From positions 34,574-98,573 of IMG/VR virus record IMGVR_UViG_3300045988_140174: a stretch of DNA of 64,000 nt. The stretch is one strand, 5' to 3'. This DNA comes from a virus. The notes under the pieces were generated by a model that saw only the letters and a list, made by a program, of their open reading frames with translations, ran no database searches and was not told where the DNA came from. Position numbers and translations under genes: made by a program. Below are positions 1-64,000 of the stretch, one piece after another; within the stretch, counting starts at the first letter, position 1; the number at the start of each line of letters is the position of its first letter.

Positions 1-980
1 TCTTTATCTGTTTCTTCTACCCACCCAGAAGTTTTTAATTTTGTATATAAACGATGTATTAAAGCTGGTTTATCCTTTAATATAATATCATTTTTTAAAG
101 CTATAATTAAATTTGTTAATTCTGTTGTTTTTAATTTTCCGCCAATTCGTCTTCTTTGCTTAGAAGAATTCTTTAAAATCTAACCAGTCTTTAACTAAAT
201 ATTAAATAATTGTCCCTAATATTTTATAATAATATCACCACCAGTAATCCATGATATATGATTTAATGAATCAGCTAATAGTTTAAAAATATTATCTTTT
301 TCTTCATTCCATACTGACTAAGCAAATAAATTCTATTGTTCTGCTGGTATACTTCCTGCTAAAATCTATACATGTAAATGGGCCATATGATTCATAAAAG
401 CATCAGCTGCATTGCCTTGCCACACAGGATTGTTACCATAAATAATATTTTTATAAGTCCAATTGTGGGTATTCCATCTAGCTTCAGAAGCATTATGTTT
501 TATATCATGATATTTACTTTTAAAAATATCTCGAATTAATTCAATATCTGAAATGGTTTTTGTGGAAATATCAGTTATAAATTCTGATAAATGTTCATTA
601 ATTTGTTCTTGTATTGATTCTTGATAAGTTACTTTCATTAAATTTGAAATATGAGTTAATTTTCCTCTATCATTTAAAATATCATATTCTTTAGTAGCGT
701 GTTTAAATTGGTAATCTTTATTTTCACTATTAATATTTTCAATAAACAATAAAGATACAGCATAATCTTTATTCTATAAAATATTGCGCTATAAACTTTC
801 CCATTCTTTATAAGCCTCTTTTATCTACCCTCTTTTAATAAATTTCAATATAGAATTAAGTCTTAAATTTAAATTATGTAACAATCTTTCATCTAAAATT
901 GGGTCTATAAAATCTTTAAATTCCGTTTCAGATAAAATATCATTATTTGCTAAAATACCTTCTTTTAAAACTAAAGCCAT
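1..980 (-). CDS. hypothetical virion/late protein, 3' end outside window; contains many in-frame TAG
   Basis: RBS (aggagag) + ATG near 980 on minus strand; reading frame runs through track ORF 366..749 and to position 1 only if TAG is sense. Confidence 0.45.
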
Positions 981-992
981 TTTATCTCTCCT

Positions 993-1032
993 AAAATAAA
1001 AAAAATGGGAAGAGGAATAAATCCTCTCCCCA
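993..1032 (-). terminator. rho-independent terminator after 1050..2126
   Basis: hairpin GGGAAGAGGA-ATAA-TCCTCTCCCC followed (minus strand) by T-run. Confidence 0.7.
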
Positions 1033-1049
1033 TAAAATTTTTAATTAAA

Positions 1050-2126
1050 TTACCAATTATAACTATCGTGAGATTTCTGGTGAACTGTACTATGACGATG
1101 TAAATCATCATTATCCAGATACTCAATTACTTGGATTGCAGCTAGAACTTTCTTACTATGATCGAAACGAGTATAATCAGGGAATGCATCTAAGGTGAAA
1201 GTAAATGTACTTGGGTCACCAGAAGAAGCCATAGTAAAGGTGAAGTTAGACTGAATCTTGCAGTTAGGAATAATGAACTCAGCAGGCATGTCTACACCAT
1301 TAGTATCACGGAATAGAGTAGAAGCTTCAAGATAATAGTTACCACCAAACTTATCAGCAGTAATTTCCATCTGAGTAGCGCCAGACTTACGCTCTGTGTA
1401 GTAATCAACTAATACAGAATCGAACTTTAAACGATCTGGTAGAGTAACTACATCATAAGCAGTATCGCCGCTTTCACTTTCATATTTATGTCCTTTATTC
1501 TGCTCATCCTCATAGGAAGCTAAACCAATATACATTTTATGATCCATAACAGCTACACGATAATAAGTTTTACCATCTACATCAGTTACAGTCTCAGGCA
1601 TAGCCTCACTATCAATAGCAGTATCATCACCTTCATGAACAGGAATGTAAGGTTCAGTAGTGATTTCACCATTCTTCATAAACATTACATAAGCGAAGTT
1701 ATCACCAGCATTAGCAGGTAAATAAGGTTTATTTTCAGTATAAACAGCAAATTTAAATCCAGTAGCATCAAATTTGAAACGTAAAGAATCGCTTGCATCA
1801 ACAGTCTCAGTTACATGTTGATAAATTGGCTTATCCTTATTAGCAGCAATTAAACCGGCACCAGAAAGAATCATAAATCCTTCAGGAGAAATTAAAGCAT
1901 CCTCCATAGTAAAGGTTAAAGTTCTTTCACCTTCCCATGCTACTAAACGAGAGTTACCACGACCACCTTGTGCATATACAGTGGTAGCAGCGCCTTCTAA
2001 GCTAGAAGTTTTTAGGGTGTCAAAATAAATAACAGGTTCACCAGCATAGAATACCTTATTACCGATTTTCTGTGCTGACTTAGCCTTTAGTACAACATCA
2101 CAAATTTCGCGGACACCGAATTTCAT
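1050..2126 (-). CDS. major structural protein (capsid or major tail candidate), 358 aa
   Basis: complete ORF in standard code, strong RBS AAGGAGGAAATAAC, own terminator; sits in structural module. Confidence 0.6.
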   Translation of the reverse strand: MKFGVREICDVVLKAKSAQKIGNKVFYAGEPVIYFDTLKTSSLEGAATTVYAQGGRGNSRLVAWEGERTLTFTMEDALISPEGFMILSGAGLIAANKDKPIYQHVTETVDASDSLRFKFDATGFKFAVYTENKPYLPANAGDNFAYVMFMKNGEITTEPYIPVHEGDDTAIDSEAMPETVTDVDGKTYYRVAVMDHKMYIGLASYEDEQNKGHKYESESGDTAYDVVTLPDRLKFDSVLVDYYTERKSGATQMEITADKFGGNYYLEASTLFRDTNGVDMPAEFIIPNCKIQSNFTFTMASSGDPSTFTFTLDAFPDYTRFDHSKKVLAAIQVIEYLDNDDLHRHSTVHQKSHDSYNW

Positions 2127-2153
2127 AGTGTTATTTCCTCCTTGTATTTTTAA

Positions 2154-2678
2154 TTAATGAATGTTTTTCATCCAATTATCCGGGGTCCCTTCAGGTTTAC
2201 CGCCAGCTAAACGCTAGCGCACATCCAGGTCCCAAGCAGTATATAGCGTATATCTCTCCATTAAATCATATAATTGGAACATTGTCAGATTTGTCAAATC
2301 CTATAATGACATTGAACCTAATCCAATAGTCAAGATTGACATATACTAACTAAAAACACTTACATTCGAATTACCGTTTTGCGCGGCAACTCGCTGTCTC
2401 CCTCGCATTAGCTTTTGAGCAATCTCACGAGCCTTGTCGTTGGCAGGATTGAAAGCCTACTAATCCATCGGGCCATTGTGCATACAAAAGATTAAACGCA
2501 ACACTTCTTGTAATGCTTCAAAATTATTCCCATCTACAGTAATAGGAGGAACACCTTCCTTTATAAATAATAATGAGTTTGGTGTCACATTTATTTTATA
2601 TGATGGAAATAATAAATTTAAAACATTTAAAATGTTAGCTTTTTTATCCTTTGTTTCATCCTATAACATTATCGTCAT
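2154..2678 (-). CDS. hypothetical protein, 174 aa with 7 in-frame TAG (one TAG-TAG doublet)
   Basis: ATG 2678 to TAA 2154 is open only if TAG is sense; fills the gap between flanking genes. Confidence 0.5.
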
Positions 2679-2881
2679 AAATATCTAAAAATTATTGATA
2701 CTGTCTAGAATAGTTTTGTCCTCTATAAACATTGTTTTATGTAAACAGAGGGTCTATGCTCCAATAAAAAAATCAGATTCCCCAATAAATGAAATTTCTT
2801 TTATCCTTGGTTGATGAGCGACTAAATTACATTCAGGAATCAACATATCAGTTCCACAAATTAAATTTAAGCGGTAATCCA

Positions 2882-3484
2882 TTATTTACTAATGTAATCC
2901 TTGAATTCTTTAATAAATTGTTCCTCTTTAATTTTGCCGCTATTTTTATCAGGATAAGTTGGCATATATTTTTCATCTTCACCGCCATGAACAGTGCGAT
3001 ACATCAAACATAACCCAGCAAATTCATCAGTCAAAACAATCTAAGTAGCCCCCACAAATTCTAAATAACCAATACCAGTTAATTTTTTCAAATTGAACAT
3101 TGAATCAATCTCTCCAGCAATTTTATATGGGCGCAATGCATAATCTCTTAAATTCCATTGATCAAAATGACATACAATATCAAATTGAATAGTATTATCT
3201 CTAAACTCTGGATTTTCACTGGGAATAAAATTATCGAAATTAATTAATATATAATTTAAAACAGAACCATCAACATATAATTTAGGTACTATTTTAATAT
3301 TAGTTCCTAGTAAACTTAAAGACTAATCTTCAGTAAGATTAGGTTTTTCCATAGCATCACTAGTAGTATAATATAATAATTTTTTTAAACGATTATTTTT
3401 TAATATTTCATTAACAATAATCCCAGTATCTTTTTCCATAGATAGAAAACTTGATTTTGGAATATGATATCCGTCTATTCTCAT
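2882..3484 (-). CDS. hypothetical protein, 200 aa with 2 in-frame TAG
   Basis: RBS AAAGGAGATTGG + ATG 3484; ends TAA 2882; hand translation. Confidence 0.55.
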
Positions 3485-3506
3485 GTTTCCAATCTCCTTT
3501 TACTCA

Positions 3507-4661
3507 TTAGAACAATGATTCTACTACTATAGTTTTTCGACTAGTTCCATATACTAAATCAAACTAGCCACTATAAGTAGAGTCCCACTTAAGTTTAATT
3601 GTTGAAAATCCTTTATCATTAATTCCTTCACTAATAATTCGGACAGGGACATCATTACCTTCAATTTTCCAAGTTCCTCGAACATTTTTAATATTTAAAT
3701 TAAAATCATATTCTTTCTTAGGTTTAATAAAGGTTTCACCAACTATATTTAAAATTTTATTATTATCTTTATTATCGTCTATAATTTTACGTTTTAATAT
3801 TGGATCTGGTATTTTAAATACATCAGCTAATCCTGCGTCTCGATCATCTGTAAATTCATTAGCATAATATTCAACAGCATTCACTTCAATAACGCCAGTC
3901 ATACTAATATTATTTACAGCTTCAACTCTCCAACAGGTATCATAAACTGAACCATCTTCCGGCCAAATATAAAACTTCTAATAACGTTTAAAAAATTTTA
4001 AAGTTTTTTCATTTTTAGGGATTAATAAATTTAAAGAATAATTTGGATTGTCTACACTAGTAGTATGTTTTTGAATATAATCAATTTTAGTTTCTACTGG
4101 ACCTCGATTAGCCACATAAACTACATTTAATTCATCATCCATCATAAATGGAATTTGATAAGTACATCTACGAACGTCCCCACGGAAATAAGCTAATTCA
4201 TCTAAATCCTATAAATAAATTAACCAATAAGTTCCAGTATTACACCATTCAAATACATCTCCACAATTAAATTTATGTTCAAATCCAATTGAAATAACTT
4301 TATCATCATAATCCTATTTTAATTTATTAGGATTCATTAATGCTCGAACAGGAGGTAAAATATTTTTTTCTTTTTTAGTTTCTACCTCTGTGGCCGCACA
4401 TTTACGCACCCAAGCCGCCTAATAAGAATATTTAGTAGCTTGGTCTAACGAATGTCGTTTATCTTTGATCATTCGCTACTGTTGGGCAAAACCACCCGCA
4501 CTCATTAATCTTTTAGCCATATCTAAACTACCATCAACTGAATCTGGCTAAGGAATTTTTATACTTGTATCACCTAAACGAGCCCCTACAAGATTTACAC
4601 TTTTATTAGTATTTAAACCATAAGGCAATAATTTTTCCATCTTTTCTGGACGTTTTGGCAT
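3507..4661 (-). CDS. hypothetical virion protein, 384 aa with about 7 in-frame TAG
   Basis: RBS AGGAGATTAAAAAAGTA-ATG at 4661; includes track ORF 3564..3902 in frame (253 codons upstream of its Met). Confidence 0.55.
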
Positions 4662-4949
4662 TACTTTTTAATCTCCTATAATAAACTAATACATTCAAAT
4701 ACAGTTTTTCTATAAATTGAGAACTCAATATCATTTAAAACATTTAGCCCTTCTAATTTACTAAGCAACTATAAAAATCGCGGGTCCTAAATAAAAATTT
4801 CATTTAAGCCCGCAATTTCAATAATAACTGTATTTAATTGTTTATCCCAATCTTCTTCATTTTCTCTCATAGGGATTAATTTCCACAGTTGATTAGTTAA
4901 TCTTACTATATTTTTCTCCATGACTTCATCAGAAATATCTGTATGATAT

Positions 4950-5537
4950 TTAGTTATCATAAGGATAATTCTTATAATGAAATACGCCCCAATTGGATTC
5001 GTATTTCCCTTCTACTAATTTACGACGTTTATATAAACGTTGCATATGGAATGATTGTCTCTAACATTCATTTAATAAAGACATCAATTTTTGTAAATGA
5101 TTAGCCTATGAAGTCATTTTAAAATCTGAACCACTATATTTCATACGAGTGTGTTCAATAGAAGTGACTTGGCGTTGTACCCAGTTCACCATCATCAATA
5201 TAGCTAAAATATTAATTTCCTCCGGTGTTAATTCAACTCCAAAAGATGAATGCTCTACCATTACACGAGGAGGGCGGATTTCTGATTCTTCATCTGTTTC
5301 ATCTTCCCACAAAAGACCAATTACAAAATCATCTTCTAATATTTCATCTTCATATTTAATTTCCTAATCAATAGTATAATCATAAATATCAAATCTAGGA
5401 AATTCAAATTCCGGCAAAATATTTAAAAGTATCGCACGCAAATCTTTAATTGTGTCTTCTGGAGTTAATTCAATATAAAGATCATCAGTAATTTTCCCAA
5501 GGAAGCGATTATAAATATCAGTGAATTTAGTTCCCAT
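4950..5537 (-). CDS. hypothetical protein, 195 aa with 3 in-frame TAG
   Basis: RBS AGGAGGCGTATC-ATG at 5537; contains track ORF 5106..5312 in frame; ends TAA 4950. Confidence 0.55.
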
Positions 5538-5558
5538 GATACGCCTCCTATTTATTTA

Positions 5559-6146
5559 TTATTCAGCAGATTTAGTTTCAGTTTGCTTTACTACTTTGTA
5601 AGCATTCCCAGATGTACGACGTCCTGCGGGAGCAGATTCTGTAACACGTCTTTCAGCTGGCTTATCTGCGATAGTTTCCTTTTTATCATCTTCTTTACTA
5701 GCGCGGTCATTTTCAATAGCCTTATCTACGTCAAAACCAGTTTTAGCTTTTAGAGCTTCACGCTTAGCCATATCAGTAATAGGTAATTGAACAGACATAG
5801 TTTTAATCAAATCAATAACTCCAATAGGAGCAAAATCAAGAGCATCTAAAAATGCATCAATAGAACCACTAAGAATTAAATCACGCACTTGCTCTTCTGA
5901 CATATTATATTCAGGCTCACGATGGACATTTAAATCATCAGTAACTTCATTTTCCATAATTTGTAAAAAATTAGCAATTAACTCACGACCGCCAGGTTGA
6001 TAAGTTAATTTTTCTAATTCACTAAATGGAATACGCTTTACTTCACCGGGTGCCCACTCACGTCTCAGATTACTCTCAGGAATTCTATATACAACAACAC
6101 TAGTACTTCTATTTTTTACATTAAACATATCTTCAGAATGAATCAT
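5559..6146 (-). CDS. hypothetical structural-module protein, 195 aa
   Basis: complete standard-code ORF with RBS. Confidence 0.7.
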   Translation of the reverse strand: MIHSEDMFNVKNRSTSVVVYRIPESNLRREWAPGEVKRIPFSELEKLTYQPGGRELIANFLQIMENEVTDDLNVHREPEYNMSEEQVRDLILSGSIDAFLDALDFAPIGVIDLIKTMSVQLPITDMAKREALKAKTGFDVDKAIENDRASKEDDKKETIADKPAERRVTESAPAGRRTSGNAYKVVKQTETKSAE

Positions 6147-6171
6147 TTTATTATCTCCTTTTTCTCTAAAA

Positions 6172-6212
6172 AAAATAAGGGGAGAGGGAGTAAATCCCTT
6201 CTCCCCTTAAAC
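6172..6212 (-). terminator. rho-independent terminator after 6235..7341
   Basis: hairpin AAGGGGAGAGGGAG-TAAA-TCCCTTCTCCCCTT plus T-run on minus strand. Confidence 0.7.
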
Positions 6213-6234
6213 AATAGTTATATTAAGGTTTTAA

Positions 6235-7341
6235 TCAAATAGTACCACTCTTACGGCCATCATAGGTAACAACCTTACCAGTAATGCCATCATAATTCCA
6301 AGTATACATTTGACCCATTAAGGAAGTGTCAACATAAGAGCAAATGTTGTTAGCCAACATACAACCAACGCCGACCTTCTTATAAACCTGAATCTCACGA
6401 GAACGATCGTAATTGCTGAATTCATCAACAATAGTTCCACCCTCGAAAGCAATCTTTACAGGCTTGCCATCAACACCAGTAGGAATAATCCAAGCGTAGC
6501 CAGGATCAATAACCTTACGAGTATTACTTTCATCTTCGAAGCCCTGCTCTAAAATAACAACCTTGGTTCCCTTATAGGTAGCCAAACGGCCAGTATTCCA
6601 CAGCTCAGTCTTCATAGCTTCAGTATAACGCCAAGCTTCATTAGGAATCATACGAACAGCAAATTCATAAGTACAATAAATAGTAGGAGTACCATAAGCA
6701 GAAGCAATAGTAATCAAACGATCCATAGCACCCTCATCAAAACCTGCTGCAGCAACGCGGTTAGCAGGAGGTAGCTGATTGATAGAAGACTTCAAAGCCA
6801 AAGCAACTTCCTTATAAATCAGTTCATCCATACCATCCATAATAATCTTGGTAACTTCAGCAAAATCAACACGACCATCTAAGAACTCTTCGAAGCCGAT
6901 TTGAGCAGCTCCACCGATAGCAGAGGTACGAACCTCAAAGCTCTCGTTCTCAGCAGGTCCCAGCTTGAAGACTTCATAGATACCAGCCAGTCCAACACGA
7001 GTCACAAACTGCTTAGCACGTGCGCGTGTGTTTAGAGGACGACGGAAAATGGGCTTATCACCCTGAGCAAACTGCTTAACTTCAGCAAACTGCTCATAAG
7101 ACTGAGAAACCTTCTTAGGAAGAACTTCATCCAAAGTCTCCTCAATCATTGAGAAAATTAGATTTTTATTTTCACGATATAGAGCATTGGTACCAGCCAG
7201 CTCATTCATCTCATTACGTAAAGTATCGTTCAGAGCCTCATAAGAAAGGTTCTGACCATTATAACTGTAAGCCACAGGAGAAGAAGGATCAGCCTTAGCA
7301 ACAGTCTTCATTAAAGCAACTAAATTGTTTCTATCTAACAT
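6235..7341 (-). CDS. putative major capsid protein, 368 aa
   Basis: size and position downstream of scaffold-like gene, strong RBS, followed by terminator; no recognisable motif. Confidence 0.5.
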   Translation of the reverse strand: MLDRNNLVALMKTVAKADPSSPVAYSYNGQNLSYEALNDTLRNEMNELAGTNALYRENKNLIFSMIEETLDEVLPKKVSQSYEQFAEVKQFAQGDKPIFRRPLNTRARAKQFVTRVGLAGIYEVFKLGPAENESFEVRTSAIGGAAQIGFEEFLDGRVDFAEVTKIIMDGMDELIYKEVALALKSSINQLPPANRVAAAGFDEGAMDRLITIASAYGTPTIYCTYEFAVRMIPNEAWRYTEAMKTELWNTGRLATYKGTKVVILEQGFEDESNTRKVIDPGYAWIIPTGVDGKPVKIAFEGGTIVDEFSNYDRSREIQVYKKVGVGCMLANNICSYVDTSLMGQMYTWNYDGITGKVVTYDGRKSGTI

Positions 7342-7358
7342 TATTCTTCTCTCCTTTC

Positions 7359-8294
7359 TTACGCAATACGTAGAATTTTAGCGCCACGTTGTCCATCAGG
7401 CATAGTATATACCTTAACAACCTGCCACTTCATATCCTGACTCTCATCTTTTACAAGAATTCCGTCAGCAGCTGCTGGAGCTAAAATATCACCAACAGAA
7501 ACACTATCTTCATTAATCATATTAGTAGTATAATGATCGCCAACATTAGTCTTGAAGACACGAGGAACCATTGCAGTACCTGGAGTCATGCGCTTCTCAT
7601 GATAAACACCAAGCTTCTTATATGGATCATTAGTCCAAGTCAGCTCTTCGTAAATGTCAGCGACATCAGTTAGAACCTTATCATAAGCATACTTTACAGG
7701 CACAGGAGTCTTAGTCTGATTGGTCTTAGGATCAATCTCATACTCTACACCATTATAAGTAAACTTATTGTCCTTAACATCATAAACTTCGCCAGCGATG
7801 GTAACAGTCTTTAGACCCTGGTCTAAAGCAACAGTGTGCTCAAGCACCTTGTGATCAGCACCAGTTTCATCAACACCATTCCAGAAACGTCCACCATATT
7901 CAACCTCGGTATGCTCCCAATCATATGGAGAATAAATACGAGCCTGATAGTCGTCCTTTAGCATAGCAAATTCGCAATCCCACTGCTTAGTTCCATCAGG
8001 ATGATCGCGATATAACTTAATCTCATTATAAACTAGCATCCACTCGCCCTTGCCAGTAAAATTCACTTCACCAATACCATTGGCATTAGCAGCGTAATCA
8101 TACTTGACAAACTGGCCGTTTTCAAGAATATTAATATTCTTGTTAGCAGGCAACTGAGCATAAATTTGAGCGGTTCTTTGTGCAGACAGGTGATTTGGCT
8201 CAACCTGACCATAACCAAACTCAACATACTTAGCCTGTGACTTAGGTGGATTTTTACCAACGCCTAAACGAGAATTTAAAAAATCCTTAAACAT
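7359..8294 (-). CDS. hypothetical head-module protein, 311 aa
   Basis: complete ORF between scaffold-like gene and capsid candidate. Confidence 0.65.
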   Translation of the reverse strand: MFKDFLNSRLGVGKNPPKSQAKYVEFGYGQVEPNHLSAQRTAQIYAQLPANKNINILENGQFVKYDYAANANGIGEVNFTGKGEWMLVYNEIKLYRDHPDGTKQWDCEFAMLKDDYQARIYSPYDWEHTEVEYGGRFWNGVDETGADHKVLEHTVALDQGLKTVTIAGEVYDVKDNKFTYNGVEYEIDPKTNQTKTPVPVKYAYDKVLTDVADIYEELTWTNDPYKKLGVYHEKRMTPGTAMVPRVFKTNVGDHYTTNMINEDSVSVGDILAPAAADGILVKDESQDMKWQVVKVYTMPDGQRGAKILRIA

Positions 8295-8312
8295 TTAAGT
8301 ATGTCCTCCTTA

Positions 8313-9902
8313 TTAGTTTTTATTGGCTGATTCTAGAACAGCCTTGACCCAAGCTGGCATTCCAGCATCTCTGTCATCATCTAAATTGCTTAAATTATAG
8401 GTAGTTGGGCCTTTATCATTATTATCATCATCAAGGTTAAAATTAACCTTGTTGCGAACACAAATAACAGAAAGTTTTGCTTCAATATCATCAACAGAAT
8501 ACTTATCAATGTTATCAATAACATCTTTCTTATCATCATCAGACAGCATATAGAATGATTGAATCATAGCTTCTTTATCCTTGCGTTCAATACTATTTTT
8601 AAACTCAGTTAAAGAAGTATTAGTTTCACTTAGAGTTTTATTTTCAGCCTCTAATAAACTAAATTTATTTTGTAATTCTTCATATTCTGCCTTTAAGCTA
8701 ACATATTCTTCAATTTCATCCAAGGAATACTTTTTCTTTTTCTTTTTATCCTCATCATCTTCTGAAGGATCGTCATCTTCATTTTCTGACTTTTGACCAT
8801 TATTTTTAGAAGAACCATCATCTTTTTTGTTCTCAGGGTCGCCAGAATTATTGCCCTTATCATCGTTTGCCTTTTTATTTTCTTCTTCTTCTTGCTTTTT
8901 CTTAAATTCGGCTTCATAAGCTTCAACCGCATCTAAAGCAAACTGAGGCTCTGCTACTGGAGTATAAGATTTAGTTACTTCAATTAAACCTTCACCAGGA
9001 ACAAGACCATCAGAATCACTCAAAGAAAAGTTTAAACGATAATATTTCATATCTCCGCGGTCTTGAAGAATAGCAAATTTCTGACTATTATCTTCAAAAA
9101 CGCCATCAATACGATATTTAGAGCAATAATTGTTAGAGCCATCAGGGAAAGCCTTATTTACATATTCCCATAAAGCACTCCATAGAGAATCTCCGATTTC
9201 TACGGCATATCTATTAAACACTTTTGCTCCTCCTTCTTTTAATAATTCTTTTAGTTCATTCATCATTGAGTATAGTTCATTTTTAAAACTATCATCAAAT
9301 GAAAAAGAAAACTTTGTAATAGAGGAGCCTTCGAAGCAAGGTTCACACTCTTCTCCTAAAATACAAAGTTTAGAAATAATTGCTTCATTAATAATGAAAA
9401 ACTACGGCTTTCCATTATTATCTTTCGTCCAAGTTCCATCTAAAGTACCTTCATCGAGCTCCATAGAATGATTATTACCTTGCTCGATGATGCGCTTACA
9501 TTCTGGATATTGGCCGGTCCATAAATATCCTTCAGTCATAAGATATTCATGTTCATTAACGCCATCATCTAAAAATTTCTAAAACCAAACCTTGGCACCT
9601 AAATCTACAAAACCATAAGGTTTAGTAGTGTCTTTCATTTCAAACTTTCCGTTTGAAATATCAATAATTCTATTGTGTTCCTCAAAATCTCCATTAGATT
9701 CATTATAAAAACCAACAATAGGACTGCCAGGGAGACTATTAGCCATCTCCCTCGCAGTTTCTTTAGAAATAATGCTTCGATTGCGATTTGGCTCATCCCC
9801 AACGTAGCAAACTTTAATTTGGCATTTAGAAATCAAAGGATTAATAGGAGTTACATTAATAAATTCACAAGGCGTTTCAAGTTTAATACTTTGATGCTTC
9901 AT
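8313..9902 (-). CDS. scaffold-like protein with acidic K/E/D-rich coiled-coil C-terminus, about 529 aa, 2 in-frame TAG
   Basis: track ORFs 9579..9902 and 8313..9266 are in the same frame and joined by TAG read-through; C-terminal low-complexity KKKQEEEENKK.../DDDPSEDDEDKKKKKK. Confidence 0.5.
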
Positions 9903-9913
9903 GATTTACCTCC

Positions 9914-11575
9914 TTAATTCATTGACTCTTTATTTTTTATGGTTTTTTCACTTTTCTAATCATCAGCCTTTTCAGGTCGCCCAGACTATTTTGTTTCAGT
10001 AGTCTGTTTTGTAGTAGTCTATTGATTACTACTTCCTGAATTATTTTGTGTTTTATTCTAATTGTTTGAACCTTTATTACCCAAAACATCTTGACTACTC
10101 ATAGTAGAAGACATTAATGGTGGGATCATAATTTCAGTTAATTTCAACACATCATTTTCAAATACCGCAGTATTTAAAATAAAACTCTAAGAGTGACCAA
10201 GAGCAATTTGAGGTAGCATCTTAGAATAACCAAGTTGCGTTTGTTCTTTATATAATTTTGACATTTCTTTATAATTATATTGTGTAGTTTCAAGCATATA
10301 AAATTTAAAACTATATTTCTTATTATTCGCAACTTTCATCTTTACTATTCTATCAAAAAAAATGTTAAATTGCAACAACAAGTTTCTAACAGTTGATTCA
10401 TCATTAAGGATAGACTTCTCTAATGATAAATTACCATCAGTATTAAATAGATTTTGAGAAATACCTAAATTATTATAAACAGTACGCTCAACTTTTGCTA
10501 AATCATCTGTAGTAGTTGTAGTATTTTTATCTGATAAATCAATAGATTGAACATCAGTAAATGTTGTTAAAACATCAACACCAATAGCTCTTGATAACAT
10601 AGCAACAGCATTATTATGTATATCACGAGATTCATCAATATCAAATATTAAATCACCATTTTTATCCATGGGAAGTTTTTGAACAATAATTTTTAGCAAC
10701 TTCTACATTTGTTTTCTGCGGTCTAAATCTTGAGCAGCATCTAAATCCATAAGAGCAGGAATAGAATTAATAAATGGTGGAGTATCGCTACCATTAAAAT
10801 TAAATTTCACACTTAATTCTGGAGATAGTAAATACCAACTTCCACTATAATCTCCCTTAATATCAGGAAGTAATTTTCCTTTCTTATATAAAACATATCC
10901 GCGCTAAAATTCTTCGGGGAATAATTTTAATACGCGCATACGATAATTAGGATCTGGAAACTAATCAAAAAACCGCATATCAAACTCAATTGCTGGCATA
11001 CCAGCCACAAAGTATCTAGAACGGCAATAGCTAGCAGGCAATTCTTGTAGCATTAAACTATTTGCAGATTGCACTATATATCCATAATAGCAACCATTTT
11101 TCATAATACTTTGAGCAATATCACCGCAGATTTTTTTAATATAAGTATTATCTAAGTAATTTAATAACTTTGAAAAATCTTTTAAAACTTTTTCATCTTT
11201 TACCGTATCATCTAAAATTTCTGGAGCGACATACCAATCATATCTATACAAATAAGCAAAATAATTACATACTCGCTCATAAATGCCGCTAATATCATAA
11301 AATAAATTAGAAATTCTACGCATTTCAACAATATCACGATTTATCATAGCTCGTAATACATCATTTTTAGTGACCATGCGACATGGTCCACGACGATTAG
11401 GATATAGTCGAGCGAATGACCCTAAATCTAATACAGCATCATCTAATGTTTGAACCCCAACTTTTATCTTACGATATTCTGTTGGATCAGCAGTTCGATA
11501 ATCACTTGTTCCATTGCTGATATTAAATCCTTTGGAGTGGATGATTTCCTAACGTGATAATTCTTTAGTATCCAA
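9914..11575 (-). CDS. portal-protein candidate, about 553 aa, 3 in-frame TAG
   Basis: RBS AAGGAGGTGG + TTG start at 11575; includes track ORFs 10961..11377 and 10187..10699 in frame; located right after terminase; size typical of portal. Confidence 0.5.
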
Positions 11576-11587
11576 AATTCCACCTCC

Positions 11588-11944
11588 TTAATATCCAGCT
11601 AATTGCATTATATAATCATATGTAATAAGATTTTCATCTGTATAAGGAATCTCTATTAATTTAAAATCATGTAAAGCGCAAAAACGTCGTTTTTGATTAT
11701 CATTATATTGTTGTTGATATAAACCTTTTTTACCACCAAATTTCGCGCTAGGCTCATAGTGCTATTTACCCTAATATTCAATAATAAAATCAATTCTACC
11801 ATCATCATCAAAAACGACAAAATCGAAACGTAAGGGTCTACCACTTGGTGCCTTCAAATCTGGAAAAATATATTCCATCTTAAATGGTAATTCAGCTTGT
11901 CGCAAAATTTCTTCAATTTTAATTTCGCCTCTAGACGCTCTCAT
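11588..11944 (-). CDS. small PD-(D/E)xK-like endonuclease (homing-endonuclease-like), 118 aa, 2 in-frame TAG
   Basis: motif RFDFVVFDDDGRIDFIIEY*GK*HY...IEIPY, paralogous to the C-terminus of 40812..41741; lies between terminase and portal genes. Confidence 0.55.
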
Positions 11945-11954
11945 AATTACCTCC

Positions 11955-13688
11955 TCAATTCAAGAAACACCAATCTTTAGCATTAAACTTTTTACGTTTC
12001 TTCTTTTTATCTTCTTCTAATTTTAAATAATATAGTCCATATTCAAAAGCAGAAAATTTATCTTTTCGGATACTTTTATTTGCTTGCTTCAGGATAATAT
12101 TTACTCCTTCAGTTTCTTCACGTAAATTCATCATTTCTTCTTTTAATATGGAAGTTAATGTAAATGGTTTTAATTCTTCTGCCCTCTATTCTGGAGTCAT
12201 AGTTTGACCTTTCTTTTTAGCAAGAAGTTTATTTTTTGCTACGCGCTCATCAATTAAAAATTTCACTTTTCCAGAAGCAAGTTGTGATTTAGCAATCGCG
12301 TGGGCCTCTGTGTTGAGTGGCGCATTAGCTTTTATAATATACATAGCATCTAATACTGTATTAGATGTTTTATATTTTTTATAAAATAAATCATCGTCAT
12401 TAACAACACCAAAATCAGGGAAAATTTCATTGGTTTCAGGGTCAATCTACGTCTTAACCATATAATCAATTAAACCAATTCCTAAACCATTACCATCAAT
12501 TACAATTCTATCAGCATTATATTTATAATATAATTTTTTTAATTTAATAGTTTGGTCTTCAAAATGTTCATCAGATAATGTATATATATTTACTAAACTT
12601 TTAATTGAACCACCTTGTGATTGTGGAGTTACTTTAAATACACAAATAACTGAATCGCATCCTTTACGACCAACATCGACAGCAAGTACATAAGATGCTA
12701 ATTTTGAATTACGCCCGGATGCTTCATATTCAGGCTAATTTAATATTCTATTTCTATCAAATATTTCAGCATTAAAAAATGCATCTTCTACTGTGCCAGA
12801 CCATTTACTTTCATACTCTCGGTCAAATGAACTTTCATTGAACGTTCCGTCCATTTTTAAGTCTTTAATAAAATTCGCATCTAACAATTTCATTAAAACA
12901 GGAATACGATAAGTACCACCCATAATAATAGATTGCTAAGGTTTAACAATCTCCCAAACTAATAATTGGATTAATTTATCATAGGGGAAAGTATTTTTAT
13001 ATCCAGCAGTAGTAATATAAATTTGAGATTTATTAAGAGTTTCATCAGGTTGAGTAGTACCATCCATACACATACGAGAAATATTCATTGTAGGAATAAT
13101 AACTTGTGATAAAATATCGCCATCAACGCCAACACACTCTTCAATTAAACCACCATGGCGACGTTTACCACGAGAAGACTCTCTCGCGGCAATATTATCA
13201 AAATATGAACCATTTTTAAATACATATTTAACATAATCCTTACCTTCAAGTGTCTAACCACGGCGCCAATCTATTTCTTTCTAAAATGCAGGAATAAGAG
13301 TACAAATTTCTTGAACTTTTTCTTTTACAATTCCAGCCGCTTGTTCTTTACCACCAGAAGTAATAAATAATTTACATCTGGGGTATAAAATCGCACGACA
13401 CATTAAGACCATCATTGACAAAAAAGATTTTGAATAAGCACGAGGGAATACAGCATAAATATATTTATGACGCATCGCAGCGCGCAAAAAGATTCTCTAA
13501 TAAAAATAGAGTTTAAAATGTTGAGGGCCGCCATCAGGTCCTGCCATAAAGTCGATAAACATATCTGGATATTCTCTCCAAAAGGCTATGTACTGTCTTG
13601 CTTCTGGTATAATCGCACGAAGACGGTCCTCTGAAATTCCAATCTTTTTACGCTTCTAAGATAAATCAAGTAAATCCTATAAAGCCAT
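11955..13688 (-). CDS. terL: terminase large subunit, 577 aa, about 10 in-frame TAG
   Basis: N-terminal ATPase region (CKLFITSGGKEQAAGIV) and RNaseH-like nuclease region (LAVDVGRKGCDSVICVFKV...VIDGNGLGIGLIDYM); track ORFs 13281..13487 and 12735..12923 share the frame; ends TGA. Confidence 0.85.
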
Positions 13689-13689
13689 A

Positions 13690-14886
13690 TTATCCTTCTA
13701 AATTCCTTAAAGTCTGAGCGTCTATTTCAGACTCTTCCTCAAGGAAATCATTATATTCAATTAAATCTTCATCTTTAAGATGATCGATTTCCTCCATCGT
13801 TAAATCTTCTTCAATATCTTGGTCTTCTTCTTTATTTTCTTCTTCTTGCATTTTCTTAATAGCCCCTTCAATGAGATTACCTAAATTCATCTCTTCGGTG
13901 ACTAATGTGTGTGTATAGTTCTTTAAATCTTGTAAAGTTTCATCAACTTTATCTTTTGGACCTTCTGTATAATAACGAGGAATAAATCCTTCAGTTTCAC
14001 ACATGGCCACTAATTCTCCAATAGAATCAAATGCTTCTCCTGTATCTGCTTTGTTTTGAGCGGCGGTGAAATTACCTGATTTCATTAGACTATCATAAAC
14101 CTTGCTCATCTTTTGGAAACCTTCGATATCACCAATATCGATCAACTAGTTTGCTTTTAAGGATGTCTTACAAATTAATTTTAATGTATCAATATGACCA
14201 GCGCCACGGATATCATAAGAACTCATCATTTCTTCATAGAGTTGCTCTAGTTTAACCCATTCTTCGGGTTTATATGCTTTACCCCACTTCATACGAAGAT
14301 ATAAAATATCTTCTTCTGTTAAATCGAGGTCATCTGCTGGGTCATGTTCAATACCATTCTATTGATCAAAATAATCATCACCATCTCTAAAACGTTCTGG
14401 TAATTCAGGAGTGTAAGGTTTTAATTCTTCTTCTGGAATAGCGACAGTAGATTTAGCAATAGCTGTTGCTATTTGCTGGGCATCATAGCCTTGTCGTTTC
14501 ATAGTTTGTTCTAATTTATTATTAGCCACTTCCTATAAAAACTCAGAATCTTTCCATCGATAATCTCTATATTGTTTAAGTTTCATTTTGGACAAATATC
14601 TACCTAAAATACTCATACCAGTTAATTTAGATTTATCTTGTCCATATTTTACCATTAATTTACTCCACTCATCTGGAACATAAGGTACATCAATTTCTTG
14701 TAGAATCCACATATAAGTTTCTGGATTCCAATTATCTACAAGCATTGTAATACATTTTTTACATTGAGGGAGTTTTCCATCATTTGGATATTTTTCTAAA
14801 TTATTAGATGTATAAAACTGGTCAGCGCCCATAGTTCTATTACATCGTTCGCAATAATATACTTTTTTATCATTATCTACAGTCAT
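13690..14886 (-). CDS. zinc-ribbon protein with acidic C-terminus, terminase small subunit candidate, 398 aa, 2 in-frame TAG
   Basis: immediately upstream of terL; N-terminal CERC...CKKC; track ORFs 14533..14886 and 13690..14145 joined in frame. Confidence 0.4.
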
Positions 14887-14928
14887 AATTTTCCTCCTTA
14901 TATCTATCCAATAACAGGCATCTCAAAA

Positions 14929-15993
14929 TTATAACTGTTTGCCCTTGTTTTTAGCATTACGGCATTTTTTACAAATACTATAATAACCATCTTTGCTAGT
15001 TTTATTTTTGCTAAAATATTTATTATGTGCTAATTTAATTTGCCCACAGCGACTACATTTTTTATATTTACCTTTTGCTTTATGTAAATAATAATCATAT
15101 AGGTATTGGTCTTCAGCCGCAGAGGCGATTAATTTTGGAATTTTATTGCGCCATAAACTAGAAATATATTCTAAACTATGAGTAATATTAAATTCCTCTT
15201 GAATTTTCTTTTGAATGTCTATATTCTATAATCCATCAATTTTATATTCAACTATTCTATCATATAAGGGATAATCTTTAAGAGCAATGGTACATAAATT
15301 ATCGAAATCTTCCATAATATACCATAAATCTCTTTCAAAATCTCCCCAACTATCTTGCTTTAAACGAGAATAATTACATAAAATTGCAGAACATACTCTA
15401 GGGTCTAAGAGTGAAACGCCATCCGGAATTGGATAACCATCATCATCAAAAATACAAGTCGTGTCCTCTAATGGAATAAAATTTCTTGAACGAGTAATTT
15501 TAGTCATAACAATTGGACGACGAACTGCATTTTTAATAACATACTAATCTTTACGCATTTCAATAATAGCACGTTTAATTATAAATGCCTCGCGTCCTTC
15601 GCTAACTCGTAATTTGGCTTCCCAAGTAGTAATGGCGTCTCTTAACTATTTTAAATGAGGTATTTCTTCTATATCTTTTTTAGTAATTGTAATTTTAGGC
15701 TAAAATATTGTATTTTTATTTTCAGTAATTAAATTATAAATTCCATCTTCGCCATTCTCAAATTGGGAAACAAGACCTTCAAAAGATGTTTCACGTTTAT
15801 TAACTGTTGCCATACGATTATCAGTTAATAATTTACGCTCCTTTTTCTCTTGTTTCTCCATACAAAGAATGATATAGTCCCCTAATATTTCTAAATATCG
15901 AGGAGAGGGGTCTGGGGTTTCCTCTAATATTTTCTTGACTAATTCATTTCTTTCTTCTGGAGTTTGTAAGGAATAATCTAATTTTATCATCAT
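14929..15993 (-). CDS. hypothetical protein with C-terminal zinc ribbon (CSRCGQ...CKKC), 354 aa, 3 in-frame TAG
   Basis: track ORFs 15700..15993 and 15226..15507 in same frame, continued through TAGs to TAA at 14929. Confidence 0.5.
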
Positions 15994-16018
15994 TACCTCC
16001 AGATTTTTTTACGTCTTC

Positions 16019-16047
16019 ATTATACAAAAAATTTTTCCAGGTGTCAA
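16019..16047 (-). promoter_or_regulatory. sigma70-type promoter for the minus-strand late operon
   Basis: TTGACA-17-TGTATAAT on the minus strand. Confidence 0.6.
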
Positions 16048-16102
16048 ATTTTAATAAATGCATTTAAAAAATTTTTAAACGATACTATTAATTGGAAAAA
16101 AT

Positions 16103-16131
16103 TTGACAATAAAAAAAATTTTTTGTATTAT
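16103..16131 (+). promoter_or_regulatory. sigma70-type promoter, divergent from 16019..16047
   Basis: TTGACA-17-TATTAT with TG extension. Confidence 0.55.
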
Positions 16132-16161
16132 TATTATAATAAAAAATAAAAGGAGAAGTTT

Positions 16162-16560
16162 ATGGTAATTGCTATTATTATATTAAGTATATTATTAATA
16201 TTATCTATTATATATAATATATTGTTTACAAAAGGAGTCGCTAAACTTCTTGACCCTGAAAACATTGAACAAAAATATAATTTAATAGCAGATTATTATG
16301 GAGATGCAAATAATATTGAAGAAAGTTTTCCTTGTTGTTTACTATTACATCTCCAATTTAATGCGAAAAAGTCCGCGAAAATTACAGACTTCTCTAATTA
16401 TGAAAATTCTAATATAATCGCTTATTCAGTTTTGTCCAAGGGCCCGCCACCGCCTGGATACGCCAATCAACTGGAAGAAGACGGCTCTATAAGAATATTA
16501 GTCCGCAATGTTCGAGTAAATAAATATAAGGATGGTGAATATTTTTGGGAGCCTATGTAA
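16162..16560 (+). CDS. membrane-anchored hypothetical protein, 132 aa
   Basis: RBS AAAAGGAGAAG; N-terminal transmembrane helix. Confidence 0.6.
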   Translation: MVIAIIILSILLILSIIYNILFTKGVAKLLDPENIEQKYNLIADYYGDANNIEESFPCCLLLHLQFNAKKSAKITDFSNYENSNIIAYSVLSKGPPPPGYANQLEEDGSIRILVRNVRVNKYKDGEYFWEPM

Positions 16561-16751
16561 TTGTTATCTTTTGGATAATCATTTCAGCATTAGTAATGTT
16601 TGAATATATTGATGCAATTCAAAGCGCCGGTGAAAATAAATTAATTGTTTGTCTAATATTTTTTATTGGTGGCCCAATATTTGCTGCGAGTGATTTATTA
16701 CAAAGAATTTTAGATATATTTTTACCGGAAGGGTGGAATGGTGATGACTGA
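16545..16751 (+). CDS. small membrane protein, 68 aa
   Basis: two hydrophobic helices; overlaps the upstream stop. Confidence 0.5.
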   Translation: MGAYVIVIFWIIISALVMFEYIDAIQSAGENKLIVCLIFFIGGPIFAASDLLQRILDIFLPEGWNGDD

Positions 16752-16770
16752 AAAATAGATTAAATATATT

Positions 16771-17070
16771 TTGAAAAATTTTAAACGAGGCACTACTATT
16801 CTATTTATGGGTGTATCATTTAATCAATATATTAATCTTGAACAATTAACTGAAGCAGGATATACTTGTATCTTATTGGGTGAAGGTCAAGATTATTGGC
16901 CATATATTCAAGATAATATGATTATTTATGTAGATAATATTGATATTAAAATTATGCGATTAAATTGTTATCCGTTACATTGCCCTATTTTTGTATATGA
17001 TAAAAATCGAGTAATGAATGCAGAAGATAGAGACGTGCGCGTTTGGGCAGAAGTGTTAAACGAGGAGTAA
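16771..17070 (+). CDS. hypothetical protein, 99 aa
   Basis: ORF with RBS. Confidence 0.55.
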   Translation: MKNFKRGTTILFMGVSFNQYINLEQLTEAGYTCILLGEGQDYWPYIQDNMIIYVDNIDIKIMRLNCYPLHCPIFVYDKNRVMNAEDRDVRVWAEVLNEE

Positions 17071-17071
17071 T

Positions 17072-17365
17072 ATGAAGATTTATAAATATTTAATTGAAAC
17101 TCCAGGGTCAACTCATATTATGGATCATCTGACTGATATTGTATCTACTGGATTAGATGTAAATAATAATCCATGCGTATGGGCAGTTTATGATGAAAAA
17201 GCACCCAAAAAATATTTCCAGATTAATGCTGTTGGCACAGGTTGGGAATTGGATAAATATGTAAATAATAATGATAAGTATTTAGGAGTTATTAATGATG
17301 GCGAGTATATTTGGCATATCATTAAGTCTTCTGGAGAAAAATGTCATATAATGGAGGAGAAGTGA
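17072..17365 (+). CDS. hypothetical protein, 97 aa
   Basis: RBS AACGAGGAG; overlapping start/stop. Confidence 0.55.
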   Translation: MKIYKYLIETPGSTHIMDHLTDIVSTGLDVNNNPCVWAVYDEKAPKKYFQINAVGTGWELDKYVNNNDKYLGVINDGEYIWHIIKSSGEKCHIMEEK

Positions 17366-17369
17366 TTTT

Positions 17370-17687
17370 ATGGAAGATGGAAAAAATTATTTTGATATTG
17401 TAATGCGAGAAGGTCAAGCAATAGTTCATAATGAAGGTTCTATTCATTAGGTTGATAGTTTAGGCCGTCTTGTTTTTCCTAAAAATTTAAGACAAAAATA
17501 TGGTATTACTCCTGGCGACCGTATGGAATTTTATACTATTGAATATAATGGTGAAGTTTATGTTGGAGTGCGAGTGAGTAAACGATATGGTAGTAGAATA
17601 GAGTATTTACGCGCTAAAGAAGTATTAGATGATTTGGGAATTGAAATTCCTCAAAAATTAACCGATGCTATTAATGGAGTAATGTAA
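17370..17687 (+). CDS. AbrB/MazE/SpoVT-family DNA-binding protein, 105 aa, 1 in-frame TAG
   Basis: swapped-hairpin motif VDSLGRLVFPKNLRQKYGITPGDRMEF; RBS GGAGGAGAAG. Confidence 0.7.
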
Positions 17688-17688
17688 T

Positions 17689-17832
17689 ATGCCTAAATAT
17701 AAAAGTTTTGGAAATGCCCTTGCTGCTAAAATGCAGAAAAAGGCTAATTATTATGCTACTAAAGCAGTTCATCAAATTGTATGGGGTGAAAACCCTAAAC
17801 GTGGTCGTCCTAAGAAGGAGAATAAGAAATGA
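17689..17832 (+). CDS. small basic protein, 47 aa
   Basis: ATG overlapping the upstream stop; K/R-rich C-terminus. Confidence 0.4.
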   Translation: MPKYKSFGNALAAKMQKKANYYATKAVHQIVWGENPKRGRPKKENKK

Positions 17833-17912
17833 TTCTTGAAGCATTGGCATTAATAGGATTAATTCTATTTTTTCCTATCTGGTTTTTTGGTAGAAATAAA
17901 ATTAAAAAGTAA
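17829..17912 (+). CDS. 27-aa hydrophobic peptide
   Basis: overlapping start (ATGA); single transmembrane-like segment. Confidence 0.3.
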   Translation: MILEALALIGLILFFPIWFFGRNKIKK

Positions 17913-18206
17913 TTCTTTTTACCGTTATCTGAATTGAAAAAAGTTTTGGTGAGAGTTTGTACCAGCCAAACAAAAAAATAAAAAGCAAAAAAAATTTTTT
18001 CCCGAAACCCACCCCCCGGTCGGTTTTTATCTGAGAAAAAATCTGAACACTATCGAGACCTTCTTGGGCTTGGCGCACGCGGAAAGGCTAGACCATCCCC
18101 AATACAGCCCCTCAACTCGCAGGACCGCGAATGGCTGTCGCGGTCCTCATTCGCAATAAATACAAACTCCACAAAAAATCTCTCGCAAATTTGTGTATTC
18201 TGCTAA

Positions 18207-18235
18207 TAGACACGCATCCTGAAACGTGGTATAAT
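18207..18235 (+). promoter_or_regulatory. promoter (TAGACA-17-TGGTATAAT)
   Basis: extended -10 and spacing; 26 nt upstream of RBS AAAGGAGG. Confidence 0.55.
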
Positions 18236-18260
18236 AGCACTATCAAAGGAGGAATAGTCT

Positions 18261-18356
18261 ATGTCTATCATCTACAAAGTCGTGCGCTTCATCACCGCGG
18301 TCGCTGTTGTCGCGGGCACTGGCATCTTGATGTGCCTCATCTGCCTCCCTCACTGA
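18261..18356 (+). CDS. 31-aa hydrophobic peptide (MSIIYKVVRFITAVAVVAGTGILMCLICLPH)
   Basis: own promoter, perfect RBS AAAGGAGG, own terminator overlapping the stop codon. Confidence 0.6.
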   Translation: MSIIYKVVRFITAVAVVAGTGILMCLICLPH

Positions 18357-18368
18357 GGGAGGTTTTTT
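18344..18368 (+). terminator. intrinsic terminator
   Basis: CCTCCCTCACTGAGGGAGG + TTTTTT. Confidence 0.75.
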
Positions 18369-18380
18369 GTTGCCCTAAGA

Positions 18381-19170
18381 TTGTTAAAAATTTAACGATG
18401 TAGCAAGATTGTTAAAAGATTAACAATGTAGTGAGATTGTTAAAAATTTAACAATCACTCAACCAAGAGAGGACAAGGACACGCACGGCACAGTGGACAA
18501 GGCAGAGCGAGCCAATGAGCGAGCGACCAACAGACAAAGAGAACAACACACAACACAACACAATGATAGATACATTGTTAATGTATTAACAATGTAGTAT
18601 AGTAGTATGGTATGGTAGTAGGTGGGGTAGGGGTGGGCTATGGGTAGTGGGTGGTGGAGGAGAGTAGACCAACAATAAGAGAATAGAACGCGCTTCCCAC
18701 CGGTCGGCTCACCAGGAACCGCGCACAACAAATCTAATGTAAGTATTCTATTTCTCTTTTGGGTTCATCATCGTTAACGGCCCTAATCGCCCAAGAATAA
18801 GCCCTCGCACAATTGCCAAACAACACAGCGGGGCAGGCGCTGAACCGCGCGCATCCCGCAACGCACAACTCTCACAGAGGAGCGAGCAAGATTGTTAAAA
18901 GTTTAACAATGTGAGAGCCAAGAGCAAGAGAGTAAAGAGTGCGCTTGCACAGGTAGCAAGGAGGATACACACGGCACAGTTGATACATTCGCTGACCGAG
19001 CAAGATTGTTAAAAAATTCACAATGTGTGGATGTGGTGAAGTCGCTGTTTAATTGTTAAAAATTTCACATTCGCTGTTGGATGCCGAACACGGTCGCAAC
19101 GCCCCAGACTTCACCACAGTAAAGTGGTAAAGAAAAAAAATTGCAAATGCGATTGTTAAAATAATCACAA
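18381..19170. repeat. array of 8 copies of the 18-bp palindrome TTGTTAAAA-N-TTTAACAA (ninth copy at 20313..20330)
   Basis: sites at about 18381, 18409, 18438, 18576, 18893, 19007, 19053 and 19154; dyad symmetry suggests binding sites for a dimeric protein. Confidence 0.7.
18459..18668. other. strand-asymmetric low-complexity region: T-depleted stretch, (CA)n-like run, C-free G-rich stretch with G-quadruplex potential
   Basis: 18459..18563 has only 2 T; 18594..18668 is composed of G/T/A; GGTGGGGTAGGGGTGGGCTATGGGTAGTGGGTGGTGG. Confidence 0.6.
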
Positions 19171-19212
19171 TCTCTGTCCCGAAAATAAATAGGTTATTTT
19201 TGAAAAAACCTC

Positions 19213-19241
19213 TTGACAAATTGCCCTATGTGTGCTACAAT
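19213..19241 (+). promoter_or_regulatory. promoter TTGACA-17-TGCTACAAT
   Basis: consensus -35, TG-extended -10. Confidence 0.6.
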
Positions 19242-19271
19242 GATTACAGTAAAACAAAGGAGGACGATACA

Positions 19272-19508
19272 ATGTCTAACATCTATGGAGTCTGCTACAC
19301 CACCAAAGAGCCTGTTGTCTACAACAGAGGGACACAGTGGGAGAAAACCTGTTCCGATTTCCTGTTCGTTCAGGCAAACAAGGACAATGGCACAGAGCTG
19401 GTGGACAAACTGAACGCTATGCTCGCCGAGGGTGTGGAAAAGTACGAACTGCTGGACATGACCAAGATTGACCATTTCTATCTTGACAAGTCCGAGGAAA
19501 TGTATTAA
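19272..19508 (+). CDS. hypothetical protein, 78 aa
   Basis: RBS AAGGAGGACGATACA-ATG; track ORF 19200 starts upstream of the promoter, so the internal Met is used. Confidence 0.6.
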   Translation: MSNIYGVCYTTKEPVVYNRGTQWEKTCSDFLFVQANKDNGTELVDKLNAMLAEGVEKYELLDMTKIDHFYLDKSEEMY

Positions 19509-19521
19509 GGAGGAACTGACA

Positions 19522-19710
19522 ATGACACGCACTATCGCTAATACCTACATCTGTATCAACAACGAGGGACAGACGCTCTCCATCATCGCCCGCACGGGCA
19601 ACGAAGCCCACAACATCGCAATAGGGTTTTTGCGGAAAGCCAACATCGTGAGCGTTCGTCGTGTATTCAAGTCCGGCAAGCTGGGCAAGGAAATTCTGAA
19701 AATTAAATAA
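19522..19710 (+). CDS. hypothetical protein, 62 aa
   Basis: RBS AAGGAGGAACTGACA-ATG. Confidence 0.6.
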   Translation: MTRTIANTYICINNEGQTLSIIARTGNEAHNIAIGFLRKANIVSVRRVFKSGKLGKEILKIK

Positions 19711-19716
19711 AATAAA

Positions 19717-19740
19717 CAGGGCGCAAGCCCTGTTTTTTTT
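19717..19740 (+). terminator. intrinsic terminator (GCAA tetraloop)
   Basis: CAGGGCGCAAGCCCTG + T8; identical hairpin repeated at 19992. Confidence 0.8.
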
Positions 19741-19750
19741 GAAAAAACTA

Positions 19751-19779
19751 TTGACAAATCCCGAAATAGGTGTTATACT
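19751..19779 (+). promoter_or_regulatory. promoter TTGACA-17-TATACT
   Basis: consensus spacing. Confidence 0.6.
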
Positions 19780-19811
19780 AAATACAGAAATTAAGAAATG
19801 AGGTAAACACC

Positions 19812-19991
19812 ATGAACACTAATTCTAATCTTTCCAACACCGCTTTCCAGTCCCTGCTCCGCACAATCCGCAACTATCGCGAAACATCTCGCCCGTTCTC
19901 CGCAATCACTACTTACAATGAGTTTTTTGACCGCATGAGCCAGGAACAGCGGGAAGAAGCGTATGAAGCACTCACCGGTAAATTGAATTAA
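19812..19991 (+). CDS. hypothetical protein, 59 aa
   Basis: RBS GAAATGAGGTAAACACC-ATG; below the ORF-track size cutoff. Confidence 0.5.
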   Translation: MNTNSNLSNTAFQSLLRTIRNYRETSRPFSAITTYNEFFDRMSQEQREEAYEALTGKLN

Positions 19992-20018
19992 CAGGGCGCA
20001 AGCCCTGTTATTTTTTTT
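19992..20018 (+). terminator. intrinsic terminator
   Basis: CAGGGCGCAAGCCCTG + T-run. Confidence 0.8.
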
Positions 20019-20038
20019 ATAAAATGCGAAAAAAACTA

Positions 20039-20067
20039 TTGACAAACACAAATAAGCGTGTTATAAT
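20039..20067 (+). promoter_or_regulatory. promoter TTGACA-17-TATAAT
   Basis: perfect consensus hexamers. Confidence 0.65.
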
Positions 20068-20099
20068 GAATACAGAAATTAAGAAATGAGGTACACAAA

Positions 20100-20288
20100 A
20101 TGAAGAACATCTATGAAATCGAGAACATCATCGACGAAATCCCCGCTGATGACTGGGCTGGCATTTGTAATTTGATGGACTACTACTATCAGTCGAATTT
20201 CTCCGCTGACGCTGAACAGAGACTGGCAAGGGCAATCGCTCCTTACGGCTTGACCGCAGAGGAAATCCTGACCTGGGACGCTGAATAA
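20100..20288 (+). CDS. hypothetical protein, 62 aa
   Basis: RBS GAAATGAGGT; same leader (AATACAGAAATTAAGAAATGAGGT) as gene 19812. Confidence 0.6.
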   Translation: MKNIYEIENIIDEIPADDWAGICNLMDYYYQSNFSADAEQRLARAIAPYGLTAEEILTWDAE

Positions 20289-20325
20289 GCGTCCTATTTT
20301 TTTGCTGTTGGATTGTTAAAATTTT

Positions 20326-20398
20326 AATGAGCATCGTCGCGCTCATCAGGCACGTGGCGCCCCGAAATATTATACCACAGCAGTCCACCAGTTGTCAA
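20326..20398 (-). promoter_or_regulatory. antisense-oriented promoter (TTGACA-18-TGGTATAAT on minus strand) firing toward a hairpin + T-run (20326..20345)
   Basis: rc of 20369..20398 gives a consensus promoter; ATGAGC-N8-GCTCAT + TAAAATTTT downstream on the minus strand. Confidence 0.5.
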
Positions 20399-20456
20399 GA
20401 GAAAAATGCGAAAATTTCGCACAAAATTTGCTATCCCGATTTGTATAGTTTGCCAA

Positions 20457-20485
20457 TAGACAAAATAAAATAAGCGTGTTATAAT
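20457..20485 (+). promoter_or_regulatory. promoter TAGACA-17-TGTTATAAT
   Basis: extended -10. Confidence 0.5.
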
Positions 20486-20518
20486 GAATACAACAAAACA
20501 ACAAAGGAGATACACAAC

Positions 20519-20827
20519 ATGATTAACATTCGTTCTATCCGCAAGCTGGGCAACAATGACGGGCTGACCCTCAAAATGGGCAAAAAGGTAAACTATAAAT
20601 CCGGCTGGCAGGTTGCCACAGAGGGCATCGAGTGCAAGACCGCACAGGAAGCCATTGACGCGGTGAGAGACTACGGCGGAAATTGTGGCGTGTGGTTCAG
20701 CGAGGGCATTTACTACATCGACAAGAGCAAGCGCGTGGCGACAAAGTGTGAAGCTATGGAAATCGGCAAAGCGTGCAATCAAATTTCCGTGCTGAAATGG
20801 GCGACTATGACGCTTGCCTACTGTTAA
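20519..20827 (+). CDS. hypothetical protein, 102 aa
   Basis: RBS AAAGGAGATACACAAC-ATG. Confidence 0.65.
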   Translation: MINIRSIRKLGNNDGLTLKMGKKVNYKSGWQVATEGIECKTAQEAIDAVRDYGGNCGVWFSEGIYYIDKSKRVATKCEAMEIGKACNQISVLKWATMTLAYC

Positions 20828-20832
20828 AATAA

Positions 20833-20858
20833 TAGGGCGAAAGCCCTATTTTTTTTTT
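20833..20858 (+). terminator. intrinsic terminator (GAAA tetraloop)
   Basis: TAGGGCGAAAGCCCTA + T10. Confidence 0.8.
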
Positions 20859-20879
20859 GAAAAAATTTTGAAAAAGGTA

Positions 20880-20908
20880 TTGACAAATCCCGAAATAGGT
20901 GCTATAAT
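20880..20908 (+). promoter_or_regulatory. promoter TTGACA-17-TATAAT
   Basis: consensus. Confidence 0.65.
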
Positions 20909-20939
20909 TAAACCATCAAATGAAGGAGGTCGCAAGACT

Positions 20940-21104
20940 ATGATGACTACTGTAAAGACTCCTGACGGCGTGCCCCCTGTTAAGCCTCTGTCCTATGTGC
21001 TGGGCGATGACTGGACGTACCTTTACAGCGATAGCTGGAAAGGCGTTGAATTCGACGTTCACGCGTGTATGAACGGCGAGGTTGTCGCAGTAGTCGAGGG
21101 TTAA
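20940..21104 (+). CDS. hypothetical protein, 54 aa
   Basis: RBS AAGGAGGTCGCAAGACT-ATG; the track ORF N-terminus would include the promoter. Confidence 0.55.
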   Translation: MMTTVKTPDGVPPVKPLSYVLGDDWTYLYSDSWKGVEFDVHACMNGEVVAVVEG

Positions 21105-21132
21105 TCCCTCGGTTATTTTTTTTATTTTTTTT
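21095..21132 (+). terminator. intrinsic terminator overlapping the stop codon
   Basis: CGAGGGTTAATCCCTCG + T-rich run. Confidence 0.6.
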
Positions 21133-21142
21133 GAAAAAACTA

Positions 21143-21171
21143 TTGACAAAATGCGCCTACGGTGCTATAAT
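21143..21171 (+). promoter_or_regulatory. promoter TTGACA-17-TATAAT
   Basis: consensus. Confidence 0.65.
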
Positions 21172-21201
21172 TAAACCATCAAAAGAGAGGAGCTAAACGC
21201 T

Positions 21202-21393
21202 ATGACAAATTTTGAACAGTATCTCGAAAACCTGATGGGTATGAAGAAAGCGGAAATCATCAACGAGGGCATCACCTGGGGCATCTGGGCGAACACCGAG
21301 GGCAACAAAGCCGAGCTGATGAAATGGAAAAAAGTGCTGCTGGCGCGTTCCCTTGCCGATAGGCTGGAAAGACTGGAAAGGCGGGGCTACTAA
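21202..21393 (+). CDS. hypothetical protein, 63 aa
   Basis: RBS AGAGAGGAGC. Confidence 0.6.
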   Translation: MTNFEQYLENLMGMKKAEIINEGITWGIWANTEGNKAELMKWKKVLLARSLADRLERLERRGY

Positions 21394-21395
21394 GA

Positions 21396-21420
21396 CAAGG
21401 GCGAAAGCCCTTGTTTTTTT
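21396..21420 (+). terminator. intrinsic terminator
   Basis: CAAGGGCGAAAGCCCTTG + T7. Confidence 0.8.
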
Positions 21421-21472
21421 ATATATGGCATTATGCCCATAATTCGGTTGAAAATTTTGGTGATTTTGCCTA

Positions 21473-21567
21473 TTGACATTCTGCCCCATTTGTGTTATAC
21501 TCGGTCGCGCGCCCACGGCCCTGATGCGCGGAAATTCCATTATACCACAGCCCAGCCAATTTGTCAA
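21473..21567. promoter_or_regulatory. composite element: plus promoter (TTGACA 21473-17-TATACT 21496), GC hairpin (21502..21531), face-to-face minus promoter (TTGACA-17-TGGTATAAT, 21539..21567 rc)
   Basis: both promoters have consensus hexamers and 17-bp spacers; they converge on a 30-nt GC stem-loop. Confidence 0.6.
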
Positions 21568-21626
21568 GCATTTTGTGTTCGGTATTTTCAACAATTTTTT
21601 GTCCCGAAATTTGTGCAATTTGACGG

Positions 21627-21655
21627 TTGACAACGCCCAGTAGGTATGCTATACT
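21627..21655 (+). promoter_or_regulatory. proximal promoter TTGACA-17-TGCTATACT
   Basis: extended -10. Confidence 0.6.
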
Positions 21656-21685
21656 TATACCATCAATTAAAGGAGGTCATTCACA

Positions 21686-21861
21686 ATGGCTACTATCGCA
21701 ATCCTCGCAATCCTCGCCCTCGCTGGCTTCGCTGGCGTTCAGTGTGTCGGCGGGGATATGGTTTATCGTCAGACGCACGACTGGCACTTCCTCGTTGGCT
21801 CTATCCTATATGGCGTTGCCTGTATCGGTCTGATGCGCTTCGTGTTCAATATGGGGTGGTA
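21686..21861 (+). CDS. small membrane protein, 58 aa, 2 transmembrane helices
   Basis: RBS AAAGGAGGTCATTCACA-ATG. Confidence 0.6.
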
Positions 21862-21863
21862 AT

Positions 21864-22187
21864 ATGGAAAACTACACTATGTCGAACCATCTGACAGAGG
21901 AGCGGGCTAACCGGCTCGCCCTCTTACAGGAATACCTCGGATATTCCGACCGCGTGATGATTGAGGTCATCGACCAACGCCAAACCGCCCGTCTGCGTTT
22001 GCTCTCGACTGGCATTATCTTGGTGCTGGACTTATATGAGAATTTCATCATCACCGCATACCCCGCAACCTTTGAACGGGCTGTCGCTATATACAAGAGT
22101 GCAGGCAAAAACCGCTTACCTCAACAGTTGGTCAAGCGCATCCGCAAGAATGAGGAACGCCACCCCGAATTTTATGTAGTAAAGTAG
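21864..22187 (+). CDS. hypothetical protein, 107 aa
   Basis: start overlaps the upstream stop (TAATATG). Confidence 0.6.
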   Translation: MENYTMSNHLTEERANRLALLQEYLGYSDRVMIEVIDQRQTARLRLLSTGIILVLDLYENFIITAYPATFERAVAIYKSAGKNRLPQQLVKRIRKNEERHPEFYVVK

Positions 22188-22193
22188 AAAATT

Positions 22194-22227
22194 GGGGCTT
22201 GACAACAAGCCCCATTTCTGCTATAAT
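22194..22227 (+). promoter_or_regulatory. promoter whose -35 (TTGACA 22199) sits in the loop of hairpin GGGGCTTG-ACAA-CAAGCCCC; -10 TATAAT 22222
   Basis: hairpin immediately 3' of the upstream gene; -10 follows after an 18-nt spacer. Confidence 0.55.
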
Positions 22228-22258
22228 GAGTATAACAAAACAAGGGAGGACGAAAAAA

Positions 22259-22588
22259 ATGTCTGATGTAATTATCGCTGGTTTGCTTATGGCTGGTCTG
22301 GTGGGTCTGCCTATTGGCTTGCTTTTTGCCATAGGGAGTGATACATGGTGGGGCAAGGTGCTGTCGTTCGTTATCTTTTGTTCCATCTTCTTCGGCTTCG
22401 GTGCTATGATAGGACAAGACCACGTCAACGATTGCAACACTTTCAACAATGGCGTGTGCGTTCAGTGTGGCGGTGAATACCGCATGAGTGGCGCAACTCG
22501 CACCCGTATGGGAAGCGAAACATTTTACTACACCTGTGAAAACTGCGGTTGGACTATTGAGACTAACGGTCTGATGAACAAACACTAA
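22259..22588 (+). CDS. membrane protein with C-terminal zinc ribbon, 109 aa
   Basis: RBS AAGGGAGGACG; two transmembrane helices, then CVQCGG...CENCG. Confidence 0.6.
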   Translation: MSDVIIAGLLMAGLVGLPIGLLFAIGSDTWWGKVLSFVIFCSIFFGFGAMIGQDHVNDCNTFNNGVCVQCGGEYRMSGATRTRMGSETFYYTCENCGWTIETNGLMNKH

Positions 22589-22601
22589 GGAGGGAAACAA
22601 A

Positions 22602-22829
22602 ATGGAAATTATTAAAGCCCCTATCTATGTCAAAATGACAGAGGAGGAACGGAAAACCCTGCGTGACGCCTATGACATTCTGAATGAATTGTATGACATT
22701 ATCCACGATAATGACTGCGAGTATGTGAGCGATACTTGCGGAAATGGCTATGACAGAGTGGACGTCGCGCTTACGGCTAATGTGCTTCAAATGCTTGCCC
22801 CCACTGAAAAAGTGGAAATCGGCAAATGA
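22602..22829 (+). CDS. hypothetical protein, 75 aa (paralog of 22845..23075)
   Basis: RBS AAGGAGGGAAACAAA-ATG. Confidence 0.6.
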   Translation: MEIIKAPIYVKMTEEERKTLRDAYDILNELYDIIHDNDCEYVSDTCGNGYDRVDVALTANVLQMLAPTEKVEIGK

Positions 22830-22844
22830 AAGGAGGTAAAACAA

Positions 22845-23075
22845 ATGAACATCATTACCTCAAATGTTCAGGTTCAACTCACCCAAGAGGAAAAGGACAA
22901 ACTTCAAGACGCCCGCGAGGTCATTTCTCACCTGTTTGATTTGATGTATGACTACGAACAAGAATACGCTATTTCCAACATCGGCGAAGAGTATTCTATG
23001 AGCCAAGTCCGTGATACCTCAAACCTGCTGGCCGCGCTTATCGGGTCTGATAAAATGCGGTTAGAAAATAAATAA
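22845..23075 (+). CDS. hypothetical protein, 76 aa (paralog of 22602..22829)
   Basis: RBS AAAGGAGGTAAAACAA-ATG; shared pattern ..T.EE...L.DA.....L..L.D.D.EY. Confidence 0.6.
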   Translation: MNIITSNVQVQLTQEEKDKLQDAREVISHLFDLMYDYEQEYAISNIGEEYSMSQVRDTSNLLAALIGSDKMRLENK

Positions 23076-23080
23076 AAAAA

Positions 23081-23105
23081 TGTGGGAGAAATCCCACATT
23101 TTTTA
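23081..23105 (+). terminator. intrinsic terminator
   Basis: TGTGGGAGAAATCCCACA + T6, abutting the next -35. Confidence 0.75.
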
Positions 23106-23134
23106 TTGACAACAACCAAGAGGTGTGGTATAAT
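23106..23134 (+). promoter_or_regulatory. promoter TTGACA-17-TGGTATAAT
   Basis: consensus. Confidence 0.65.
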
Positions 23135-23164
23135 AAATACATCAAATAAAGGAGGATACCCCGA

Positions 23165-23371
23165 ATGACTATTTTTGAAATCAGAACTGAACTGGCCGAC
23201 CGTTATTGCGTAAAGCCTGACAAGGTAAGATGTTCCAACTGTGAATATTGGGGTTATAACCGCGGTAAGGTAATGAACAGTATGGGCGAGAGTAAATGTA
23301 TGAAGCGAAAGAACGAGCGCACCTGGTGTCGTCAATTCTGCCGGGGTTTCGTTCCAAAATCGGGAAAGTAA
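23165..23371 (+). CDS. Cys-rich small protein, 68 aa
   Basis: RBS AAAGGAGGATACCCCGA-ATG; CSNCEYW...CMKRK..WCRQFC. Confidence 0.6.
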   Translation: MTIFEIRTELADRYCVKPDKVRCSNCEYWGYNRGKVMNSMGESKCMKRKNERTWCRQFCRGFVPKSGK

Positions 23372-23376
23372 ATCAT

Positions 23377-23412
23377 TTGGGCTGGATGAACAAAAATCCA
23401 GCCCAATTTTTG
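23377..23412 (+). terminator. intrinsic terminator
   Basis: TTGGGCTGGATGAACAAAAATCCAGCCCAA + T-run. Confidence 0.75.
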
Positions 23413-23425
23413 TATAATTTTCCAC

Positions 23426-23479
23426 TTGACATTTTCGGCCGCGCGCTCACGATTGTGGCGCCCGGCATTTTTGTCAATA
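23426..23479. promoter_or_regulatory. degenerate copy of the promoter/hairpin/antisense-promoter element (TTGACA 23426; hairpin about 23436..23466; inverted TTGACA 23471..23479 without a good -10)
   Basis: hairpin loop TCACGATTGTG is shared with the copy at 31537..31561. Confidence 0.45.
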
Positions 23480-23525
23480 GGCATACTTCACAAATTTTTC
23501 GCCGCAATTTTGTGCATTTTGACGA

Positions 23526-23554
23526 TTGACTTCTATCCCGTAATACGGTATAAT
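23526..23554 (+). promoter_or_regulatory. proximal promoter TTGACT-17-TATAAT
   Basis: leader GGTATAATGGCTATACTGAAACAAGGAGGTAAG is shared with the 27195 gene. Confidence 0.6.
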
Positions 23555-23583
23555 GGCTATACTGAAACAAGGAGGTAAGAACA

Positions 23584-23802
23584 ATGGAGTTGAAGAAAGC
23601 GTATCAGATGGTGTTCAGCGACCTGCGCGAATGCCCTATGTTCCAAGGGCGTTATGATGCCATCAACGGCAATCCCTATTATATGTCCGGCATTGAGACG
23701 GTTATGGAAGTCATCGCCAATCGCGCCTATAATGATGATTTCGCCGAGCGGTTCTCCAATGAATTTACCGACAATATGTTAAGGAGTAGAAAAAATGTCT
23801 GA
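23584..23802 (+). CDS. hypothetical protein, 72 aa
   Basis: RBS AAGGAGGTAAGAACA-ATG. Confidence 0.65.
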   Translation: MELKKAYQMVFSDLRECPMFQGRYDAINGNPYYMSGIETVMEVIANRAYNDDFAERFSNEFTDNMLRSRKNV

Positions 23803-24166
23803 TTTTCAGAAGCAAACCCTCAAAAGGTATGGGCACAATTTCCTCATTGTGTGCGGTTTCGGTTTGCTGGTGTATGGTATGATAAAGTCCACACTGGTGC
23901 TATACGCAACAGTTGCGATTATGGTACTAACTATCGTAGGCGCGTGTATATGGTCTATGGTAGACTCTGTTCGCTGGGACTGGCGGTTGCGCGGTAAGCT
24001 AACAGAGAGCGAGTATAAGGCATACCAGTCCTGTGAAAGAGTTTTCGGCTGGCGTGATGATAAATACCTGCCGACTGAGGAACAAATTTACGCTATGGCG
24101 ATGGAAACATCTATTGACAAAGATGTGCTATGGAGTATGTATAACAAACTGACGGAGGGGCATTAA
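23795..24166 (+). CDS. membrane protein, 123 aa
   Basis: overlaps the upstream gene by 8 nt; two transmembrane helices. Confidence 0.6.
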   Translation: MSDFQKQTLKRYGHNFLIVCGFGLLVYGMIKSTLVLYATVAIMVLTIVGACIWSMVDSVRWDWRLRGKLTESEYKAYQSCERVFGWRDDKYLPTEEQIYAMAMETSIDKDVLWSMYNKLTEGH

Positions 24167-24252
24167 CGCCCCTCTTGTTGGGTTTAGTTCTGACTAACTA
24201 CACGGAACAAAAAATTAGTCCTGTGAGAATTTAACTACAACAAAAATTTTTC

Positions 24253-24281
24253 TTGACATTTTCAATTAAATGTGTTATTAT
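24253..24281 (+). promoter_or_regulatory. promoter TTGACA-17-TATTAT
   Basis: consensus -35. Confidence 0.5.
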
Positions 24282-24312
24282 TATAATAGAAATTAAGAAA
24301 GGAATTGATACT

Positions 24313-24513
24313 ATGAACATCCCCTCTAAGCTGAAACAAGTTGCTAATGAGTTGGAGCAACTGTCAATCGAAATCGCCGCAGAAAAGAAAAACCTGTCCA
24401 ACAGTGAGGACAAGCAAGCCGCTCAAAATTTGAGCGATGATTTGTTTGAAATCCAGTCCCATTTACGTACATCTATGTACTGGGTGGCGGAAGCTATGTT
24501 TGGGGAGGAGTGA
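24313..24513 (+). CDS. hypothetical protein, 66 aa
   Basis: RBS GAAAGGAATTGATACT-ATG; this leader sequence recurs at 29013 and 30202. Confidence 0.6.
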   Translation: MNIPSKLKQVANELEQLSIEIAAEKKNLSNSEDKQAAQNLSDDLFEIQSHLRTSMYWVAEAMFGEE

Positions 24514-24989
24514 TGACTATGAATGCTATTATTCTATTCATTGTTTGCACCGCTGTGAATGTGGTGCTGTCCACCATCAAATCCATTTTGACTGTCAAAG
24601 GCAATAAATGGGTTGCCGCTGGTATCAATGCGCTGACTTATGGCTTCTATTCCTATGTCATTATCCTGACCAACATTGACGGCGTTTCTACGCTGGCAAA
24701 GATGGGCATTACCGCCGCCTGTAATTTCGTTGGTGTGCTGGCGGTCAAATGGGTTGAGGAGCTGGCGCGCAAAGAAAAACTGTGGAAGATTGAAATGACT
24801 GTTCCCACTAAATACCGAGCCGCTGTGGATTTTGACCTGCGAGACATTCCACATTCATACATTGAGATTAGCAACAAACACACGCTATTCAATTTCTATT
24901 GTGCCACGCAAGCCGAGAGCAAAAAGGTCAAGGACATTGTGGCGCAGTATGGCGCAAAATATTTCGTAGCAGAAAGCAAAAATTTATAA
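24510..24989 (+). CDS. membrane protein, 159 aa (N-terminal 3 transmembrane helices)
   Basis: RBS GGGGAGGAG; overlapping start. Confidence 0.6.
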   Translation: MMTMNAIILFIVCTAVNVVLSTIKSILTVKGNKWVAAGINALTYGFYSYVIILTNIDGVSTLAKMGITAACNFVGVLAVKWVEELARKEKLWKIEMTVPTKYRAAVDFDLRDIPHSYIEISNKHTLFNFYCATQAESKKVKDIVAQYGAKYFVAESKNL

Positions 24990-24997
24990 AATAGGGG

Positions 24998-25026
24998 TTG
25001 ACAAATCAGTCCCTCTGTGTTAGAAT
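24998..25026 (+). promoter_or_regulatory. promoter TTGACA-17-TGTTAGAAT
   Basis: extended -10. Confidence 0.55.
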
Positions 25027-25056
25027 GGTATCATCAAATAAGGGAGGACAACAAAA

Positions 25057-25206
25057 ATGGAAATGATTAAAGTTTTCAATGACCACACCGGCGAAATCCT
25101 CGAAAAGACGTTCGTAGACCCCGCAGACGCGGACGACTTCGAGTTCATTCTCGACTTCCTTGAAGCGAGATACGAACGCTACCACAACGGCGAACAAATC
25201 TATTAA
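25057..25206 (+). CDS. acidic small protein, 49 aa
   Basis: RBS AAGGGAGGACAACAAAA-ATG. Confidence 0.55.
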   Translation: MEMIKVFNDHTGEILEKTFVDPADADDFEFILDFLEARYERYHNGEQIY

Positions 25207-25219
25207 GGAGGTTGCGACA

Positions 25220-25417
25220 ATGGAGACCAAAGATGTGTACTACAACGTTGAGTGGTGGGGCATAACTACTTGGGGCGAACGCTTCACTAATAGCGAGTAG
25301 TTCAAGAACGAAAACGAAACACTGTCGTTCATCGCAAATGACCTGGCAAATGACCCGCTTGTTCGCGGAGCGACCTTCACCACACACAAAACCATCGTAT
25401 TTAAGAGAGGAGAATAA
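25220..25417 (+). CDS. hypothetical protein, 65 aa if the in-frame TAG at 25298..25300 is read through (26 aa if it is a stop)
   Basis: RBS AAGGAGGTTGCGACA-ATG; the frame stays open after the TAG and ends at TAA overlapping the next RBS. Confidence 0.4.
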
Positions 25418-25418
25418 A

Positions 25419-25625
25419 ATGATTACTATTCTGATAACGGTTATTGCCCTCGGCATTTCGTTCCTGTTTACTGCTGGGCTGGTCTGGCTTCTCTGCTGGC
25501 TTCTCCCTGCTATCGGCATCGCGTCCATCGGCTCTATCGCCATCGTGTTTTCGTGGAAACTGGCGTTGGTGATTTGGCTCATTATCGCGCTCCTGCGCTC
25601 CATCTTCGTTAGCGTTAAGAGTTAA
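25419..25625 (+). CDS. small membrane protein, 68 aa
   Basis: RBS AAGAGAGGAGAATAAA-ATG; entirely hydrophobic. Confidence 0.6.
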   Translation: MITILITVIALGISFLFTAGLVWLLCWLLPAIGIASIGSIAIVFSWKLALVIWLIIALLRSIFVSVKS

Positions 25626-25673
25626 TTGAAAAATCTCCCAAATTTGGGAAATTTTTTTTGTCTATTTTACCTA

Positions 25674-25769
25674 TTGACAAACACCCCCCATTTGTGGTAT
25701 ACTCGGCCGAGCGCCCACGGCCCTGGCGCTCGAAATTTCTATTATACACCCTGCCAGCAATTTTGTCAA
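25674..25769. promoter_or_regulatory. composite element: plus promoter (TTGACA 25674-17-TATACT 25698), hairpin (25706..25732), face-to-face minus promoter (25741..25769 rc, TTGACA-17-TATAAT)
   Basis: consensus hexamers on both strands; minus-promoter spacer identical to the copy at 28167..28195. Confidence 0.6.
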
Positions 25770-25849
25770 TAGATAAATTGAACAAATTTACCCAAGCGCG
25801 CATCCCGAAAGTTTGTGCAAAATGACCAAGAGCAAAACCGAAAAAACTG

Positions 25850-25878
25850 TTGACAAATTGCGTTTTATCCTGTATAAT
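25850..25878 (+). promoter_or_regulatory. proximal promoter TTGACA-17-TATAAT
   Basis: consensus. Confidence 0.65.
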
Positions 25879-25909
25879 AGCATTACAATCAAGAAAGGAA
25901 GTTGATACA

Positions 25910-26356
25910 ATGACTATTTATCTGGACATGGACGGCACTATCGCGGGGATTTACAACGACCCTAACTGGTTGGCAAAGCTGGAAGCCTCTGACGTGAGTG
26001 TATATGCGGACGCCTGCCCGCTTGTTCACTTCTCCACCCTCGCCCGCTATCTGAACCGCTTACAGGCGCGGGGCTACCGCATCGGCATCATTAGCTGGCT
26101 GTCCAAGAGCGGAACGGATAAGTTCAACGCCGAGGTTGCCGAGGTCAAGCGCGAATGGCTGGCAAAGCATCTCCACAGCGTTCAGTGGGACGAAATTCAT
26201 ATTGTCCCCTATGGCGTTCCCAAGTCCAACTGCGCGACCTGCCCCAACGCGATTTTGTTCGATGACGAACAGCGCAACCTCAACGAGTGGATGGCAAACA
26301 CCCATAATATGGCGTACAATGCTGACCTCCTGATGGAAATTTTGCGAAACCTGTAA
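25910..26356 (+). CDS. HAD-superfamily phosphatase, probable 5'(3')-deoxyribonucleotidase-like, 148 aa
   Basis: motif I YLDMDGTIA (DxDGT) and C-terminal ILFDDE; RBS AGAAAGGAAGTTGATACA-ATG. Confidence 0.65.
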   Translation: MTIYLDMDGTIAGIYNDPNWLAKLEASDVSVYADACPLVHFSTLARYLNRLQARGYRIGIISWLSKSGTDKFNAEVAEVKREWLAKHLHSVQWDEIHIVPYGVPKSNCATCPNAILFDDEQRNLNEWMANTHNMAYNADLLMEILRNL

Positions 26357-26362
26357 AAAAAA

Positions 26363-26404
26363 TAGCAGACAGGGGTTGACAACCTCGCCCCTGTCTGCTA
26401 TAAT
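26363..26404 (+). promoter_or_regulatory. promoter with the -35 inside a hairpin loop (AGCAGACAGGGG-TTGACAACCTCG-CCCCTGTCTGCT) then TATAAT
   Basis: 12-bp stem; TTGACA 26376; TATAAT 26399. Confidence 0.6.
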
Positions 26405-26416
26405 ATGTAATGTAAT

Positions 26417-26462
26417 TAAGGTATGGGAAACGATGGTAAGCCCAACCAAGAGAAAAGGAGAA
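26417..26462 (+). promoter_or_regulatory. conserved 5' leader motif (copy 1)
   Basis: AAGGTATGGGAAACGATGGTAAGCCCAACCAAGAGAAAAGGAGAAA; near-identical copy at 27470..27520; contains a short upstream ORF. Confidence 0.5.
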
Positions 26463-26469
26463 ATGAACA

Positions 26470-27126
26470 ATGAAAAATATCTACTGCACGCTGGACACTG
26501 AAACGGTAGGCGGCGCGGCTCACCCCACGGGAATGTATAATGTGGGTGCGATTATCCACGACCGCAAGGGCGAAATCCTCGCCACCACGTCCCTGCTGGT
26601 GATGGAGCATTATGACGAAATCGCCCTCGATGGCTACGCCAAGAAGAATTTTCCGGTATATGCCGAACGGCTCAAAACTGGCGAAATCTCCGCTATCGCC
26701 ACGGAGCGCGAAGCCTATGAGGTAGTCAAAAACCTGTGCGACCATTACGGTGTCCGCTATGTGATGGCATACAATTCCGGTTTTGACTTCTGCAAGACCT
26801 GTTTCCGCGCCCTGCTGGATAATTTCGAGTTCATCGACCTGTATCTGATGGCACTGGAAACTATCACCCACAAAAAGTCCTATGCAGAATACTGCCGAGA
26901 GCATGGCAAGCGTTCCAAGAATGGCAAGACCTGTGCAACCTCTGTCGAAGCGGTGTATGGTTATCTCCACGATAACCCCGACTTTTCCGAAGAACACACC
27001 GCCCTGTCTGACGCTATGCAGGAAATGGAAATTTTCCTTGCCTGTCAGAAGATGCACAAGCGATACACCAAGAACGTCCACGCATGGGATGCGCCCTTTG
27101 AGGTAAAATGTTTTCCCAAGTTTTGA
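26470..27126 (+). CDS. DEDDh 3'-5' exonuclease (DnaQ/RNase T-like), 218 aa
   Basis: Exo I CTLDTETVG, Exo II YVMAYNSGFDFCKT, Exo III YGYLHDNPDFSEEHTALSDAMQ. Confidence 0.75.
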   Translation: MKNIYCTLDTETVGGAAHPTGMYNVGAIIHDRKGEILATTSLLVMEHYDEIALDGYAKKNFPVYAERLKTGEISAIATEREAYEVVKNLCDHYGVRYVMAYNSGFDFCKTCFRALLDNFEFIDLYLMALETITHKKSYAEYCREHGKRSKNGKTCATSVEAVYGYLHDNPDFSEEHTALSDAMQEMEIFLACQKMHKRYTKNVHAWDAPFEVKCFPKF

Positions 27127-27130
27127 GAAT

Positions 27131-27164
27131 GGGGCTTGACAGCCCCTTTCTCATGTGGTATAAT
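27131..27164 (+). promoter_or_regulatory. promoter with the -35 in a hairpin loop (GGGGC-TTGACA-GCCCC) then TGGTATAAT
   Basis: TTGACA 27136, TATAAT 27159. Confidence 0.6.
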
Positions 27165-27194
27165 GACTATACTGAAACAAGGAGGTAAGCGCAA

Positions 27195-27407
27195 ATGCCT
27201 AAGCAGGTTCTTTTCAAGAGCGACCATTCAGATGGCGTTCAGGCAGGCATTCAGGAAGATAACGGAAATATTATCTGTGCCTGTTGCGGTGGAGTGTTTG
27301 AAGCCGAGGAAGCTACCATTCTCCATGAGTTCGACTATTGGGTTGACTTTTCGGAATGGATTGGCGACCCTGACCTGACTGAGTATCGCAAGCACGATAC
27401 CCCGTAA
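27195..27407 (+). CDS. hypothetical protein, 70 aa
   Basis: RBS CAAGGAGGTAAGCGCAA-ATG; CACCGG motif. Confidence 0.6.
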   Translation: MPKQVLFKSDHSDGVQAGIQEDNGNIICACCGGVFEAEEATILHEFDYWVDFSEWIGDPDLTEYRKHDTP

Positions 27408-27416
27408 AAAAAGTTT

Positions 27417-27455
27417 GGAATGGGGGTTGACAACGCCCCCATTCCATGCTATAAT
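27417..27455 (+). promoter_or_regulatory. promoter with the -35 in a hairpin loop (GGAATGGGGG-TTGACAAC-GCCCCCATTCC) then TATAAT
   Basis: TTGACA 27427, TATAAT 27450. Confidence 0.6.
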
Positions 27456-27469
27456 AACATTACAAATTC

Positions 27470-27520
27470 AAGGTAGGGGAAACGATGGTAAGCCCCACCA
27501 ATAGAAAAGGAGAAAAAAAA
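27470..27520 (+). promoter_or_regulatory. conserved 5' leader motif (copy 2)
   Basis: AAGGTAGGGGAAACGATGGTAAGCCCCACCAATAGAAAAGGAGAAAAAAAA. Confidence 0.5.
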
Positions 27521-27522
27521 CT

Positions 27523-28053
27523 ATGAAAGCTCGCTATGCTAACCTGACTAACTTCAATCGCACTGTCAAGACCTACAAGTGGCTGGTAGACCTGTTCGGA
27601 AGTAAGGAGTTCTCCTCTGAGGACTTCAAACAGGCAAAGCGCAAGTATCGGTGGTACACCTACAATTCCCTTGCGTTTCTGCGGGACGAGGGTATCATCA
27701 AGGTAGTTCGCACCGAACAGACCACCAAGGAAATTAATCTGCGTCCGTGGGAAGCGGACATTTGGATGATTGACAAGGATGGCAACGCCCTGATGACCGA
27801 GTATGACTGGGTGCGTTTGCCGGACGTGGCGCAGAACGCTCTGCGGACTATAAATGGACAGAATTTCCGCACGGAGCGCAAGGACACCAAGACCGTGGAA
27901 GTGGAAAAGTCCATTTACACAGTCAATCCTGATGGTATGCTGGCATGGCGCAAGAGGTATGGGCGTCTGTTGGCTGAAAGGGCTGACGCGCTGGCGGGCG
28001 AAATCGCAAACCTGAACGAAAAGCGGGACGCATTTCTCGCTTGTCAGCTCTAA
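27523..28053 (+). CDS. hypothetical protein, 176 aa
   Basis: ORF with RBS in the conserved leader. Confidence 0.65.
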   Translation: MKARYANLTNFNRTVKTYKWLVDLFGSKEFSSEDFKQAKRKYRWYTYNSLAFLRDEGIIKVVRTEQTTKEINLRPWEADIWMIDKDGNALMTEYDWVRLPDVAQNALRTINGQNFRTERKDTKTVEVEKSIYTVNPDGMLAWRKRYGRLLAERADALAGEIANLNEKRDAFLACQL

Positions 28054-28058
28054 CAAAA

Positions 28059-28086
28059 ATGAGGGGAAAATTCCCCTCATTTTTTG
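28059..28086 (+). terminator. intrinsic terminator
   Basis: ATGAGGGGAAAATTCCCCTCAT + T6. Confidence 0.8.
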
Positions 28087-28100
28087 TATAATTTTCCCTA

Positions 28101-28195
28101 TTGACAAACGCGCCTGGGCATGGTATAATGGCCGGCCGATTTCGCGCGTCTCGGCCGGAATTCACCATTATACACCCTGCCAGCAATTTTGTCAA
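28101..28195. promoter_or_regulatory. composite element: plus promoter (TTGACA 28101-17-TATAAT 28124), hairpin GGCCGGCCGA-N11-TCGGCCGG (28130..28158), face-to-face minus promoter (28167..28195 rc)
   Basis: consensus hexamers with 17-bp spacers on both strands. Confidence 0.6.
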
Positions 28196-28253
28196 GAGTT
28201 TTTTTGCACAAATTTTTTTATTTATTTTTCCCGAAACTTGTATAGTTTGCCTA

Positions 28254-28960
28254 TTGTAATCTATACTTACCTATGCTATACTACATAATGTCAAGAGGGA
28301 GTGAGACCCCGTGGGCTGGGCTAATGGTAGGTAATGTCCCAAGTGTAAGTGAGAGCGCGCCGTACTGAAAAAAAAGACCAAAATTCCCTCTTGACAAACT
28401 CCATCAAAGGTGCTATAATGGGTGTGTCAGGAGGCGGCTCAATGATGGGTCGCTCCCATCAGGATTAAACCGAAAAAAATTTCAAAGAAATTTGAAATTC
28501 CCTCTTGACAAACCCAAGCCCCTGTGCTATAATGGATAATGTCAAGAGGGGAACGGCACGGCAGATGCGTCTAATGTGTCGCTTGTGTAGACAGGTTTCA
28601 GAAATTTGGAAAAATTTCAAAAAACCTCTTGACAATCCCCAGCACCTGTGCTATAATTGATAATGTCAAGAGGGGAACAGCCCCACCCAAGAAATCCGCG
28701 GGTCGCGAACCGTGCGAGAGTAAAGGAAGTAAGCCCTATACCAGCGCAGTAAACCCAAACGATGAACGAAAAGTGAGTGGATTGGTCAGTTCGTCCATGC
28801 GCATGGAAACGTTGAACCAACAGCAACACCTTATTCGTCAGGCGAGGTTGTAAGTCGGCTGTGAATACTTGTGGAGCGTTCCCCTGTTGACACTATCAAA
28901 AAAAATCAAGAATTTTGGAAAAAACTCTTGACAATCCCAGCGCAAGCTGTTATAATAGAT
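28254..28960 (+). other. tandem array of 5 promoter-leader modules (TTGACA-17-TATAAT then transcript starting (G/A)ATAATGTCAAGAGGG...) with tiny ORFs
   Basis: promoters at about 28254, 28391, 28505, 28629 and 28928; tiny ORFs 28288..28368 (26 aa), 28442..28468 (8 aa, with AGGAGG RBS), 28539..28574 (11 aa), 28663..28752 (29 aa); a 175-nt spacer of unknown function at 28753..28927. Confidence 0.5.
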
Positions 28961-29012
28961 AATGTCAGGAGGGCAAAGCCCTCAAAACCAAATGGAGAAA
29001 GGAATTGATACT

Positions 29013-29393
29013 ATGGCTAACACTAACACCACCACCCGCAAGCCCACCAAGCGCGATAATTTCACCGCCCTGCTGAAACTGTCCGAGGTCAAGGCTGACC
29101 CCAAGCTGGTGGAGTTCATCACCCACGAAATCGACCTGCTCGACCGCAAGAACACCGTGGACAAGAAGCCCACCAAGACCCAGCAGGAGAATGAGGTCAT
29201 CAAGACCACTGTCCTGTCCGCTATGGAGAGCAACCGGCTGTATTCTATCAGCGAGATGCTCAAAGAGTTCCCCGTCTGCAAGGACATGAGCAATCAGAAG
29301 CTGTCCTCCCTCGTCCGGCAGATGGTGCTGGATAAGCAGGTGGAGCGCGTGGAGGACAAGCGCAAGGCGTTCTTCCGCAAGGTGAGCGCGTAA
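29013..29393 (+). CDS. family-A protein, 126 aa (paralogs at 30202..30621 and 55655..56062)
   Basis: RBS GGAGAAAGGAATTGATACT-ATG; shared TKRDnFTAlL and LDRKNTVDKKPT motifs. Confidence 0.7.
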   Translation: MANTNTTTRKPTKRDNFTALLKLSEVKADPKLVEFITHEIDLLDRKNTVDKKPTKTQQENEVIKTTVLSAMESNRLYSISEMLKEFPVCKDMSNQKLSSLVRQMVLDKQVERVEDKRKAFFRKVSA

Positions 29394-29444
29394 ACCTCAA
29401 AGGGTGGGGAGCAATCCCCACCCTAACCCTGAAAGGAGTATCGC

Positions 29445-29801
29445 ATGACTGACCGAGTTGCCGACCTCATGCGAAAGCTGGATTGCACCGAAGCCGAAGC
29501 CAAGGACATTATCGTTCAAGATGCTATCATCGACAAAGGCGGCAATCCGTTTCCGCTGACCGAGGAGCAGGAAAAGGCAAGCAAGAAAGCGCGGGGAGTA
29601 GGACGCCAGCCGACCGCATACAAGTTCGCGCCAAGAGAAAAAAAGGCTAATCCCACAAAGCAGACTATCATCACTCTGCTGACCGAGACACTGACCACAT
29701 ACGGCGCGACTGACCTGAACGTGAGCAACGCGGAGCGCGAATTTTTATTCACGCTTGATGGAACAAAATACAAGGTTGTGCTGTCGTGCCCGCGCAAGTG
29801 A
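29445..29801 (+). CDS. family-B protein, 118 aa (paralog at 30683..31081)
   Basis: RBS TGAAAGGAGTATCGC-ATG; shared PTAYKF..RE.KANPTK motif. Confidence 0.7.
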   Translation: MTDRVADLMRKLDCTEAEAKDIIVQDAIIDKGGNPFPLTEEQEKASKKARGVGRQPTAYKFAPREKKANPTKQTIITLLTETLTTYGATDLNVSNAEREFLFTLDGTKYKVVLSCPRK

Positions 29802-29827
29802 GGGAGAGAAATCTCCCTCATTTTTTT
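29799..29827 (+). terminator. intrinsic terminator overlapping the stop
   Basis: TGAGGGAGAGAAATCTCCCTCA + T7. Confidence 0.8.
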
Positions 29828-29841
29828 GTGCATTTTGACTA

Positions 29842-29936
29842 TTGACAAACGCGCTCAAATGTGTTAAAATGGGTCGGGCGCTCACGGCTGTGGCGCCCGA
29901 AATTTCCATTATACCACGTGGCACAAATTTTGTCAA
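29842..29936. promoter_or_regulatory. composite element: plus promoter (TTGACA 29842-17-TAAAAT 29865), hairpin CGGGCGC-TCACGGCTGTG-GCGCCCG (29875..29899), face-to-face minus promoter (29908..29936 rc, TTGACA-17-TGGTATAAT)
   Basis: same architecture as 21473, 25674 and 28101. Confidence 0.6.
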
Positions 29937-30104
29937 GTGTTTTTTTGCACAAATTTTGGATGTTGAAAATCCCATTTTTTGTGAGTATTGACTATTGCAA
30001 TCTGCCCAAGGGTGTGGTAATATATAATTGTTCCAAGGGAGAGGGTAAGACCTCCCGGCGGGGCGTGTACCTCGAAAAAAATTCCACAAATCCGAAAAAA
30101 AGTC

Positions 30105-30133
30105 TTGACAAGGCTTCGGGTGTGTGTTATAAT
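30105..30133 (+). promoter_or_regulatory. promoter TTGACA-17-TATAAT
   Basis: consensus; leader ATAGATGTTCCAAGAGG has a 13-codon upstream ORF. Confidence 0.6.
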
Positions 30134-30201
30134 ATAGATGTTCCAAGAGGAAAACAACAATATGGTGGGCGACACCTAAAAACGCAGAAAGGGTTGATAC
30201 T

Positions 30202-30621
30202 ATGACTAACACTACTTCCACTGTGCGCCTGACCAAGCGCGACTACTTCACCGCCATTCTGTCCAAGGTGGATATGGACGCTACCTATGACATCCCCAAG
30301 GGTGATGCCATTGTCAAGGTTTCCGGTGCTGATGTGGCGGGCTTCCTGAACCACGAGCTGGACCTGCTCGACCGCAAGAACACCGTGGACAAGAAGCCGA
30401 CCGCCACGCAGGTGGCAAACGAGGGTATCAAGGCTGACATCAAGGCGTTCCTGGACGCCCACAAGGGCGAGAAGTACACCGTGTCCGCTCTGATGAAGTC
30501 TGTCCCCGCTATCGCCGATGCGTCCAATCAGAAGGTTTCTTCTCTGGTGCGTCAGATGGTGCTGGACGGTCAGGCAGACCGTATCGAGGATAAGCGCAAG
30601 GCGTATTTCACCGCCAAGTAA
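30202..30621 (+). CDS. family-A protein, 139 aa
   Basis: RBS GAAAGGGTTGATACT-ATG. Confidence 0.7.
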   Translation: MTNTTSTVRLTKRDYFTAILSKVDMDATYDIPKGDAIVKVSGADVAGFLNHELDLLDRKNTVDKKPTATQVANEGIKADIKAFLDAHKGEKYTVSALMKSVPAIADASNQKVSSLVRQMVLDGQADRIEDKRKAYFTAK

Positions 30622-30682
30622 GACATGAGGGGGGGAGACATTCTCCCCCCCTATCCTCTAAAATCTGAAAAGGCGGTGTTTT

Positions 30683-31081
30683 ATGGCTGAAATCTCCAAA
30701 ACTGAATGGCTGAAAAACGCTATGGCGAAAATGGGCTGGACGGCTGATGAAGCGGAAGCCGTGTGGAACTCTGACCGAGAAATCGACAAGGGCAAGAAGC
30801 AGGATTTTGACCTGTCGAAAGAACAGCTCAAAATCGCCCAAAAATTCGCCAAGACTGGCACACGCAAGACCCCCACCGCATACAAATTCACCACAAGGGA
30901 ACGCAAGGCAAATCCCACAAAAGCATCCATTATCGCTGAACTCGCAACATTTTTGACCGAAAACAGCGAAAATGCCTGCGAAAATGTGGAAATAACTAAC
31001 AAAGAGAGACAGATTGCATTTTCGGTTGGTGAAAATTCCTATGAACTGACCCTTGTGCAGAAGCGCAAGCCGAAAAGTTGA
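30683..31081 (+). CDS. family-B protein, 132 aa
   Basis: ORF; paralog of 29445..29801. Confidence 0.7.
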   Translation: MAEISKTEWLKNAMAKMGWTADEAEAVWNSDREIDKGKKQDFDLSKEQLKIAQKFAKTGTRKTPTAYKFTTRERKANPTKASIIAELATFLTENSENACENVEITNKERQIAFSVGENSYELTLVQKRKPKS

Positions 31082-31131
31082 GAAAATGGGGGAGAAATCC
31101 CCCATTTTCCCCGAAAAATGAGGAAAAAAGT

Positions 31132-31476
31132 GTGAAAAACAAGGAATTTTTGTATGTAGGGCACTATTATGATGAAAATGGCGTATACATTCTGAAAATA
31201 GGCACTACTAACAATTTAAAGCGCAGACAGCGGGAACATACCCACAACTACAAAGAGTCTCCGGTTTACCGTTTACCGAAAAATGGTAAGTTTATTTACG
31301 ATTTTTCGATACCGCTCTCTAAATACAACACTTTGCGATACGAGGACAAAAATCGTGAGCATTGGCAGAAAATGGGATACGGCGTGTTTGTGAGAAATGA
31401 CAGATTTGCCTGTCCTGTGAAGCCGAAGTCTGTTGAAATTACCATTCGTCGAACTTACCAAATCGCTCTCGATTGA
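31132..31476 (+). CDS. GIY-YIG nuclease-domain protein, about 114 aa (start codon uncertain: GTG 31132 or TTG 31078)
   Basis: motif GVYILKIGTTNNLKRRQREH; no dedicated promoter; follows hairpin 31086..31105. Confidence 0.55.
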   Translation: MKNKEFLYVGHYYDENGVYILKIGTTNNLKRRQREHTHNYKESPVYRLPKNGKFIYDFSIPLSKYNTLRYEDKNREHWQKMGYGVFVRNDRFACPVKPKSVEITIRRTYQIALD

Positions 31477-31503
31477 GGGCGATTTTTTTATTCAATTTGA
31501 CTA

Positions 31504-31561
31504 TTGACAACGCCCTCTGACTGTGGTATAATGGGTCGGGCGCTCACGATTGTGGCGCCCG
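31504..31561. promoter_or_regulatory. promoter (TTGACA 31504-17-TATAAT 31527) + hairpin CGGGCGC-TCACGATTGTG-GCGCCCG (31537..31561) + inverted TTGACA remnant
   Basis: degenerate copy of the composite element. Confidence 0.5.
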
Positions 31562-31622
31562 GCATTTTTGTCAATACACATTTTCAACAATTTTTCCGGC
31601 GAAAGTTTGTATAAATTGACTA

Positions 31623-31651
31623 TTGCATTTTGTCCCGAAATGCGCTATACT
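31623..31651 (+). promoter_or_regulatory. proximal promoter TTGCAT-17-TATACT
   Basis: spacing and hexamers. Confidence 0.5.
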
Positions 31652-31699
31652 ATAAACAATCTGAGGGAACTGGAACCCACCAACAGCAAGGAGGCATCT

Positions 31700-32311
31700 A
31701 TGAATAAGAGCCAGTTTTTTGACCACGAAATCGAGTTCATTCAGTCCGAGGATTTGCGCTCATTCGTGCGCTATTACTTCGACTGTATCGTTCCCGATTA
31801 TTTCTGGACTATCGGCGCGAGTTCTTCCGGCAAGTTCCATCCGGCTATGAGCCAAGGCGAGGGCGGTTTGGTGCGCCACACTAAGGCGGTGGCGTGGTTT
31901 TGTGAGGAATTGCTCCGCATGAGCCAGTGGGCGTATCTCACTGACGAGCGCAAGGACTATGCACGAGTTGCCTGTCTGCTCCACGATACAGCCAAGTATG
32001 GCTTACACGAGTTCGACAAGGAACAGTATGCCCAGCACGGCGCGATTGCCGCTGACCAAGTTTGCCGGACGTGGATGGTGTTTTTCAATGAGGACTGCCC
32101 CTACGAGCTGACGCAAGCCATCAAGTCCCACATGGGTCAGTGGACTACCAACAAGGCGGATAGACCTTTCACTCCTATCGACAGACTGGTACACATGGCT
32201 GACTATGTGGCAAGCCGTCCGTTTATCGACATTCCGGCAATCAACGCTGACTATAACGACAAGGCGGAACTGGACGAAATCTCGCCTGGACTGCCGTGGG
32301 AGGAGGAATAA
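31700..32311 (+). CDS. HD-domain phosphohydrolase (5'-deoxynucleotidase-like candidate), 203 aa
   Basis: H..(GKFHP), HD (LLHDTAKY), D (HMADYVAS) motif set; RBS CAAGGAGGCATCT-ATG. Confidence 0.65.
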   Translation: MNKSQFFDHEIEFIQSEDLRSFVRYYFDCIVPDYFWTIGASSSGKFHPAMSQGEGGLVRHTKAVAWFCEELLRMSQWAYLTDERKDYARVACLLHDTAKYGLHEFDKEQYAQHGAIAADQVCRTWMVFFNEDCPYELTQAIKSHMGQWTTNKADRPFTPIDRLVHMADYVASRPFIDIPAINADYNDKAELDEISPGLPWEEE

Positions 32312-32313
32312 TC

Positions 32314-32505
32314 GTGACCCTTAAATTTTACTTCAACGCTGACGAGAATATGTGTGCGAGCGAGCACTGGGTCATCCAGTATCTCCACATACAAAATCCC
32401 GACATAGACGAGGATGAAATCGAGGACGAACTCCGCTCCCGCCGGGAATATTTTGGCTGGTATGAGTGCCAAGTGTCCGATGACATTGAAGAAAAATTCT
32501 TTTGA
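32314..32505 (+). CDS. acidic small protein, 63 aa (GTG start)
   Basis: RBS GGAGGAGGAATAATC-GTG overlapping the upstream stop. Confidence 0.5.
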   Translation: MTLKFYFNADENMCASEHWVIQYLHIQNPDIDEDEIEDELRSRREYFGWYECQVSDDIEEKFF

Positions 32506-32507
32506 GA

Positions 32508-32538
32508 TTAAGGGTGGAGAAATCCACCCTTAATTTTT
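32508..32538 (+). terminator. intrinsic terminator
   Basis: TTAAGGGTGGAGAAATCCACCCTTAA + T6. Confidence 0.8.
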
Positions 32539-32552
32539 GTTTATTTTGCCTA

Positions 32553-32640
32553 TTGACAACGTGGGCCCGGTGTGGTATAATAAAAGGGGAGGGTACAACG
32601 GGCCGAGCGCGGGCGCTGCGGTCCGAAATTCCGATCTGTA
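32553..32640. promoter_or_regulatory. promoter (TTGACA 32553-17-TATAAT 32576) + GC-rich hairpin region; the antisense promoter is absent in this copy
   Basis: GGGCCGAGCGCGGGCGCTGCGGTCCGAAATTCC resembles the hairpin + GAAATTYC of the other copies. Confidence 0.45.
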
Positions 32641-32730
32641 CCCCCATATGGAAAATTTTTCGTGATTCTAGCGACCCTCATATGCGCGCCAAAAATCCCA
32701 AAAAGCCGAGCCCCGCTCGGTACCCATATG
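32638..32730. repeat. three CATATG motifs in about 90 bp, two embedded in GTACCC(CC)ATATG direct repeats
   Basis: CATATG at 32645, 32679 and 32725; GTACCC at 32638 and 32720. Confidence 0.5.
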
Positions 32731-32739
32731 CCGCCCGGT

Positions 32740-32825
32740 TTGACATAAAAAAAAATTTATGTTATAATGATAAAAAAAACCATTTTTTTTCTCACTTGAC
32801 TTTTAAAAAAATTTTTTGTATAATA
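32740..32825 (+). promoter_or_regulatory. two tandem promoters (TTGACA 32740-17-TATAAT 32763; TTGACT 32797-17-TGTATAAT 32820)
   Basis: consensus hexamers and spacing. Confidence 0.55.
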
Positions 32826-32856
32826 TATGTATACAAAATGAAAAGAGGTTATTTAT

Positions 32857-33231
32857 ATGAATAAGAACGATATTCTGACGCGCTTAATGAATGGCGAGAG
32901 CGCTGAGGATATTGCTAAGGAAATGACTGCGATGCTGAATGACGCCACCAAGGCATATGCTGACCAGAAGAAGGACAAGGAAAAGATGGCCCGAGCGGAA
33001 GCGGTTGCCGATGCTATCAACGACTATGCGGCCTACGTCGGCTATAAGGGCGCAGAGTTGAAGGGCGAGGACGTCATTAAGGTTATGGACAGTTTCCTTA
33101 AATTCTACAAGGACCCAGGTAATTTCAAGATTGAACTCCCCGGATTCCGTTTTGAAACAAACTCTAAGGGTGCGATTAAGAAGGGCAAAACCGTTGATGA
33201 AATTCTCAACGACTGGATTTCTCGCATTTAA
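32857..33231 (+). CDS. hypothetical protein, 124 aa
   Basis: RBS AAAAGAGGTTATTTAT-ATG. Confidence 0.65.
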   Translation: MNKNDILTRLMNGESAEDIAKEMTAMLNDATKAYADQKKDKEKMARAEAVADAINDYAAYVGYKGAELKGEDVIKVMDSFLKFYKDPGNFKIELPGFRFETNSKGAIKKGKTVDEILNDWISRI

Positions 33232-33244
33232 TTTCGATTAACGT

Positions 33245-33307
33245 GTCGGCCCAGGTATTTTTCATTTGGGAAATTGGCGATTAGAATACCTGGGCTCGAC
33301 GTTTTTT
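33245..33307 (+). terminator. strong intrinsic terminator closing the GC-rich block
   Basis: about 15-bp stem GTCGGCCCAGGTATT...AATACCTGGGCTCGAC + TTTTTT. Confidence 0.8.
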
Positions 33308-33612
33308 GGAAAGGGTATCTTGAAAAATTCAGAGGATGACGATAACGATGAAATTGAGTGATGAGTTGGTACCGAGCGGGGGCACCAAACTTCCATCATT
33401 TTTCAATTTTTCTATTATTATCATCATTCTACCATAATCATTTTGTTATTAAGAGAAAACATTATAAGTTCCATTATTCGTTGTTTACAATTATATTCAT
33501 CAACCCCGCTAATAGGTTTATTTAATTATGATTTAGTTTTTGTGGAGGTAAAACAATTAATCAAACCTCAGACTCAAAAAAACGTCATAAGTCAAAAAAA
33601 ACATCATTGGTT

Positions 33613-33652
33613 AAAAAAAAATGGAGTGGCGATAAACCACTCCATTTTTTTA
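33613..33652. terminator. bidirectional terminator
   Basis: A8-ATGGAGTGG-CGATAAA-CCACTCCAT-T7. Confidence 0.7.
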
Positions 33653-34030
33653 TTCTTTATACATCAAATCACTTAAAATGTCATTATACGCTGATTCCAG
33701 GAGAGAATCAACAAGCGTCATATCAACATCAAGGTTAATCTCCGGCTTCACATCATTCTCCATAACCGGTCCAGAAGAAGAGATATCAGAAACCGGGCGT
33801 TCTAGCTTTTTCCAAGGTGATTCCCATTTACGATTCATATTACCATCTTCATCGACAGTCGCAATCCAATAGCCATCAACAATAAGGGCATTATTATAAT
33901 CATATAGAATATATACATTATCGCCCAAATCATCATACTTAGAGCGCACAATTACACCTCTGCCTTTATAATTACCAACTCTCTTACCATATTTATTTTT
34001 TAATACATCATAACTGAATTCATTTTTCAT
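33650..34030 (-). CDS. hypothetical protein, 126 aa
   Basis: complete ORF followed by the terminator. Confidence 0.65.
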   Translation of the reverse strand: MKNEFSYDVLKNKYGKRVGNYKGRGVIVRSKYDDLGDNVYILYDYNNALIVDGYWIATVDEDGNMNRKWESPWKKLERPVSDISSSGPVMENDVKPEINLDVDMTLVDSLLESAYNDILSDLMYKE

Positions 34031-34172
34031 TTTTTCATTTCACTTTCTAAAACGTTCCTTGATGTTTTGAGATAGTGCCCTAATTTTTCATTTCATATCC
34101 CTAATTGGGACTCCTACCCCTATTTCATTTTCTAAATATATTATATAATAATTTTATATATAAATCAACTTA

Positions 34173-34634
34173 CTTAATATAAAGTTGGTCAAATAACTTA
34201 CTTAATGCGTCTCCTGCGTCTTCTGCGCTACACCCCATAGCATTTACTTGTTTACTCAAATCCAATAGAGAATCAAATATAGAGACATAACTATTACTAT
34301 TATCGTAAATATTATTAGGCTAAGCATAGTCTGTTGTATCACTAATATTTACGTAATCATCATTCTGATGATATCCAGTAGAACGAAAATCTACATTTAA
34401 CTTTTGATTGCCCTTTCCGCCATAAACATCATTATCAAATGCAATCTTTACAGGTTTATAATTACTAGGCAATACAAAATAGATTGTATCATCTTTTAAA
34501 TATGTTTCTACTTTAATTGCCTCTTCGGGTACTTCTTCTTTACAACATCTTTTAAAACGTGCTGTATGTCTATTATTTACTTTCACAGGAATATTACTAC
34601 TATATTCACCATTTAATCCACTATGATAACCCAT
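34173..34634 (-). CDS. hypothetical protein, about 153 aa, 1 in-frame TAG
   Basis: track ORF 34320..34634 continued through TAG to TAA. Confidence 0.5.
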
Positions 34635-34655
34635 TATTATTTCTCCTTTTATTTT

Positions 34656-34829
34656 TTATTTACCCCAATTGATATCTACATCAATTTTACCACTATCTAT
34701 ATCTTTTATTACCTATTTATAGTTTTTCTAATTAAACTCAAATAATGTTCCATCTTTTAATTTAATTACATAAACTATTTTATCGTTTACTATCTTTACA
34801 CCATAATTTAACTATTCACTAATTTTCAT
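34656..34829 (-). CDS. small protein, 57 aa, 3 in-frame TAG
   Basis: RBS AAGGTGG + ATG; ends TAA. Confidence 0.35.
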
Positions 34830-34859
34830 TATTGCCACCTTTCAAGCGCCACAACGTGC

Positions 34860-35538
34860 GGTTGTATTTATACAACCACACCATTATTTATATTTATATT
34901 TATATTTATATTTATATTGCGGTTGTAATGGTTGTAATGGTTGTATTTAAATGTTTTTGGTTGTAAATTTTAATTCAAAATGGTTGTAATGGTTGTATTT
35001 GGATAAAAATGGTTGTTAAATTGGTTGTAAAAATCATAGATTTTTATTTAGTTTTAACAACCATTTTACAACCTCTTTACAACCATTTTACAACCAAATT
35101 GTGTGAAACAACCATTTTTGGTTGTGAAACAACCATTTTAGTTGTATTTATATAATTTTGGTTGTAATACAACCATTTTCATAAGGATACAACCATTTTC
35201 ATTCAAAATAGTTGTACTACAACCAATTTAGTTGTATACAACCATTTTTATTACCTTACAACCATTTTCATAAGAATACAACCAAAATGGTTGTTAAATT
35301 TTCATTTTTAGTTGTATACAACCATTTTTATTACCTTACAACCATTTTCATAAGAATACAACCAAAATGGTTGTTAAATTTTCATTTTTAGTTGTATACA
35401 ACCATTTTAAAAATCATACTTTATTTTTTTCTACTTTACAACCAAATTGGTTGTTAAATTTTCATTTTTGGTTGTATCCTATTGATTTGGTTGTAATACA
35501 ACCTTTTTGGTTGTATTTTCAGATAATTTTGGTTGTAA
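34860..35538. repeat. iteron array: more than 30 copies of GGTTGTA / TACAACC in both orientations (many as palindromic pairs) plus a (TATTTA)x5 tract at 34885..34918; putative replication origin
   Basis: dense 7-mer repeats with 10-11 bp phasing (e.g. GGTTGTAATGGTTGTAATGGTTGTA); palindromes ACAACCATTTTTGGTTGT and GGTTGTAATACAACC; AT-rich unwinding-element-like tract. Confidence 0.65.
35231..35408. repeat. 80-bp unit tandemly duplicated (2.2 copies) inside the iteron array
   Basis: GTTGTATACAACCATTTTTATTACCTTACAACCATTTTCATAAGAATACAACCAAAATGGTTGTTAAATTTTCATTTTTA repeated exactly at 35231 and 35311. Confidence 0.8.
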
Positions 35539-35970
35539 ATTTTTCGGCGCTGCCGATTCTTTTAACCACTCCGGATGCTTCTCTCGAATGATAAGCATAC
35601 GCTTTGCAATAGTCTGTTGAGAAACTCCAAACTTCGCGCCAATATCCTTCTATGTCATTCCAGAGTTTACCATTGTTGCAATTTCTTTAAGTTTTAAGGC
35701 TTCTACCTATCTCTCTTCCTTAGACTCTCTATGATTTGCCTTTTTATCAATAGTACTTTTCATTACATAGCCAATGTTCTATAACAATGCCTGAACCATA
35801 AAATCATCACTACTAATCTATCCAGTTAATGATAACTCAATGGCTGAAACCGCTAATTCTTTCGCCAATTCTTCTTCTCCATTATTATATAACATTTTAA
35901 TCTATTCAAACAATGATTGATATACAATTCCAGTTTTTTCCATAGGGCACTCTTTGAATTCTTTAATCAT
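35407..35970 (-). CDS. helix-turn-helix DNA-binding protein, about 187 aa with several in-frame TAG; C-terminus overlaps the iterons (possible origin-binding/initiator or regulator)
   Basis: RBS GGAGGGCGAGAAGA-ATG; HTH segment MTQKDIGAKFGVSQQTIAKRM; 3' end uncertain. Confidence 0.4.
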
Positions 35971-36162
35971 TCTTCTCGCCCTCCTTTAAGATACGATCAA
36001 ACGCATCTAATAATTCAGGCGTTGCCTCATAAACCCAACAACTAAAATGTGAGTTCTATGGATTCTTCATTTCAGTTAACGCACGAAAACCTCTTTGCTA
36101 TAACTAAATATGAATCTTTAATGAATAAATAATTTTAAAATTTGACACTTCAATATTGCTCC

Positions 36163-36312
36163 TTATCTTGACATTTTATTCATATACTCTTTCAATGCCT
36201 TGCGTATAACCTGAGACATTGTTAAATCCTGCGCTTGGGCAAAATTTTGTAATTCTAATTTCTCAGTTTGTGTCAGTCTAAGACTAATTATAACGACATC
36301 ATTATTTGCCAA
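36163..36312 (-). CDS. ribbon-helix-helix (CopG/Arc-like) protein, 49 aa (TTG start)
   Basis: VVIISLRLTQTEKLELQNFAQAQDLTMSQVIRKALKEY; RBS GGTGAGAGGTGATAAAAA-TTG. Confidence 0.45.
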   Translation of the reverse strand: MANNDVVIISLRLTQTEKLELQNFAQAQDLTMSQVIRKALKEYMNKMSR

Positions 36313-36458
36313 TTTTTATCACCTCTCACCATATAATAAAAATTTTTTGTATTACATTGTTCTACGTTGTCCTACGTAATATTACAAACCCATTCACTCA
36401 TTAAAAAAATCTATGCGTCTAAAATTTTAACACATTTTTTTAACAAAAATATTAAAAA

Positions 36459-36487
36459 TTGATTTTTAATAAAAATTTTTATATAAT
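36459..36487 (+). promoter_or_regulatory. promoter TTGATT-17-TATAAT (first copy of the conserved cassette promoter)
   Basis: same hexamers and spacing as the nine downstream copies. Confidence 0.55.
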
Positions 36488-36553
36488 ATATATATAAACA
36501 ATAAGAAATGAATTAACAACAGTTCAACTACAACTAATCAGGAGGTAATAAAT

Positions 36554-37066
36554 ATGAATGCTGCCGGCTTTTATCGTTTCGACGTTCATTTCTTCGATGG
36601 CGCTGAACAGAATGCTCACGGTTTCGTATATGCCGAGAATTATGCCAATGCGGTTGAAAAAGTTTGTGATATGGTTGATGATGAAGACATCGCAGATATC
36701 AAGATTGAGGGTATGGAGCCCGGTGAAGTCCTCCTAATGCCCGACTGGATTGCTGATAGAATTACCAAGTATGACTATTTCAGCAGCGGCGATTACGCGC
36801 GCGAGGACAAAAATGTTCAATTTAAGAATGTTAATTCTTTGCCGACCGCCGAAGAACTTTCTAAATGTATTCACACCTATGATACTAAGCCTACTCCGCC
36901 GTTTAAGAATGACGAAGTTATGAAGGAGATTGAGAAGCATCTGACCAGCGGCAACTATGGCCCCTCTGACAAACTCCCTCTGTCTCAGCAGTCTATCGAA
37001 TATATCAACGAGTGCGTTAAGAACGGTCTCCCTATCGAGATGCCGGACCATCGTGGTGAAACCTAA
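36554..37066 (+). CDS. hypothetical protein, 170 aa
   Basis: RBS AGGAGGTAATAAAT-ATG. Confidence 0.7.
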   Translation: MNAAGFYRFDVHFFDGAEQNAHGFVYAENYANAVEKVCDMVDDEDIADIKIEGMEPGEVLLMPDWIADRITKYDYFSSGDYAREDKNVQFKNVNSLPTAEELSKCIHTYDTKPTPPFKNDEVMKEIEKHLTSGNYGPSDKLPLSQQSIEYINECVKNGLPIEMPDHRGET

Positions 37067-37515
37067 TGTGGCAACGAACCTGTAAAGAGTGCGCTTATTT
37101 CGATGATATGCGCTGTAAAATTAGCGGACAACCGGCTATCTCTCACAATATTGCTTGTGCCTCATTCAGTAGCAAACGCTACGAGTGCGAGATTTGCCAC
37201 CGTCAAATTCACCATACTGAGGTAATCTATGATAGCAAAAGTAATAAGATTGTTTGTTCAGATTGCTGTAATCGTCTGTCTACGTGTAATAATTGCCATA
37301 ATGGGAATATTTGCCTTTTTGAAACAGACCCATCACCACTTCCGAAACAAATACAAAAACAAATCCGTCAGGGAAATATGATAGGACAGACGATTGTAAA
37401 AAACCCCGACAGAATCCTCATTACGTGTAAGAAAGGTTGTCCTTGTTGGGACGCTGAAACAGAAAGTTGTAATAAACAACTTCGATACTGTGCTAACATT
37501 CAGGAGGTTATATGA
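37066..37515 (+). CDS. Cys-rich zinc-binding protein, 149 aa
   Basis: multiple CxxC pairs (CKEC, CEIC, CSDCC, CNNC). Confidence 0.65.
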   Translation: MWQRTCKECAYFDDMRCKISGQPAISHNIACASFSSKRYECEICHRQIHHTEVIYDSKSNKIVCSDCCNRLSTCNNCHNGNICLFETDPSPLPKQIQKQIRQGNMIGQTIVKNPDRILITCKKGCPCWDAETESCNKQLRYCANIQEVI

Positions 37516-37754
37516 CATTTGCTGTAATACACAATGGTTCCACCCATTTCATCATTGATGATATCAAGGAAATTATCGGCGTCGCCAAAATTTACCTTAG
37601 TGGTATCGGGCCTAGTACAGTAATACTTCTCAAAAATGGCGGACATTATGAGTTCTCATTTCCTATGACTGACGAACAATTCAGTAAGATCCGAGATAGT
37701 TGGCTTCTCGCAAAAATAAAAAGAGACGGTCTTGATGTAATCGTTGAAGTATGA
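37512..37754 (+). CDS. hypothetical protein, 80 aa
   Basis: overlapping start. Confidence 0.6.
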   Translation: MTFAVIHNGSTHFIIDDIKEIIGVAKIYLSGIGPSTVILLKNGGHYEFSFPMTDEQFSKIRDSWLLAKIKRDGLDVIVEV

Positions 37755-38002
37755 GCACGTTGGGCAAAATTCTTAAATTTAACAAAACTGACCAGGAGGA
37801 GCGTATGAAACGTAAAGGCTACGACATCTACATCGGCAAACGTGGTGCGATTTATTACCTCGAAACTATCGAGGAAACTAATCCACTCGTCGCAGATACC
37901 TATGCCTATGATAAGGCACTCGACAAGTTTGGCGATATTCCAGAAGTAGTATGGAAAGCAATCCCGGCAGTAATTTGGGTACCGGAGGATGGAAGAGAAT
38001 GA
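37751..38002 (+). CDS. hypothetical protein, 83 aa
   Basis: overlapping start. Confidence 0.6.
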   Translation: MSTLGKILKFNKTDQEERMKRKGYDIYIGKRGAIYYLETIEETNPLVADTYAYDKALDKFGDIPEVVWKAIPAVIWVPEDGRE

Positions 38003-38217
38003 CACTATTTAGAATTAACCTTGAAGACTGTGGCTGTTTCTGTATCGACCTCGACACCATCAGTTCATTCTATATCGGCTTCGGCAATAAACTGAAAATT
38101 CTCCCTATCGGAGGTTCTGAGTATATCGCCCCTATCACGATTTGCCCGCAGGATGCTAAGCGTCTCGTTGAGGCCTGGGAGAGTCGAGACGGAGGAGAGC
38201 GCATTAATGCTGTATAA
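37999..38217 (+). CDS. hypothetical protein, 72 aa
   Basis: internal Met of track ORF 37951; start overlaps upstream stop (GAATGA). Confidence 0.5.
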   Translation: MTLFRINLEDCGCFCIDLDTISSFYIGFGNKLKILPIGGSEYIAPITICPQDAKRLVEAWESRDGGERINAV

Positions 38218-38557
38218 TATTTACTATTATAATGTTTTCTCGCCAGACCGAGAAACGCCTTGTATTCAAGAAAAATCAAAAGAGTTTGAAAATTTCCGCG
38301 AGGCCACTCTCTATGCAGCCACTCGATGTATCGACAGTCAATTTGAGTGGGAGCATCAGATTGGTCGAGTTGAAGATTATATCGACCTGGCGCACCGGAA
38401 TCCTTATCTTATTGAAAAAGGTATCGACTCTAAATTAATGGATGCTATCGGGCGTAAACAATACTGTATGAATACTACCGTAGATATGTGGTTTTATGCC
38501 GTTCCAGTAGAAGATGATAATCTAATTAAAGAGGCATTTGAAAATGGAACTCTATAA
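38207..38557 (+). CDS. hypothetical protein, 116 aa
   Basis: internal Met of track ORF 38153 at the previous stop. Confidence 0.55.
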   Translation: MLYNIYYYNVFSPDRETPCIQEKSKEFENFREATLYAATRCIDSQFEWEHQIGRVEDYIDLAHRNPYLIEKGIDSKLMDAIGRKQYCMNTTVDMWFYAVPVEDDNLIKEAFENGTL

Positions 38558-38906
38558 TCTCTATTCCTACATCGAAACTGTCGATGAACCTGACATATTT
38601 CTATATCTGTTCTCGGCCCGTTTCGACAATGATGAAGATGCCGAGGCTAGCGCATACAATGAAACTTGCTTACGTTATGAAGAGTGTGAAAATGAATATC
38701 GTCTACCCAGTCTCGACGATATAATTGTCGAACTGGAAGAAAACGCACGCAAAAATGGTAAATCAGCAGCATTAACCAAAGAAATGTATAGAGACGCAAT
38801 TGAAATGTCCATTGATGTGCGTAATGAATATATTGACTCTTACGCGATTCGAGCGATAGACGACGACCGCGACTATGAAGATATATTTGATTATGATAAT
38901 GCGTAA
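38538..38906 (+). CDS. acidic hypothetical protein, 122 aa
   Basis: ORF. Confidence 0.6.
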   Translation: MKMELYNLYSYIETVDEPDIFLYLFSARFDNDEDAEASAYNETCLRYEECENEYRLPSLDDIIVELEENARKNGKSAALTKEMYRDAIEMSIDVRNEYIDSYAIRAIDDDRDYEDIFDYDNA

Positions 38907-38994
38907 TTAAATTCGTCAAGATTTTCACCACCTTATATTTCTATTATCATTATACCAAATAATTTTGGAAAAATCAATACAAGGAGAATTGAAA

Positions 38995-39276
38995 ATGGCT
39001 GTTAAAATCCGCAAAGCATTTACTATTATGCCCGATTCCCTCTATGATGACCAGCGCTATATTTTCCACGGCATCGACCGCGCAGAGGCCGAAGAGATTT
39101 GTCTCGCATTTGTCGAGGAACTCCTGGATGATGATATTCAGATGTGCCAGCGCGCTGAACATTATCCTGAGATTACATACTGCCCTGATTGGTGGAAGGA
39201 TATTGAGCCTGACCTCCGTCTCTGTCAGTATGATTCGTTTGTATATGAAACCTCAATTTACGATTTTGGACACTAA
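38995..39276 (+). CDS. hypothetical protein, 93 aa
   Basis: RBS ACAAGGAGAATTGAAA-ATG. Confidence 0.6.
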   Translation: MAVKIRKAFTIMPDSLYDDQRYIFHGIDRAEAEEICLAFVEELLDDDIQMCQRAEHYPEITYCPDWWKDIEPDLRLCQYDSFVYETSIYDFGH

Positions 39277-39281
39277 TATAT

Positions 39282-39341
39282 AAGAGTATTTGGCGATGCC
39301 AAATACTCTTATTTGATTTTTTTATAAATTTATAATATAAT
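39282..39341 (+). promoter_or_regulatory. conserved cassette: terminator hairpin (39282..39310) + T-run + promoter TTGATT 39313-17-TATAAT 39336 + ATATATAAG + RBS GAAAGGA
   Basis: one of 10 near-identical cassettes; the others have TATAAT at about 43807, 44844, 47724, 49992, 51232, 53764, 55587, 57087 and 36482. Confidence 0.65.
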
Positions 39342-39363
39342 ATATATAAGATAAAGAAAGGAA

Positions 39364-39618
39364 ATGATACTTATGGATTACGATTATGCCTGTATAATGA
39401 ATACTGAGAACGGCTCCGTTGTTAAGCTTACGATGAACGATTTGCGGCTTGCTTATCGTGAGTATCGTTTCCTTACCAAGCGCGAATATATTCTTGAAAA
39501 CTATCCTGAGTCTGAGGCTTGTGTAGATGAAATTGCTAAGCGAGCCATTGAACTGGAAGACAGTTATCATTATCGGGAAGACGATGCAATCGAACAAGCG
39601 TTCGATGAGATTATGTGA
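39364..39618 (+). CDS. hypothetical protein, about 84 aa (alternative start 39373)
   Basis: first gene after cassette L1. Confidence 0.6.
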   Translation: MILMDYDYACIMNTENGSVVKLTMNDLRLAYREYRFLTKREYILENYPESEACVDEIAKRAIELEDSYHYREDDAIEQAFDEIM

Positions 39619-39630
39619 GGAGGATACGCT

Positions 39631-39861
39631 ATGAAGTGGCATTTGATTTCTGAGAAGCGGCCTGAACTTGGCACTGATGTTCTCGTATGTTTCGAGCCTG
39701 GCAATCCTTTCTCCTGTGATGTATGTAGTCTCGAAGATGAAGGCGAAGGCCACTATGTTTGGTGGCGCCTTGAAAAAAGTTATCCTATTGATGATACTGA
39801 TTATTGGGCTGAGATTCCGATGCCTCAGCCGAGAATTCCCGCTTATAAGGAGGAGGATTAA
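39631..39861 (+). CDS. DUF551-like phage protein, 76 aa
   Basis: MKW..SEKRPE.G..VLV.....W......W...MPQP pattern typical of DUF551. Confidence 0.5.
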   Translation: MKWHLISEKRPELGTDVLVCFEPGNPFSCDVCSLEDEGEGHYVWWRLEKSYPIDDTDYWAEIPMPQPRIPAYKEED

Positions 39862-39863
39862 CT

Positions 39864-40616
39864 ATGATTGAAGGTCTCTACCCGCCGTTTCAGCATTGGG
39901 GCGCGTCTGGTACGACGTGGATTATTTCCGATACGCATTTCAATGACCCCGACCTCATTCATGTATATGCTGACCGTCCCTCCGCAGAAGAGCAGGTGAA
40001 GCGCATCAATGCTAAGTGCGGTCGCGCTGATACGTTGATTATCCTTGGTGATGTTGGCGATATCTCCTATGTGCGTCAGTTGCGCGCTAAGTATAAGATT
40101 CTCGTGATGGGCAACCACGATTCTGGTGCCTCCAATTATCAGCGTCAGATTTTCAGACAGAAGTTTGATAAGGGTCTGTTCCAGAAGCATGAGGCATTGG
40201 ATGAGATGAAGCGTCTCTATCCTGATTGTGCCTATTCCATTACCGATAGTTATGATTATCTCGATAATTTCCCTTGTTGGGAGGTTCGCGCTGATAATAA
40301 ATTATTTGATTTGGTGTTTACGGGGCCGGTTATGATTTCTGAGAAGCTGATGCTCTCTCACGAGCCTATCAATATGATTCCTTGGGCGTTTAATATCCAT
40401 GGTCATGTTCACGACCGTCGCGCTAAGAACAACGGCAACCATTTCAATGTGTGCGCTGATGTGATTGGCTACGAGCCTATCAACTTTAACAAGTGGATGA
40501 AGGAAGGCCATCTCGCAAACATCGTATCCATTCACCGTGATACAATCGATAGAGCCACATCTAACGCTCGTAAACGAGGTTATAGATTAGGTCGAAAAAT
40601 GTCCGGACAAAAATAA
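39864..40616 (+). CDS. calcineurin-like metallophosphoesterase, 250 aa
   Basis: ISDTHFN (DxH), ILGDVGD (GDxxD), MGNHD (GNHD), HGHVH motifs. Confidence 0.8.
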   Translation: MIEGLYPPFQHWGASGTTWIISDTHFNDPDLIHVYADRPSAEEQVKRINAKCGRADTLIILGDVGDISYVRQLRAKYKILVMGNHDSGASNYQRQIFRQKFDKGLFQKHEALDEMKRLYPDCAYSITDSYDYLDNFPCWEVRADNKLFDLVFTGPVMISEKLMLSHEPINMIPWAFNIHGHVHDRRAKNNGNHFNVCADVIGYEPINFNKWMKEGHLANIVSIHRDTIDRATSNARKRGYRLGRKMSGQK

Positions 40617-40660
40617 ATAAATTTATAAAAATGTTTTTTATAATAATCAGAGGTGATTTT

Positions 40661-40810
40661 ATGAAAAACAATAGAGATAGTCGATTAGAAATTCGATTAC
40701 CAGAGGATATAAAAATAGAATTTCAAGAATACGCTAAAAAGTATAAAACAACTATGAGTTCTATTTTATTGGCTTATATTTTATATTTAATCCAAGAGGA
40801 GGAGAAATAG
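40661..40810 (+). CDS. ribbon-helix-helix protein, 49 aa (ends at TAG 40808; if TAG is sense it runs 4 more codons to TAA)
   Basis: SRLEIRLPEDIKIEFQEYAKKYKTTMSSIL, Arc/CopG-like; RBS AGAGGTGATTTT-ATG. Confidence 0.5.
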   Translation: MKNNRDSRLEIRLPEDIKIEFQEYAKKYKTTMSSILLAYILYLIQEEEK

Positions 40811-40811
40811 A

Positions 40812-41741
40812 ATGGGATTTAAAGTTGATTTAACAGATTAGCGATTCGGACGATGGACAGTATTAGGCTTCGACTGTAATAAAAATAAAAAAAATTATTG
40901 GAAATGTAAATGTGATTGTGGAACTGAACGTAGTGTCGTAGGTAGTCATCTAGTTAACCAAAATTCAAAGTCTTGTGGGTGCTTATCAAGAGAAATAACC
41001 GCACAGCGTTCACGTAAAGATATTACAGGTTAGAAATTTGGGCGATTAATAGCTTTATATTCAACTAATACAAAAACTAATAATGGAAAATATATTTGGC
41101 ATTGTTAGTGTGATTGTGGTAATGTGGTAGATGTACCTATTGATGCCTTAACCACAGGAAATAAAAAATCTTGCGGGTGTTTATCTCGTGAAAAAGCTAG
41201 TGAAAGATTTGGTATTGATGAAACAGGAAATGTTTATGGCAAATCGACTGTAATTAAACGGGATACGTCTTAGGTTTATAATCATATTCACTGGTTATGT
41301 CAATGCTCTTGTGGCAATCCTGAATTAGAATCTATTAGTGGTGTTTCATTAAGGTTAGGAAAAAGAATAGCCTGTTCTAAATGTCGACCTCGTTCCAAGG
41401 GAGAAGAATAGATTCGTGATATTTTAATAGCGAATAATATTAATTTTATCCAAGAAAAATCATTTGATGATTGTCGTTTTCCAGATACTAATCGGCTAGC
41501 TAGATTTGATTTTTATGTCAATAATAGTTATATAATTGAATTTGATAGCAAATAGCATTCAGAAGAAACGTCTGGTAAATATAGTAATTGGCAATCATTG
41601 GATTACGTACAAGCTCACGATGAAATTAAAAATAATTATTGCTTAAAAAATAATATTCCAATGATTCGAATACCTTATCATAAATTAAACAATATTCAAT
41701 TAGAAGATTTATTAATAGAAACTTCAAAATATAAATTCTAA
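40812..41741 (+). CDS. homing-endonuclease-like protein, 309 aa: 3 Cys-rich zinc-finger repeats + C-terminal PD-(D/E)xK-like domain; 6 in-frame TAG
   Basis: repeats ..*RFGRW..CKCDCG....SCGCLSRE x3 with TAG at the same repeat position; C-terminus RFDFYVNNSYIIEFDSK*HSEE...IRIPY is paralogous to 11588..11944. Confidence 0.6.
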
Positions 41742-41762
41742 CTTAGGAGGGAGGAAACCGCA

Positions 41763-41921
41763 ATGATTGTTATTTTCATACTTGGCATTGTAGCAATAGT
41801 TAATTTGCTTTTGGCTCTCTATGGATTTAGAGGTAATTTCTCTCCGTTTATTAGTCTATCTCTTATGATTTCTGGAATGGCCAACGCAATTACTACCGCA
41901 GTAATTCTATTAGGAGTTTAA
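41763..41921 (+). CDS. tiny membrane protein 1, 52 aa
   Basis: RBS TTAGGAGGGAGGAAACCGCA-ATG; one or two transmembrane helices. Confidence 0.55.
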   Translation: MIVIFILGIVAIVNLLLALYGFRGNFSPFISLSLMISGMANAITTAVILLGV

Positions 41922-41922
41922 T

Positions 41923-42111
41923 ATGAATAAAATACTGTTTGCTCTCGTTCTCACAAGTATCAGCTTTTTCTTTTTTAATACGTTTCTCCACGAAAAGAGT
42001 GAGAGTAAATTATTCGATATTATGACAGCATTTATGTGTATCCTTGTCGCAGTTGCTCTCATTACTATGTGGATTGTCCTCATTGTTCAATTGATTGGAG
42101 GAACGCTATGA
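41923..42111 (+). CDS. tiny membrane protein 2, 62 aa
   Basis: two transmembrane helices; tightly packed with neighbours. Confidence 0.55.
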   Translation: MNKILFALVLTSISFFFFNTFLHEKSESKLFDIMTAFMCILVAVALITMWIVLIVQLIGGTL

Positions 42112-42281
42112 TATTCCGCCTTATCCTCCTTATGGTTCTTGGAGCCTCTATTTGTATAGGCATTGAGACAATGTGGCACGCTTTCAAAAATGGGAAATGG
42201 CCTCTTGGAATAGTAGTAATTTTTGAGGTTATAGGATTTATTCTTATGACTATATTCTTTATCAAGGAGCAAGTACTATAA
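42108..42281 (+). CDS. tiny membrane protein 3, 57 aa
   Basis: two transmembrane helices; ATGA overlap. Confidence 0.55.
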   Translation: MIFRLILLMVLGASICIGIETMWHAFKNGKWPLGIVVIFEVIGFILMTIFFIKEQVL

Positions 42282-42457
42282 TGTTTTTCAATATTTTGAA
42301 CCAACTCCTTTTGTTTATTTTCGGTCTTATGTTGTTAGCCATTACTATTAACAACATCGAAGAGCCTTATCTCAATCATAAATGGGGTATCATTCTCCCA
42401 TTTATTGGGGCTATGTCTTGCGCGGCCTGTATTATTCATAATTTGTTTCAGGGGTGA
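42281..42457 (+). CDS. tiny membrane protein 4, 58 aa
   Basis: two transmembrane helices; TAATG overlap. Confidence 0.55.
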   Translation: MFFNILNQLLLFIFGLMLLAITINNIEEPYLNHKWGIILPFIGAMSCAACIIHNLFQG

Positions 42458-42657
42458 TTACTATGTCTATTTTTGGTATTATTACATTTGCCCTTTGTAT
42501 GGTTATTATTTTTGCTTATATGTATAAATCTTATCATATACTTAAATATTACCGTGAGCAGGGCAAATGGTTCATTTGGGCAGTTTTGAATATTCTGTCT
42601 ATCACAATTATCGTGGAGACCACTGAAATTATCGTGGAGGTTGCTCATCTATGCTAA
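42454..42657 (+). CDS. tiny membrane protein 5, 67 aa
   Basis: two transmembrane helices. Confidence 0.55.
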   Translation: MITMSIFGIITFALCMVIIFAYMYKSYHILKYYREQGKWFIWAVLNILSITIIVETTEIIVEVAHLC

Positions 42658-43055
42658 TTACTATTTTGTTCATTATAGTATTCATTATCAGCGCCTATCT
42701 GTGCCATAAATTTGAAAACCGTGATATTTCTATGGCTTTTCTCCTGATTGCAGTTTGCTGTGCGATTGGTCTTATTGTGTGCGGGGCTATGTGCGCTTGT
42801 ACGCCATATGACTCTGACCTTCGCACACAAGATGCGATGGATAAGGAGCGCACGCTTCTTGAACTGCGTATTAACGATGATTATTGGCGCAAAGATGCTC
42901 GCCTGACCGCGGAACTCGTCCACGATGTAGATGAATATAATGAATTGGTCATCTCAATGCGCAAGACCTATAATAGTGAATGGACTTCTTGGTTTGGTCG
43001 CTCTTGGATGGCTGACCTAACTACCGTAGAATTTCCAGAAGGAGGATGGAAATGA
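42651..43055 (+). CDS. membrane-anchored protein 6, 134 aa
   Basis: two N-terminal transmembrane helices + soluble domain. Confidence 0.6.
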   Translation: MLITILFIIVFIISAYLCHKFENRDISMAFLLIAVCCAIGLIVCGAMCACTPYDSDLRTQDAMDKERTLLELRINDDYWRKDARLTAELVHDVDEYNELVISMRKTYNSEWTSWFGRSWMADLTTVEFPEGGWK

Positions 43056-43444
43056 TTCTCTTATTGCTACCTCTCGTAGTATTTGTAATTTGTAGCATTC
43101 TATTTCATAAGATTCGAGATGTTGATACAAATGAATGTATTAGTGTCATCGGAGGAGTCGCTCTTTGTGCTTTCCTCGCATTGGGCATCGTTTGTTTCTT
43201 TATACGCCTTTGCGATTATGATAAGTTTCAGATTGATGCGGAGCGCGCAAATATCGTTCGATACATTGAACGGTATGGTGATGATGCAGAGACTAATGAA
43301 GCTACCTACAATACTATTTATAATAAGGTTTACGATTTTAATTATCGAGTATATAGATGTCAGAGGACTCGGTCAAATCCTCTCATCAGTTGGTTTAGAG
43401 CCGGATGGTGGATGGAGATTGAACCGATAGATTGGGCGCCGTAA
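43046..43444 (+). CDS. membrane-anchored protein 7, 132 aa
   Basis: two N-terminal transmembrane helices + soluble domain; similar layout to protein 6. Confidence 0.6.
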   Translation: MEMILLLLPLVVFVICSILFHKIRDVDTNECISVIGGVALCAFLALGIVCFFIRLCDYDKFQIDAERANIVRYIERYGDDAETNEATYNTIYNKVYDFNYRVYRCQRTRSNPLISWFRAGWWMEIEPIDWAP

Positions 43445-43455
43445 GGAGGTATAAT

Positions 43456-43740
43456 ATGGATTCTTTGTTTGATTTGATGTTCGGCATTATGAATAACGAT
43501 TATTCGAAGGCCGATAAGGTGGGTCGTGATATTATTGGCGATTATACCATTGACACTTGCGACACCGTGGACCAGGGCTATGAAACCGCTATGTGGAAGG
43601 GCGATGGCGATATTATCATCGTTCAGCGGTATCCTGATAGGGCGAGAGCCGAAGAGGGTCATCAGAAGTGGGTTGGTTTTGCTGAGACGAAGCCTAAGGA
43701 TGTGTATAGCGTTCAGGTAGACGCGCACGTCAATTTCTAA
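43456..43740 (+). CDS. hypothetical protein, 94 aa
   Basis: RBS AAGGAGGTATAAT-ATG. Confidence 0.6.
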   Translation: MDSLFDLMFGIMNNDYSKADKVGRDIIGDYTIDTCDTVDQGYETAMWKGDGDIIIVQRYPDRARAEEGHQKWVGFAETKPKDVYSVQVDAHVNF

Positions 43741-43749
43741 TAATTAGGT

Positions 43750-43812
43750 CAATGGAGGGTTTTACCAAACGTAAAATCCTCCATTGATTTTTTTTAAAAA
43801 TTATTATATAAT
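43750..43812 (+). promoter_or_regulatory. cassette L2: terminator hairpin 43750..43786 (its stem end supplies TTGATT 43784) - TATAAT 43807
   Basis: CAATGGAGGGTTTTACCAAACGTAAAATCCTCCATTG + T8. Confidence 0.65.
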
Positions 43813-43846
43813 ATATATAAGGTAAAAGAGAAAGGAATTGATATTT

Positions 43847-44527
43847 ATGATGATTTTTCCCACCTTGCATATTGAGTTTGAAAAGTGGAAATTTAATAAG
43901 GAGTATGGAGTTTGGGTTTCCAACTTCGGCAACTTCAAGGACATTCATAAGCGTCCTATTCCTAAGAAAATCTTCCAGCAGAATGGTTATGTGAGCGTAA
44001 AGACCAAGCACGGCAATCGTATGGCGCATCGTTTGGTTATGTATACATGGTGCCCCATTGAAGACCGCGAGGCGTTCACTGTTGACCATATTGACCACAA
44101 CAAGCGCAATAACCGCGTTGATAATCTGGAATGGGTTAGTCAGGCTGAGAATATTATGCGCGCTAACGATGATATTGTAATGAATCCTGCTCCTATTATT
44201 AACAATGCGGGCGCCGAACCCACCGACCGGGACACTGGGAAAATTCTGGAAGAGTGCGACAATACTCTGGCTAAGTGGCTTGCCACTACTACTGACACCA
44301 CTTGCCGTTCCTTCATTGTTCAGGAGGGTATCACTCTTGATACTGTTTTTACCAACACTGATGGTTTCAAGGGCACGGCGATGGAGGCTATTGATTGGCT
44401 CCAAAAGCATAACTCTAAGGTCAGCACTACCGAAGAGAAGTTTTTCTTCAAACTGTGTAATAGCATCCGTATGGATGGTTTTATGTATTCTCGTAAGTGG
44501 AATTTTTTGAAAGGAGTAAAAGCGTGA
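43847..44527 (+). CDS. HNH homing endonuclease, 226 aa
   Basis: HRLVMYTWCP...TVDHIDHNKRNNRVDNLEWVSQAEN; no TAG. Confidence 0.75.
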   Translation: MMIFPTLHIEFEKWKFNKEYGVWVSNFGNFKDIHKRPIPKKIFQQNGYVSVKTKHGNRMAHRLVMYTWCPIEDREAFTVDHIDHNKRNNRVDNLEWVSQAENIMRANDDIVMNPAPIINNAGAEPTDRDTGKILEECDNTLAKWLATTTDTTCRSFIVQEGITLDTVFTNTDGFKGTAMEAIDWLQKHNSKVSTTEEKFFFKLCNSIRMDGFMYSRKWNFLKGVKA

Positions 44528-44820
44528 GAGTAGCAATTTACGCAACTGAGCCCTATTATGGCGGGCTCCACGGTTATTTCAACTGCGGCATCTACCACAT
44601 TAATACTATAAGTGAGGCTGATGAAATCGGTCGGTATCTGTGTGATGAACTGATTGATAGTTATACTACACTGACCGACCTCTACGAAGACGGCGAGCGC
44701 GAGTATGATTATGCTATCTATGAAATCCCTAATGCGTTCGATGATATCGACGATGACCGGCTTGACGCCGACCTTTATGACTACGGTTTGAGCGATTTTA
44801 TCAAGAAATATTCTCTCTAA
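44524..44820 (+). CDS. hypothetical acidic protein, 98 aa (GTG start)
   Basis: RBS AAAGGAGTAAAAGC-GTG. Confidence 0.5.
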   Translation: MRVAIYATEPYYGGLHGYFNCGIYHINTISEADEIGRYLCDELIDSYTTLTDLYEDGEREYDYAIYEIPNAFDDIDDDRLDADLYDYGLSDFIKKYSL

Positions 44821-44883
44821 TTGATTTTTTTAAAAATTTATAATATAATATATATATAAGATAAAGGAAGGGGAAATCAAACA

Positions 44884-45072
44884 ATGTATCGTACTATTGA
44901 AGTTTGGGACGACGATGATGTTGTTGAGAATGATTTTGATACCTATAAGGAAGCGTTTGACATTTATGTTGACAAATTCCATTATGGCATTCTCCCTATG
45001 GAAGATTTCCTCATTGTAGATATGAGCACTGGCGAAGTGGTGTTTCAGGCATCCACTGTTAAAATGATTTAA
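44884..45072 (+). CDS. hypothetical protein, 62 aa
   Basis: after cassette L3 (TATAAT 44844). Confidence 0.6.
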   Translation: MYRTIEVWDDDDVVENDFDTYKEAFDIYVDKFHYGILPMEDFLIVDMSTGEVVFQASTVKMI

Positions 45073-45082
45073 GGAGGAACTT

Positions 45083-45280
45083 ATGGCTCGTCGAGAATTT
45101 AACCGTCTTGCTAAATATTGTAAGGAGACTTATGGTTCTCTTTATAATCGTGATGAGGCCTGGTTTATTTGTCCTGAGTGTTGGGAACCTATCTATTTCG
45201 ATGACTGGACTGAGGAAGAGACGCACGACTGGGCATATTGCCCTATCTGTGAAACTAATCTGTATGAGGATGTGGAATAA
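45083..45280 (+). CDS. zinc-ribbon protein, 65 aa
   Basis: CPECW...CPICE; RBS AAGGAGGAACTT-ATG. Confidence 0.6.
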   Translation: MARREFNRLAKYCKETYGSLYNRDEAWFICPECWEPIYFDDWTEEETHDWAYCPICETNLYEDVE

Positions 45281-45456
45281 TGAAAGTTTGGTATGAGCGC
45301 ACTGTTCGCAATTTCATCAATGTCCCCTGTGATTGGCCGGAATCGAAAATCTATAAGTATCTCCGTGAGAATACCTGTGGCCCATATGATGATTTGGCTT
45401 GGTGGTATGACAAGGAGATTGTCGAGGGTGATGAAGATGAAGATGAAATTATCTGA
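45280..45456 (+). CDS. hypothetical protein, 58 aa
   Basis: TAATG overlap. Confidence 0.5.
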   Translation: MKVWYERTVRNFINVPCDWPESKIYKYLRENTCGPYDDLAWWYDKEIVEGDEDEDEII

Positions 45457-45643
45457 TGAATTTAATACGCGCACTTACATCGACAAACTGATGAATCTGG
45501 ATATGGCGTTGGAGCGTCTGGACGGTCTGTTTGATGCGATTAGCGTAGCGATGCACGAAAAGGAAATTGAGGAAGCTGAGTATGACATTCAGCGCATCTA
45601 CGAGTTCCGCAATTATATCGACAAAATGATGGAGGGCGAATAA
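45437..45643 (+). CDS. hypothetical protein, about 68 aa (start ambiguous, 45431-45443)
   Basis: MKMKMKL start region overlapping the upstream gene. Confidence 0.45.
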   Translation: MKMKLSDEFNTRTYIDKLMNLDMALERLDGLFDAISVAMHEKEIEEAEYDIQRIYEFRNYIDKMMEGE

Positions 45644-45816
45644 TGAATATTCCTACTACTGTTAATAAGGTCGAAGCCAATGCCTGTCTGATGAACATTC
45701 GGACTGAGATTGATGCTCTGGTCAAACACGGCGAACTGGATAACGACGAGGGTTGTTATATGGCTCATTGTTTGAATATCATTGATACCTACATCAATAG
45801 GGGTGATGCGGAATGA
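45643..45816 (+). CDS. hypothetical protein, 57 aa
   Basis: TAATG overlap. Confidence 0.5.
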   Translation: MNIPTTVNKVEANACLMNIRTEIDALVKHGELDNDEGCYMAHCLNIIDTYINRGDAE

Positions 45817-46097
45817 CTAAATATTTCCACATTACCATCACTACCGCGCTTAGGGACAAGGACGAGTTTTATGTCTATTTCAGAGGTAATACTGAGGACG
45901 AAATCTATTATACGCTTCACGACTTTATTGAAGATAACTTGGACGAGATTGCGACTAAGTATTTTGATAGCGATGAAATCGTTAAGCGTGGTATGACTGA
46001 AGATTATTACTTTCACGAGTCCGAGGCCGACTATGATGAAATCACCGAAACTGAATACCGCGAAGCAATGAATCAAATTTTTGGCAATCTCGATTAA
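45813..46097 (+). CDS. hypothetical acidic protein, 94 aa
   Basis: ATGA overlap. Confidence 0.6.
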   Translation: MTKYFHITITTALRDKDEFYVYFRGNTEDEIYYTLHDFIEDNLDEIATKYFDSDEIVKRGMTEDYYFHESEADYDEITETEYREAMNQIFGNLD

Positions 46098-46109
46098 GGA
46101 GGTAGTCAA

Positions 46110-46472
46110 ATGAAGAAAATAGATTTAGACCGTTTTATGATTTGGGTCTGTCTGATATTACTCTTGGGTATGATGATTTGGGTAGTAGTTAAGACGGTCC
46201 ATAAGGCGGAGCAAGGTCGTGTAAACGGCCCAGCAAACAAAATGGAAGAACTACAAGACGGAAGTTTTTTCCCCGTTGATAGTGAGCGATTCCTGAAAAT
46301 AGACAGTGGTGAGGTATGCGGGCATACAGCCACAGTGTATGCCGATTCTATTACTGGCATTATGTATATTTTCGTCGGTGGATATGGCAGTTTTTGTCCG
46401 CTATATAATGAGGATGGGTCATTGATGATATATGACCCAAGCGAGGAAATGGTTGATGTTGGACTCGATTAA
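46110..46472 (+). CDS. membrane-anchored protein, 120 aa (paralog of 46456..46749)
   Basis: RBS AAGGAGGTAGTCAA-ATG; N-terminal transmembrane helix. Confidence 0.6.
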   Translation: MKKIDLDRFMIWVCLILLLGMMIWVVVKTVHKAEQGRVNGPANKMEELQDGSFFPVDSERFLKIDSGEVCGHTATVYADSITGIMYIFVGGYGSFCPLYNEDGSLMIYDPSEEMVDVGLD

Positions 46473-46749
46473 GAAATATTTTGGAACAGCGTGCCTGACT
46501 GCGGCGATTTTGTTGGTGGCGATTATGTTTATTAGCATTTTCTCGTCATTTAAGCCTAATACCGTCGATGATGGCATTGTATTTCCAGAAGATAGAGAAC
46601 TATTTATCCCAGTTGATAAGGGCGAGGTGCTAGGTGGAGACGCATACGCGGTCGCTGACCGAAATACTGGCGTCGTATATATTTATACAAATGGAGCACT
46701 CTCGCCCTTATATGATAAGGAAGGAAATTTAATTATTTATGAGCATTGA
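46456..46749 (+). CDS. membrane-anchored protein, about 97 aa (paralog of 46110..46472)
   Basis: shared F.P.D.E.F..ID.GEV.G....YA...TG..YI...G...PLY...G.L.IY pattern. Confidence 0.55.
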   Translation: MLDSIKKYFGTACLTAAILLVAIMFISIFSSFKPNTVDDGIVFPEDRELFIPVDKGEVLGGDAYAVADRNTGVVYIYTNGALSPLYDKEGNLIIYEH

Positions 46750-46999
46750 AATTAAAAGTGGTTGGGTAAATGCCCTTGATAGCGTGCCCAGTGATTATCC
46801 GTCTCTCAAAGATAAGGGTAAGGCCTATGTCGTTCATACTGCGCCTGTTTATCGGGGTCGCCCTGATATGACCGAAGAGAGTTATTCAGTAAGTTATTGG
46901 GATTATGATAACCAAGTTTGGGGCAATATCTGTGAAGGTGATATTGTTCTTCATTGGATGCCATTTATAAAATGGTTTATGGAGGGTCCTAATGCATAA
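46739..46999 (+). CDS. hypothetical protein, 86 aa
   Basis: ORF. Confidence 0.55.
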   Translation: MSIEIKSGWVNALDSVPSDYPSLKDKGKAYVVHTAPVYRGRPDMTEESYSVSYWDYDNQVWGNICEGDIVLHWMPFIKWFMEGPNA

Positions 47000-47678
47000 G
47001 TTTCTGTGTATGTTGATGGCGGTTTTGATTATTCTGATGTGCGCTGGCTGTGCAGGCGGACCGAAGGGCGAGACTCTCGGCGCTGATAAGCCAGAAGACG
47101 AAGCAGTAAAAATCACTTTCAATGCTGATTTTTACGATAACGCCGGCGACCTGTGGCTGAGTGCGATCGGCTCTACTTTCAATATTGAGCCGAACAAGGT
47201 GAAGGAATATACTTATAGCACCGAAGGATATTGGGAATATAATTGGGCAATGTCTTCTGTAATGTCTGTATATATCGACGGTAAGCAGATTGATTCATGC
47301 GGTTCTACTATTATTTTCGCTGATAACCGCCTTGAAATTCTGAATATGAATATTCCTGAGGTTATTAATACTCACGCCCGCACTAATGACGCTTATATTG
47401 ATGCTAATGAACCTTGGTATAGTATGAATTGGACTGACTATTGGACTGTTCAGTGGTGGTGTATTAACGAGCAGTCTCACGGGCGTACGGTGAAGCCTCG
47501 TGTTGTTGTGATTCAGTCTCAGACGGGCGAGCCTATCCGAATGTATAGCGGGTCTGATGTTAGTTGGGAACTTTGTAAGAATTTGCCCAAGACCACGCAT
47601 ATCACAATTGATGGTATGGATTTGTATGTTCATAGGGCTAATTTTTCAATCATTGATACAAGTATTTTGAAGGGATGA
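46992..47678 (+). CDS. putative lipoprotein, 228 aa
   Basis: signal peptide + lipobox MHKFLCMLMAVLIILMCAGCAGG. Confidence 0.65.
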   Translation: MHKFLCMLMAVLIILMCAGCAGGPKGETLGADKPEDEAVKITFNADFYDNAGDLWLSAIGSTFNIEPNKVKEYTYSTEGYWEYNWAMSSVMSVYIDGKQIDSCGSTIIFADNRLEILNMNIPEVINTHARTNDAYIDANEPWYSMNWTDYWTVQWWCINEQSHGRTVKPRVVVIQSQTGEPIRMYSGSDVSWELCKNLPKTTHITIDGMDLYVHRANFSIIDTSILKG

Positions 47679-47729
47679 GGTCTAGCGCCTCATCCCTTTT
47701 TTGATTTTTATTAAAAAATATTATATAAT
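47671..47729 (+). promoter_or_regulatory. cassette L4: terminator GGGATGAGG-N8-CCTCATCCC + T - TTGATT 47701 - TATAAT 47724
   Basis: conserved cassette. Confidence 0.65.
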
Positions 47730-47762
47730 ATATATATAAGATGAATGAAGGGAATGATACAA

Positions 47763-48479
47763 ATGGTAGCGAAGTCTTTCCAGTCCTACGCCATTGTGAG
47801 CGAGGTATATATGGTTAATGGACGTCAGTATGTGAAGGTCCAGAACCCCAAGAACGGTAGCACTAGACAAGTGCGGTGGTATACCGAGGATGAATACAAT
47901 AAGATGTATGGCGTTGCTGAGCCTCAGAGCATTCCCTTTAAAACTCAGAAAATCGTTCTGGGTTTTGTAAATGATTATATCACCATTTTTAAAAATGGTG
48001 GAATGGACGAAAACAATGAGTATTTTAAGTATTCTCCTGCCCGGTATTGCCGACTGTGGGGCTGGTATTTCCCTTCTGATATCGACCTTCCTGAGGACTT
48101 GCCTACTGACTGTAATCCTATGAAGTTGGAGTGGGCGCTGGTTGGTAATAATGATGAGAAGTTGAAGACTGACGCCGAAATTCACGAGAACATTGATGCT
48201 CTGTTATGGCCGGAACATCCCAGTCAGTATCAGGGCGCCGTTGGTGAGCGCATTGACCGCAGTATCGTGGTTATTCGCAACTATAAACTGGAAACTAATT
48301 ATGGTCATTCCAATATGATGACTTTCGAGGACGAGTCTGGCAATATTTATCTCTGGACTACTACCGCGAAGGATTGGCCCGAGGGCACTAAGCATCGTAT
48401 TCGCGGGACTATAAAAGGTTATAACCTCTATCACAACATTCATCAGACTATACTGACTCGCGTCGCGGAGGTAAGATAA
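47763..48479 (+). CDS. hypothetical protein, 238 aa (alternative start 47745)
   Basis: ORF after cassette. Confidence 0.6.
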   Translation: MVAKSFQSYAIVSEVYMVNGRQYVKVQNPKNGSTRQVRWYTEDEYNKMYGVAEPQSIPFKTQKIVLGFVNDYITIFKNGGMDENNEYFKYSPARYCRLWGWYFPSDIDLPEDLPTDCNPMKLEWALVGNNDEKLKTDAEIHENIDALLWPEHPSQYQGAVGERIDRSIVVIRNYKLETNYGHSNMMTFEDESGNIYLWTTTAKDWPEGTKHRIRGTIKGYNLYHNIHQTILTRVAEVR

Positions 48480-48480
48480 T

Positions 48481-48750
48481 ATGAAAATGTATATTTACTA
48501 CGCCAATCAGGGTATGGAGTTCACCAAGCAGGTAATCATCGCTGAGAACGACACACAAGCCAAAGCGTATGTTGATAACCTGATTTGTAAGGCACTCGCC
48601 AATGGAGAGTCCACGAAGTTTACCGGTCCGATGGAGTTTAATGCGGCGTTTATGATGGATTGTCTCGCTCCTAAAAACATTAGCAATAAGCCGTATCGTC
48701 TGGCAAAGTTTGAATGTGAAATCGAAGAAAGACCTTGGGGGGAAATGTAA
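48481..48750 (+). CDS. hypothetical protein, 89 aa
   Basis: ORF. Confidence 0.6.
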   Translation: MKMYIYYANQGMEFTKQVIIAENDTQAKAYVDNLICKALANGESTKFTGPMEFNAAFMMDCLAPKNISNKPYRLAKFECEIEERPWGEM

Positions 48751-49151
48751 TGTGCGATTATTGTAATCCTAAGATGTATGACCACGAAGTTTATTACAAT
48801 CCCACTGATGATGCTTGGTATTTCGATATTGAGACCAGTGAGTGGAGTGATTATGATGATGATTTTATTCATATTCAGCGTCAGATAAACTATTGTCCGT
48901 ATTGTGGTCGGCGTCTGCGGTGTAAAAATGAGAAAAATGAAATTCATCTTGACAATTATGATACAGATACTCCCTTCGTTCCCAATCCCACAAATTGTGA
49001 TATGAGTTATTTGAATTATAATAGTTGGACTGGCGATGAAATGACTATGTGTCGTGAGACTCTTAATCATTGTCCAGTAGCAGAGAGAAATGAAAAGTGC
49101 CCAATTATTCCAACTTATGAGGAGACAGTTGCTTATGAAAATCCTTGTTGA
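48750..49151 (+). CDS. Cys-rich hypothetical protein, 133 aa
   Basis: TAATG overlap; CDYC, CPYCG, CPVAE...C motifs. Confidence 0.55.
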   Translation: MCDYCNPKMYDHEVYYNPTDDAWYFDIETSEWSDYDDDFIHIQRQINYCPYCGRRLRCKNEKNEIHLDNYDTDTPFVPNPTNCDMSYLNYNSWTGDEMTMCRETLNHCPVAERNEKCPIIPTYEETVAYENPC

Positions 49152-49425
49152 TGAAATGCCTACTAAGGCTGAAAATTGCCCTTGGTCTTATCCTACTGAA
49201 ATGCCTTGGAATGATCGCACCATTTGGTTTTGTCAGTGGGCTTTGAGTAATGGCGAGACTTGTCCAATGGCAAAAGGCGGTGAGTGCCCCTATTTCACTA
49301 CTATGTCTCGGCAGAGCGACCTTGATTGTATCATTGATGCTTTCAATGCTATTCCTGAGACTTATCCCATTCGCACCCAAGAGGCGAAAGAAATTATTAT
49401 CCGTAATCCCAATAGAAAGGATTGA
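49135..49425 (+). CDS. Cys-rich hypothetical protein, 96 aa
   Basis: internal Met of track ORF 49090. Confidence 0.5.
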   Translation: MKILVDEMPTKAENCPWSYPTEMPWNDRTIWFCQWALSNGETCPMAKGGECPYFTTMSRQSDLDCIIDAFNAIPETYPIRTQEAKEIIIRNPNRKD

Positions 49426-49742
49426 TTGATATGAATATCTATACGTGGCACGTCATTCGATTCAGTGATGCCTATGAACTGTGTAAATATTCCATTAAGA
49501 ATTACGATATTAATTATTTGGATATGTGGGATATGCTCATAACTCAGTGTGAACTATATAGTGAAGACCTCGTTCGCATTGATTTCGTGGAAGATGGTTT
49601 CCTCTCTATGGACGAGAATTTGGATAAGGAAGAGTTCGATTATAATTGTCAGTTCAATTTGATTATCGGCACTATTCGTAAGGAGTGTCTGGCTATGGAT
49701 AATTGGACGGGCAATAAAGTATATGTGGAGATGAACTGGTGA
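49422..49742 (+). CDS. hypothetical protein, about 103 aa
   Basis: track ORF; start ambiguous. Confidence 0.55.
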   Translation: MIDMNIYTWHVIRFSDAYELCKYSIKNYDINYLDMWDMLITQCELYSEDLVRIDFVEDGFLSMDENLDKEEFDYNCQFNLIIGTIRKECLAMDNWTGNKVYVEMNW

Positions 49743-49757
49743 TGAAGAGGTAAAAGA

Positions 49758-49925
49758 ATGATTTATTGTGCGTTTGACCCGTTGAATATCCCCAAGGACC
49801 CGAATACCAATGAGGATATTCACGTTTGTAAGAACTATGGTTCGTTTTTGTGTGCGGAATGTCCAAGTCGATACGACGGCGACCGCATTAAGGAATATAT
49901 GGAGTCTCACCCTCGTGAGCATTGA
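49758..49925 (+). CDS. small Cys-containing protein, 55 aa
   Basis: RBS AGAGGTAAAAGA-ATG; below the ORF-track cutoff. Confidence 0.45.
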   Translation: MIYCAFDPLNIPKDPNTNEDIHVCKNYGSFLCAECPSRYDGDRIKEYMESHPREH

Positions 49926-49934
49926 TACAAAAAT

Positions 49935-49997
49935 AAGGATAGTATTATACTATCCTTATTTTTTTTTATTGATTTTTATTAAAAATTATTATATAAT
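49935..49997 (+). promoter_or_regulatory. cassette L5: terminator AAGGATAGTAT-T-ATACTATCCTT + T9 - TTGATT 49969 - TATAAT 49992
   Basis: conserved cassette. Confidence 0.65.
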
Positions 49998-50029
49998 ATA
50001 TATATAAGGTAAAGGAAGGAAATGGGCTT

Positions 50030-50296
50030 ATGATGTATAAGATTGAGTATGGTCTATATAATATAATTCATGAAGGCCTATGTAAAGGTCGTATATTTAT
50101 TAATGCTTCTAATGTGAAACAGGCTCAATTCCGAGCGACACAGATAGCCCATAGTTTATTTTTTCGTAAAGCGAATGAAAACCGCACTCGGTTTCTTAGC
50201 CAAAAGAAAGTTTATGAAAAAGTAATAAAAGATTTACATTTACCTAATACTTGGGATAAATGGGATACTACATGGGATTATGTTAATAATTTATAG
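50030..50296 (+). CDS. hypothetical protein, 88 aa
   Basis: ORF after cassette. Confidence 0.6.
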   Translation: MMYKIEYGLYNIIHEGLCKGRIFINASNVKQAQFRATQIAHSLFFRKANENRTRFLSQKKVYEKVIKDLHLPNTWDKWDTTWDYVNNL

Positions 50297-50394
50297 TGGT
50301 CAATGATTGATGACTATGTTTGGTATAAAGTAGAAGAAGCCCCTGACATAGCGCCTTCGTTAATACCGACAGTAGAAGAGTGGGAGGAGTTTTA

Positions 50395-50751
50395 ATGTTT
50401 CATAAATATTTGCTTACCTACGGCTGTTATGATGTGGGCGATATAATAACTATGACTCGTTATAGCGAAAGTCTTGAAGAGGCTCTTGAAGATGCTCAAT
50501 GTATTGCCCGTAATCATTTTGAGTATTTGGTTCGTGGAAAGAAAATCAGATGGAATCATTCTATTGGCGAGTTTGTTGAAGAGTATCGAGATAAAGTAAA
50601 ATATTTGACTGGCAAACGTCCGGTGGGTCCGGAATATGAAGGTCAGTCATTCTGGACTCTTGGAGTTAATAAATACAGTGATATGCTTGAAGACCATATT
50701 TGGTATCAGGCAGAGCTGATTGACATTAAAGACCCATTTGAGGAGTTGTAA
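50395..50751 (+). CDS. hypothetical protein, 118 aa
   Basis: RBS GGGAGGAGTTTTA-ATG. Confidence 0.6.
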   Translation: MFHKYLLTYGCYDVGDIITMTRYSESLEEALEDAQCIARNHFEYLVRGKKIRWNHSIGEFVEEYRDKVKYLTGKRPVGPEYEGQSFWTLGVNKYSDMLEDHIWYQAELIDIKDPFEEL

Positions 50752-50753
50752 TT

Positions 50754-51062
50754 ATGAATTATCGTTATCATATAAAATATGGTTTGAGGTCTGATGACCG
50801 AGCCCGTTCCGCATTTATTGTTTGCGATCCCGGCGTGGTCAATATGCGCGCTCAGACTATCGTAGATGCTTTCTATGATAATTTGGTTGAGCAGGGTGTT
50901 ATCTTTGATAATACTATTGACTATTATGTCGAGCAAGTTCGTGATGAACTGGCCAAAGAACATATCCAGTGGGCTGAGGAGGCTATTTGGGTAGATGCGT
51001 ATACGCGCTATTATACTCATCGTTCTCTCGCTACTTGGTATCAGGTTGAGGAGGCATATTAA
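50754..51062 (+). CDS. hypothetical protein, 102 aa
   Basis: ORF. Confidence 0.6.
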   Translation: MNYRYHIKYGLRSDDRARSAFIVCDPGVVNMRAQTIVDAFYDNLVEQGVIFDNTIDYYVEQVRDELAKEHIQWAEEAIWVDAYTRYYTHRSLATWYQVEEAY

Positions 51063-51211
51063 TGGATTACACAGATGTGTTTGCTAGCATTATCAAAGAG
51101 GCTGTTAACGCCGATTTGGTTGACTGGTATGTAGATACTTATTTCTGTGGTAATTGGCATATGTTCGAAGACGCATACCGCAGAGAGTTTGGCAAAAATC
51201 TATTCGATTGA
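51062..51211 (+). CDS. small protein, 49 aa
   Basis: TAATG overlap; below the track cutoff. Confidence 0.4.
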   Translation: MDYTDVFASIIKEAVNADLVDWYVDTYFCGNWHMFEDAYRREFGKNLFD

Positions 51212-51237
51212 TTTTTTAAAAAAAAATATAATATAAT
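51208..51237 (+). promoter_or_regulatory. cassette L6 promoter TTGATT-18-TATAAT; here ATATATAAG abuts the ATG with no spacer or RBS
   Basis: conserved cassette sequence. Confidence 0.55.
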
Positions 51238-51248
51238 ATATATATAAG

Positions 51249-51416
51249 ATGAAAGAAGAAATTAAAAAAGCACTTGAATGTTGTGCTGAATTTATATGTG
51301 ATGAATGTCCATATAAAAAATATGATACAGATATGGAAACATATCCTCTGAAATGTTCTCATAGATTGATTATGGATTTATATAATGAACTGAAAGGAAT
51401 TGATGAATATGATTAA
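51249..51416 (+). CDS. small Cys-rich protein, 55 aa
   Basis: ORF begins inside the cassette motif; CCAEFICDECP...C. Confidence 0.4.
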   Translation: MKEEIKKALECCAEFICDECPYKKYDTDMETYPLKCSHRLIMDLYNELKGIDEYD

Positions 51417-51717
51417 GGCTTTGGTTCTGGACGATGGCTATCACGATAAGGACGTTGTAATGTTCTATGAGGATAAGAGTCTGTTGAAGGTTAGCCTGGC
51501 GTATTTCATTAATATCCATCTGTGTGTTCCTCATCACGAGGACTATCAGGTTAGGACTGTTCATTATGAGGGTATTGAGGACAATGATTTGATTGATATG
51601 TTTGATGAACTCAATCGTATGAAGTCTGTTGCCCGTATTGACGATGAAGATTTGGTCTGGTATTTTCAGAAGTTGTATGATTCTGATGAAGTTGTAGATG
51701 GGTGTGATATTTACTAA
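51409..51717 (+). CDS. hypothetical protein, 102 aa
   Basis: track ORF (internal Met). Confidence 0.6.
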   Translation: MIKALVLDDGYHDKDVVMFYEDKSLLKVSLAYFINIHLCVPHHEDYQVRTVHYEGIEDNDLIDMFDELNRMKSVARIDDEDLVWYFQKLYDSDEVVDGCDIY

Positions 51718-51956
51718 TGACTATCTATAAGATTAAATATATTCTCGACATAGAAGAAGATTATTACCTGTTCCTTGCTGATGCCATTGACGCCGGCAAT
51801 CACTATATTGATAGAATTGCCGAAGAAGAGGGTGATTGGGACGATATGATGATTACCTATGCTAAGAATTGTTTGAAGAACAATCTTGAATTCAAAGACG
51901 TAGTAAAGATTGATGAGATTGAGGCGCGCGCTTCACGAAATTCTGTTAATTGGTAA
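51717..51956 (+). CDS. hypothetical protein, 79 aa
   Basis: TAATG overlap. Confidence 0.6.
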   Translation: MTIYKIKYILDIEEDYYLFLADAIDAGNHYIDRIAEEEGDWDDMMITYAKNCLKNNLEFKDVVKIDEIEARASRNSVNW

Positions 51957-51994
51957 TAGAATGTCCGAAATTTCGATAACGCAGGTGATAAATT

Positions 51995-52168
51995 ATGTTT
52001 AATATGAATGACCCGTTTTGGCCCTATGCGAAGCACACCCAAGAGGTAGAAGATATTATTGACGCGCTGGTTCATGCGGACGCGGGCAATTATACTATTG
52101 ACGTCGATGATGACCTGTCGCAGTCTGACCTCGACTATATTAAGTCCGAAGTAATGCGACGTAGGTAG
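51995..52168 (+). CDS. small acidic protein, 57 aa; terminates at TAG 52166
   Basis: RBS GCAGGTGATAAATT-ATG; the TAG stop is embedded in the next gene's RBS (TAGGAGGAAG). Confidence 0.45.
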   Translation: MFNMNDPFWPYAKHTQEVEDIIDALVHADAGNYTIDVDDDLSQSDLDYIKSEVMRRR

Positions 52169-52178
52169 GAGGAAGATA

Positions 52179-53669
52179 ATGGCAACAATTAAGAGTCCCA
52201 CTCTGTATGTTAAATGCTCTCAGTTTGCGTTTGATGAACTGTTTGAGAAGTTTAATAAGGCAGTCAAGCAAAAGCAATATAAGAAGTTTGATTACGATGC
52301 TTGGTGTAAGATTCGTAAGACAATTAAGGAACATTGTTCCAAAGTTGATAAGAAAATCATTCCAACATCTATTCATTTTGACGTTGATACAAAAAAAGTA
52401 TTCGTTGAAAATGTTCCAAACTTTTATTTTGATGATAAATCCTTCGGTCAGTTCCTTGTCAATGAGTTGACCCCTCAATTTATTATCAAAGTATTGATGT
52501 GCGGCATTGAGGTAAAAGAAGCCACTGAGTATGTCATTTCTACAAAGCCTACCACAGCAGAATTGAATTGGAAGAGAGAAATGACTACTAACGATAAATA
52601 TTATTACAAGAATATCATTAAGCAGTATAAGGAAACCAATAACTATTACAACGATGTATATGAAAAAATTTACACCGATGCTGATAAGTATTCATCTGCT
52701 TATGCAACCGCTCAGCCCTCTAATTTGAGTTGGGATGGTATTACAAGTGGCCCTATCGCGGATAATACTGCGACTAAGGCAACTACCAATACTGAGAAGC
52801 TGGATGGTTTTACTATTGATTGGAATGCGCCTACCAGCACTACTAAGCCTATTACCAATGCTATAAAGCCGGATAGTCTCACTCTTGATTGGTTTGCGAC
52901 TACAAGTAGCACTAAACCTATTAGTGCGGACGATTTGGTTTCTGTTGCCAAACTTAATACCAGGGCTGATGTTATCAAGCCTTGCGCTGACCAGGTAAGC
53001 ATTTGCTGTGATGACCTGTGTAAAAACTGTAAGAATTACGAAAAAAAGGATAATGAAGAAAAGGAGAATAAAATGAAGGGTTTCAATTTTGATTTCGGTA
53101 AGATTACCAACGATTCCATCCGTATGTCTATGTATGGTATGGCTGTTAAGAATGCTTCTGGTGTCTGGACTGCCTATGATAAGGGCACTGGCGACCTGAT
53201 GGATGTTGACGTGTTCAATTTCGATGGTTCCAATTTCCTGTTCAAGATGCCTGTGGCTATCAAGGACATTGCGGTGAGCGATGTCGTTATCCACGCACGC
53301 AAGCCTATGTTCGTTATCAGCAAGACTGAGGCCGGCGATCTGATTGCCATTGACCCCGTGGCTGGTGAGAAGAAGACTATTATGCCTTCCAAGAATATGT
53401 TTGGCTTCAATTTCGCTACTAAGGTTGTGTCTCTGTTCGACAACCTGATGGGCCAGACTCCCACTTCTGAGAACCCCTTTGGCAATATGTGGATGCTGAT
53501 GCTGATGGATGGCAAGTCCGATATGAAGGATATGCTGATTCCTATGATGCTGATGAGCCAGGCCAATGGTTCTACCAATGCGTTTAACCCTATGATGCTG
53601 ATGCTGATGAATGATGGCGATATGAAGGACATGGCTATCCCTCTGATGCTGATGAATCAGGTTAAGTAA
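52179..53669 (+). CDS. large hypothetical protein, 496 aa, with C-terminal Met-rich repeats
   Basis: repeats NPFGNMWMLMLMDGKSDMKDMLIPMMLMSQ / NPMMLMLMNDGDMKDMAIPLMLMNQ. Confidence 0.7.
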   Translation: MATIKSPTLYVKCSQFAFDELFEKFNKAVKQKQYKKFDYDAWCKIRKTIKEHCSKVDKKIIPTSIHFDVDTKKVFVENVPNFYFDDKSFGQFLVNELTPQFIIKVLMCGIEVKEATEYVISTKPTTAELNWKREMTTNDKYYYKNIIKQYKETNNYYNDVYEKIYTDADKYSSAYATAQPSNLSWDGITSGPIADNTATKATTNTEKLDGFTIDWNAPTSTTKPITNAIKPDSLTLDWFATTSSTKPISADDLVSVAKLNTRADVIKPCADQVSICCDDLCKNCKNYEKKDNEEKENKMKGFNFDFGKITNDSIRMSMYGMAVKNASGVWTAYDKGTGDLMDVDVFNFDGSNFLFKMPVAIKDIAVSDVVIHARKPMFVISKTEAGDLIAIDPVAGEKKTIMPSKNMFGFNFATKVVSLFDNLMGQTPTSENPFGNMWMLMLMDGKSDMKDMLIPMMLMSQANGSTNAFNPMMLMLMNDGDMKDMAIPLMLMNQVK

Positions 53670-53707
53670 TATATCCCCCCAGTTTGTTGATTTCATCCCC
53701 CAAAAAT

Positions 53708-53769
53708 AAGGGTCTTACCTCTCGGCGGTAAGACCCTTATTTGATTTTTTTATAAATTTATAATATAAT
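53708..53769 (+). promoter_or_regulatory. cassette L7: terminator AAGGGTCTTACC-N7-GGTAAGACCCTT + T - TTGATT 53741 - TATAAT 53764
   Basis: conserved cassette. Confidence 0.7.
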
Positions 53770-53803
53770 ATATATATAAGATGAAGAAAGGAAATGATAC
53801 AAA

Positions 53804-55543
53804 ATGAATCTGTATGACGCCCTGACTACGGAAGATATTGACCTGATTCGTGCTTACATTGAGGCATATGGCGGCAAGAATGATGAATATGATGCGACTG
53901 GTTGTTGTGTTCAGTCTATGCCGAATACGATGGCGCCGTGGGCAGAGGCTAAGGAGCGTCTCTATACGATGTTCGGTGAGCAGCTTATTCTGAGGAAGTC
54001 CTTTAACTTCTCTAAGGGCGTCGATGAGTTGGCCGATGAAATCAATGATGCTCGTTATCGCAGAGATGGCAATGGTATCTCTGAGATGGACAATTTGATT
54101 CGTGAAAATTTCTGGCCTCGGAATATTTATTCCGCTTTGGGTCTGGATGATGACCAGGCGGATAATATTTGTCGGCTGATTGATTCCTATATGCTGGCTA
54201 ATAACTCTTGGAGCCGCACTGAGTTCACTGTGAATGGCGTTCGTGTGAATACTGGTGCTAAGGCTGTGAAGATTCTGGGCAAGATTCTCGCCACTTTTGA
54301 GAACCCTGAGTGGAACGAAATCTTTGAGCAGTTCCGCCTGGAACATTCTCGTATTCTCAATCAGAAGAAGCTGACTGGCGAACTGTGCCTGTCTATTCAT
54401 CCTCTGGATTATATGACTATGAGTGATAACAACGAGGGTTGGGACAGTTGTATGAGCTGGCAGGCTTGCGGTGATTATCGTCAGGGCACCGTAGAGATGA
54501 TGAACTCTCCTTGTGTCGTGGTGGCATATCTGCGAAATCCCGGCTATGAGATGGACATTCCCGATGGTCATTGGAACAGCAAGAAGTGGCGTTGCCTGTT
54601 TGTTGTCGACCGCGATGTTATTGTTAATATCCGCGAGTATCCCTATTGTAATGATGAACTGGTAGGCGAGTGCCTGAATTGGTTGAAGAGCCTGGCCGAG
54701 AAGAACCTTCATTATCAGTATCGTGATACTACTTGTCGGTATCGCGCAGATTGCGAGAATAGTGTTCAGGTTGGCGAGAAGAAAATTCCTGTGAATTTTT
54801 CTACTGGTCATATGTATAGCGATTTCCGTTTTGAGCATCTGATGTATCTGAATGCCGCTCTGCCGGATAATATTAACATTTATTACTCTGGTGTGAGTGA
54901 GTGCCTGGGTTGCGGTAAGACTTCTAGCGGCTATGATGAAAGTCTCCTGAGTTCCAACGATTTGATTTGTCATAGCTGTAATGGCGATGGCGAATGCGAA
55001 GAGTGTGGTCGTTATTGCGATGCTGAGGAATTGTATGAGGTTGAGGGCCGTTTGATTTGTCAGAATTGCTATGATAACGAGACTGCTGAGTGTCCTGTTT
55101 GTCAGCGTGAGGTTGACCTCCACAATGAAAAGTGTGAAGATTGGCGCGACCAATTGCCTGACCCTGAACGCCATTTCATCCGTAGCGATAATACATTTGA
55201 AATCGCGTTCAATGGCTATATCACTCATCTTCACTTTGATACTCTGTGTGAGTGTTGTGCTAAGAAAATTCGTTCTGGCGAAATCAAGGATTATGGCCCC
55301 GTTGAGCAGTTTGTTGATAAGTGGAGCATTTCCCATACCTATCTGGATTTGGAGAAGATGACTGAGGACGCTGTTCAGGATGTTATTCCTTGGAACGGTA
55401 AGGGCTGGATGGAGCATCGCAGAGATAATCCTAACCGCAGTTGGGTAAGTCTCAAAACAGGATATTGCGATTTTGATAAGGGTTATTTCATTGATGAAGA
55501 CGGGAACGAAATCGAAAATCCTCGCAAAATCTTCTTCTCCTAA
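53804..55543 (+). CDS. large Cys-rich protein, 579 aa (paralog of 58165..59628); family unknown
   Basis: shared core LSIHPLDY...W.SC...Y..G......Y.......WNSKKWRCL...YPY; C-terminal zinc-ribbon cluster. Confidence 0.75.
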   Translation: MNLYDALTTEDIDLIRAYIEAYGGKNDEYDATGCCVQSMPNTMAPWAEAKERLYTMFGEQLILRKSFNFSKGVDELADEINDARYRRDGNGISEMDNLIRENFWPRNIYSALGLDDDQADNICRLIDSYMLANNSWSRTEFTVNGVRVNTGAKAVKILGKILATFENPEWNEIFEQFRLEHSRILNQKKLTGELCLSIHPLDYMTMSDNNEGWDSCMSWQACGDYRQGTVEMMNSPCVVVAYLRNPGYEMDIPDGHWNSKKWRCLFVVDRDVIVNIREYPYCNDELVGECLNWLKSLAEKNLHYQYRDTTCRYRADCENSVQVGEKKIPVNFSTGHMYSDFRFEHLMYLNAALPDNINIYYSGVSECLGCGKTSSGYDESLLSSNDLICHSCNGDGECEECGRYCDAEELYEVEGRLICQNCYDNETAECPVCQREVDLHNEKCEDWRDQLPDPERHFIRSDNTFEIAFNGYITHLHFDTLCECCAKKIRSGEIKDYGPVEQFVDKWSISHTYLDLEKMTEDAVQDVIPWNGKGWMEHRRDNPNRSWVSLKTGYCDFDKGYFIDEDGNEIENPRKIFFS

Positions 55544-55564
55544 CTGGTTCAATATAAAGTATTT

Positions 55565-55592
55565 TGATTTTTTTAAAAAAAAATTATATAAT
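55565..55592 (+). promoter_or_regulatory. cassette L8 promoter TTGATT-16-TATAAT
   Basis: conserved cassette. Confidence 0.55.
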
Positions 55593-55654
55593 ATATATGT
55601 AAGGTAAAGGAAGACCTTACAACAAAAATAAATTTTTGAAAGAGGTATACAAAT

Positions 55655-56062
55655 ATGAAGACTACCGATCGCACCACTAAGCGTGATTTTTATGAGGCTA
55701 TTATCAAGGCTATGGAGACTGGCGAGACTGACGTCGAGCCCACCAAGATTATCGAGTTCTGTGAGAACGAGATTGCCCTGCTGGATAAGAAGGCCGACAA
55801 GGCTAAGGAGCGCGCCGCTGCTAAGAAGGCTGAGGCTGACGAGTTGATGGATAAGGTGTATGCCGTCCTGAGCGATACCGAGTTTATGACTCGTAATGCT
55901 GTGATGGAGGCCCTGGGTGATATGCCCGAGGACGTGACCATCAGCAAGGTCGGCGCAAGATTGACCAAGCTGGTCGGCGCTGAGAAGGTCGAGAAGGCTG
56001 AGCAGACCGTGGCTAATGCCGAGGGCAAGAAGAGCAAAGTGATGGGGTATAGAAAAATCTAA
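55655..56062 (+). CDS. family-A protein (third paralog), 135 aa
   Basis: TKRDFYEAII...ALLDKKADKAK aligns with 29013 and 30202 family-A genes. Confidence 0.7.
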   Translation: MKTTDRTTKRDFYEAIIKAMETGETDVEPTKIIEFCENEIALLDKKADKAKERAAAKKAEADELMDKVYAVLSDTEFMTRNAVMEALGDMPEDVTISKVGARLTKLVGAEKVEKAEQTVANAEGKKSKVMGYRKI

Positions 56063-56085
56063 TCGGGACACACCGATTCTTGAAT

Positions 56086-56117
56086 GAGGTTAGGATTTAA
56101 TTCCTAACCTCATTTTT
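56086..56117 (+). terminator. intrinsic terminator
   Basis: GAGGTTAGGATTTAATTCCTAACCTC + T5. Confidence 0.75.
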
Positions 56118-56201
56118 CTATGGGTCTGCTCCGGGCGAGGTCGGGGGTAAAGACCGAAAACCCAAATTAAAATATGGCTTACTAATTTTTTAACCAATTT
56201 A

Positions 56202-56230
56202 TTGACATATATTAAAAAATATGCTATAAT
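56202..56230 (+). promoter_or_regulatory. promoter TTGACA-17-TGCTATAAT
   Basis: consensus. Confidence 0.6.
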
Positions 56231-56254
56231 AAAAACAAAAAAGGATTTATTATA

Positions 56255-57067
56255 ATGAGATATTGTTTGAAATATATAAAAAATCAATATATCCAAGAGG
56301 CTGATGAAATTCTATTCGCAGATAATCATGGTGATGATATGATTGACGCAATAGAACAATATCCTCACGCGGATTTTATTTATGAGGTCGTTGATGAGCC
56401 TGATTGGGATTATTTAAAAATGATTAATAGCAAACTAAATGAAACTGATCGACGATTAATCATTTCTACATTATATACTAAAATTGCCCAAGAGGCAAAA
56501 GAAAATGGATTGGCATTTTATTTTTCATTTGCTATTAATAATTTCGCGGATTTACAAGCCGTGTGTGAATTAAGGGCTTGTTATGCGCTTATTACGGCTC
56601 CAATCTTTTTTGAGCAGGATAAATTGGAAAAATTTTCCATTCCACTTCGCTATCGTGCCAATGTTGCATATAGTGGTATTTTGACTACAAAGCGCGTAAA
56701 TGCGAATGCGGCATTTATTCGTCCTGAGGATGTAGACCTTTATGATTATGATACAACAACCATTGAGTTTGGCGCAACCCATACTGAACAAGAAGAGGTT
56801 TTATACCGTCTATATAAATATAATAAGCGTTGGCCGGGCGATTTAAATATGGTAATTACAACTCTTAATGTCGTGCCTGCGCCAATGAATCGAATGATTG
56901 GCCCAGACTTCGGCAAGCATAGATTGAACTGCGGTCAACGATGCGTAGAAGGCGATACTCTTCAATGTCATTTATGCCATAATCAGATGGCATTAGCAAA
57001 TCCGTCAAAAATTAAGGATTATATAGATAATGTAATTTTACCAGTTAGACAAGAAAAGATAAATTGA
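56255..57067 (+). CDS. hypothetical protein, 270 aa (AT-rich, no TAG)
   Basis: RBS AAAAAGGATTTATTATA-ATG. Confidence 0.65.
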   Translation: MRYCLKYIKNQYIQEADEILFADNHGDDMIDAIEQYPHADFIYEVVDEPDWDYLKMINSKLNETDRRLIISTLYTKIAQEAKENGLAFYFSFAINNFADLQAVCELRACYALITAPIFFEQDKLEKFSIPLRYRANVAYSGILTTKRVNANAAFIRPEDVDLYDYDTTTIEFGATHTEQEEVLYRLYKYNKRWPGDLNMVITTLNVVPAPMNRMIGPDFGKHRLNCGQRCVEGDTLQCHLCHNQMALANPSKIKDYIDNVILPVRQEKIN

Positions 57068-57092
57068 CAATTTTATTTAAATATTATATAAT
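57064..57092 (+). promoter_or_regulatory. cassette L9 promoter TTGACA-17-TATAAT
   Basis: variant of the cassette. Confidence 0.55.
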
Positions 57093-57124
57093 ATTTATAT
57101 AAAATAAGAAAGGAAGATTGATAG

Positions 57125-58165
57125 ATGCGAGTGATGAAAGATTCTGAGTATCTAGCATTTAAGCAGTTAGCCAAGCTCACTCAAGATCAAATGATTAGGG
57201 CTATGCGTGCGGTGTTAGAGGCTCGTTATACCGATATTATCGCAACAAAGGAATATATTGTAGCCAAGGGAGATATTCCTATCGGATTGGTTGCCCATAT
57301 GGATACAGTGTTCCCGCTTCCTCCTACTGAAATTTATTATGATACTACACAAAATGTTGTGTGGAGTCCGCAGGGTCTTGGAGCTGATGACCGCGCCGGT
57401 ATATTTGCGATTCTTCAAATTCTGAAGACTACAAAATTGCGTCCGCATATTATTTTGACAACTGATGAAGAGAAGGGCGGATGGGGCGCATACGCCCTTG
57501 TTGAACAGCATCCAGATTTTCCGTTTGATGATTTGAAATATCTGATTCAGTTGGACCGCCAGGGCGCGAATGATTGTGTGTTTTATGATGGTATCAATGA
57601 AGATTTTATCCGTTATGTATCTTCTTTTGGTTTCGTAGAGCATATTGGTTCATTCAGCGATATTAGTATTCTGTGTCCATTCTGGGATGTGTGCGGTGTC
57701 AATCTTTCTGTCGGTTATAAAAATGAGCATAGTCTCATTGAAACATTAAATATTAGCCATTTGTTCGATACCATCCAAAAGGTGAAGAGAATGTTAATGG
57801 TGAAGGAAATTCCTGACTTTGAGTGGAAGGAAAAATACTATCCTTATTTCACTAATGGGTATCCTCTGGATGATGACATTGATGAGTATAGCGCGGCTTA
57901 TGGTTATAATTGGGTAAATGATAAACGCTCTGTTGATGCTTATACAGTAATTTGTCATAATTGTAAGAAGCCATTTTATAATTATGAAACATTCCCCACT
58001 AAGAAAATTGATGGTGGAACTATGTTCTTGTGCCCCGATTGTGTGGGCGACCATGCTAATTGGTGCGATTGTTGTGGCGAAGCATTTGAGCGTACACCGG
58101 AAAATGCCGGGGCTACTCTTTGCCCTGACTGTGCGAAAATTGAGAAGATTAAGGTTAAAGGTTAA
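57125..58165 (+). CDS. M20/M42-family metallopeptidase-like protein with C-terminal zinc-ribbon domain, 346 aa
   Basis: GLVAHMDTV, GADDRAG, TTDEEKGGWGA, GYKNEHS metal/catalytic motifs; C-terminal CHNC...CPDC...CDCC...CPDC. Confidence 0.65.
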   Translation: MRVMKDSEYLAFKQLAKLTQDQMIRAMRAVLEARYTDIIATKEYIVAKGDIPIGLVAHMDTVFPLPPTEIYYDTTQNVVWSPQGLGADDRAGIFAILQILKTTKLRPHIILTTDEEKGGWGAYALVEQHPDFPFDDLKYLIQLDRQGANDCVFYDGINEDFIRYVSSFGFVEHIGSFSDISILCPFWDVCGVNLSVGYKNEHSLIETLNISHLFDTIQKVKRMLMVKEIPDFEWKEKYYPYFTNGYPLDDDIDEYSAAYGYNWVNDKRSVDAYTVICHNCKKPFYNYETFPTKKIDGGTMFLCPDCVGDHANWCDCCGEAFERTPENAGATLCPDCAKIEKIKVKG

Positions 58166-59628
58166 TGAAGAGTTATAATTTAGATGAACTAAAACAGCAA
58201 GTCAAACACGTATTAGAGTATAGTCAGGGTATTTATGATGTGAGTGAGGACGCTCTTGATAATATGATGAGTGAATGGGAGCGTAATAAAGCACGATTCA
58301 TTAATGATTTTATGGGCGGCAAACTCATTGTGGAGTTGCCAGGCAAACGCTCCTTTCATTTGGGAGAAAAGGCAAAACTCAAGAAATACAATGATTTTTT
58401 GGATTATGTTGTTCTGCGAATGAATAATTATGAGTTATGCCGATTTATTGAAGCGCAGGGCGAAGAAGGATTTTATGAGAACACCGTAAAAACTGGTTGG
58501 GACCATACTAAGAGTGATACATTTATTTCGCCGGGATCTAAACTAATACGAGCATTTAAATATTTCATTGAAGATAAGGATTTGCTGGAAACTGTTCAGA
58601 ATGAGGCCAGTCGTATTATTCAAGGAGACTGTATCGAAGGCATTCTTTGTATATCAGTCCATCCTCTTGATTACCTCAGTTTAAGTGAAACTACATATAA
58701 CTGGCGTTCTTGCCATGCTCTTGATGGCGAATATCGCGCTGGTGATTTGAGTTATTTGATGGATGGTAGCACATTTATCTGTTATCTGAGAGGCGATGAT
58801 AAACAAAACCTCCCTTCATTTCCCGATGATTTGCTCTGGAATAGTAAGAAGTGGCGTTGTTTGGGCTTCTTGGCTGATGATGAAAATGGTATCATTATGG
58901 GCCGTCCTTATCCCTATGAGGCCGCAGATATTATTAATGAACTTCGTTGGGAAGTGTTTAATAGAGAATGGAATTTGGGCCTTGGTAGTTGGCGCGCAGA
59001 CGCCATTCGTTCGGTTCAAGACCGCTTAACTAACTGGGATGAAGATTTGAATCGTACTTATATCCCTTGGAATGGCCGTCTTGTAGAACTTGATAAAACT
59101 GTTCATGATTGTCCAAGTCCTACTCATTATAATGATATTCTTTTATCCAGTTGTTATTTGCCTATTTATGCTCGTGGTAAAGGATATTTTGGCAAAAATG
59201 ATTGGAAGAAGGTTCAGTATCATATTGGACACTCAGTAATGTGTATCCATTGTAATTCTGAGTATGTGTCTCCTGGTGATGGCACGATGATGTGCCATTC
59301 TTGTGAGATTAGATATGGCAATTCTGACAGTGATGATATTGTTTATTGTGAGAATTGCGGTTGTCGTTTATGGTATGAAGACGCAATTGTTGTTGGAGAC
59401 AATGGAAATTATCTTTGTGATGAATGCGCTAGTAGAATCACTAAAACTTGTAGAGATTGCGGTAATCCATATTACATTGATGATTTAACATACCATAAAG
59501 ATGATGAAGATGAAAACGGCGGATATTATTTGTGCGGATGGTGCGAGCAAGATAGACAGGACACGGAAGAAATCGCAGAAGATGAATCTTCTACTACTAC
59601 TATCAACTTTGATGAGTTTGATCTGTAG
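58165..59628 (+). CDS. large Cys-rich protein, 487 aa (paralog of 53804..55543)
   Basis: shared HPLDY/WNSKKWRCL/YPY core and zinc ribbons. Confidence 0.75.
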   Translation: MKSYNLDELKQQVKHVLEYSQGIYDVSEDALDNMMSEWERNKARFINDFMGGKLIVELPGKRSFHLGEKAKLKKYNDFLDYVVLRMNNYELCRFIEAQGEEGFYENTVKTGWDHTKSDTFISPGSKLIRAFKYFIEDKDLLETVQNEASRIIQGDCIEGILCISVHPLDYLSLSETTYNWRSCHALDGEYRAGDLSYLMDGSTFICYLRGDDKQNLPSFPDDLLWNSKKWRCLGFLADDENGIIMGRPYPYEAADIINELRWEVFNREWNLGLGSWRADAIRSVQDRLTNWDEDLNRTYIPWNGRLVELDKTVHDCPSPTHYNDILLSSCYLPIYARGKGYFGKNDWKKVQYHIGHSVMCIHCNSEYVSPGDGTMMCHSCEIRYGNSDSDDIVYCENCGCRLWYEDAIVVGDNGNYLCDECASRITKTCRDCGNPYYIDDLTYHKDDEDENGGYYLCGWCEQDRQDTEEIAEDESSTTTINFDEFDL

Positions 59629-59747
59629 TCATTAAATACAAGACCTATATATTATATACACGATGAAAATGGCGAATGGATACCTATTACGCGAGTGCGT
59701 CAAATACCTCCGCCAGAACGTGAATAATTATTTAAATATTTAAGGAG

Positions 59748-60046
59748 TGATTATTATAGCACGCGGAAGTATTGCTAAGGAAAATGTCGCTAAAGTGCTT
59801 GCTGAATCATTTGGCAAGGACTGGATTGGCGAGTCTGATAAGAAATATTATGTTTGGGCTAATGATGGCGGTGAGCGCGTTCAAATCGCTATTAGTTTGA
59901 CCTGTCCAAAGAATCCAGTAGGAGCCGCAATATCTCCTACAAGTAATGAAATCAATTTTGAGGCCGAGCCTGAGAGACCTGTAATGGAGATTACTCCTGA
60001 TGAACAGGAAATGATTGACAGACTTAAGGCTGAATTGAATCTTTAA
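59748..60046 (+). CDS. hypothetical protein, 99 aa (GTG start)
   Basis: RBS TAAGGAG-GTG. Confidence 0.55.
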
Positions 60047-60050
60047 TATA

Positions 60051-60085
60051 ATGAGATAAGTCATTTGACTTATCTCATTTTTTTT
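60051..60085 (+). terminator. intrinsic terminator
   Basis: ATGAGATAAGTCA-TT-TGACTTATCTCAT + T7. Confidence 0.8.
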
Positions 60086-60125
60086 GTTATAATTTAAATA
60101 GAATTAGATTATAAGGAGATTTAAA

Positions 60126-60827
60126 ATGTATAATCAAATTATTGAAGAATTAGAAGTTCTTAAATAGAATTTTGATAGTGAAGATATTGTATCATATCAA
60201 TTACTTTTAATTAAAATTAAGAAAATTATTGATTTGATTAATGATAAACAACTTGAGGAAGCAGATAAAAGCAAATTATCTAATTATATTCGAGATTATT
60301 TAGCAAGTTTGCATTTAAATAGAATTTTCACAATTTCTGATTTGAATGAATTATTTATTCCAGAAGTGAAAGATTTAGATATTGGTAATAAAAATATTTA
60401 TATTACAATTTTTAATTTATTCGTGGAAGAATTATCTGATGTAGATAATATTTTTTCTCAAAAACTTAAATACTGTATTACAAATATGATTTCTAGAATT
60501 GCTGCTTCTGTAGATGAAACAATGGTTACAGAAGATAAAACTCAAGAAACTGTAATTAATGAACCTGTTCAAATTATTCCAACTATAAATACAGTAAATA
60601 CTAATTCATTCGATTTGGATATTGATATTACTAATAAAAATTATTTGAAAGAATATATTATGCGTAAAAATTTAAAACCTTATAGATGTGATATTTGTGG
60701 ATTAAGTTCCTGGCAAAACAATCCTCTTATGCTATATTTATACAGTAAAAATCATATTTATTCAAATAAAAATTTAGAAAATTTGATGTTTTTATGCCCT
60801 AATTGCTATTCTCAGATTGGAGAGTAA
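60126..60827 (+). CDS. HNH-like endonuclease-domain protein, 233 aa, 1 in-frame TAG
   Basis: C-terminus YRCDICGLSSWQNN...LYSKNHIYSNKNLENLMFLCPNCY; RBS TAAGGAGATTTAAA-ATG. Confidence 0.5.
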
Positions 60828-60830
60828 TTT

Positions 60831-62018
60831 ATGTATTATAATTCTTATAATTAGAATTATTTTAATGAATTAAATAAAATATTCAATAAATTTGATACTA
60901 ATAATATTAATGATTATTATAATTTATTTAAATTAATATATGATATATATTTTAATGAAAATGTATTTATAATTGTTAATGATGATATAAAATATCAATT
61001 AGAATCAAATTTAAAATTACTTATTAAAAAAAATAATTGGTTTATAGATTTTGAACAAACTGAAAAAAATATATTAATTTCATTATTTATTATAATTACT
61101 TAGAAAATTAATTTTGGAAATTATTATCAAATTAATAATACATTAAAACAATAGATTGAATCATTATTATTAGATAAAAATTTAATTAATGAAAAAATGA
61201 TTCATGATAGTAAAAATGTTTTTCATTTAGTTGATAGTTTTCCTGAAAATGAAAGTATGATTAAATTTTTTAAGCAATATAATATTGATATTATGAATTA
61301 GGAATTTTTAACTATTGGTAATACGAAAATTCCTAATTTTTATTTAAAACAAAAAAATAAAATGATAGATCATTATTATGAATTTTGCCATTTATTATTT
61401 AAAATTTATAGTCCAATCTTATATTATGGTGTTTCATTTGAAGAAGGATATGAATATAAAATAACTAATAAAGATATTGTATTTGATTGTGGCGGAAATA
61501 TGGGACTATTCGCGCTATACTGTGCTTCAAAAGGCGCGCAAGTATATTGTTTTGAGCCTATGTCTTATATTAGAGATTTTTTATATGAGAGTCAAAAATT
61601 ATATCCTGATTTAATCCATATTATTCCTTGTGGAGTGTTTAATAGAAATTAGGAACAATATTTTTCTCAAACCTATAATCCAGGAGCTGGATCGAATTCA
61701 ATATTTCATGAATTAGAATATACATCTGATAGATTATATAAAGAAAAATGTAAGTTAATTACATTAGATTCATTTAGTTAGAATAATCATATTATTCCTA
61801 CATTTATTAAAGCAGATATTGAAGGGTCTGAAGCACAAATGCTTGAAGGCGCTTCACAAATTTTACAAACATATAAACCAACTATGAATATTTGTTTAAA
61901 TCATCGGACGGAAGACCAATATAATATTCCTACCCTTATTTATAATATCAATTCTAATTATTCATTTTATTATTTTATTGAAGGAGAAATACATTCTAAA
62001 TTTGTATTGTGTAAATAA
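60831..62018 (+). CDS. FkbM-family SAM-dependent methyltransferase with a 177-aa N/I/K/Y-rich N-terminal extension, 395 aa, 6 in-frame TAG
   Basis: DCGGNMGLFALY...FEP and IKADIEGSE motifs; single frame from ATG 60831 through track ORF 61362..61652 to TAA 62016. Confidence 0.55.
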
Positions 62019-62020
62019 AT

Positions 62021-62974
62021 ATGCCAAATATTATTTTAACAGAATATTGTAATCTTCAATGCCCTTACTGTTTTGCTAGTAAAATGATTGAAGAAAAAAC
62101 AGATGATACTAAAAATATTTCTCTTGAATAGTTAGATATGATTTTAAAATGGTTATTACCTTCAGCAACAAATTTAGATCGGATTGGATTAATTGGAGGA
62201 GAACCTACTTTACATCCTTAGTTTAGAGAGATATTAGGTAGAATAAATTCATTTAATGAATTTACAAATACTTCTTCAATAGTATTTACGAATGGAATTA
62301 ATTTAAGTGAATTTTTATCTGCTATTGGACCAAATATGTCAATTTTAATTAATGTAAATAAATTGACTGGTAAATCATTAAATAAACTTAATAGTGTATT
62401 AGATGAAATTAATTATTTAAGTTGGTTTAAAATTGATAAAGTTATTTTAGGATGTAATTTATATCAAAATGAAAATGATTATTCTTATTTTTGGAATGTA
62501 GTTGATAAATATCCAGATATTTTAAGAATAAGAATGTCTATTACTGCACCCAATAGCAAAGAATTAAGAGTAAATAAAAAATTGTATTATACTATTATGA
62601 AACCTATATTATTACAATTTTTAGAAGAAACTAAAAAACGTGATATAAAAATTTCATATGATTGTAATTAGATTCCGTTATGTTTATTAAACAATGAAGA
62701 ATAGAATTTAATAAATCAATTAGGGGAATTAAATAGTTTTTGTGAGCCCGTTATAGATATTACTCCAGATTTTAAAGCTACTTGCTGTTTTGGTGTTTAT
62801 GATAATCCCATTCAATGTAATGATTTTAATAATATCGAAGAATTAACTAGATATTTTAAAAATCAAATAGTAATAAAAACTATAAATAATAACACTTCCA
62901 TGTGCAAAGATTGTAAAAAATTACAACTTGCTCAATGTCAAGGAGGATGTTTATCATTTTCTAATGTTGGGTAA
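62021..62974 (+). CDS. radical SAM enzyme with C-terminal SPASM/twitch domain, 317 aa, 4 in-frame TAG
   Basis: CNLQCPYC (Cx3Cx2C), GGEPTLHP; C-terminal CCFGVY...C...CKDCKKLQLAQCQGGC. Confidence 0.7.
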
Positions 62975-63032
62975 GTATAAGTAATAAAGTTTTATAATTT
63001 TTTAATTCTAAAAAAGAAGGAGGAATTTTTTT

Positions 63033-63470
63033 ATGGCAAATATTACTTATGAATTAATTTTTAAATTTGCTTCTGGTAAAGAGGTAAATTTTATCGATGA
63101 AGAACATACATTTTCTATTGTAGAAGATTATCGTTCTCCAGTTCTTTTAACCCCTCAAATGTTTGGTATTGATGATTTACGTGAGTATTATGCATTATTA
63201 TTAATTGATGGTAAGCCTATGGAGGATTATGCATCAAATTATTGTAATTTTAAAAATTTTGGTAATTCTATTGTTGATTTGCTTAATAATAAAGATACTA
63301 TTTCAGAAATTATTTTAAAAGATATTGATACTAAAGGAGAATATTTTCATATAAATTCTGATCAATTAGTAGGTATTGAAGCTGGCGGAGGAACTGATAG
63401 AGGCTTTGATAATATAATGGTATACCGCATACAAATTTATTATAAAAAAGTTGGAAAAATAGGTGAGTAA
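63033..63470 (+). CDS. hypothetical protein, 145 aa
   Basis: RBS AAGAAGGAGGAATTTTTTT-ATG. Confidence 0.65.
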   Translation: MANITYELIFKFASGKEVNFIDEEHTFSIVEDYRSPVLLTPQMFGIDDLREYYALLLIDGKPMEDYASNYCNFKNFGNSIVDLLNNKDTISEIILKDIDTKGEYFHINSDQLVGIEAGGGTDRGFDNIMVYRIQIYYKKVGKIGE

Positions 63471-63472
63471 TA

Positions 63473-64000
63473 ATGGGAGCTAATGCTACATCTGCGGGTA
63501 ATTTAGTTAAACTATCTGATTTAGATGCGCTATATTTACGTTTATATAATTTAAAAGTAGCTCATATTAATGATGCAGATTAGATTAATAAACCTGCTCT
63601 AACAGTTCCACCCAAAAGTAGTGGATTAACCCAAGGTAATAAAGTAGAAGTTTCAACCGCTAAAATTGCTACATTAAAATCTGAACTAGCAAATTTAGCT
63701 CAATCAAAATGGTATTAGTCTAATACGGAGAATACTATAGTAACAATGACAGATTTTAGTACAAATATTAAAGTACCTAATGTAGGAGATTTATTAAAAA
63801 GCGTAGATTTTAATTTAATTGAAACTGCTATTACCTCTGCTGAAACTATTATACCTACTTATTCAAATAAATATAATACTCGTTATAGTTTTTGTTATAG
63901 TGGTCATTATAGTTCTGATTATAGTGCCTGTTATGATAGTCGTTATGGTACTTGTTATAGTAATTGTTATGGAGGCCGTTATAGTACTCGATATGGTACT
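63473..64000 (+). CDS. partial (5' end only) protein with Tyr-every-4th-residue Cys-rich repeat, more than 175 aa, 2 in-frame TAG
   Basis: RBS AGGTGAGTAATA-ATG; RYSF CYSG HYSS DYSA CYDS RYGT CYSN CYGG RYST RYGT at the window edge. Confidence 0.55.

What the first reader, a model, noticed from the sequence alone, without database searches (positions are those of the whole stretch)
18459..18668. Strand-asymmetric low-complexity blocks: T-depleted stretch, CA-repeat, then C-free G-rich stretch with a G-quadruplex motif
About 105 nt contain only two T (GAGAGGACAAGGACACGCACGGCACAG...CAACACACAACACAACACAA). This is followed by about 75 nt made of G/T/A including GGTGGGGTAGGGGTGGGCTATGGGTAGTGGGTGGTGG. 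Such composition is very unlikely by chance in a 50% GC context and is interleaved with the palindromic sites. It could be a structured noncoding transcript, a replication or packaging signal, or non-natural/assembly-derived sequence.
Basis: seen in the sequence. Interest (0 to 1): 0.65.

Follow-up and report, generated by a model that had tools for sequence, protein, structure and literature searches.

The report
Conserved low-complexity leader among Rex operators
The odd T-free and G-rich stretches are real, evolutionarily conserved non-coding DNA sitting inside a cluster of eight binding sites for the host's redox-sensing repressor Rex, at the head of the early-gene block of an uncultured ~200-kb gut phage, so they most likely belong to a control region that ties the start of infection to the host's metabolic state.

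Summary
18459-18563 has 3 T in 105 nt. 18594-18668 has 1 C in 75 nt and carries the only canonical G4 motif in the 64-kb window. Both are beyond chance.

It is not an artefact: 18 distinct variants occur in independent gut metagenome assemblies. It is non-coding (frame-breaking indels), has almost no Watson-Crick structure and matches no Rfam family.

The interleaved palindromes are consensus Rex operators (TTGTTAA-N4-TTAACAA): eight within 0.8 kb and none elsewhere in the window.

The stretch lies in an untranslated leader between the first and second early promoters. It opens a 15-kb, GC-richer block that uses the standard code and holds about 30 consensus sigma-70-type promoters.

The T-poor block is conserved in sequence. 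The G-rich block is the most variable part but stays C-poor. The G4 motif is lost in 3-9 of the 18 variants, so G4 formation is probably not what is selected.

A profile built from this lineage alone finds the whole module in a divergent phage (L046, E=4e-9). There LexA-like boxes replace the Rex boxes. Other relatives carry arrays of LexA-like or DnaA boxes.

Best reading: a cis-acting DNA module of a leader loaded with host repressors. This resembles the untranslated repeat regions of T5. The exact function is unproven.

The parts
17987..18017 (+). Leader motif A8T6-CCCGAAACCCACCCCCC at the junction between the AT-rich region and the GC-richer early block
   Evidence: It is unique in the window. 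It is shared by divergent phage lineages, always at the head of the early block. It is absent from 185,579 species genomes. Its function is unknown; a role as a terminus or pac site is only an inference.
18207..18235 (+). First early promoter P1 (TAGACA-17-TATAAT, with TG extension)
   Evidence: Promoter scan, 11 of 12 matches.
18261..18356 (+). 31-codon hydrophobic ORF (MSIIYKVVRFITAVAVVAGTGILMCLICLPH) preceded by AAAGGAGG
   Evidence: Sequence and ORF list. The ORF is conserved in close relatives.
18343..18368 (+). Intrinsic terminator (9-bp GC-rich stem followed by T6) that ends the P1 unit, upstream of the finding
   Evidence: Terminator scan. It is conserved in alignment A1.
18380..18455 (.). 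Rex boxes 1-3 (18380-18399, 18408-18427, 18436-18455), in tandem with 28-bp spacing
   Evidence: Pattern search with 0-1 mismatch. The Rex consensus TTGTTAANNNNTTAACAA comes from the literature.
18459..18563 (+). T-depleted A/C/G block. It holds CCAAGAG (18463-18469), motif m1 GACACGCACGGCACAGTGGACA (18478-18499), GAGCGAGC twice (18505-18512 and 18517-18524) and a CA-rich repeat (18544-18563).
   Evidence: Composition. 92% mean pairwise identity, and 1-3 T in all 11 aligned relatives. Homologous block in L046, and a weaker one in L049.
18564..18615 (.). Most conserved core. It contains Rex box 4 (18574-18593, extended palindrome TACATTGTTAA-TGTA-TTAACAATGTA) and overlaps a weak promoter-like site TTGTTA-17-TATAGT (18575-18603).
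   Evidence: 98% mean pairwise identity. Hairpin z-score -4.6. Promoter scan 9 of 12. It is the only one of the first six Rex boxes followed by a -10-like hexamer, as read from the sequence.
18594..18668 (+). C-depleted G/T/A block. The proximal (TAG/TATGG)n part is invariant. The distal G-run part, which holds the G4 motif at 18624-18651, is hypervariable.
   Evidence: Composition and G4Hunter. 72% mean pairwise identity with indels, yet 1-5 C in all relatives. G4 conservation 9/18 to 15/18 depending on loop length.
18891..19171 (.). Rex boxes 5-8 (18891-18910, 19005-19024, 19052-19071, 19152-19171; three of them with the TTCACAA-type half-site) and a second copy of m1 (18964-18987)
   Evidence: Pattern search. 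Repeat families D1-D3 and D7. The consensus TTGTGAANNNNTTCACAA comes from the literature.
19213..19241 (+). Second early promoter P2 (TTGACA-17-TACAAT), followed by the first 78-codon early gene (19272-19508)
   Evidence: Promoter scan. Translation.

Best explanation
The two blocks are the arms of a conserved, non-coding, cis-acting DNA module: a T-depleted A/C/G block, then an operator palindrome, then a C-depleted G/T/A block. The module is embedded in an array of eight operators for the host redox repressor Rex. It lies in the untranslated leader that opens the phage's early, host-RNA-polymerase-dependent gene block.

Proposed mechanism (inferred). After the DNA enters the cell, host Rex dimers occupy the eight boxes when NADH/NAD+ is low and leave when NADH rises. 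Their occupancy gates the leader and the adjacent early promoters. This includes a weak promoter-like site that overlaps the central box and would start transcription in the G-rich block. The onset of the early programme would thus be coupled to the metabolic state of the host.

The T-poor block carries conserved sub-motifs (GAYACRCACGG, CCAAGAG, GAGCGAGC, a CA-repeat). These probably bind a further, unidentified factor. Its composition leaves it without sigma-A promoter hexamers, without stop codons on either strand and with little self-complementarity. The G-rich block is a composition-constrained, slippage-prone flank. Its G4 potential is incidental or auxiliary.

Shown: that the module is real, conserved, non-coding and in this position, and that the palindromes match the Rex consensus.

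Inferred: Rex binding, gating of the early programme, and any binding of a factor to the T-poor block.
For: Beyond chance and non-coding:
- Composition statistics.
- Indels of 1, 2, 4 and 5 nt across relatives.

Rex operators:
- Eight sites matching TTGTTAA-N4-TTAACAA / TTCACAA within 0.8 kb, none elsewhere in 64 kb.
- This is the published Rex consensus of Clostridia and other Gram-positive bacteria, and NADH lowers Rex binding to DNA.

Position: between the P1 unit with its terminator and P2, at the head of a 15-kb block with about 30 co-oriented consensus promoters.

Conservation:
- 18 natural variants. The T-poor block is 92% identical, the Rex4 core 98%, and the G block 72% while keeping its composition.
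- A profile built from this lineage only hits the whole module in L046 at the same offset and orientation, E=4e-9.
- L046 shares only 44-68% protein identity with the window.
- In L046 LexA-like boxes flank the module, and the first consensus promoter follows directly.

Host-operator arrays next to early promoters are general in this set of phages:
- L012 has 18 Rex and 16 LexA-like boxes in 12.5 kb.
- L014 has 12 perfect DnaA boxes.

Precedent: the untranslated repeat regions of T5-like phages are more conserved than the neighbouring ORFs and carry eight DnaA boxes.
Against: - No binding or expression data exist.
- The host is not identified. There is only a Bacillota/Acutalibacteraceae hint, from a binned contig.
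- Seven of the eight Rex boxes do not overlap any promoter, which is not the classical repressor geometry. Box 8 ends 41 nt upstream of the -35 hexamer of P2.
- The block length between boxes 3 and 4 varies from 100 to 109 nt, so strict helical phasing is not kept.
- Polymorphisms show no clear selection against new T or C.
- In other relatives (L014, L067, L019) similar CA(G)-rich tracts lie downstream of consensus promoters and would be transcribed. In L014 this would be in the opposite sense.
- The promoter-like site at box 4 scores only 9 of 12, a score that is common by chance.
Confidence: 0.4

Rival explanations
1. The module acts as a transcribed leader or non-coding RNA. Read-through from P1, or transcription from the promoter-like site at Rex box 4, would produce a U-poor, purine/CA-rich and then G-rich RNA. 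Such an RNA could sponge an RNA-binding protein or form an RNA G4 or R-loop, and it would act as RNA.
For: - In L067 a consensus promoter reads directly into the m1-motif region.
- In L014 a perfect promoter reads through a 340-nt (CACAGCACAG)n block.
- In L019 T-poor tracts form 5' leaders of early ORFs.
- TTGTTA-17-TATAGT at 18575-18603 is invariant in the lineage.
- GGA and CA-rich motifs are present.
Against: - A strong conserved terminator lies between P1 and the module.
- No sigma-70-type promoter precedes the module in L046 or L049.
- In L014 the transcribed strand is the complement.
- There is no Rfam match and no stable fold.
- The G4 motif is not conserved.
Confidence: 0.18
2. The module is an origin of replication, either transcription/R-loop-primed or G4-assisted. 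A central palindrome would be flanked by strands of opposite skew, and the G-rich non-template strand would stabilise an RNA-DNA hybrid used as a primer.
For: - The composition is dyad-symmetric: CA-rich, then palindrome, then TG/G-rich (the self-hits in reverse orientation).
- There is a sharp local switch of GC skew.
- In the L015 lineage the equivalent position holds a 130-nt A/T-only stretch that could serve as an unwinding element.
- DnaA boxes occur in relative L014.
Against: - The window's leader has no DnaA box.
- No initiator gene lies next to it.
- A much better origin candidate exists at 34850-35540: 37 copies of GGTTGT/ACAACC next to an HTH gene.
- The G-tracts are not conserved.
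- No promoter has been shown to feed the block.
Confidence: 0.1
3. The module is part of a packaging or terminus region (a pac or concatemer-junction element) near the physical left end or terminal-repeat border. The T7 concatemer junction, which holds low-complexity repeats, would be the model.
For: - A unique leader motif, conserved across lineages, lies 450 nt upstream at the border of the early block.
- In T5, T7 and SPO1 the early blocks driven by host promoters lie at the first-entering end (established knowledge; for T5).
Against: - Termini cannot be mapped from assemblies.
- Contig ends cluster at the tandem Rex boxes, as expected from repeat-induced assembly breaks rather than from true ends.
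- Whole short contigs span the leader motif without ending there.
- The central palindrome changes identity between lineages.
Confidence: 0.1
4. The blocks are functionless filler: microsatellite-like low-complexity DNA produced by replication slippage between operator sites and tolerated because only the spacing matters.
For: - The G-rich block varies by unit-like indels and is the least conserved segment.
- Internal short repeats are present.
- The polymorphism spectrum shows no clear avoidance of T or C.
- Other lineages have different low-complexity fillers, such as (ATAATA)n and G-free tracts.
Against: - The T-poor block is conserved in sequence within the lineage (92%).
- It is recognisable in L046, across a divergence at which early proteins are about 44% identical.
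- The order of its sub-motifs is preserved.
Confidence: 0.12
5. Assembly artefact or non-natural insert.
For: None beyond the unusual composition.
Against: The region is recovered with natural variation from many independent samples, assemblers and collections.
Confidence: 0.01

Closest known systems
Untranslated repeat regions / injection-stop (iss) region of the first-step-transfer DNA of T5-like phages
   Same: Both are large non-coding stretches inside an early gene block expressed by the host polymerase. Both are dense in repeats, inverted repeats and palindromes. Both carry an array of about eight binding sites for a host DNA-binding protein. Both are more conserved among relatives than the neighbouring small early ORFs (for T5; here).
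   Different: In T5 the host factor is DnaA. Here it is Rex, with LexA-like or DnaA boxes in relatives. T5 has no base-depleted blocks of this kind described. The T5 region lies at the distal end of the terminal repeat, whereas this one lies at the head of the early block. Neither a terminal repeat nor two-step injection is shown here, and even for T5 the function is only a hypothesis.
Rex operator (ROP) sites of Clostridia and other Gram-positive bacteria
   Same: The 18-bp consensus is identical: TTGTTAANNNNTTAACAA, with TTGTGAA/TTCACAA-type half-sites also used.
   Different: Chromosomal Rex sites occur singly or in pairs and overlap the promoters of fermentation and redox genes. Here eight lie in 0.8 kb of a phage leader, mostly away from promoters. 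No paper in the searched library reports Rex boxes in phages.
Host-takeover / early modules of SPO1, T7 and T5 (many strong host-type promoters with small genes)
   Same: A 15-kb run of small genes, each with a consensus sigma-70-type promoter and a terminator, all co-oriented. The comparison rests on established knowledge of those phages.
   Different: The phage is unrelated at the sequence level: there is no INPHARED match to the early block or the leader and only a 182-nt match to two Enterococcus phages elsewhere in the window. The block is 15-20 points richer in GC than the rest of the genome. It uses the standard code, while the late region appears to be TAG-recoded.
G-quadruplex / R-loop elements (e.g. 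mitochondrial CSBII, the ColE1 primer region)
   Same: A G-run-rich, C-free strand directly downstream of a promoter-like site. The canonical G4 motif is at 18624-18651.
   Different: The motif is not conserved among close relatives. The promoter is unproven, and there is no evidence of priming. The comparison is from memory.

Membership tests
Canonical G-quadruplex-forming sequence | Four or more G3+ tracts separated by loops of 1-7 nt | tested here: met
   18624-18651 is GGGGTAGGGGTGGGCTATGGGTAGTGGG. It is the only such motif in 64 kb, with G4Hunter 2.12.
Canonical G-quadruplex-forming sequence | The motif is kept by selection in relatives, as expected for a functional G4 | tested here: not met
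   Loops of 7 nt or less occur in 9 of 18 variants and loops of 12 nt or less in 15 of 18. L042, L048 and L031 have only three G3+ tracts.
Canonical G-quadruplex-forming sequence | Folding into a G4 in vitro or in vivo | not testable with these tools
   This needs CD, NMM or ThT assays, or polymerase-stop assays.
Rex (redox repressor) operator | 18-bp inverted repeat TTGTTAA-N4-TTAACAA (Clostridia) or TTGTGAA-N4-TTCACAA | tested here: met
   There are eight sites with 0-2 mismatches to ATTGTTAA-N4-TTAACAAT, against none of that quality elsewhere in the window. The consensus is taken from papers.
Rex (redox repressor) operator | NADH-sensitive binding by the host's Rex protein | not testable with these tools
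   The host is unknown. An EMSA or footprint is needed.
Rex (redox repressor) operator | The operator overlaps, or lies just downstream of, the regulated promoter | tested here: inconclusive
   Only box 4 overlaps a promoter-like site, and that site is weak (9 of 12). Box 8 ends 41 nt upstream of the -35 hexamer of P2. In L012, boxes often lie about 20 nt upstream of a -35 hexamer.
T5-type untranslated FST repeat / iss region | A large conserved non-coding region with repeats and palindromes and an array of host-protein boxes inside the early block | tested here: met
   for this region; for T5.
T5-type untranslated FST repeat / iss region | Location in a long terminal repeat that enters first, and two-step DNA transfer | not testable with these tools
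   Termini and repeats cannot be read from collapsed metagenome assemblies.
T5-type untranslated FST repeat / iss region | Paired DnaA boxes | tested here: not met
   No DnaA box with at most 1 mismatch lies in 17900-19200. Relative L014 does have 12 perfect boxes.
Known structured RNA family | Match to an Rfam covariance model, or a stable conserved fold | tested here: not met
   There is no Rfam match at gathering score in the window. The blocks fold at -6.4 and -0.1 kcal/mol, and only the palindromes pair.
Protein-coding sequence | An open frame preserved among relatives, with a ribosome-binding site | tested here: not met
   The ORFs listed here are open only because T-free DNA cannot encode stop codons on either strand. 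Indels of 1, 2, 4 and 5 nt break every frame.
Iteron/DnaA-type replication origin | Initiator boxes plus an AT-rich unwinding element, next to an initiator gene | tested here: not met
   The leader has no DnaA boxes. The block is G-rich rather than AT-rich. An iteron array next to an HTH gene lies elsewhere, at 34850-35540.

The most novel reading that the evidence does not exclude
A family of abundant, uncultured gut phages of about 200 kb, whose late genes appear to be TAG-recoded, wires the head of its early programme to host global regulators. It does so by carrying arrays of consensus operators: Rex here, LexA-like and DnaA boxes in relatives. These are arranged around a conserved low-complexity module. 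A virulent phage would thereby sense host NADH/NAD+ (and the SOS or replication state) through the host's own repressors. Alternatively, the arrays could titrate those repressors as DNA decoys, or exploit their binding to hold or pull in the entering DNA. Under any of these readings the T-poor/G-rich module would be the conserved core of a new kind of phage cis-regulatory element.
Probability: 0.25. Interest if true: 0.8.

Novelty: new variant of a known kind. Interest (0 to 1): 0.58.

Why it matters
If host Rex really binds this leader, a lytic gut phage would read the redox and energy state of its anaerobic host through the host's own repressor before committing to its early programme, or it would sequester that repressor. 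That would be a simple, testable route to dormancy or 'hibernation' of phage genomes in starved gut bacteria. It would also add a new class of host-factor site arrays in phage leaders, alongside the DnaA boxes of T5.

The finding also marks a conserved non-coding module and a unique leader motif that could help annotate the early region and the genome orientation of a widespread, uncultured phage group. In addition, it cautions against reading a single-genome G4 motif as functional.

Tried and rejected
- Known phages. DNA searches of the leader and of three large parts of the window against INPHARED gave nothing, apart from a 182-nt hit to two Enterococcus phages.
- RNA genes. Rfam and tRNA scans found nothing.
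- Coding. Rejected: the open frames are an automatic result of T-free DNA, and indels break every frame.
- Hairpin between the two blocks. Rejected by folding: only the palindromes pair.
- DnaA-box or DnaA-trio origin. There are no DnaA boxes in the leader.
- TnrA/GlnR site. The spacing is off by one nucleotide (TGTTA-N6-TAACA here against TGTNA-N7-TNACA, the latter from memory).
- KOPS-like GGGNAGGG. It is present in 11 of 18 variants, but it cannot be told apart from a generic G-run motif.
- Selection against T or C in polymorphisms. Inconclusive. C>T occurs at 7 of 30 C sites against G>A at 11 of 26 G sites in the T-poor block, a ratio similar to the control spacers.
- Scan for the T-poor core GCGAGCCANNNAGCGAGCGA in IMG/VR. 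Only unrelated coding or simple-repeat hits beyond the known lineage.
- An nhmmer profile of the T-poor block found no further lineages beyond L046 and L049.
- Leader motif in 185,579 species genomes: no match.
- Contig ends as evidence for genome termini. Rejected: the breaks sit in the tandem Rex boxes, and some apparent ends were only storage-chunk borders.
- Alignment of the -10-like TATAGT to the true promoter of L049: ambiguous.
- Literature searches for Rex boxes or operator decoys in phages found no precedent.
Full report
**1. Observation**

Positions 18459-18563 hold A47 C29 G26 T3, and 18594-18668 hold A16 C1 G38 T20. The longest and the third-longest T-free runs of the 64-kb window lie here. 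No other 105-nt window has 3 T or fewer.

In 300 dinucleotide-preserving shuffles of the surrounding 16-kb GC-richer block, the poorest 105-nt window still had at least 7 T (mean 11.4). The poorest 75-nt window had at least 2 C (mean 5.4). The observed values are 3 and 1. The binomial P multiplied by the number of positions is 2e-5 for T and 2e-3 for C.

The only canonical G4 motif in the window is 18624-18651, and it has the top G4Hunter score, 2.12.

Each has 0-2 mismatches. No site of that quality occurs elsewhere in the window, and 0 of 100 shuffles reach the observed count.

**2. Setting**

The window is phage DNA: a virion-protein PHROG matches 1050-2126. It has no close cultured relative in INPHARED.

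Proteins identical to two of its early proteins occur in hundreds of assembly blocks. These include human-gut metagenome contigs of 193-200 kb.

Composition is bimodal. It is about 30% GC up to 18 kb and 45-50% GC from 18 to 34 kb.

The GC-richer block holds about 30 co-oriented promoters that match TTGACA-17-TATAAT perfectly or nearly so, small ORFs and many terminators. The scan found 96 promoter-like sites against 45 expected and 52 terminator-like sites against 19 expected. This is the architecture of an early or host-takeover module expressed by the host polymerase.

The finding lies at the head of this block. The order of features is:
- a unique motif, A8T6-CCCGAAACCCACCCCCC (17987-18017);
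- promoter P1 (18207-18235);
- a 31-codon hydrophobic ORF (18261-18356);
- a strong terminator (18343-18368);
- about 840 nt without a convincing ORF (18369-19212), which contain all eight palindromes and both blocks;
- promoter P2 (19213-19241);
- the first 78-codon early gene.

**3. The palindromes are Rex operators**

TTGTTAANNNNTTAACAA is the published Rex-box consensus of Clostridiaceae (PMC9600882 and PMC5367854, both citing Ravcheev 2012). TTGTGAANNNNTTCACAA is the general Gram-positive consensus. NADH lowers Rex binding to DNA (PMC5355995 and others).

The window's sites use both kinds of half-site. Relatives also carry perfect TTGTGAAAAAATTCACAA boxes.

No Rex-like gene was seen near the leader: the Pfam hits there are only DUF7352, a weak MazE-like match and YonG_N. 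The partner is therefore presumably the host's Rex. Binding itself is an inference.

**4. Not an artefact, not coding, not a structured RNA**

Homologous regions were recovered from ENA, Logan, IMG/VR and JGI assemblies. There are 18 distinct variants of the window's lineage.

The relatives differ by indels of 1, 2, 4 and 5 nt, among others, inside the blocks. The ORFs listed there are therefore not genes. They are open only because DNA without T cannot encode a stop codon on either strand.

As single strands the two blocks fold at -6.4 and -0.1 kcal/mol. Only the palindromes pair. Rfam gives no match.

**5. Pattern of conservation**

Mean pairwise identity within the lineage:

| Segment | Identity |
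|---|---|
| Rex box 4 with its flanks (18564-18610) | 98% |
| T-poor block | 92% |
| Other spacers | 84-95% |
| G-run part (18611-18668) | 72% |

The G-run part also varies by unit-like indels. Composition is nevertheless kept in every relative: 1-3 T per roughly 105 nt, and 1-5 C with 31-41 G per roughly 75 nt.

The canonical G4 motif is present in only 9 of 18 variants. With loops of up to 12 nt it is present in 15 of 18, and three variants have only three G-tracts. G4 formation is therefore unlikely to be the selected property.

The polymorphism spectrum does not show clear avoidance of new T or C.

The length of the T-poor block varies from 100 to 109 nt. Exact helical phasing between boxes 3 and 4 is thus not maintained.

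**6. Deeper relatives**

The leader motif is shared by several divergent lineages, always at the border of the early block.

*L046.* A profile built only from the window's lineage hits L046 across the whole module: T-poor block, palindrome and G-rich block. The hit has the same orientation and a similar offset from the leader motif, with E=4e-9 in 0.73 Mb. L046 shares only 44-68% protein identity with the window in the few alignable genes. BLASTN does not detect the module.

The order of sub-motifs is preserved:
- ACGCACG..ACAGTG.ACA;
- AACAACACAC;
- AATGAT...TACAT;
- the palindrome;
- GTATA.TAGTA.GGTA;
- GGGTAGTAGGTAGGG.

In L046 the flanking operators are LexA-like GAAC-N4-GTTC boxes, not Rex boxes. 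The central palindrome is different. The first consensus early promoter follows the module directly.

*L049.* A weaker homologue of the T-poor block (E=0.04) abuts the first early promoter. Neither L046 nor L049 has a sigma-70-type promoter upstream of the module.

*L067.* This contig, binned with an Acutalibacteraceae MAG, has 11 Rex boxes and at least four copies of the motif GAYACRCACGG. The window has two copies, at 18478-18499 and 18964-18987. In L067 the motifs lie downstream of a consensus promoter.

*Low-complexity tracts elsewhere.* Base-depleted tracts recur in other leaders:
- an (ATAATA)n tract and a T-poor A-rich tract in L015;
- a G-free tract in L036;
- a 340-nt T-free (CACAGCACAG)n block in L014 behind a perfect promoter;
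- T-poor 5' leaders in L019.

**7. Arrays of host operators are general in this set of phages**

- L012 carries 18 Rex and 16 LexA-like boxes in 12.5 kb, often just upstream of early promoters.
- L014 carries 12 perfect DnaA boxes in four triplets.
- L011 carries five LexA-like boxes between its Rex boxes.
- L046 carries seven LexA-like boxes.

The identification of GAAC-N4-GTTC as the Firmicute LexA box is from established knowledge. The DnaA-box consensus is quoted.

The closest described parallel is the untranslated repeat regions of the first-step-transfer DNA of T5-like phages. These are full of repeats and palindromes, are better conserved than the neighbouring ORFs, and carry eight DnaA boxes. 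They have been proposed, but not proven, to stop DNA injection (Davison, bioRxiv 10.1101/866236).

I found no paper in the searched library on Rex boxes in phage genomes.

**8. Interpretation**

*Shown.* The blocks are real, beyond chance, non-coding, unstructured, conserved in composition and, for the T-poor block, in sequence. They form one module with a central palindrome, inside an array of sites that match the Rex consensus, in the leader of the early block.

*Inferred.* The module works as DNA. Host Rex occupies the array when NADH/NAD+ is low and thereby gates the leader and the early promoters.

Only box 4 is followed at the right distance by a -10-like hexamer (TTGTTA-17-TATAGT, 18575-18603; a 9-of-12 match). 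The surrounding 47 nt are the most conserved part. A weak, Rex-repressible promoter that starts in the G-rich block is therefore possible but unproven.

The conserved sub-motifs of the T-poor block probably bind a further factor. Its composition automatically removes sigma-A hexamers, stop codons and self-complementarity.

*Rivals.* The rivals are a transcribed leader or non-coding RNA, an R-loop- or G4-based origin, a packaging or terminus element, and slippage-generated filler. Each has some support and none is excluded. I put about 0.4 on the regulatory-DNA reading.

A better origin candidate lies at 34850-35540. It has 37 copies of GGTTGT/ACAACC in 720 bp, against 17 in the rest of the window, and it sits next to an HTH gene.

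**9. Novelty and score**

The low-complexity blocks alone would be a curiosity, and the G4 reading is weakened. The context is what earns interest: consensus operators of host global regulators arranged around a conserved module at the head of the early programme of an abundant, uncultured gut phage whose late genes appear to be TAG-recoded. This seems undescribed and is directly testable.

I file it as a new variant of a known kind (phage untranslated early-leader repeat regions with host-factor sites) and give it an interest of 0.58.

Noticed in passing
window 1-16000 (- strand), 33600-36350 (- strand) versus 18200-33300 (+ strand): In-frame TAG codons interrupt genes in the AT-rich regions. 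One example is the HTH gene at 35407-35970, which has several. Reading TAG as sense raises ORF cover on the late strand from 10.3 to 16.2 kb, but it hardly changes the early block. The phage therefore appears to use TAG recoding (code 15-like) outside a standard-code early block. No suppressor tRNA lies in the window.
   Followed up: partly
window 18000-34000: The early block has 45-50% GC, against about 30% for the flanking phage DNA. It holds about 30 co-oriented perfect or near-perfect TTGACA-17-TATAAT promoters with TG extensions, each with a small ORF and a terminator.
   Followed up: partly
window 34850-35540: A dense iteron-like array: 37 copies of GGTTGT/ACAACC in 720 bp, against 17 in the other 63 kb. 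Many form ACAACCA-N3-TGGTTGT palindromes. It lies next to a TAG-containing gene for an HTH protein resembling sigma-70 region 4. This is a candidate replication origin or a second regulatory hub at the far side of the early block.
   Followed up: partly
window 17987-18017 (also L015, L036, L037/L040, L043, L046, L047, L049, L050, L052, L061): The unique motif A8T6-CCCGAAACCCACCCCCC is conserved across divergent phage lineages at the border of the early block. It is preceded by two copies of a motif of roughly 30 nt, GTTATYTGAAA..AAAA..TTTGGTG. It is absent from 185,579 species genomes. It may be a terminus or pac site, or some other cis site.
   Followed up: partly
L014 1735-2075, 2623-2666, 2844-2886, 4074-4117, 4680-4723: A relative (IMGVR_UViG_3300021400_000347) has a 340-nt T-free (CACAGCACAG)n tract just downstream of a perfect promoter. 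It also has 12 perfect DnaA boxes arranged as four triplets, plus Rex boxes and other palindromes.
   Followed up: partly
L012 whole locus (12.5 kb); L011 380-1030; L046: L012 holds 18 Rex and 16 LexA-like (GAAC-N4-GTTC) boxes, typically as a LexA box followed by one or two Rex boxes just upstream of early promoters. L011 and L046 also carry LexA-like boxes in their leaders.
   Followed up: partly
window 18261-18356: The first early transcription unit encodes only a 31-residue hydrophobic, Cys-containing peptide (MSIIYKVVRFITAVAVVAGTGILMCLICLPH). It has a strong ribosome-binding site and its own terminator, and it is conserved in close relatives.
   Followed up: no
window 33330-33460: At the far border of the early block there is another pair of base-depleted tracts. 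A C-poor (GATGA)-rich stretch is followed by a 73-nt G-poor stretch (33382-33454), and the two are partly complementary to each other.
   Followed up: no
L001-L010 versus window 24000-33000: Strains that share identical early proteins differ by the presence or absence of GIY-YIG and HNH homing-endonuclease genes inside the early block.
   Followed up: no
L045 (Rex box 4 equivalent) versus window 18582-18585: In one relative the non-palindromic centre of Rex box 4 reads TACA instead of TGTA. The centre of the palindrome is thus flipped, as if by inversion of the element.
   Followed up: no
window 17993-18021 and 18092-18117: Two C-run-rich stretches (G4Hunter -1.64 and -1.52) lie on the opposite strand, upstream of the G-rich block. 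The leader therefore switches from C-rich to G-rich along the + strand.
   Followed up: no

What the first reader, a model, noticed from the sequence alone, without database searches (positions are those of the whole stretch)
21473..21567. Recurrent face-to-face promoter pairs separated by a covarying GC hairpin (7-8 copies)
The layout is a plus-strand consensus promoter, then a 25-30 nt GC stem-loop whose stem sequence differs between copies but keeps pairing (CGGGCGC/GCGCCCG, CGAGCGCC/GGCGCTCG, GGCCGGCCGA/TCGGCCGG) with a loop of consensus yCACGRyyNTG, then a consensus promoter on the opposite strand aimed back at the hairpin. One or two further plus-strand promoters and the RBS of a gene follow. 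Full copies lie at 21473..21567, 25674..25769, 28101..28195 and 29842..29936. A minus-promoter-only copy lies at 20326..20398, and degenerate copies lie at 23426..23479, 31504..31561 and 32553..32640. Compensatory stem changes indicate selection for structure. Convergent firing would produce short complementary RNAs and transcriptional interference over the leader of each downstream gene. I do not recognise this as a described regulatory module.
Basis: seen in the sequence. Interest (0 to 1): 0.85.

Follow-up and report, generated by a model that had tools for sequence, protein, structure and literature searches.

The report
Antisense promoter–hairpin cassettes in phage early region
A large uncultured phage carries, between its early genes, repeated cassettes in which a perfect promoter pointing against the genes starts its transcript with a GC hairpin (often facing a second perfect promoter). 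The same unit recurs in many related phages, so it looks like an undescribed variant of known promoter/terminator boundary cassettes.

Summary
The window is a large Firmicutes-type siphophage. The modules sit in a 16-kb, promoter-dense early block, each just after a terminator. Related phages show that the conserved core is not the face-to-face pair. It is a consensus promoter pointing against the genes (P-) whose transcript begins with a 25-27-nt GC stem-loop: 116 unique hairpins, 101 different stems, and 101 of 108 scorable units are anti-oriented. The plus-strand partner (P1+) is an add-on found in about a third of units. Its spacing is strict, 36-39 nt between the -10 hexamers, so the two polymerase footprints must overlap. 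P- also forms a fixed divergent pair with the slightly weaker promoter (P2+) that serves the next gene. In a third variant P- is lost and the hairpin is followed by a U-run, making it a terminator. Cassette indels between relatives break inside the modules. Most likely this is a boundary device: it stops rightward polymerases ahead of P2+ and makes a 5'-protected antisense RNA. It also serves as a recombination joint. The mechanism is inferred, not shown. It is a new variant of known kinds.

The parts
20274..20296 (+). Terminator of the preceding early gene, upstream of the minus-promoter-only copy
20334..20366 (.). Degenerate GC hairpin of the first copy (no plus promoter)
   Evidence: z -0.36
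20369..20398 (-). P-: TTGACA-18-TATAAT with TG, 12/12, pointing against the genes
20457..20485 (+). P2+ of this copy (TAGACA-17-TATAAT), serving gene 20519-20827
21392..21417 (+). Terminator upstream of module A
21473..21501 (+). P1+ of module A (TTGACA-17-TATACT, TG)
21505..21531 (.). Hairpin A. Imperfect in this genome; perfect CGCGCGCC/GGCGCGCG in relatives L002/L005, compensated CGCGCGTC/GATGCGCG in L010
21539..21567 (-). P- of module A, 12/12 with TG
21627..21655 (+). P2+ of module A, preceded by AAATTTGTGCA (21610-21617); serves gene 21686-21862
23426..23477 (.). Reduced copy: TTGACA, hairpin 23438-23466, TTGTCAA; both -10 hexamers are missing
25674..25703 (+). P1+ of module B
25708..25732 (.). 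Hairpin B: CGAGCGCC / loop cacggccct / GGCGCTCG
25741..25769 (-). P- of module B, 12/12
28055..28084 (+). Symmetrical (bidirectional-looking) terminator upstream of module C
28101..28129 (+). P1+ of module C, 12/12
28132..28158 (.). Hairpin C: CCGGCCGA / loop tttcgcgcgtc / TCGGCCGG
28167..28195 (-). P- of module C, 12/12; upstream element TTTGTGCA at 28205-28212 on the minus strand
28254..28282 (+). P2+ of module C (TTGTAA-17-TATACT)
29796..29823 (+). Terminator upstream of module D
29842..29870 (+). P1+ of module D (TTGACA-17-TAAAAT)
29874..29900 (.). Hairpin D: TCGGGCGC / loop tcacggctgtg / GCGCCCGA, -20.6 kcal/mol
29908..29936 (-). P- of module D, 12/12 with TG
29993..30021 (+). P2+ of module D (TTGCAA-17-TAATAT)
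31504..31574 (+). Variant with P1+ (31504-31532), hairpin 31535-31563 and then ATTTTTGTCAA. The minus -10 is deleted, so the hairpin plus U-run reads as an intrinsic terminator
32553..32640 (+). Decayed copy: P1+ 32553-32581, hairpin 32599-32625, AAATTCC, degenerate minus -10

Best explanation
The element is a composite boundary cassette of the early (host-takeover-like) gene block of a clade of large Firmicutes-type siphophages. Its conserved core lies immediately after the terminator of one early transcription unit. It is a perfect sigma-A/sigma-70-type promoter pointing against the genes (P-), whose transcript would begin, within about 0-2 nt, with a 25-27-nt GC stem-loop. On its other side, a fixed ~59 nt away, lies a divergent and slightly sub-consensus promoter (P2+) that serves the next gene. 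In this window's sub-clade a second perfect promoter (P1+) sits across the hairpin, with 37 +/- 1 nt between the -10 hexamers, so only one polymerase can occupy the pair at a time. Proposed working (inferred): polymerase bound at or firing from P- blocks or collides with polymerases that leak through the upstream terminator or start at P1+, so the next gene depends on its own promoter P2+. The leftward RNA is antisense to the 3' end of the upstream unit, and its 5' end is protected by the hairpin. The conserved cassettes are also the joints at which gene cassettes are swapped between phages.
For: Shown: the pattern is far beyond chance. Hairpin-carrying promoters with a 7-8-nt initial region are anti-oriented to local genes in 101 cases and co-oriented in 7, whereas promoters without a hairpin are co-oriented in 776 cases and anti-oriented in 48 (Fisher p <1e-50). 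There are 116 unique hairpins with 101 different 5' arms in about 55 loci, all ending 32-35 nt after the -10. Covariation is confirmed. Hexamers are conserved while spacers vary. All 8 window copies follow a terminator; family-wide the hairpin starts 7-24 nt after the terminator stem where P1+ is absent and 48-56 nt after it where P1+ is present. Upstream terminators are mostly unidirectional: 27% show a terminator-like signal in the P- direction against 63% in the gene direction. The -10 to -10 gap is 36-39 nt. P- and P2+ sit at a fixed distance. Where P- is deleted, the hairpin acquires a U-run and becomes a terminator, a second way to stop rightward transcription at the same place. Indel breakpoints lie inside modules. 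From the literature: a unidirectional terminator followed by an antisense promoter represses the upstream gene through collisions and antisense RNA (PMC4731013); 5'-terminal stem-loops stabilise RNA (review PMC3997798).
Against: No transcript data exist, so no start site, RNA length or promoter occupancy is known. If stopping rightward polymerases were the only aim, a GC-rich segment or a second terminator would do; the hairpin's complementarity is explained only by the added 5'-protection idea. Why a perfect P1+ should be maintained only to be blocked is not explained. Wobble-pair counts show no strand bias, so the functional RNA strand is unresolved. The loop motif CGTG occurs in 32/116 loops against 8/116 for its complement, which hints at a specific ligand that this model does not use. 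Gene orientation was called with a crude ORF+RBS rule, and the loci were retrieved with a consensus-promoter pattern, so the sample is biased.
Confidence: 0.42

Rival explanations
1. The products are the point. The module is a tiny transcription unit making short hairpin RNAs from one or both strands. These could be complementary RNAs that form double-stranded RNA, or decoys for a host or phage RNA-binding factor.
For: The hairpin sits at the very start of both transcripts. In the variant lacking the minus -10, the hairpin is followed by a U-run, which would give an RNA of about 30-35 nt. In pairs, the A/T-rich -10 of the opposite promoter supplies a U-rich stretch after the hairpin (4-5 T in 8 nt in 25 of 37). 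The loop motif is orientation-specific.
Against: In the commonest class (no P1+) the hairpin is followed by an A-run, and only 27% have any terminator-like signal in the P- direction. Stems and loop lengths vary widely, which argues against a specific protein ligand. No Rfam family matches.
Confidence: 0.17
2. It is mainly a recombination joint, like the PeSL cassettes of T4-type phages. The repeated promoter/hairpin sequence provides homology for cassette shuffling, and the palindrome is kept perfect by templated repair rather than by selection on RNA.
For: Cassette insertions and deletions between the window and L007-L012 break inside modules: W 29823-29899/30001 and W 21455-21680 each align to two modules in relatives. 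The P1+ and P- halves occur in different combinations. Whole stems are replaced between otherwise identical flanks, as in module B of the window against L001/L012.
Against: This does not explain the strict anti-orientation, the fixed distances to the -10 and to P2+, or the conservation of hexamers in both promoters. Recombination at conserved regulatory sequence can be a by-product of regulation.
Confidence: 0.15
3. It is a mutually exclusive two-way switch, as the first reader proposed in spirit. P1+ and P- compete for polymerase, and the outcome (sense read-in or antisense) is set by a regulator bound at the TTTGTGCA elements or by initiating-nucleotide levels.
For: Footprints overlap. The upstream element TTGTGCA ends 9 nt before the -35 in 24-25% of hairpin promoters against 3.7% of others. 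The predicted start nucleotide is G for P1+ (64/72) and A/U for P- (110/122).
Against: Two thirds of units have no P1+. In the variant lacking the minus -10, P1+ is followed by a terminator, so P1+ read-in to the next gene does not seem to be the purpose. Start sites are predicted, not mapped.
Confidence: 0.12
4. It is replication-related: P- makes a primer or an R-loop at a GC-rich segment, as at transcription-activated phage origins.
For: In the cultured relative Enterococcus phage VRE9_2, the only antisense promoter with a GC hairpin lies in an 800-nt non-coding, iteron-rich region.
Against: There are 5-9 copies per genome spread between genes, with no iterons at the window's modules. Iteron-like repeats lie elsewhere, at 34927-35542.
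Confidence: 0.05
5. It is a mimic of a CRISPR repeat (RNA anti-CRISPR), or an operator for a dimeric DNA-binding protein.
For: A promoter followed by a repeat-sized GC hairpin.
Against: There are 101 different stem sequences among 116 hairpins. A mimic or an operator would need a conserved sequence, and there is no conserved handle.
Confidence: 0.03

Closest known systems
PeSL (promoter-early stem-loop) cassettes of T4-type phages (PMC2839356, PMC4122927)
   Same: Both are repeated small cassettes that combine a near-perfect sigma-70 early promoter with a stem-loop, lie between small genes of unknown function in a plastic early region, and sit at the breakpoints of cassette swaps between close relatives.
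   Different: In PeSLs the stem-loop is the terminator and the promoter is co-oriented with the genes. Here a separate terminator precedes the module, the GC hairpin has no U-run in most copies, and the defining promoter points against the genes, often facing a second promoter. The phage is not T4-like.
Face-to-face promoter pairs of temperate phages (186 pR/pL, P2 Pe/Pc) and the transcriptional-interference framework (competition, sitting duck, occlusion, collision; cited in PMC4731013)
   Same: Two convergent promoters close enough to interfere.
   Different: Those are single-copy lysis/lysogeny switches in which each promoter drives genes, and the starts are further apart (from memory, about 62 bp in 186). 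Here there are 5-9 copies per genome, starts about 23-25 bp apart, a hairpin between them, and no gene served by P-.
[quoted passage not shown]
   Same: Same order of parts after a gene: terminator, then a strong promoter firing back towards the gene. The terminators are mostly unidirectional.
   Different: That part is engineered and shown to repress the upstream gene. The phage version adds a 5' hairpin, a fixed divergent partner promoter and often a facing promoter, and its effect is untested.
5'-terminal stem-loop RNA stabilisers (ompA, papA, aprE leaders; review PMC3997798)
   Same: A stable, sequence-independent stem-loop flush with the predicted 5' end of the RNA.
   Different: Known examples protect mRNAs. 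Here the protected RNA would be a non-coding antisense transcript, and protection is only inferred.

Membership tests
PeSL cassettes (T4-type phages) | Near-consensus sigma-70 early promoter combined with a stem-loop in a small repeated cassette | tested here: met
   23 perfect 12/12 promoters and 51 terminator-like sites in 19 kb; repeat families D1-D10
PeSL cassettes (T4-type phages) | The stem-loop of the cassette is the transcription terminator of the upstream gene | tested here: not met
   The GC hairpin lacks a U-run in the classes with and without P1+, and a separate terminator lies 7-56 nt upstream. It is met only in the variant lacking the minus -10
PeSL cassettes (T4-type phages) | Indel or replacement breakpoints between close relatives coincide with the cassettes | tested here: met
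PeSL cassettes (T4-type phages) | Host genome is a T4-like myovirus | tested here: not met
   The virion protein is closest (about 39% identity) to 140-kb Enterococcus phages EF1/VRE9 and to Lactococcus/Bacillus siphophages
Face-to-face promoter switches (186, P2) | Two convergent promoters whose transcripts overlap | tested here: met
   At sequence level only:
Face-to-face promoter switches (186, P2) | Each promoter drives an alternative gene set; single copy at an immunity region | tested here: not met
   All genes in the block are on the plus strand, and there are 5-9 copies per genome
Face-to-face promoter switches (186, P2) | Measured interference between the promoters | not testable with these tools
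   Needs reporter or in vitro transcription assays
Terminator + antisense promoter control | A strong antisense promoter placed just downstream of a gene's terminator | tested here: met
   8 of 8 window copies; family-wide distances; orientation
Terminator + antisense promoter control | The terminator is weak in the antisense direction | tested here: met
   Terminator-like signal in the P- direction in 35/131 units against 83/131 in the gene direction; consensus scan only
Terminator + antisense promoter control | Represses the upstream gene | not testable with these tools
   Needs expression measurements
5'-terminal stem-loop stabilisers | The stem begins within a few nt of the RNA 5' end | tested here: inconclusive
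   The stem starts 7-8 nt after the -10 for P- and 2-4 nt after it for P1+, so the predicted +1 is at or inside the stem; start sites are not mapped
Intrinsic terminators | GC stem-loop directly followed by a U-run | tested here: not met
   Tails are GAAATTYCC on the plus strand and CCAAAA/CCATTATA on the minus strand. Exception: copies lacking the minus -10, such as 31535-31570
RNA anti-CRISPR / solitary CRISPR repeat | Sequence matches one CRISPR repeat, with a conserved stem and handle | tested here: not met
   101 distinct 5' arms among 116 hairpins; no array search was done
Any Rfam family | Match at the gathering score | tested here: not met
   0 matches at gathering score; only chance-level hits at E<=1, none on the hairpins

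The most novel reading that the evidence does not exclude
The face-to-face pair is a mutually exclusive, nucleotide-sensing toggle repeated along the early region. P1+ is predicted to start with G inside a GC-rich discriminator, and P- with A/U. In a Firmicute host, whose GTP and ATP pools move in opposite directions on starvation, the pair would then route polymerase either forward or backward according to host physiology. Alternatively, the two 5' hairpin RNAs, complementary to each other, are themselves functional products, for instance double-stranded RNA or decoys against RNA-sensing defence.
Probability: 0.1. Interest if true: 0.85.

Novelty: new variant of a known kind. Interest (0 to 1): 0.62.

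Why it matters
Early regions of large lytic phages are dense arrays of strong promoters and terminators, and how neighbouring units are kept independent is little studied outside T4, T7 and lambda. This work finds a recurrent, geometrically strict cassette: terminator, optional forward promoter, covarying GC hairpin, backward perfect promoter, then a fixed divergent promoter. It occurs in dozens of uncultured phage genomes. It looks like a natural counterpart of an engineered part (terminator plus antisense promoter), and it gives a concrete system for testing promoter competition at about 25-bp start-site spacing. It could also supply compact insulator parts for Gram-positive synthetic biology. 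Because cassette swaps break at the modules, it extends the PeSL idea of regulatory cassettes as recombination joints beyond T4-type phages.

Tried and rejected
- **Nucleotide similarity to deposited phages:** no megablast match for 20000-33000 or 1-12000. A distant-mode search with module D found only a 30-nt match.
- **Known RNA genes:** no tRNA or tmRNA, and no Rfam family.
- **Deciding the functional RNA strand from wobble pairs:** in the P- orientation there were 9 G.U against 14 A.C, so no bias and no conclusion.
- **Discrete terminated small RNA from P-:** only 27% of units have a terminator-like signal in that direction, so this is rejected as the general case.
- **CRISPR-repeat mimic or DNA operator:** rejected because the stems are almost all different.
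- **Cultured model phage:** Enterococcus phage VRE9_2 shares early proteins at about 31% identity. It has only one loose analogue (antisense promoter plus a 6-bp GC hairpin, short initial region) inside an iteron-rich non-coding stretch.
- **Bacterial genomes:** the scan found the unit once, in a 176-kb contig binned with an Acutalibacteraceae MAG, probably a phage contig. A second hit, in an Anaerolineales MAG, could not be read.
- **Protein families of the block's genes:** only HD-domain, nucleotidase-like and T5orf172 hints, and no candidate hairpin-binding protein.

Full report
**1. What the window is**

The window is phage DNA.
- ORF 1050-2126 (minus strand) matches a virion structural protein family. 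Its closest relatives, at about 39% identity, are in 134-142-kb Enterococcus phages (EF1, VRE9, H1), with weaker matches in Lactococcus and Bacillus siphophages.
- There is no nucleotide-level match in the deposited phage collection, no tRNA and no Rfam family.
- The finding lies in a block at about 18-34 kb with 44-50% G+C. The flanks have about 30%.
- All convincing genes in the block are small and on the plus strand. The few family hits are an HD domain, a 5'-deoxyribonucleotidase-like protein and T5orf172, which are typical of early or host-takeover regions.
- The block holds 35 of the window's 42 promoters that match the sigma-70 consensus at 11 or 12 of 12 positions. Of these, 23 are perfect, mostly with the extended TG. 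It also has 51 terminator-like sites where 19 are expected.
- In general layout the block resembles the promoter-early stem-loop (PeSL) arrays of T4-type phages (PMC4122927).

**2.

It matches nothing in 100 shuffles.
- The five strong minus-strand promoters in the block are precisely the module promoters.
- Copy A is imperfect in this genome and folds no better than shuffled sequence. B, C and D are clearly structured.
- The partial copies are as described.
- Every one of the eight copies follows a terminator.

**3. Relatives change the picture**

- A 29-mer of the minus promoter, and then one early protein, retrieved six close and ten more distant relatives from IMG/VR.
- The close relatives carry 5-7 orthologous modules each.
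- In the distant ones (early protein at 61-67% identity) the plus promoter is usually absent. What persists is a GC hairpin, the motif GAAATTYCC and a perfect promoter on the minus strand, directly after the T-run of the upstream terminator.
- A scan for consensus promoters of this type brought in 119 more loci from many metagenomes. Of 133 promoter matches, 56 are followed within 20 nt by a perfect GC hairpin.

**4. Family-wide statistics (window plus 139 loci)**

- There are 1293 distinct strong promoters, and 234 have a GC hairpin just downstream.
- The distance from the -10 to the stem is bimodal: 7-8 nt (initial sequence GGAAATT or GGTGAATT) or 2-4 nt.
- The 7-8-nt class points against the local genes in 101 of 108 scorable cases. 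The 2-4-nt class points with them in 58 of 62. Promoters without a hairpin point with the genes in 776 of 824 (Fisher p below 1e-50).
- The 116 unique hairpins of the anti-oriented class have 101 different 5' arms. They nevertheless end at a nearly constant 32-35 nt after the -10.
- On 28 fixed-geometry examples, 86.6% of cells pair against 65.7% in shuffles, and 39 cells carry double changes against 14.3. No shuffle reaches these values, and sliding the partner by one column collapses pairing to 30-38%.
- RNAalifold finds the same helix.
- Caveat: these examples were chosen for being hairpins. The unbiased evidence is the orientation association, and the fall to 12.5% hairpin calls after shuffling.

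**5. Three architectures**

- *No plus promoter:* 77 unique units. The hairpin starts 7-24 nt after the terminator stem.
- *Face-to-face pair:* 39 unique units, including the window's four full copies. The plus promoter is inserted between terminator and hairpin.
- *Minus -10 deleted:* a smaller variant in which the hairpin runs straight into ATTTTTGTCAA. Window copy 31504 is one. This gives a GC hairpin followed by a U-run, which is an ordinary intrinsic terminator, and the junction is conserved even in distant relatives with different stems.

**6. Geometry**

- In convergent pairs the gap between the two -10 hexamers is 36-39 nt in 51 of 63 distinct pairs, with a mode of 37.
- With starts about 7 nt after each -10, the two start sites are about 23-25 bp apart. 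An open complex protects to about +20 (established knowledge), so both promoters cannot be occupied at once. This is promoter competition in the usual classification (PMC4731013).
- To the right, the minus promoter forms a fixed divergent pair with the next plus promoter, P2+. The median is 59 nt between the -35 hexamers (interquartile range 58-68).
- P2+ is slightly sub-consensus: TTGACT, TTGTAA, TAGACA or TTGCAA at the -35, and TATACT at the -10 in 41 of 126.
- Hairpin-associated promoters share an upstream element, TTTGTGCA, ending 9 nt before the -35. It occurs in 24-25% of them against 3.7% of other promoters.

**7. Selection and evolution**

- In the seven close genomes the four hexamers vary in 1 of 72 alignment columns. 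The promoter spacers vary in 25 of 102.
- Stems change by compensated substitutions. In module A, CGCGCGCC/GGCGCGCG becomes CGCGCGTC/GATGCGCG.
- Stems also change by wholesale replacement between identical flanks. In module B, CGAGCGCC becomes CGGCCGCG.
- Pairwise alignments show that cassette insertions and deletions break inside modules. Window 29823-30001 aligns to two modules of L007 that flank an extra 1.3-kb cassette, and 21455-21680 behaves likewise. The modules are therefore recombination joints, as proposed for PeSLs.

**8. How it most likely works (inferred)**

- The hairpin is tied to the promoters rather than to the terminator: its distance to the -10 is fixed, while its distance to the terminator varies.
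- It is selected for complementarity but not for sequence, and it lies at the predicted 5' end of both transcripts. This fits an RNA 5'-terminal stem-loop, a known and sequence-independent protection against 5'-end-dependent decay (PMC3997798).
- The core order, a mostly unidirectional terminator followed by a strong backward promoter, matches an engineered part. That part represses the upstream gene through polymerase collisions and antisense RNA (PMC4731013). In only 27% of units is there a terminator-like signal in the backward direction.
- The variant lacking the minus -10 replaces the backward promoter by a terminator at the same position. This suggests a common task: stopping rightward polymerases before the weaker promoter P2+.
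- I therefore favour a boundary or insulator role, combined with a protected antisense RNA, at about 0.4 confidence.
- Unexplained points remain: why a perfect forward promoter is kept only to be blocked; what the orientation-specific loop motif does (CGTG in 32 of 116 loops against 8 for its complement); and which strand's RNA matters, since wobble pairs show no bias.

**9. Rivals**

- *Short hairpin RNAs as the functional products:* this fits the variant lacking the minus -10 and partly fits the pairs, but not the majority class without a plus promoter.
- *A pure recombination element:* this does not explain the orientation and distance rules.
- *A regulated two-way switch:* the predicted start nucleotides, G for the forward promoter and A/U for the backward one, make this testable.
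- *A replication role:* suggested only by the context in Enterococcus phage VRE9_2.
- *CRISPR-repeat mimicry or a DNA operator:* excluded by stem diversity.

**10. Novelty**

- Literature searches found PeSLs, face-to-face promoter switches and synthetic antisense-promoter parts. They found no description of this cassette.
- Each ingredient is known. What appears to be new is the combination, its strict geometry and its spread across a phage clade.
- I rate it a new variant of a known kind, of moderate to high interest.

Noticed in passing
window 18000-34000: The early block has 44-50% G+C while the flanking phage DNA has about 30%. The equivalent block of the cultured relative VRE9_2 is 26-30%, the same as the rest of that genome. 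The cause of this composition jump is unknown.
   Followed up: partly
window 18376-19175 and 20308-20335: Eight or nine copies of an 18-20-bp palindrome, ATTGTTAAAANTTTAACAAT, sit at the left edge of the early block. Three are in tandem at 28-bp spacing, and one lies just downstream (in the P- direction) of the first module. They look like operators for an early-region regulator.
   Followed up: no
window 34927-35542: Iteron-like array in 28% G+C DNA right after the early block. The short palindrome ACAACCAAAATGGTTGT and its half-sites repeat with an 80-bp period, including two identical 80-bp units. It is a candidate origin or injection-stop-like region.
   Followed up: no
window 28245-28990: Five successive promoters (28254, 28391, 28505, 28629, 28928), most followed by the conserved leader ATAATGTCAAGAGGGGAAC and about 100 nt with no convincing ORF, only 7-8-codon reading frames. 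These may be small RNAs or micro-peptides. The same leader follows P2+ in relatives L014 and L015.
   Followed up: partly
window 22193-22214 and 27131-27146: Two terminator hairpins carry the -35 hexamer of the next promoter in their loop or stem (GGGGCTTGACAACAAGCCCC; GGGGC-TTGACA-GCCCC). The T-run doubles as the promoter spacer, giving an extremely compact PeSL-like terminator/promoter overlap.
   Followed up: no
window-wide; loci L007-L139: There are two classes of upstream element. Ordinary early promoters are preceded by GAAAAAAC(T/C), and hairpin-associated promoters by TTTGTGCA(A/T)TTT ending 9 nt before the -35.
   Followed up: partly
L141 3819-3900 (JAZNWP010000048.1): A canonical backward-promoter/hairpin unit with the TTTGTGCA element lies in a 176-kb contig binned with an Acutalibacteraceae MAG. 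This is probably a phage genome and is only a weak hint to the host group.
   Followed up: partly
window about 16000: The cumulative GC skew has its minimum near 16 kb, where gene orientation flips from minus (structural genes) to plus (early block).
   Followed up: no

What the first reader, a model, noticed from the sequence alone, without database searches (positions are those of the whole stretch)
28254..28960. Tandem array of five consensus promoter-leader modules sharing the 5' sequence AUAAUGUCAAGAGGG, with 8-29 codon ORFs and a 175-nt untranslated spacer
Each unit is CCTCTTGACAA-17-TATAAT followed by a transcript beginning (G/A)ATAATGTCAAGAGGG(G) that folds into a 5' stem-loop. An ATG lies 2-3 nt from the predicted start (leaderless-like) and opens ORFs of 26, 11 and 29 codons. 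One unit instead has a canonical AGGAGG-ATGATGGGTCGCTCCCATCAGGATTAA 8-codon ORF. The last unit's leader continues into the family-A gene at 29013, and a sixth similar leader precedes 30202. This could be a small-RNA or micropeptide array, or decayed leaders of duplicated family-A genes, and is functionally undefined either way.
Basis: seen in the sequence. Interest (0 to 1): 0.7.

Follow-up and report, generated by a model that had tools for sequence, protein, structure and literature searches.

The report
Phage array of promoter-driven small RNAs
In the early region of a human-gut phage, five tandem host-type promoters each start a short structured non-coding RNA (one is a conserved RNA of about 235 nt) whose 5' end base-pairs with the RNA copy of the next promoter's -35 region; the tiny ORFs are not conserved, and what the RNAs do is still unknown.

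Summary
The array is real. Four perfect TTGACA-17-(TG)TATAAT promoters and one weak one lie at 28254-28956, all on the + strand. There are no terminators or conserved ORFs between them, and the array ends at a small winged-helix gene (29013).

About 80 related loci from gut phages show that the units are modular cassettes. Promoter and leader are constant. At least 12 different bodies (here a, c, d, e) are gained and lost between near-identical genomes.

The "175-nt untranslated spacer" is part of cassette e (28663-28897). This RNA is present in every close relative and has five supported helices with compensatory changes and a swappable central hairpin. It is more conserved than the adjacent gene and has no Rfam match. 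Cassette b in relatives also covaries.

The shared leader UGUCAAGAGG pairs with CCUCUUGACA of the next promoter, not its own. This closes each RNA with a 10-22 bp stalk.

The leaderless NTG ORFs shift frame or stop early between variants, so micropeptides are unlikely. Body e has no similarity to the family-A gene.

Best reading: an array of small-RNA genes transcribed early by host RNA polymerase. It resembles T7's A1-A2-A3 promoter cluster but carries structured RNA cargo. The RNAs' function is inferred, not shown.

The parts
28254..28282 (+). Unit 1 promoter, weak (TTGTAA-17-TATACT with a TG extension). The first promoter of the array in all relatives, where it reads cTATTGTAATC...TAtAaT.
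28288..28396 (+). Cassette a RNA, about 109 nt. Its leader AUGUCAAGAGGGAG pairs with UUCCCUCUUGACA (28384-28396) of the next promoter.
   Evidence: Fold with a 14-bp closing stem, z = -2.75. The same cassette occurs in L009 and L067.
28391..28419 (+). Unit 2 promoter, 12 of 12 matches with a TG extension.
28426..28510 (+). Cassette c RNA with the variant leader GUGUCAGGAGG. It holds the hairpin GAUGGG-UCGCU-CCCAUC (28444-28460) and the 8-codon ORF 28442-28468, which is preceded by AGGAGG at 28429-28434. The 3' part is an AU-rich palindrome followed by the next promoter's -35 region.
   Evidence: Fold z = -4.07. The ORF and hairpin are conserved in L004, L047, L052, L068 and L076, with a C-to-U change that keeps a G.U pair.
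28505..28533 (+). Unit 3 promoter, 12 of 12 matches with a TG extension.
28539..28634 (+). Cassette d RNA, 96 nt: a 10-bp closing stem and three internal hairpins.
   Evidence: Fold z = -3.97. Eight distinct variants, with one compensatory pair (C:G to U:A).
28629..28657 (+). Unit 4 promoter, 12 of 12 matches with a TG extension.
28663..28897 (+). Cassette e, a conserved structured RNA of about 235 nt. Helices: P1 is 28664-28678 with 28877-28892 (extendable to 28659/28897); P2 is the hairpin within 28695-28717; P3 is 28742-28746 with 28855-28860; P4 is 28754-28756 with 28846-28848. The variable hairpin is at 28779-28821 and P6 lies within 28834-28847.
   Evidence: MFE -83.6 kcal/mol, z = -4.57. 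57 instances and 37 distinct sequences. 96.6% of cells are paired against 35-51% in slid controls, with compensatory pairs in P2, P3 and P6. No Rfam match.
28928..28956 (+). Unit 5 promoter, 12 of 12 matches with a TG extension. This is the proximal promoter of the family-A gene.
28962..29012 (+). 5' UTR of the family-A gene. It has the variant leader AUGUCAGGAGGG, a 5' hairpin at 28969-28983 and the ribosome-binding site AAAGGAAUUGAUACUAUG.
29013..29393 (+). Family-A gene, 126 aa. A helical N-terminal half is followed by a C-terminal winged helix-turn-helix-like domain. It lies directly downstream of e wherever the downstream flank was recovered.
   Evidence: No Pfam or PHROG family. AlphaFold pLDDT 84.9. 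The best Foldseek matches are MecI, MarR, PadR and ArsR regulators at weak E-values of 0.007-0.05. Synteny.
29995..30201 (+). Second, shorter array before the family-A paralogue at 30202. It has a weak promoter with leader at 30027 and a perfect promoter at 30105-30133 with leader at 30136. No closing stem is predicted here.

Best explanation
The region is a modular array of small non-coding RNA genes that the host sigma-A/sigma-70 RNA polymerase would transcribe early in infection.

Shown by the sequence:
- Each unit has an A-tract upstream region, a consensus -35, an extended -10 and a constant leader, followed by its own structured body.
- No intrinsic terminators separate the units.

Supported by comparison with relatives:
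- The bodies are discrete cassettes under selection for RNA structure.
- The leader (UGUCAAGAGG plus 0-6 more nt) pairs with the RNA copy of the next promoter's upstream flank and -35 hexamer (..CCUCUUGACA). Each RNA is therefore closed by a terminal stalk. In e this stalk is a dedicated 17-22 bp helix.

Inferred:
- The stalk defines and protects both RNA ends. It would act like the processing stalks that flank rRNAs, or like the RNase III sites of T7 and SP82 early RNA. RNase III and/or exonuclease trimming would cut read-through transcripts into stable small RNAs.
- The remaining read-through, together with promoter 5, expresses the downstream winged-helix gene.
- The RNAs act in trans during host takeover, as decoys, sponges or regulators. 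Cassette e would serve as a conserved scaffold carrying an exchangeable specificity hairpin.
- The target is unknown.
For: - Promoters: four perfect extended -10 promoters and one weak one, all co-directional, with no hairpin-plus-U-tract sites between them.
- Cassette turnover: across about 80 loci the arrays end in e followed by family-A, while the upstream cassettes vary. Observed orders include b-d-e, g-f-e, b-e, a-b-d-e, f-e and c-f-e, and there are at least 12 body types.
- Selection on e: 71% nucleotide identity between the two clades. The adjacent gene is only 50% identical in protein, and its codon positions are 63, 70 and 50% identical.
- Structure of e: 96.6% of cells are paired against 35-51% when the 3' partners are slid; 0 of 500 shuffles reach the observed paired percentage or covariation score. 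Compensatory pairs are C:G to A:U in P2, A:U to C:G in P3 and U:A to C:G in P6. G.U pairs place the structure on the + strand.
- Hairpin swaps in e: UCCAUG-CG-CAUGGA against UUCGGAU-UU-AUCCGAA, and UUGGU/ACCAA against CUUGU/ACAAG. Minimal variants of about 135-165 nt keep P1, P2 and P3; L078 carries the compensating stalk GAGGAAAGG/CCUUUCCUC at a site that is not a promoter.
- Cassette b: four compensatory pairs. One hairpin occurs in three sequence versions, while its large loop is nearly invariant.
- Closure: leader nt 13 of b covaries with the base upstream of the next promoter's CCCTC (A:U in 5 variants, G:C in 4).
- First units have no CCTCTTGACA in their own promoter, yet they carry the leader and pair best with the next promoter: -21 to -24 kcal/mol against -5 to -10 for their own.
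- In distant relatives (family-A 40-53% identical), 10 of 11 geneless units fold with their 5' end paired to the last 26 nt, using other sequences.
- Precedents: a 14-bp 5'/3'-UTR pairing modulates RNase Y cleavage in the 5' UTR of B. subtilis hbs mRNA (PMC5737220). Shine-Dalgarno-like 5' elements stabilise SP82 phage and other Firmicute RNAs (PMC7509114).
Against: - There are no transcript data, so start sites, 3' ends and processing are all predicted.
- The host is unknown, so promoter use is inferred from the consensus.
- Without terminators, every unit could simply be part of a long 5' UTR of the family-A gene.
- The covariation rests mainly on two clades plus a few outliers, so the changes are few independent events.
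- Two of the five both-sided changes counted (P1 columns 13:175 and 14:174) are alignment artefacts.
- Most P1 pairs never vary.
- Cassettes a, d and f vary too little to test.
- Stalks of 10-14 bp are shorter than classical RNase III substrates.
- GAGG in the leader and CCTC in the promoter could each be kept for other reasons (a Shine-Dalgarno-like stabiliser, promoter context) and pair only as a by-product.
- The second array at 29995-30201 shows no closure.
- No complementary target was found within the window.
Confidence: 0.55

Rival explanations
1. The array is a tandem-promoter booster or entry signal for the family-A operon, acting only in cis, like T7's non-coding A1-A2-A3 cluster. 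Its job would be to load many host polymerases and drive very high early transcription, or transcription-driven DNA entry. The RNA segments would be leaders whose structures only stabilise or process the mRNA, with no role in trans.
For: - The promoters are co-directional with no terminators between them, and the array always abuts the family-A gene.
- The paralogue at 30202 also has tandem promoters.
- Unit spacings of 114, 124 and 299 bp are of the same order as T7 A1-A2-A3, all three of which lie within a ~570-bp fragment (PMC11863960).
- T7's cluster is described as a non-coding internalisation signal upstream of ocr (PMC11863960).
- The whole 19-33 kb island carries about 29 rightward consensus promoters.
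Against: - A booster does not need specific bodies, yet the bodies are discrete, conserved cassettes with compensatory changes and nearly invariant loops.
- Cassette e is more conserved than the gene it precedes.
- Promoter 5 already sits next to the gene.
- The array lies in the middle of the early island rather than at an obvious leading end.
Confidence: 0.25
2. The inverted repeat CCTCTTGACA...TGTCAAGAGG, or the AT-rich palindromes upstream of the promoters, are DNA operators for a phage regulator that shuts off the array. The winged-helix family-A protein is the obvious candidate. On this view the RNA pairing is incidental.
For: - Family-A is predicted to have a winged helix-turn-helix domain resembling MecI, MarR, PadR and ArsR repressors.
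- Palindromes such as GAAATTT-GGAA-AAATTTC (28602-28619) and AAATTTCAAAGAAATTTGAAATT (28476-28498) precede promoters.
- The repeat overlaps the -35 hexamer.
Against: - First units carry the leader but have no CCTCTTGACA in their own promoter, so there is no repeat around that promoter.
- The half-sites are about 41 bp apart.
- G.U pairs and the covariation of b's leader with the next promoter's flank fit RNA, not DNA.
- L078 keeps the 3' strand at a site that is not a promoter.
- The palindromes are absent before some units.
Confidence: 0.08
3. The units encode micropeptides: leaderless MSRG... peptides from the 5'-terminal AUG, and/or the 8-codon ORF with a Shine-Dalgarno sequence in unit 2.
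For: - An NTG start codon (ATG, GTG or TTG) sits at the predicted start of nearly all units.
- The unit 2 ORF has AGGAGG 7 nt upstream and is conserved as MMGRSHQD or MMGRSYQD in 6 loci.
Against: - The leaderless frames of e end after 5, 15, 18, 29, 30, 37-40 or 75 codons in near-identical RNAs.
- Variants of b, g and c are frameshifted by 1-2 nt indels.
- L078 reads the conserved nucleotides of e in another frame.
- GTG and TTG are poor leaderless starts (general knowledge).
- The unit 2 ORF coincides with a hairpin, and its single substitution preserves the pairing.
Confidence: 0.04
4. The units are decayed remnants of duplicated family-A leaders or genes, with no present function.
For: - The leader is shared with the family-A 5' UTR, and family-A itself is duplicated.
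- The 5' part of e contains words typical of ribosome-binding leaders: CCAAGAAA and AAAGGAAG.
Against: - Beyond the leader, e has no significant similarity to either family-A locus. Local alignment scores are 21 and 14 against a shuffle mean of 18.
- The bodies show structure-preserving changes, and e is more conserved than the adjacent gene's third codon positions.
Confidence: 0.03
5. The array is a transcription-activated replication origin, in which purine-rich leader transcripts form R-loop primers.
For: - The leader RNA is G-rich, AT-rich tracts lie next to the promoters, and the promoters are in tandem, as at the T7 and T4 origins (general knowledge; sequence).
Against: - The same promoter-leader design precedes about 25 ordinary genes in the island.
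- The cumulative GC-skew minimum and the point of divergent transcription lie near 16 kb, not here.
- The bodies covary as RNA structures.
Confidence: 0.02

Closest known systems
Phage T7 early promoter cluster A1-A2-A3 (the non-coding 'internalisation signal') with the downstream RNase III site R0.3
   Same: Both have several very strong host-polymerase promoters in tandem, one to a few hundred bp apart. There are no genes or terminators between them, and the cluster lies directly upstream of a small early gene. The leader RNAs are removed by cleavage of a double-stranded stem (PMC11863960; RNase III processing from general knowledge).
   Different: Here each interval is a distinct, conserved, structured RNA cassette that is swapped between strains. 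Every RNA is closed by pairing with the next promoter's -35 region. The array sits inside a 15-kb island of similar promoters and recurs before a paralogue. Its position relative to the genome end is unknown.
SPO1/SP82 host-takeover early region of Bacillus phages: consensus sigma-A promoters with upstream A-tracts, Bs-RNase III sites in early RNA, and a polypurine 5' stabiliser
   Same: Both are large phages of Firmicute type with many consensus early promoters in front of small genes. Both have purine-rich, Shine-Dalgarno-like sequences near RNA 5' ends, and stems in early RNA that could be RNase III substrates (PMC7509114; the rest is general knowledge: Hue, Cohen and Bechhofer 1995; Panganiban and Whiteley 1983).
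   Different: No sequence similarity was found in the phage collection. Geneless promoter units with structured cargo are not a described feature of SPO1 or SP82. Here the Shine-Dalgarno-like element is paired rather than free.
Terminal processing stalks and 5'/3' end pairing: rRNA precursors and B. subtilis hbs mRNA
   Same: Sequences at the two ends of an RNA pair over 10-22 bp. This defines or protects the ends against RNases (hbs: a 14-bp 5'/3'-UTR interaction, PMC5737220).
   Different: Here the 3' strand is at the same time the -35 and upstream element of the next promoter. The principle is repeated in tandem for unrelated small RNAs.
Known phage RNA arrays that act on the host: type III antitoxin mimics (pseudo-ToxI) and RNA anti-CRISPRs (solitary repeat units)
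   Same: These are also short non-coding RNAs expressed from strong phage promoters, with rapid gain and loss, and they act as decoys.
   Different: The bodies here are not tandem copies of one repeat, and no endoRNase gene is adjacent. There is no significant CRISPR-repeat match; the only hit is 16 bits with E = 7.7, on an AT palindrome. The host's repeats are unknown.

Membership tests
T7-type tandem early promoter cluster | Two or more strong host-RNA-polymerase promoters in tandem, co-directional, with no genes between them | tested here: met
   Four perfect promoters and one weak one at 28254-28956. No conserved ORF lies between them.
T7-type tandem early promoter cluster | Located at the genome end that enters the cell first | not testable with these tools
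   The genome termini are unknown. The array lies in the middle of a 15-kb island of rightward promoters.
T7-type tandem early promoter cluster | An RNase III site separates the leader RNAs from the first gene | tested here: inconclusive
   A 17-22 bp helix (P1 of e) ends 31 nt before promoter 5. Cleavage has not been tested.
Any Rfam RNA family | A covariance-model match at the family's gathering score | tested here: not met
   No hits in the window at gathering threshold. In E-value mode on 28050-29050 and on six related loci, no hit fell on the RNA bodies: all matches were below the gathering score, most on terminator/hairpin regions next to the arrays and a few weak ones (E >= 3) on the AT-rich palindromes and promoter sequence between units.
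Structured non-coding RNA gene (generic) | Conserved secondary structure supported by compensatory changes, with strand-specific G.U pairs | tested here: met
   For e: 96.6% of cells paired against 35-51% in slid controls, and three reliable both-sided changes. For b: four compensatory pairs and three versions of one hairpin.
Structured non-coding RNA gene (generic) | A discrete transcript with defined 5' and 3' ends | not testable with these tools
   Only promoters and closing stems are predicted. There are no intrinsic terminators inside the array.
Micropeptide or small-ORF genes | Reading frame and length conserved among relatives | tested here: not met
   Premature stops and frameshifts occur in e, b, g and c. 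The 8-codon ORF of unit 2 is conserved but too short and too invariant to judge.
Type III toxin-antitoxin antitoxin array (ToxI-like) | Tandem identical RNA repeats next to an endoRNase toxin gene | tested here: not met
   The bodies are unrelated to each other. The downstream gene is winged-helix-like.
RNA anti-CRISPR (solitary repeat unit) | Sequence and structure mimic the host's CRISPR repeat | not testable with these tools
   The host is unknown. The genome scan returned only two mis-binned phage contigs. There is no meaningful CRISPR-DR match.

The most novel reading that the evidence does not exclude
These gut phages, which are probably TAG-recoded, carry an RNA cassette platform. Promoter -35 elements double as the 3' strand of the preceding RNA's closing stalk, so that promoter, leader and stalk form a portable frame. 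Unrelated structured RNAs are shuffled into this frame by recombination.

The cargo would be a fast-evolving set of anti-host or anti-defence RNAs, such as aptamer-like sponges or protein decoys. Cassette e would be a conserved scaffold bearing an exchangeable specificity hairpin, and it would work together with the adjacent winged-helix protein.
Probability: 0.25. Interest if true: 0.85.

Novelty: new variant of a known kind. Interest (0 to 1): 0.62.

Why it matters
Protein-based host takeover and anti-defence genes in phage early regions are well known. RNA-based ones are few.

This locus suggests that a widespread group of large human-gut phages devotes its strongest promoters to a variable set of small structured RNAs. 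These include at least two new RNA families with covariation support (e and b) and several untested ones.

It also shows an economical design in which one DNA sequence serves both as a promoter -35 element and as an RNA helix strand. That design would explain how an array without terminators can still yield discrete, stable RNAs.

The prediction is directly testable, and the frame (promoter, leader, stalk) could be useful for expressing stable RNAs in Firmicutes. If instead the RNAs prove to be mere leaders, the locus is an elaborate analogue of T7's A1-A3 cluster and of moderate interest only.

Tried and rejected
- Rfam: no hit on any cassette body. This covers the whole window at gathering threshold, the array in E-value mode, and six related loci.
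- tRNA and tmRNA: none in the window.
- INPHARED phages: blastn found only a 135-bp, 72% match to phAss-1, in the gene upstream of the array. That match served only to place the phage near the "code 15" clade.
- Family-A protein: no Pfam, PHROG or PDB sequence match. The fold search gave only weak winged-helix similarity.
- e as a decayed family-A copy: rejected, because the local alignment is no better than shuffles.
- Antisense targets of a, c, d and e inside the window: only chance matches of 8-14 nt.
- Host identification with the e pattern in 185,579 genomes: two MAG contigs that look like mis-binned phage.
- Neutral-rate comparison within the W clade: uninformative, because the genomes are too similar. 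Cassette d is 93-100% identical against 87-98% at third codon positions.
- Stop-codon reassignment test: my crude version was only suggestive. Reading TAG as sense raises ORF coverage in 1-18 kb from 10.3 to 19.5 kb.
- A 3-4 bp helix "P2b" around 28729-28741 in e: dropped, because the two clades need different registers.
- MAFFT misaligns the 3' strand of P1 in the L003 clade, so the two "compensatory" P1 pairs should be ignored.
- A minus-strand promoter using the inverted TGTCAA: excluded by inspection, since there is no -10 at the right distance.

Full report
**Context**

The window is phage-like. A 15-kb island (about 18-33.5 kb) has 44-50% G+C, inside sequence of about 30% G+C. The island carries about 29 rightward TTGACA-17-TATAAT promoters. 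Most have a TG extension, and most are followed after about 20 nt by a strong Shine-Dalgarno sequence and a small gene. Recognisable products include a deoxyribonucleotidase-like protein, a DnaQ-like exonuclease, an HD-domain protein and a T5orf172 protein. This is a typical early or host-takeover set.

The only hit among deposited phages is a short match to phAss-1, a human-gut phage of the "Caudoviricetes code 15 clade" whose host is thought to be a clostridial Firmicute. All relatives I found come from human-gut or yak-colon assemblies, on contigs of up to about 200 kb.

**The observation**

Perfect promoters lie at 28391, 28505, 28629 and 28928, and a weak one (TTGTAA-17-TATACT) lies at 28254. 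The 15-mer ATAATGTCAAGAGGG is exact three times and occurs once with a single mismatch. Shuffles never reach the observed count.

Three details need correction.
- Unit 1 is not a consensus promoter, and unit 2 has a variant leader.
- With a 17-bp spacer, the start should be the A or G of aATGtc, so ATAAT is mostly promoter discriminator rather than transcript.
- The leader does not generally form a local 5' stem-loop.

**Relatives reveal cassettes**

A scan for the leader, a scan for a motif of the long unit and a protein-based scan together gave about 80 loci. Cutting them at each promoter shows a constant frame: A-tract, CCTCTTGACA, 17 bp, TATAAT and the leader ATGTCAAGAGGG. Discrete bodies sit inside this frame.

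The window has a, c, d and e. Close relatives, with a family-A protein 95-99% identical, have b-d-e, b-e or a-b-d-e. A second clade has f-e, g-f-e, c-f-e, g-b-e and others. At least 12 body types occur, and e is always last, directly before the family-A gene. This turnover inside a conserved repeat frame looks like recombination between promoter repeats.

**Cassette e is a structured RNA**

The "175-nt spacer" belongs to e (28663-28897). There are 57 instances and 37 distinct sequences.

Between the two clades e is 71% identical over 167 alignable positions. The adjacent gene is 50% identical in protein, with codon positions 63, 70 and 50% identical. So e is under stronger constraint than the coding sequence next to it. 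Single-nucleotide indels and frame-independent conservation rule out coding.

A nested model explains the conservation:
- P1 is the terminal stalk.
- P2 is a hairpin.
- P3 and P4 enclose a variable long hairpin.
- P6 is a small hairpin.

Under this model, 96.6% of cells pair, against 35-51% when the 3' partners are slid by 1-3 columns. No shuffle out of 500 reaches the observed paired percentage or covariation score. Reliable compensatory pairs are C:G to A:U in P2, A:U to C:G in P3 and U:A to C:G in P6. Two apparent changes in P1 are alignment artefacts.

The central hairpin is replaced wholesale between variants while remaining a hairpin. Minimal forms of about 135-165 nt keep P1-P3. One of them (L078) has a compensating stalk, GAGGAAAGG/CCUUUCCUC, at a place that is not a promoter. 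G.U pairs place the structure on the + strand. The window copy folds to -83.6 kcal/mol with z = -4.6. Rfam has nothing like it.

**Other cassettes**

Cassette b is absent from the window but present in 23 units. It has four compensatory pairs, one hairpin in three sequence versions with different tetraloop-like loops, and a nearly invariant 18-nt loop. Cassettes d and c each show one compensatory pair. Cassettes a and f vary too little to test, and g, though it has 13 distinct variants, shows no pair changed on both sides.

**The leader closes each RNA on the next promoter**

Each window unit was folded from its predicted start to the next -35 hexamer. The results were a 10-14 bp terminal stem and z-scores of -2.8 to -4.1. 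Without the 3' strand the bodies are unremarkable.

Three observations show that this is RNA pairing with the downstream promoter and not a DNA palindrome around the unit's own promoter.
- First units have a different promoter (cTATTGTAATC) without CCTCTTGACA. They nevertheless carry the leader and pair most strongly with the next promoter: -21 to -24 kcal/mol against -5 to -10.
- Nucleotide 13 of b's leader covaries with the base upstream of the next promoter's CCCTC (A:U in 5 variants, G:C in 4).
- In relatives whose family-A protein is only 40-53% identical, and whose leaders and bodies differ, 10 of 11 geneless units still fold with the 5' end paired to the last 26 nt, sometimes using the A-tract element instead of the -35.

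**Coding potential**

The NTG at the predicted start opens frames that end after 5 to 75 codons in e. These frames are shifted by 1-2 nt indels in b, g and c. The 8-codon ORF with a Shine-Dalgarno sequence in unit 2 is conserved in six loci. It coincides with a hairpin, however, and its only substitution keeps the pairing, so it remains undecided. Body e is not a decayed family-A copy.

**Mechanism**

Shown: tandem consensus promoters, no intrinsic terminators, structured bodies and terminal stalks.

Inferred: transcripts starting at any unit run through the following units. Pairing of each leader with the next -35 region brackets each body, as the flanking stalks bracket rRNAs or as RNase III stems punctuate T7 and SP82 early RNA. 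Cleavage and trimming to the stalk would leave small RNAs with both ends buried. That state is known to protect RNA in Firmicutes (PMC5737220; PMC7509114).

What the RNAs then do is not known. Their early, very strong expression, rapid cassette turnover, invariant loops and exchangeable hairpin point to trans-acting decoy or regulatory RNAs. A purely cis role, as leaders of the winged-helix gene, is the main rival. This rival corresponds to the T7 A1-A2-A3 arrangement (PMC11863960).

**Verdict**

The feature is real and more than chance. It is best described as a promoter-framed array of small structured RNA genes. It is a new variant of the known tandem early promoter arrangement and contains new RNA families. 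The function is unproven.

Noticed in passing
window 28050-28200; also 25625-25775 and 29790-29940; degenerate copies near 21430-21570 and 20240-20400: Face-to-face pairs of perfect consensus promoters (for example + at 28101-28129 and - at 28195-28167) have predicted start sites only about 25 bp apart. They flank a GC-rich hairpin whose sequence differs between copies while still pairing. The minus-strand promoter points at a bidirectional terminator (28055-28084). This predicts an RNA of about 103 nt that is antisense to the + promoter, with a 5' hairpin and a terminator.
   Followed up: partly
window 18000-33500 compared with the rest: A 15-kb island has 44-50% G+C, inside a genome of about 30% G+C. 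It holds about 29 rightward consensus promoters and reads well in the standard code. Outside it, long ORFs are scarce in code 11, and reading TAG as sense nearly doubles ORF coverage in 1-18 kb. This fits a TAG-recoded (code 15) phage whose early genes use the standard code.
   Followed up: partly
window 26418-26463 and 27470-27515: Two different genes (a DnaQ-like exonuclease at 26470 and an unknown gene at 27523) share a 46-nt 5' UTR element that is 93% identical. It has a small stem that changes U:A to G:C between the copies and a loop containing GGUAAGCCC.
   Followed up: partly
window 26436, 27488, 28729, 30045 (+ strand): The motif GTAAG(A/C)CC occurs 6 times in the window, against 1.9 expected. 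Four of these lie 16-67 nt downstream of early promoters, in leaders or in cassette e. The same motif recurs in cassettes g and k of relatives. It may be a protein-binding or processing site.
   Followed up: partly
window 29013-29801 and 30202-31081: A two-gene cassette is duplicated, with about 76-80% nucleotide identity in blocks. It consists of family-A (winged-helix-like, 126 and 139 aa) and family-B (118 and 132 aa, with no known domain). Each copy is preceded by tandem promoters and followed by a terminator and a convergent-promoter module.
   Followed up: partly
L017:2210-2390 and L082:7495-7680: In more distant relatives, the position directly upstream of family-A is occupied by another long (about 190 nt) conserved non-coding unit, 'k'. 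Shared blocks are GACCCACGAGAGTC, GACCGCA.GGT and AAATGTGAACCA. L082 has both a minimal e and k.
   Followed up: no
window 28476-28498, 28602-28619, 28905-28919: AT-rich palindromes (for example AAATTTCAAAGAAATTTGAAATT and GAAATTT-GGAA-AAATTTC) sit just upstream of the A-tract and -35 of several array promoters, here and in relatives. They could be curved or UP-element DNA, or a binding site for a dimeric protein.
   Followed up: partly
window 28534-28540, 28658-28664, 28957-28963, 28283-28289: A second -10-like hexamer (GATAAT or CATAAT) follows the true -10 by one base in every array unit. In relatives it reads GAAAAT. Ordinary gene promoters of the island do not show it consistently. It might cause sigma-dependent promoter-proximal pausing.
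   Followed up: no
L083 (CAMELE010000001.1, 163,874 bp) and L082 (JAGBXW010000037.1): Contigs that carry the same phage array are deposited inside MAGs labelled 'uncultured Mollicutes' and 'Treponema sp.'. They look like mis-binned phage sequence.
   Followed up: no
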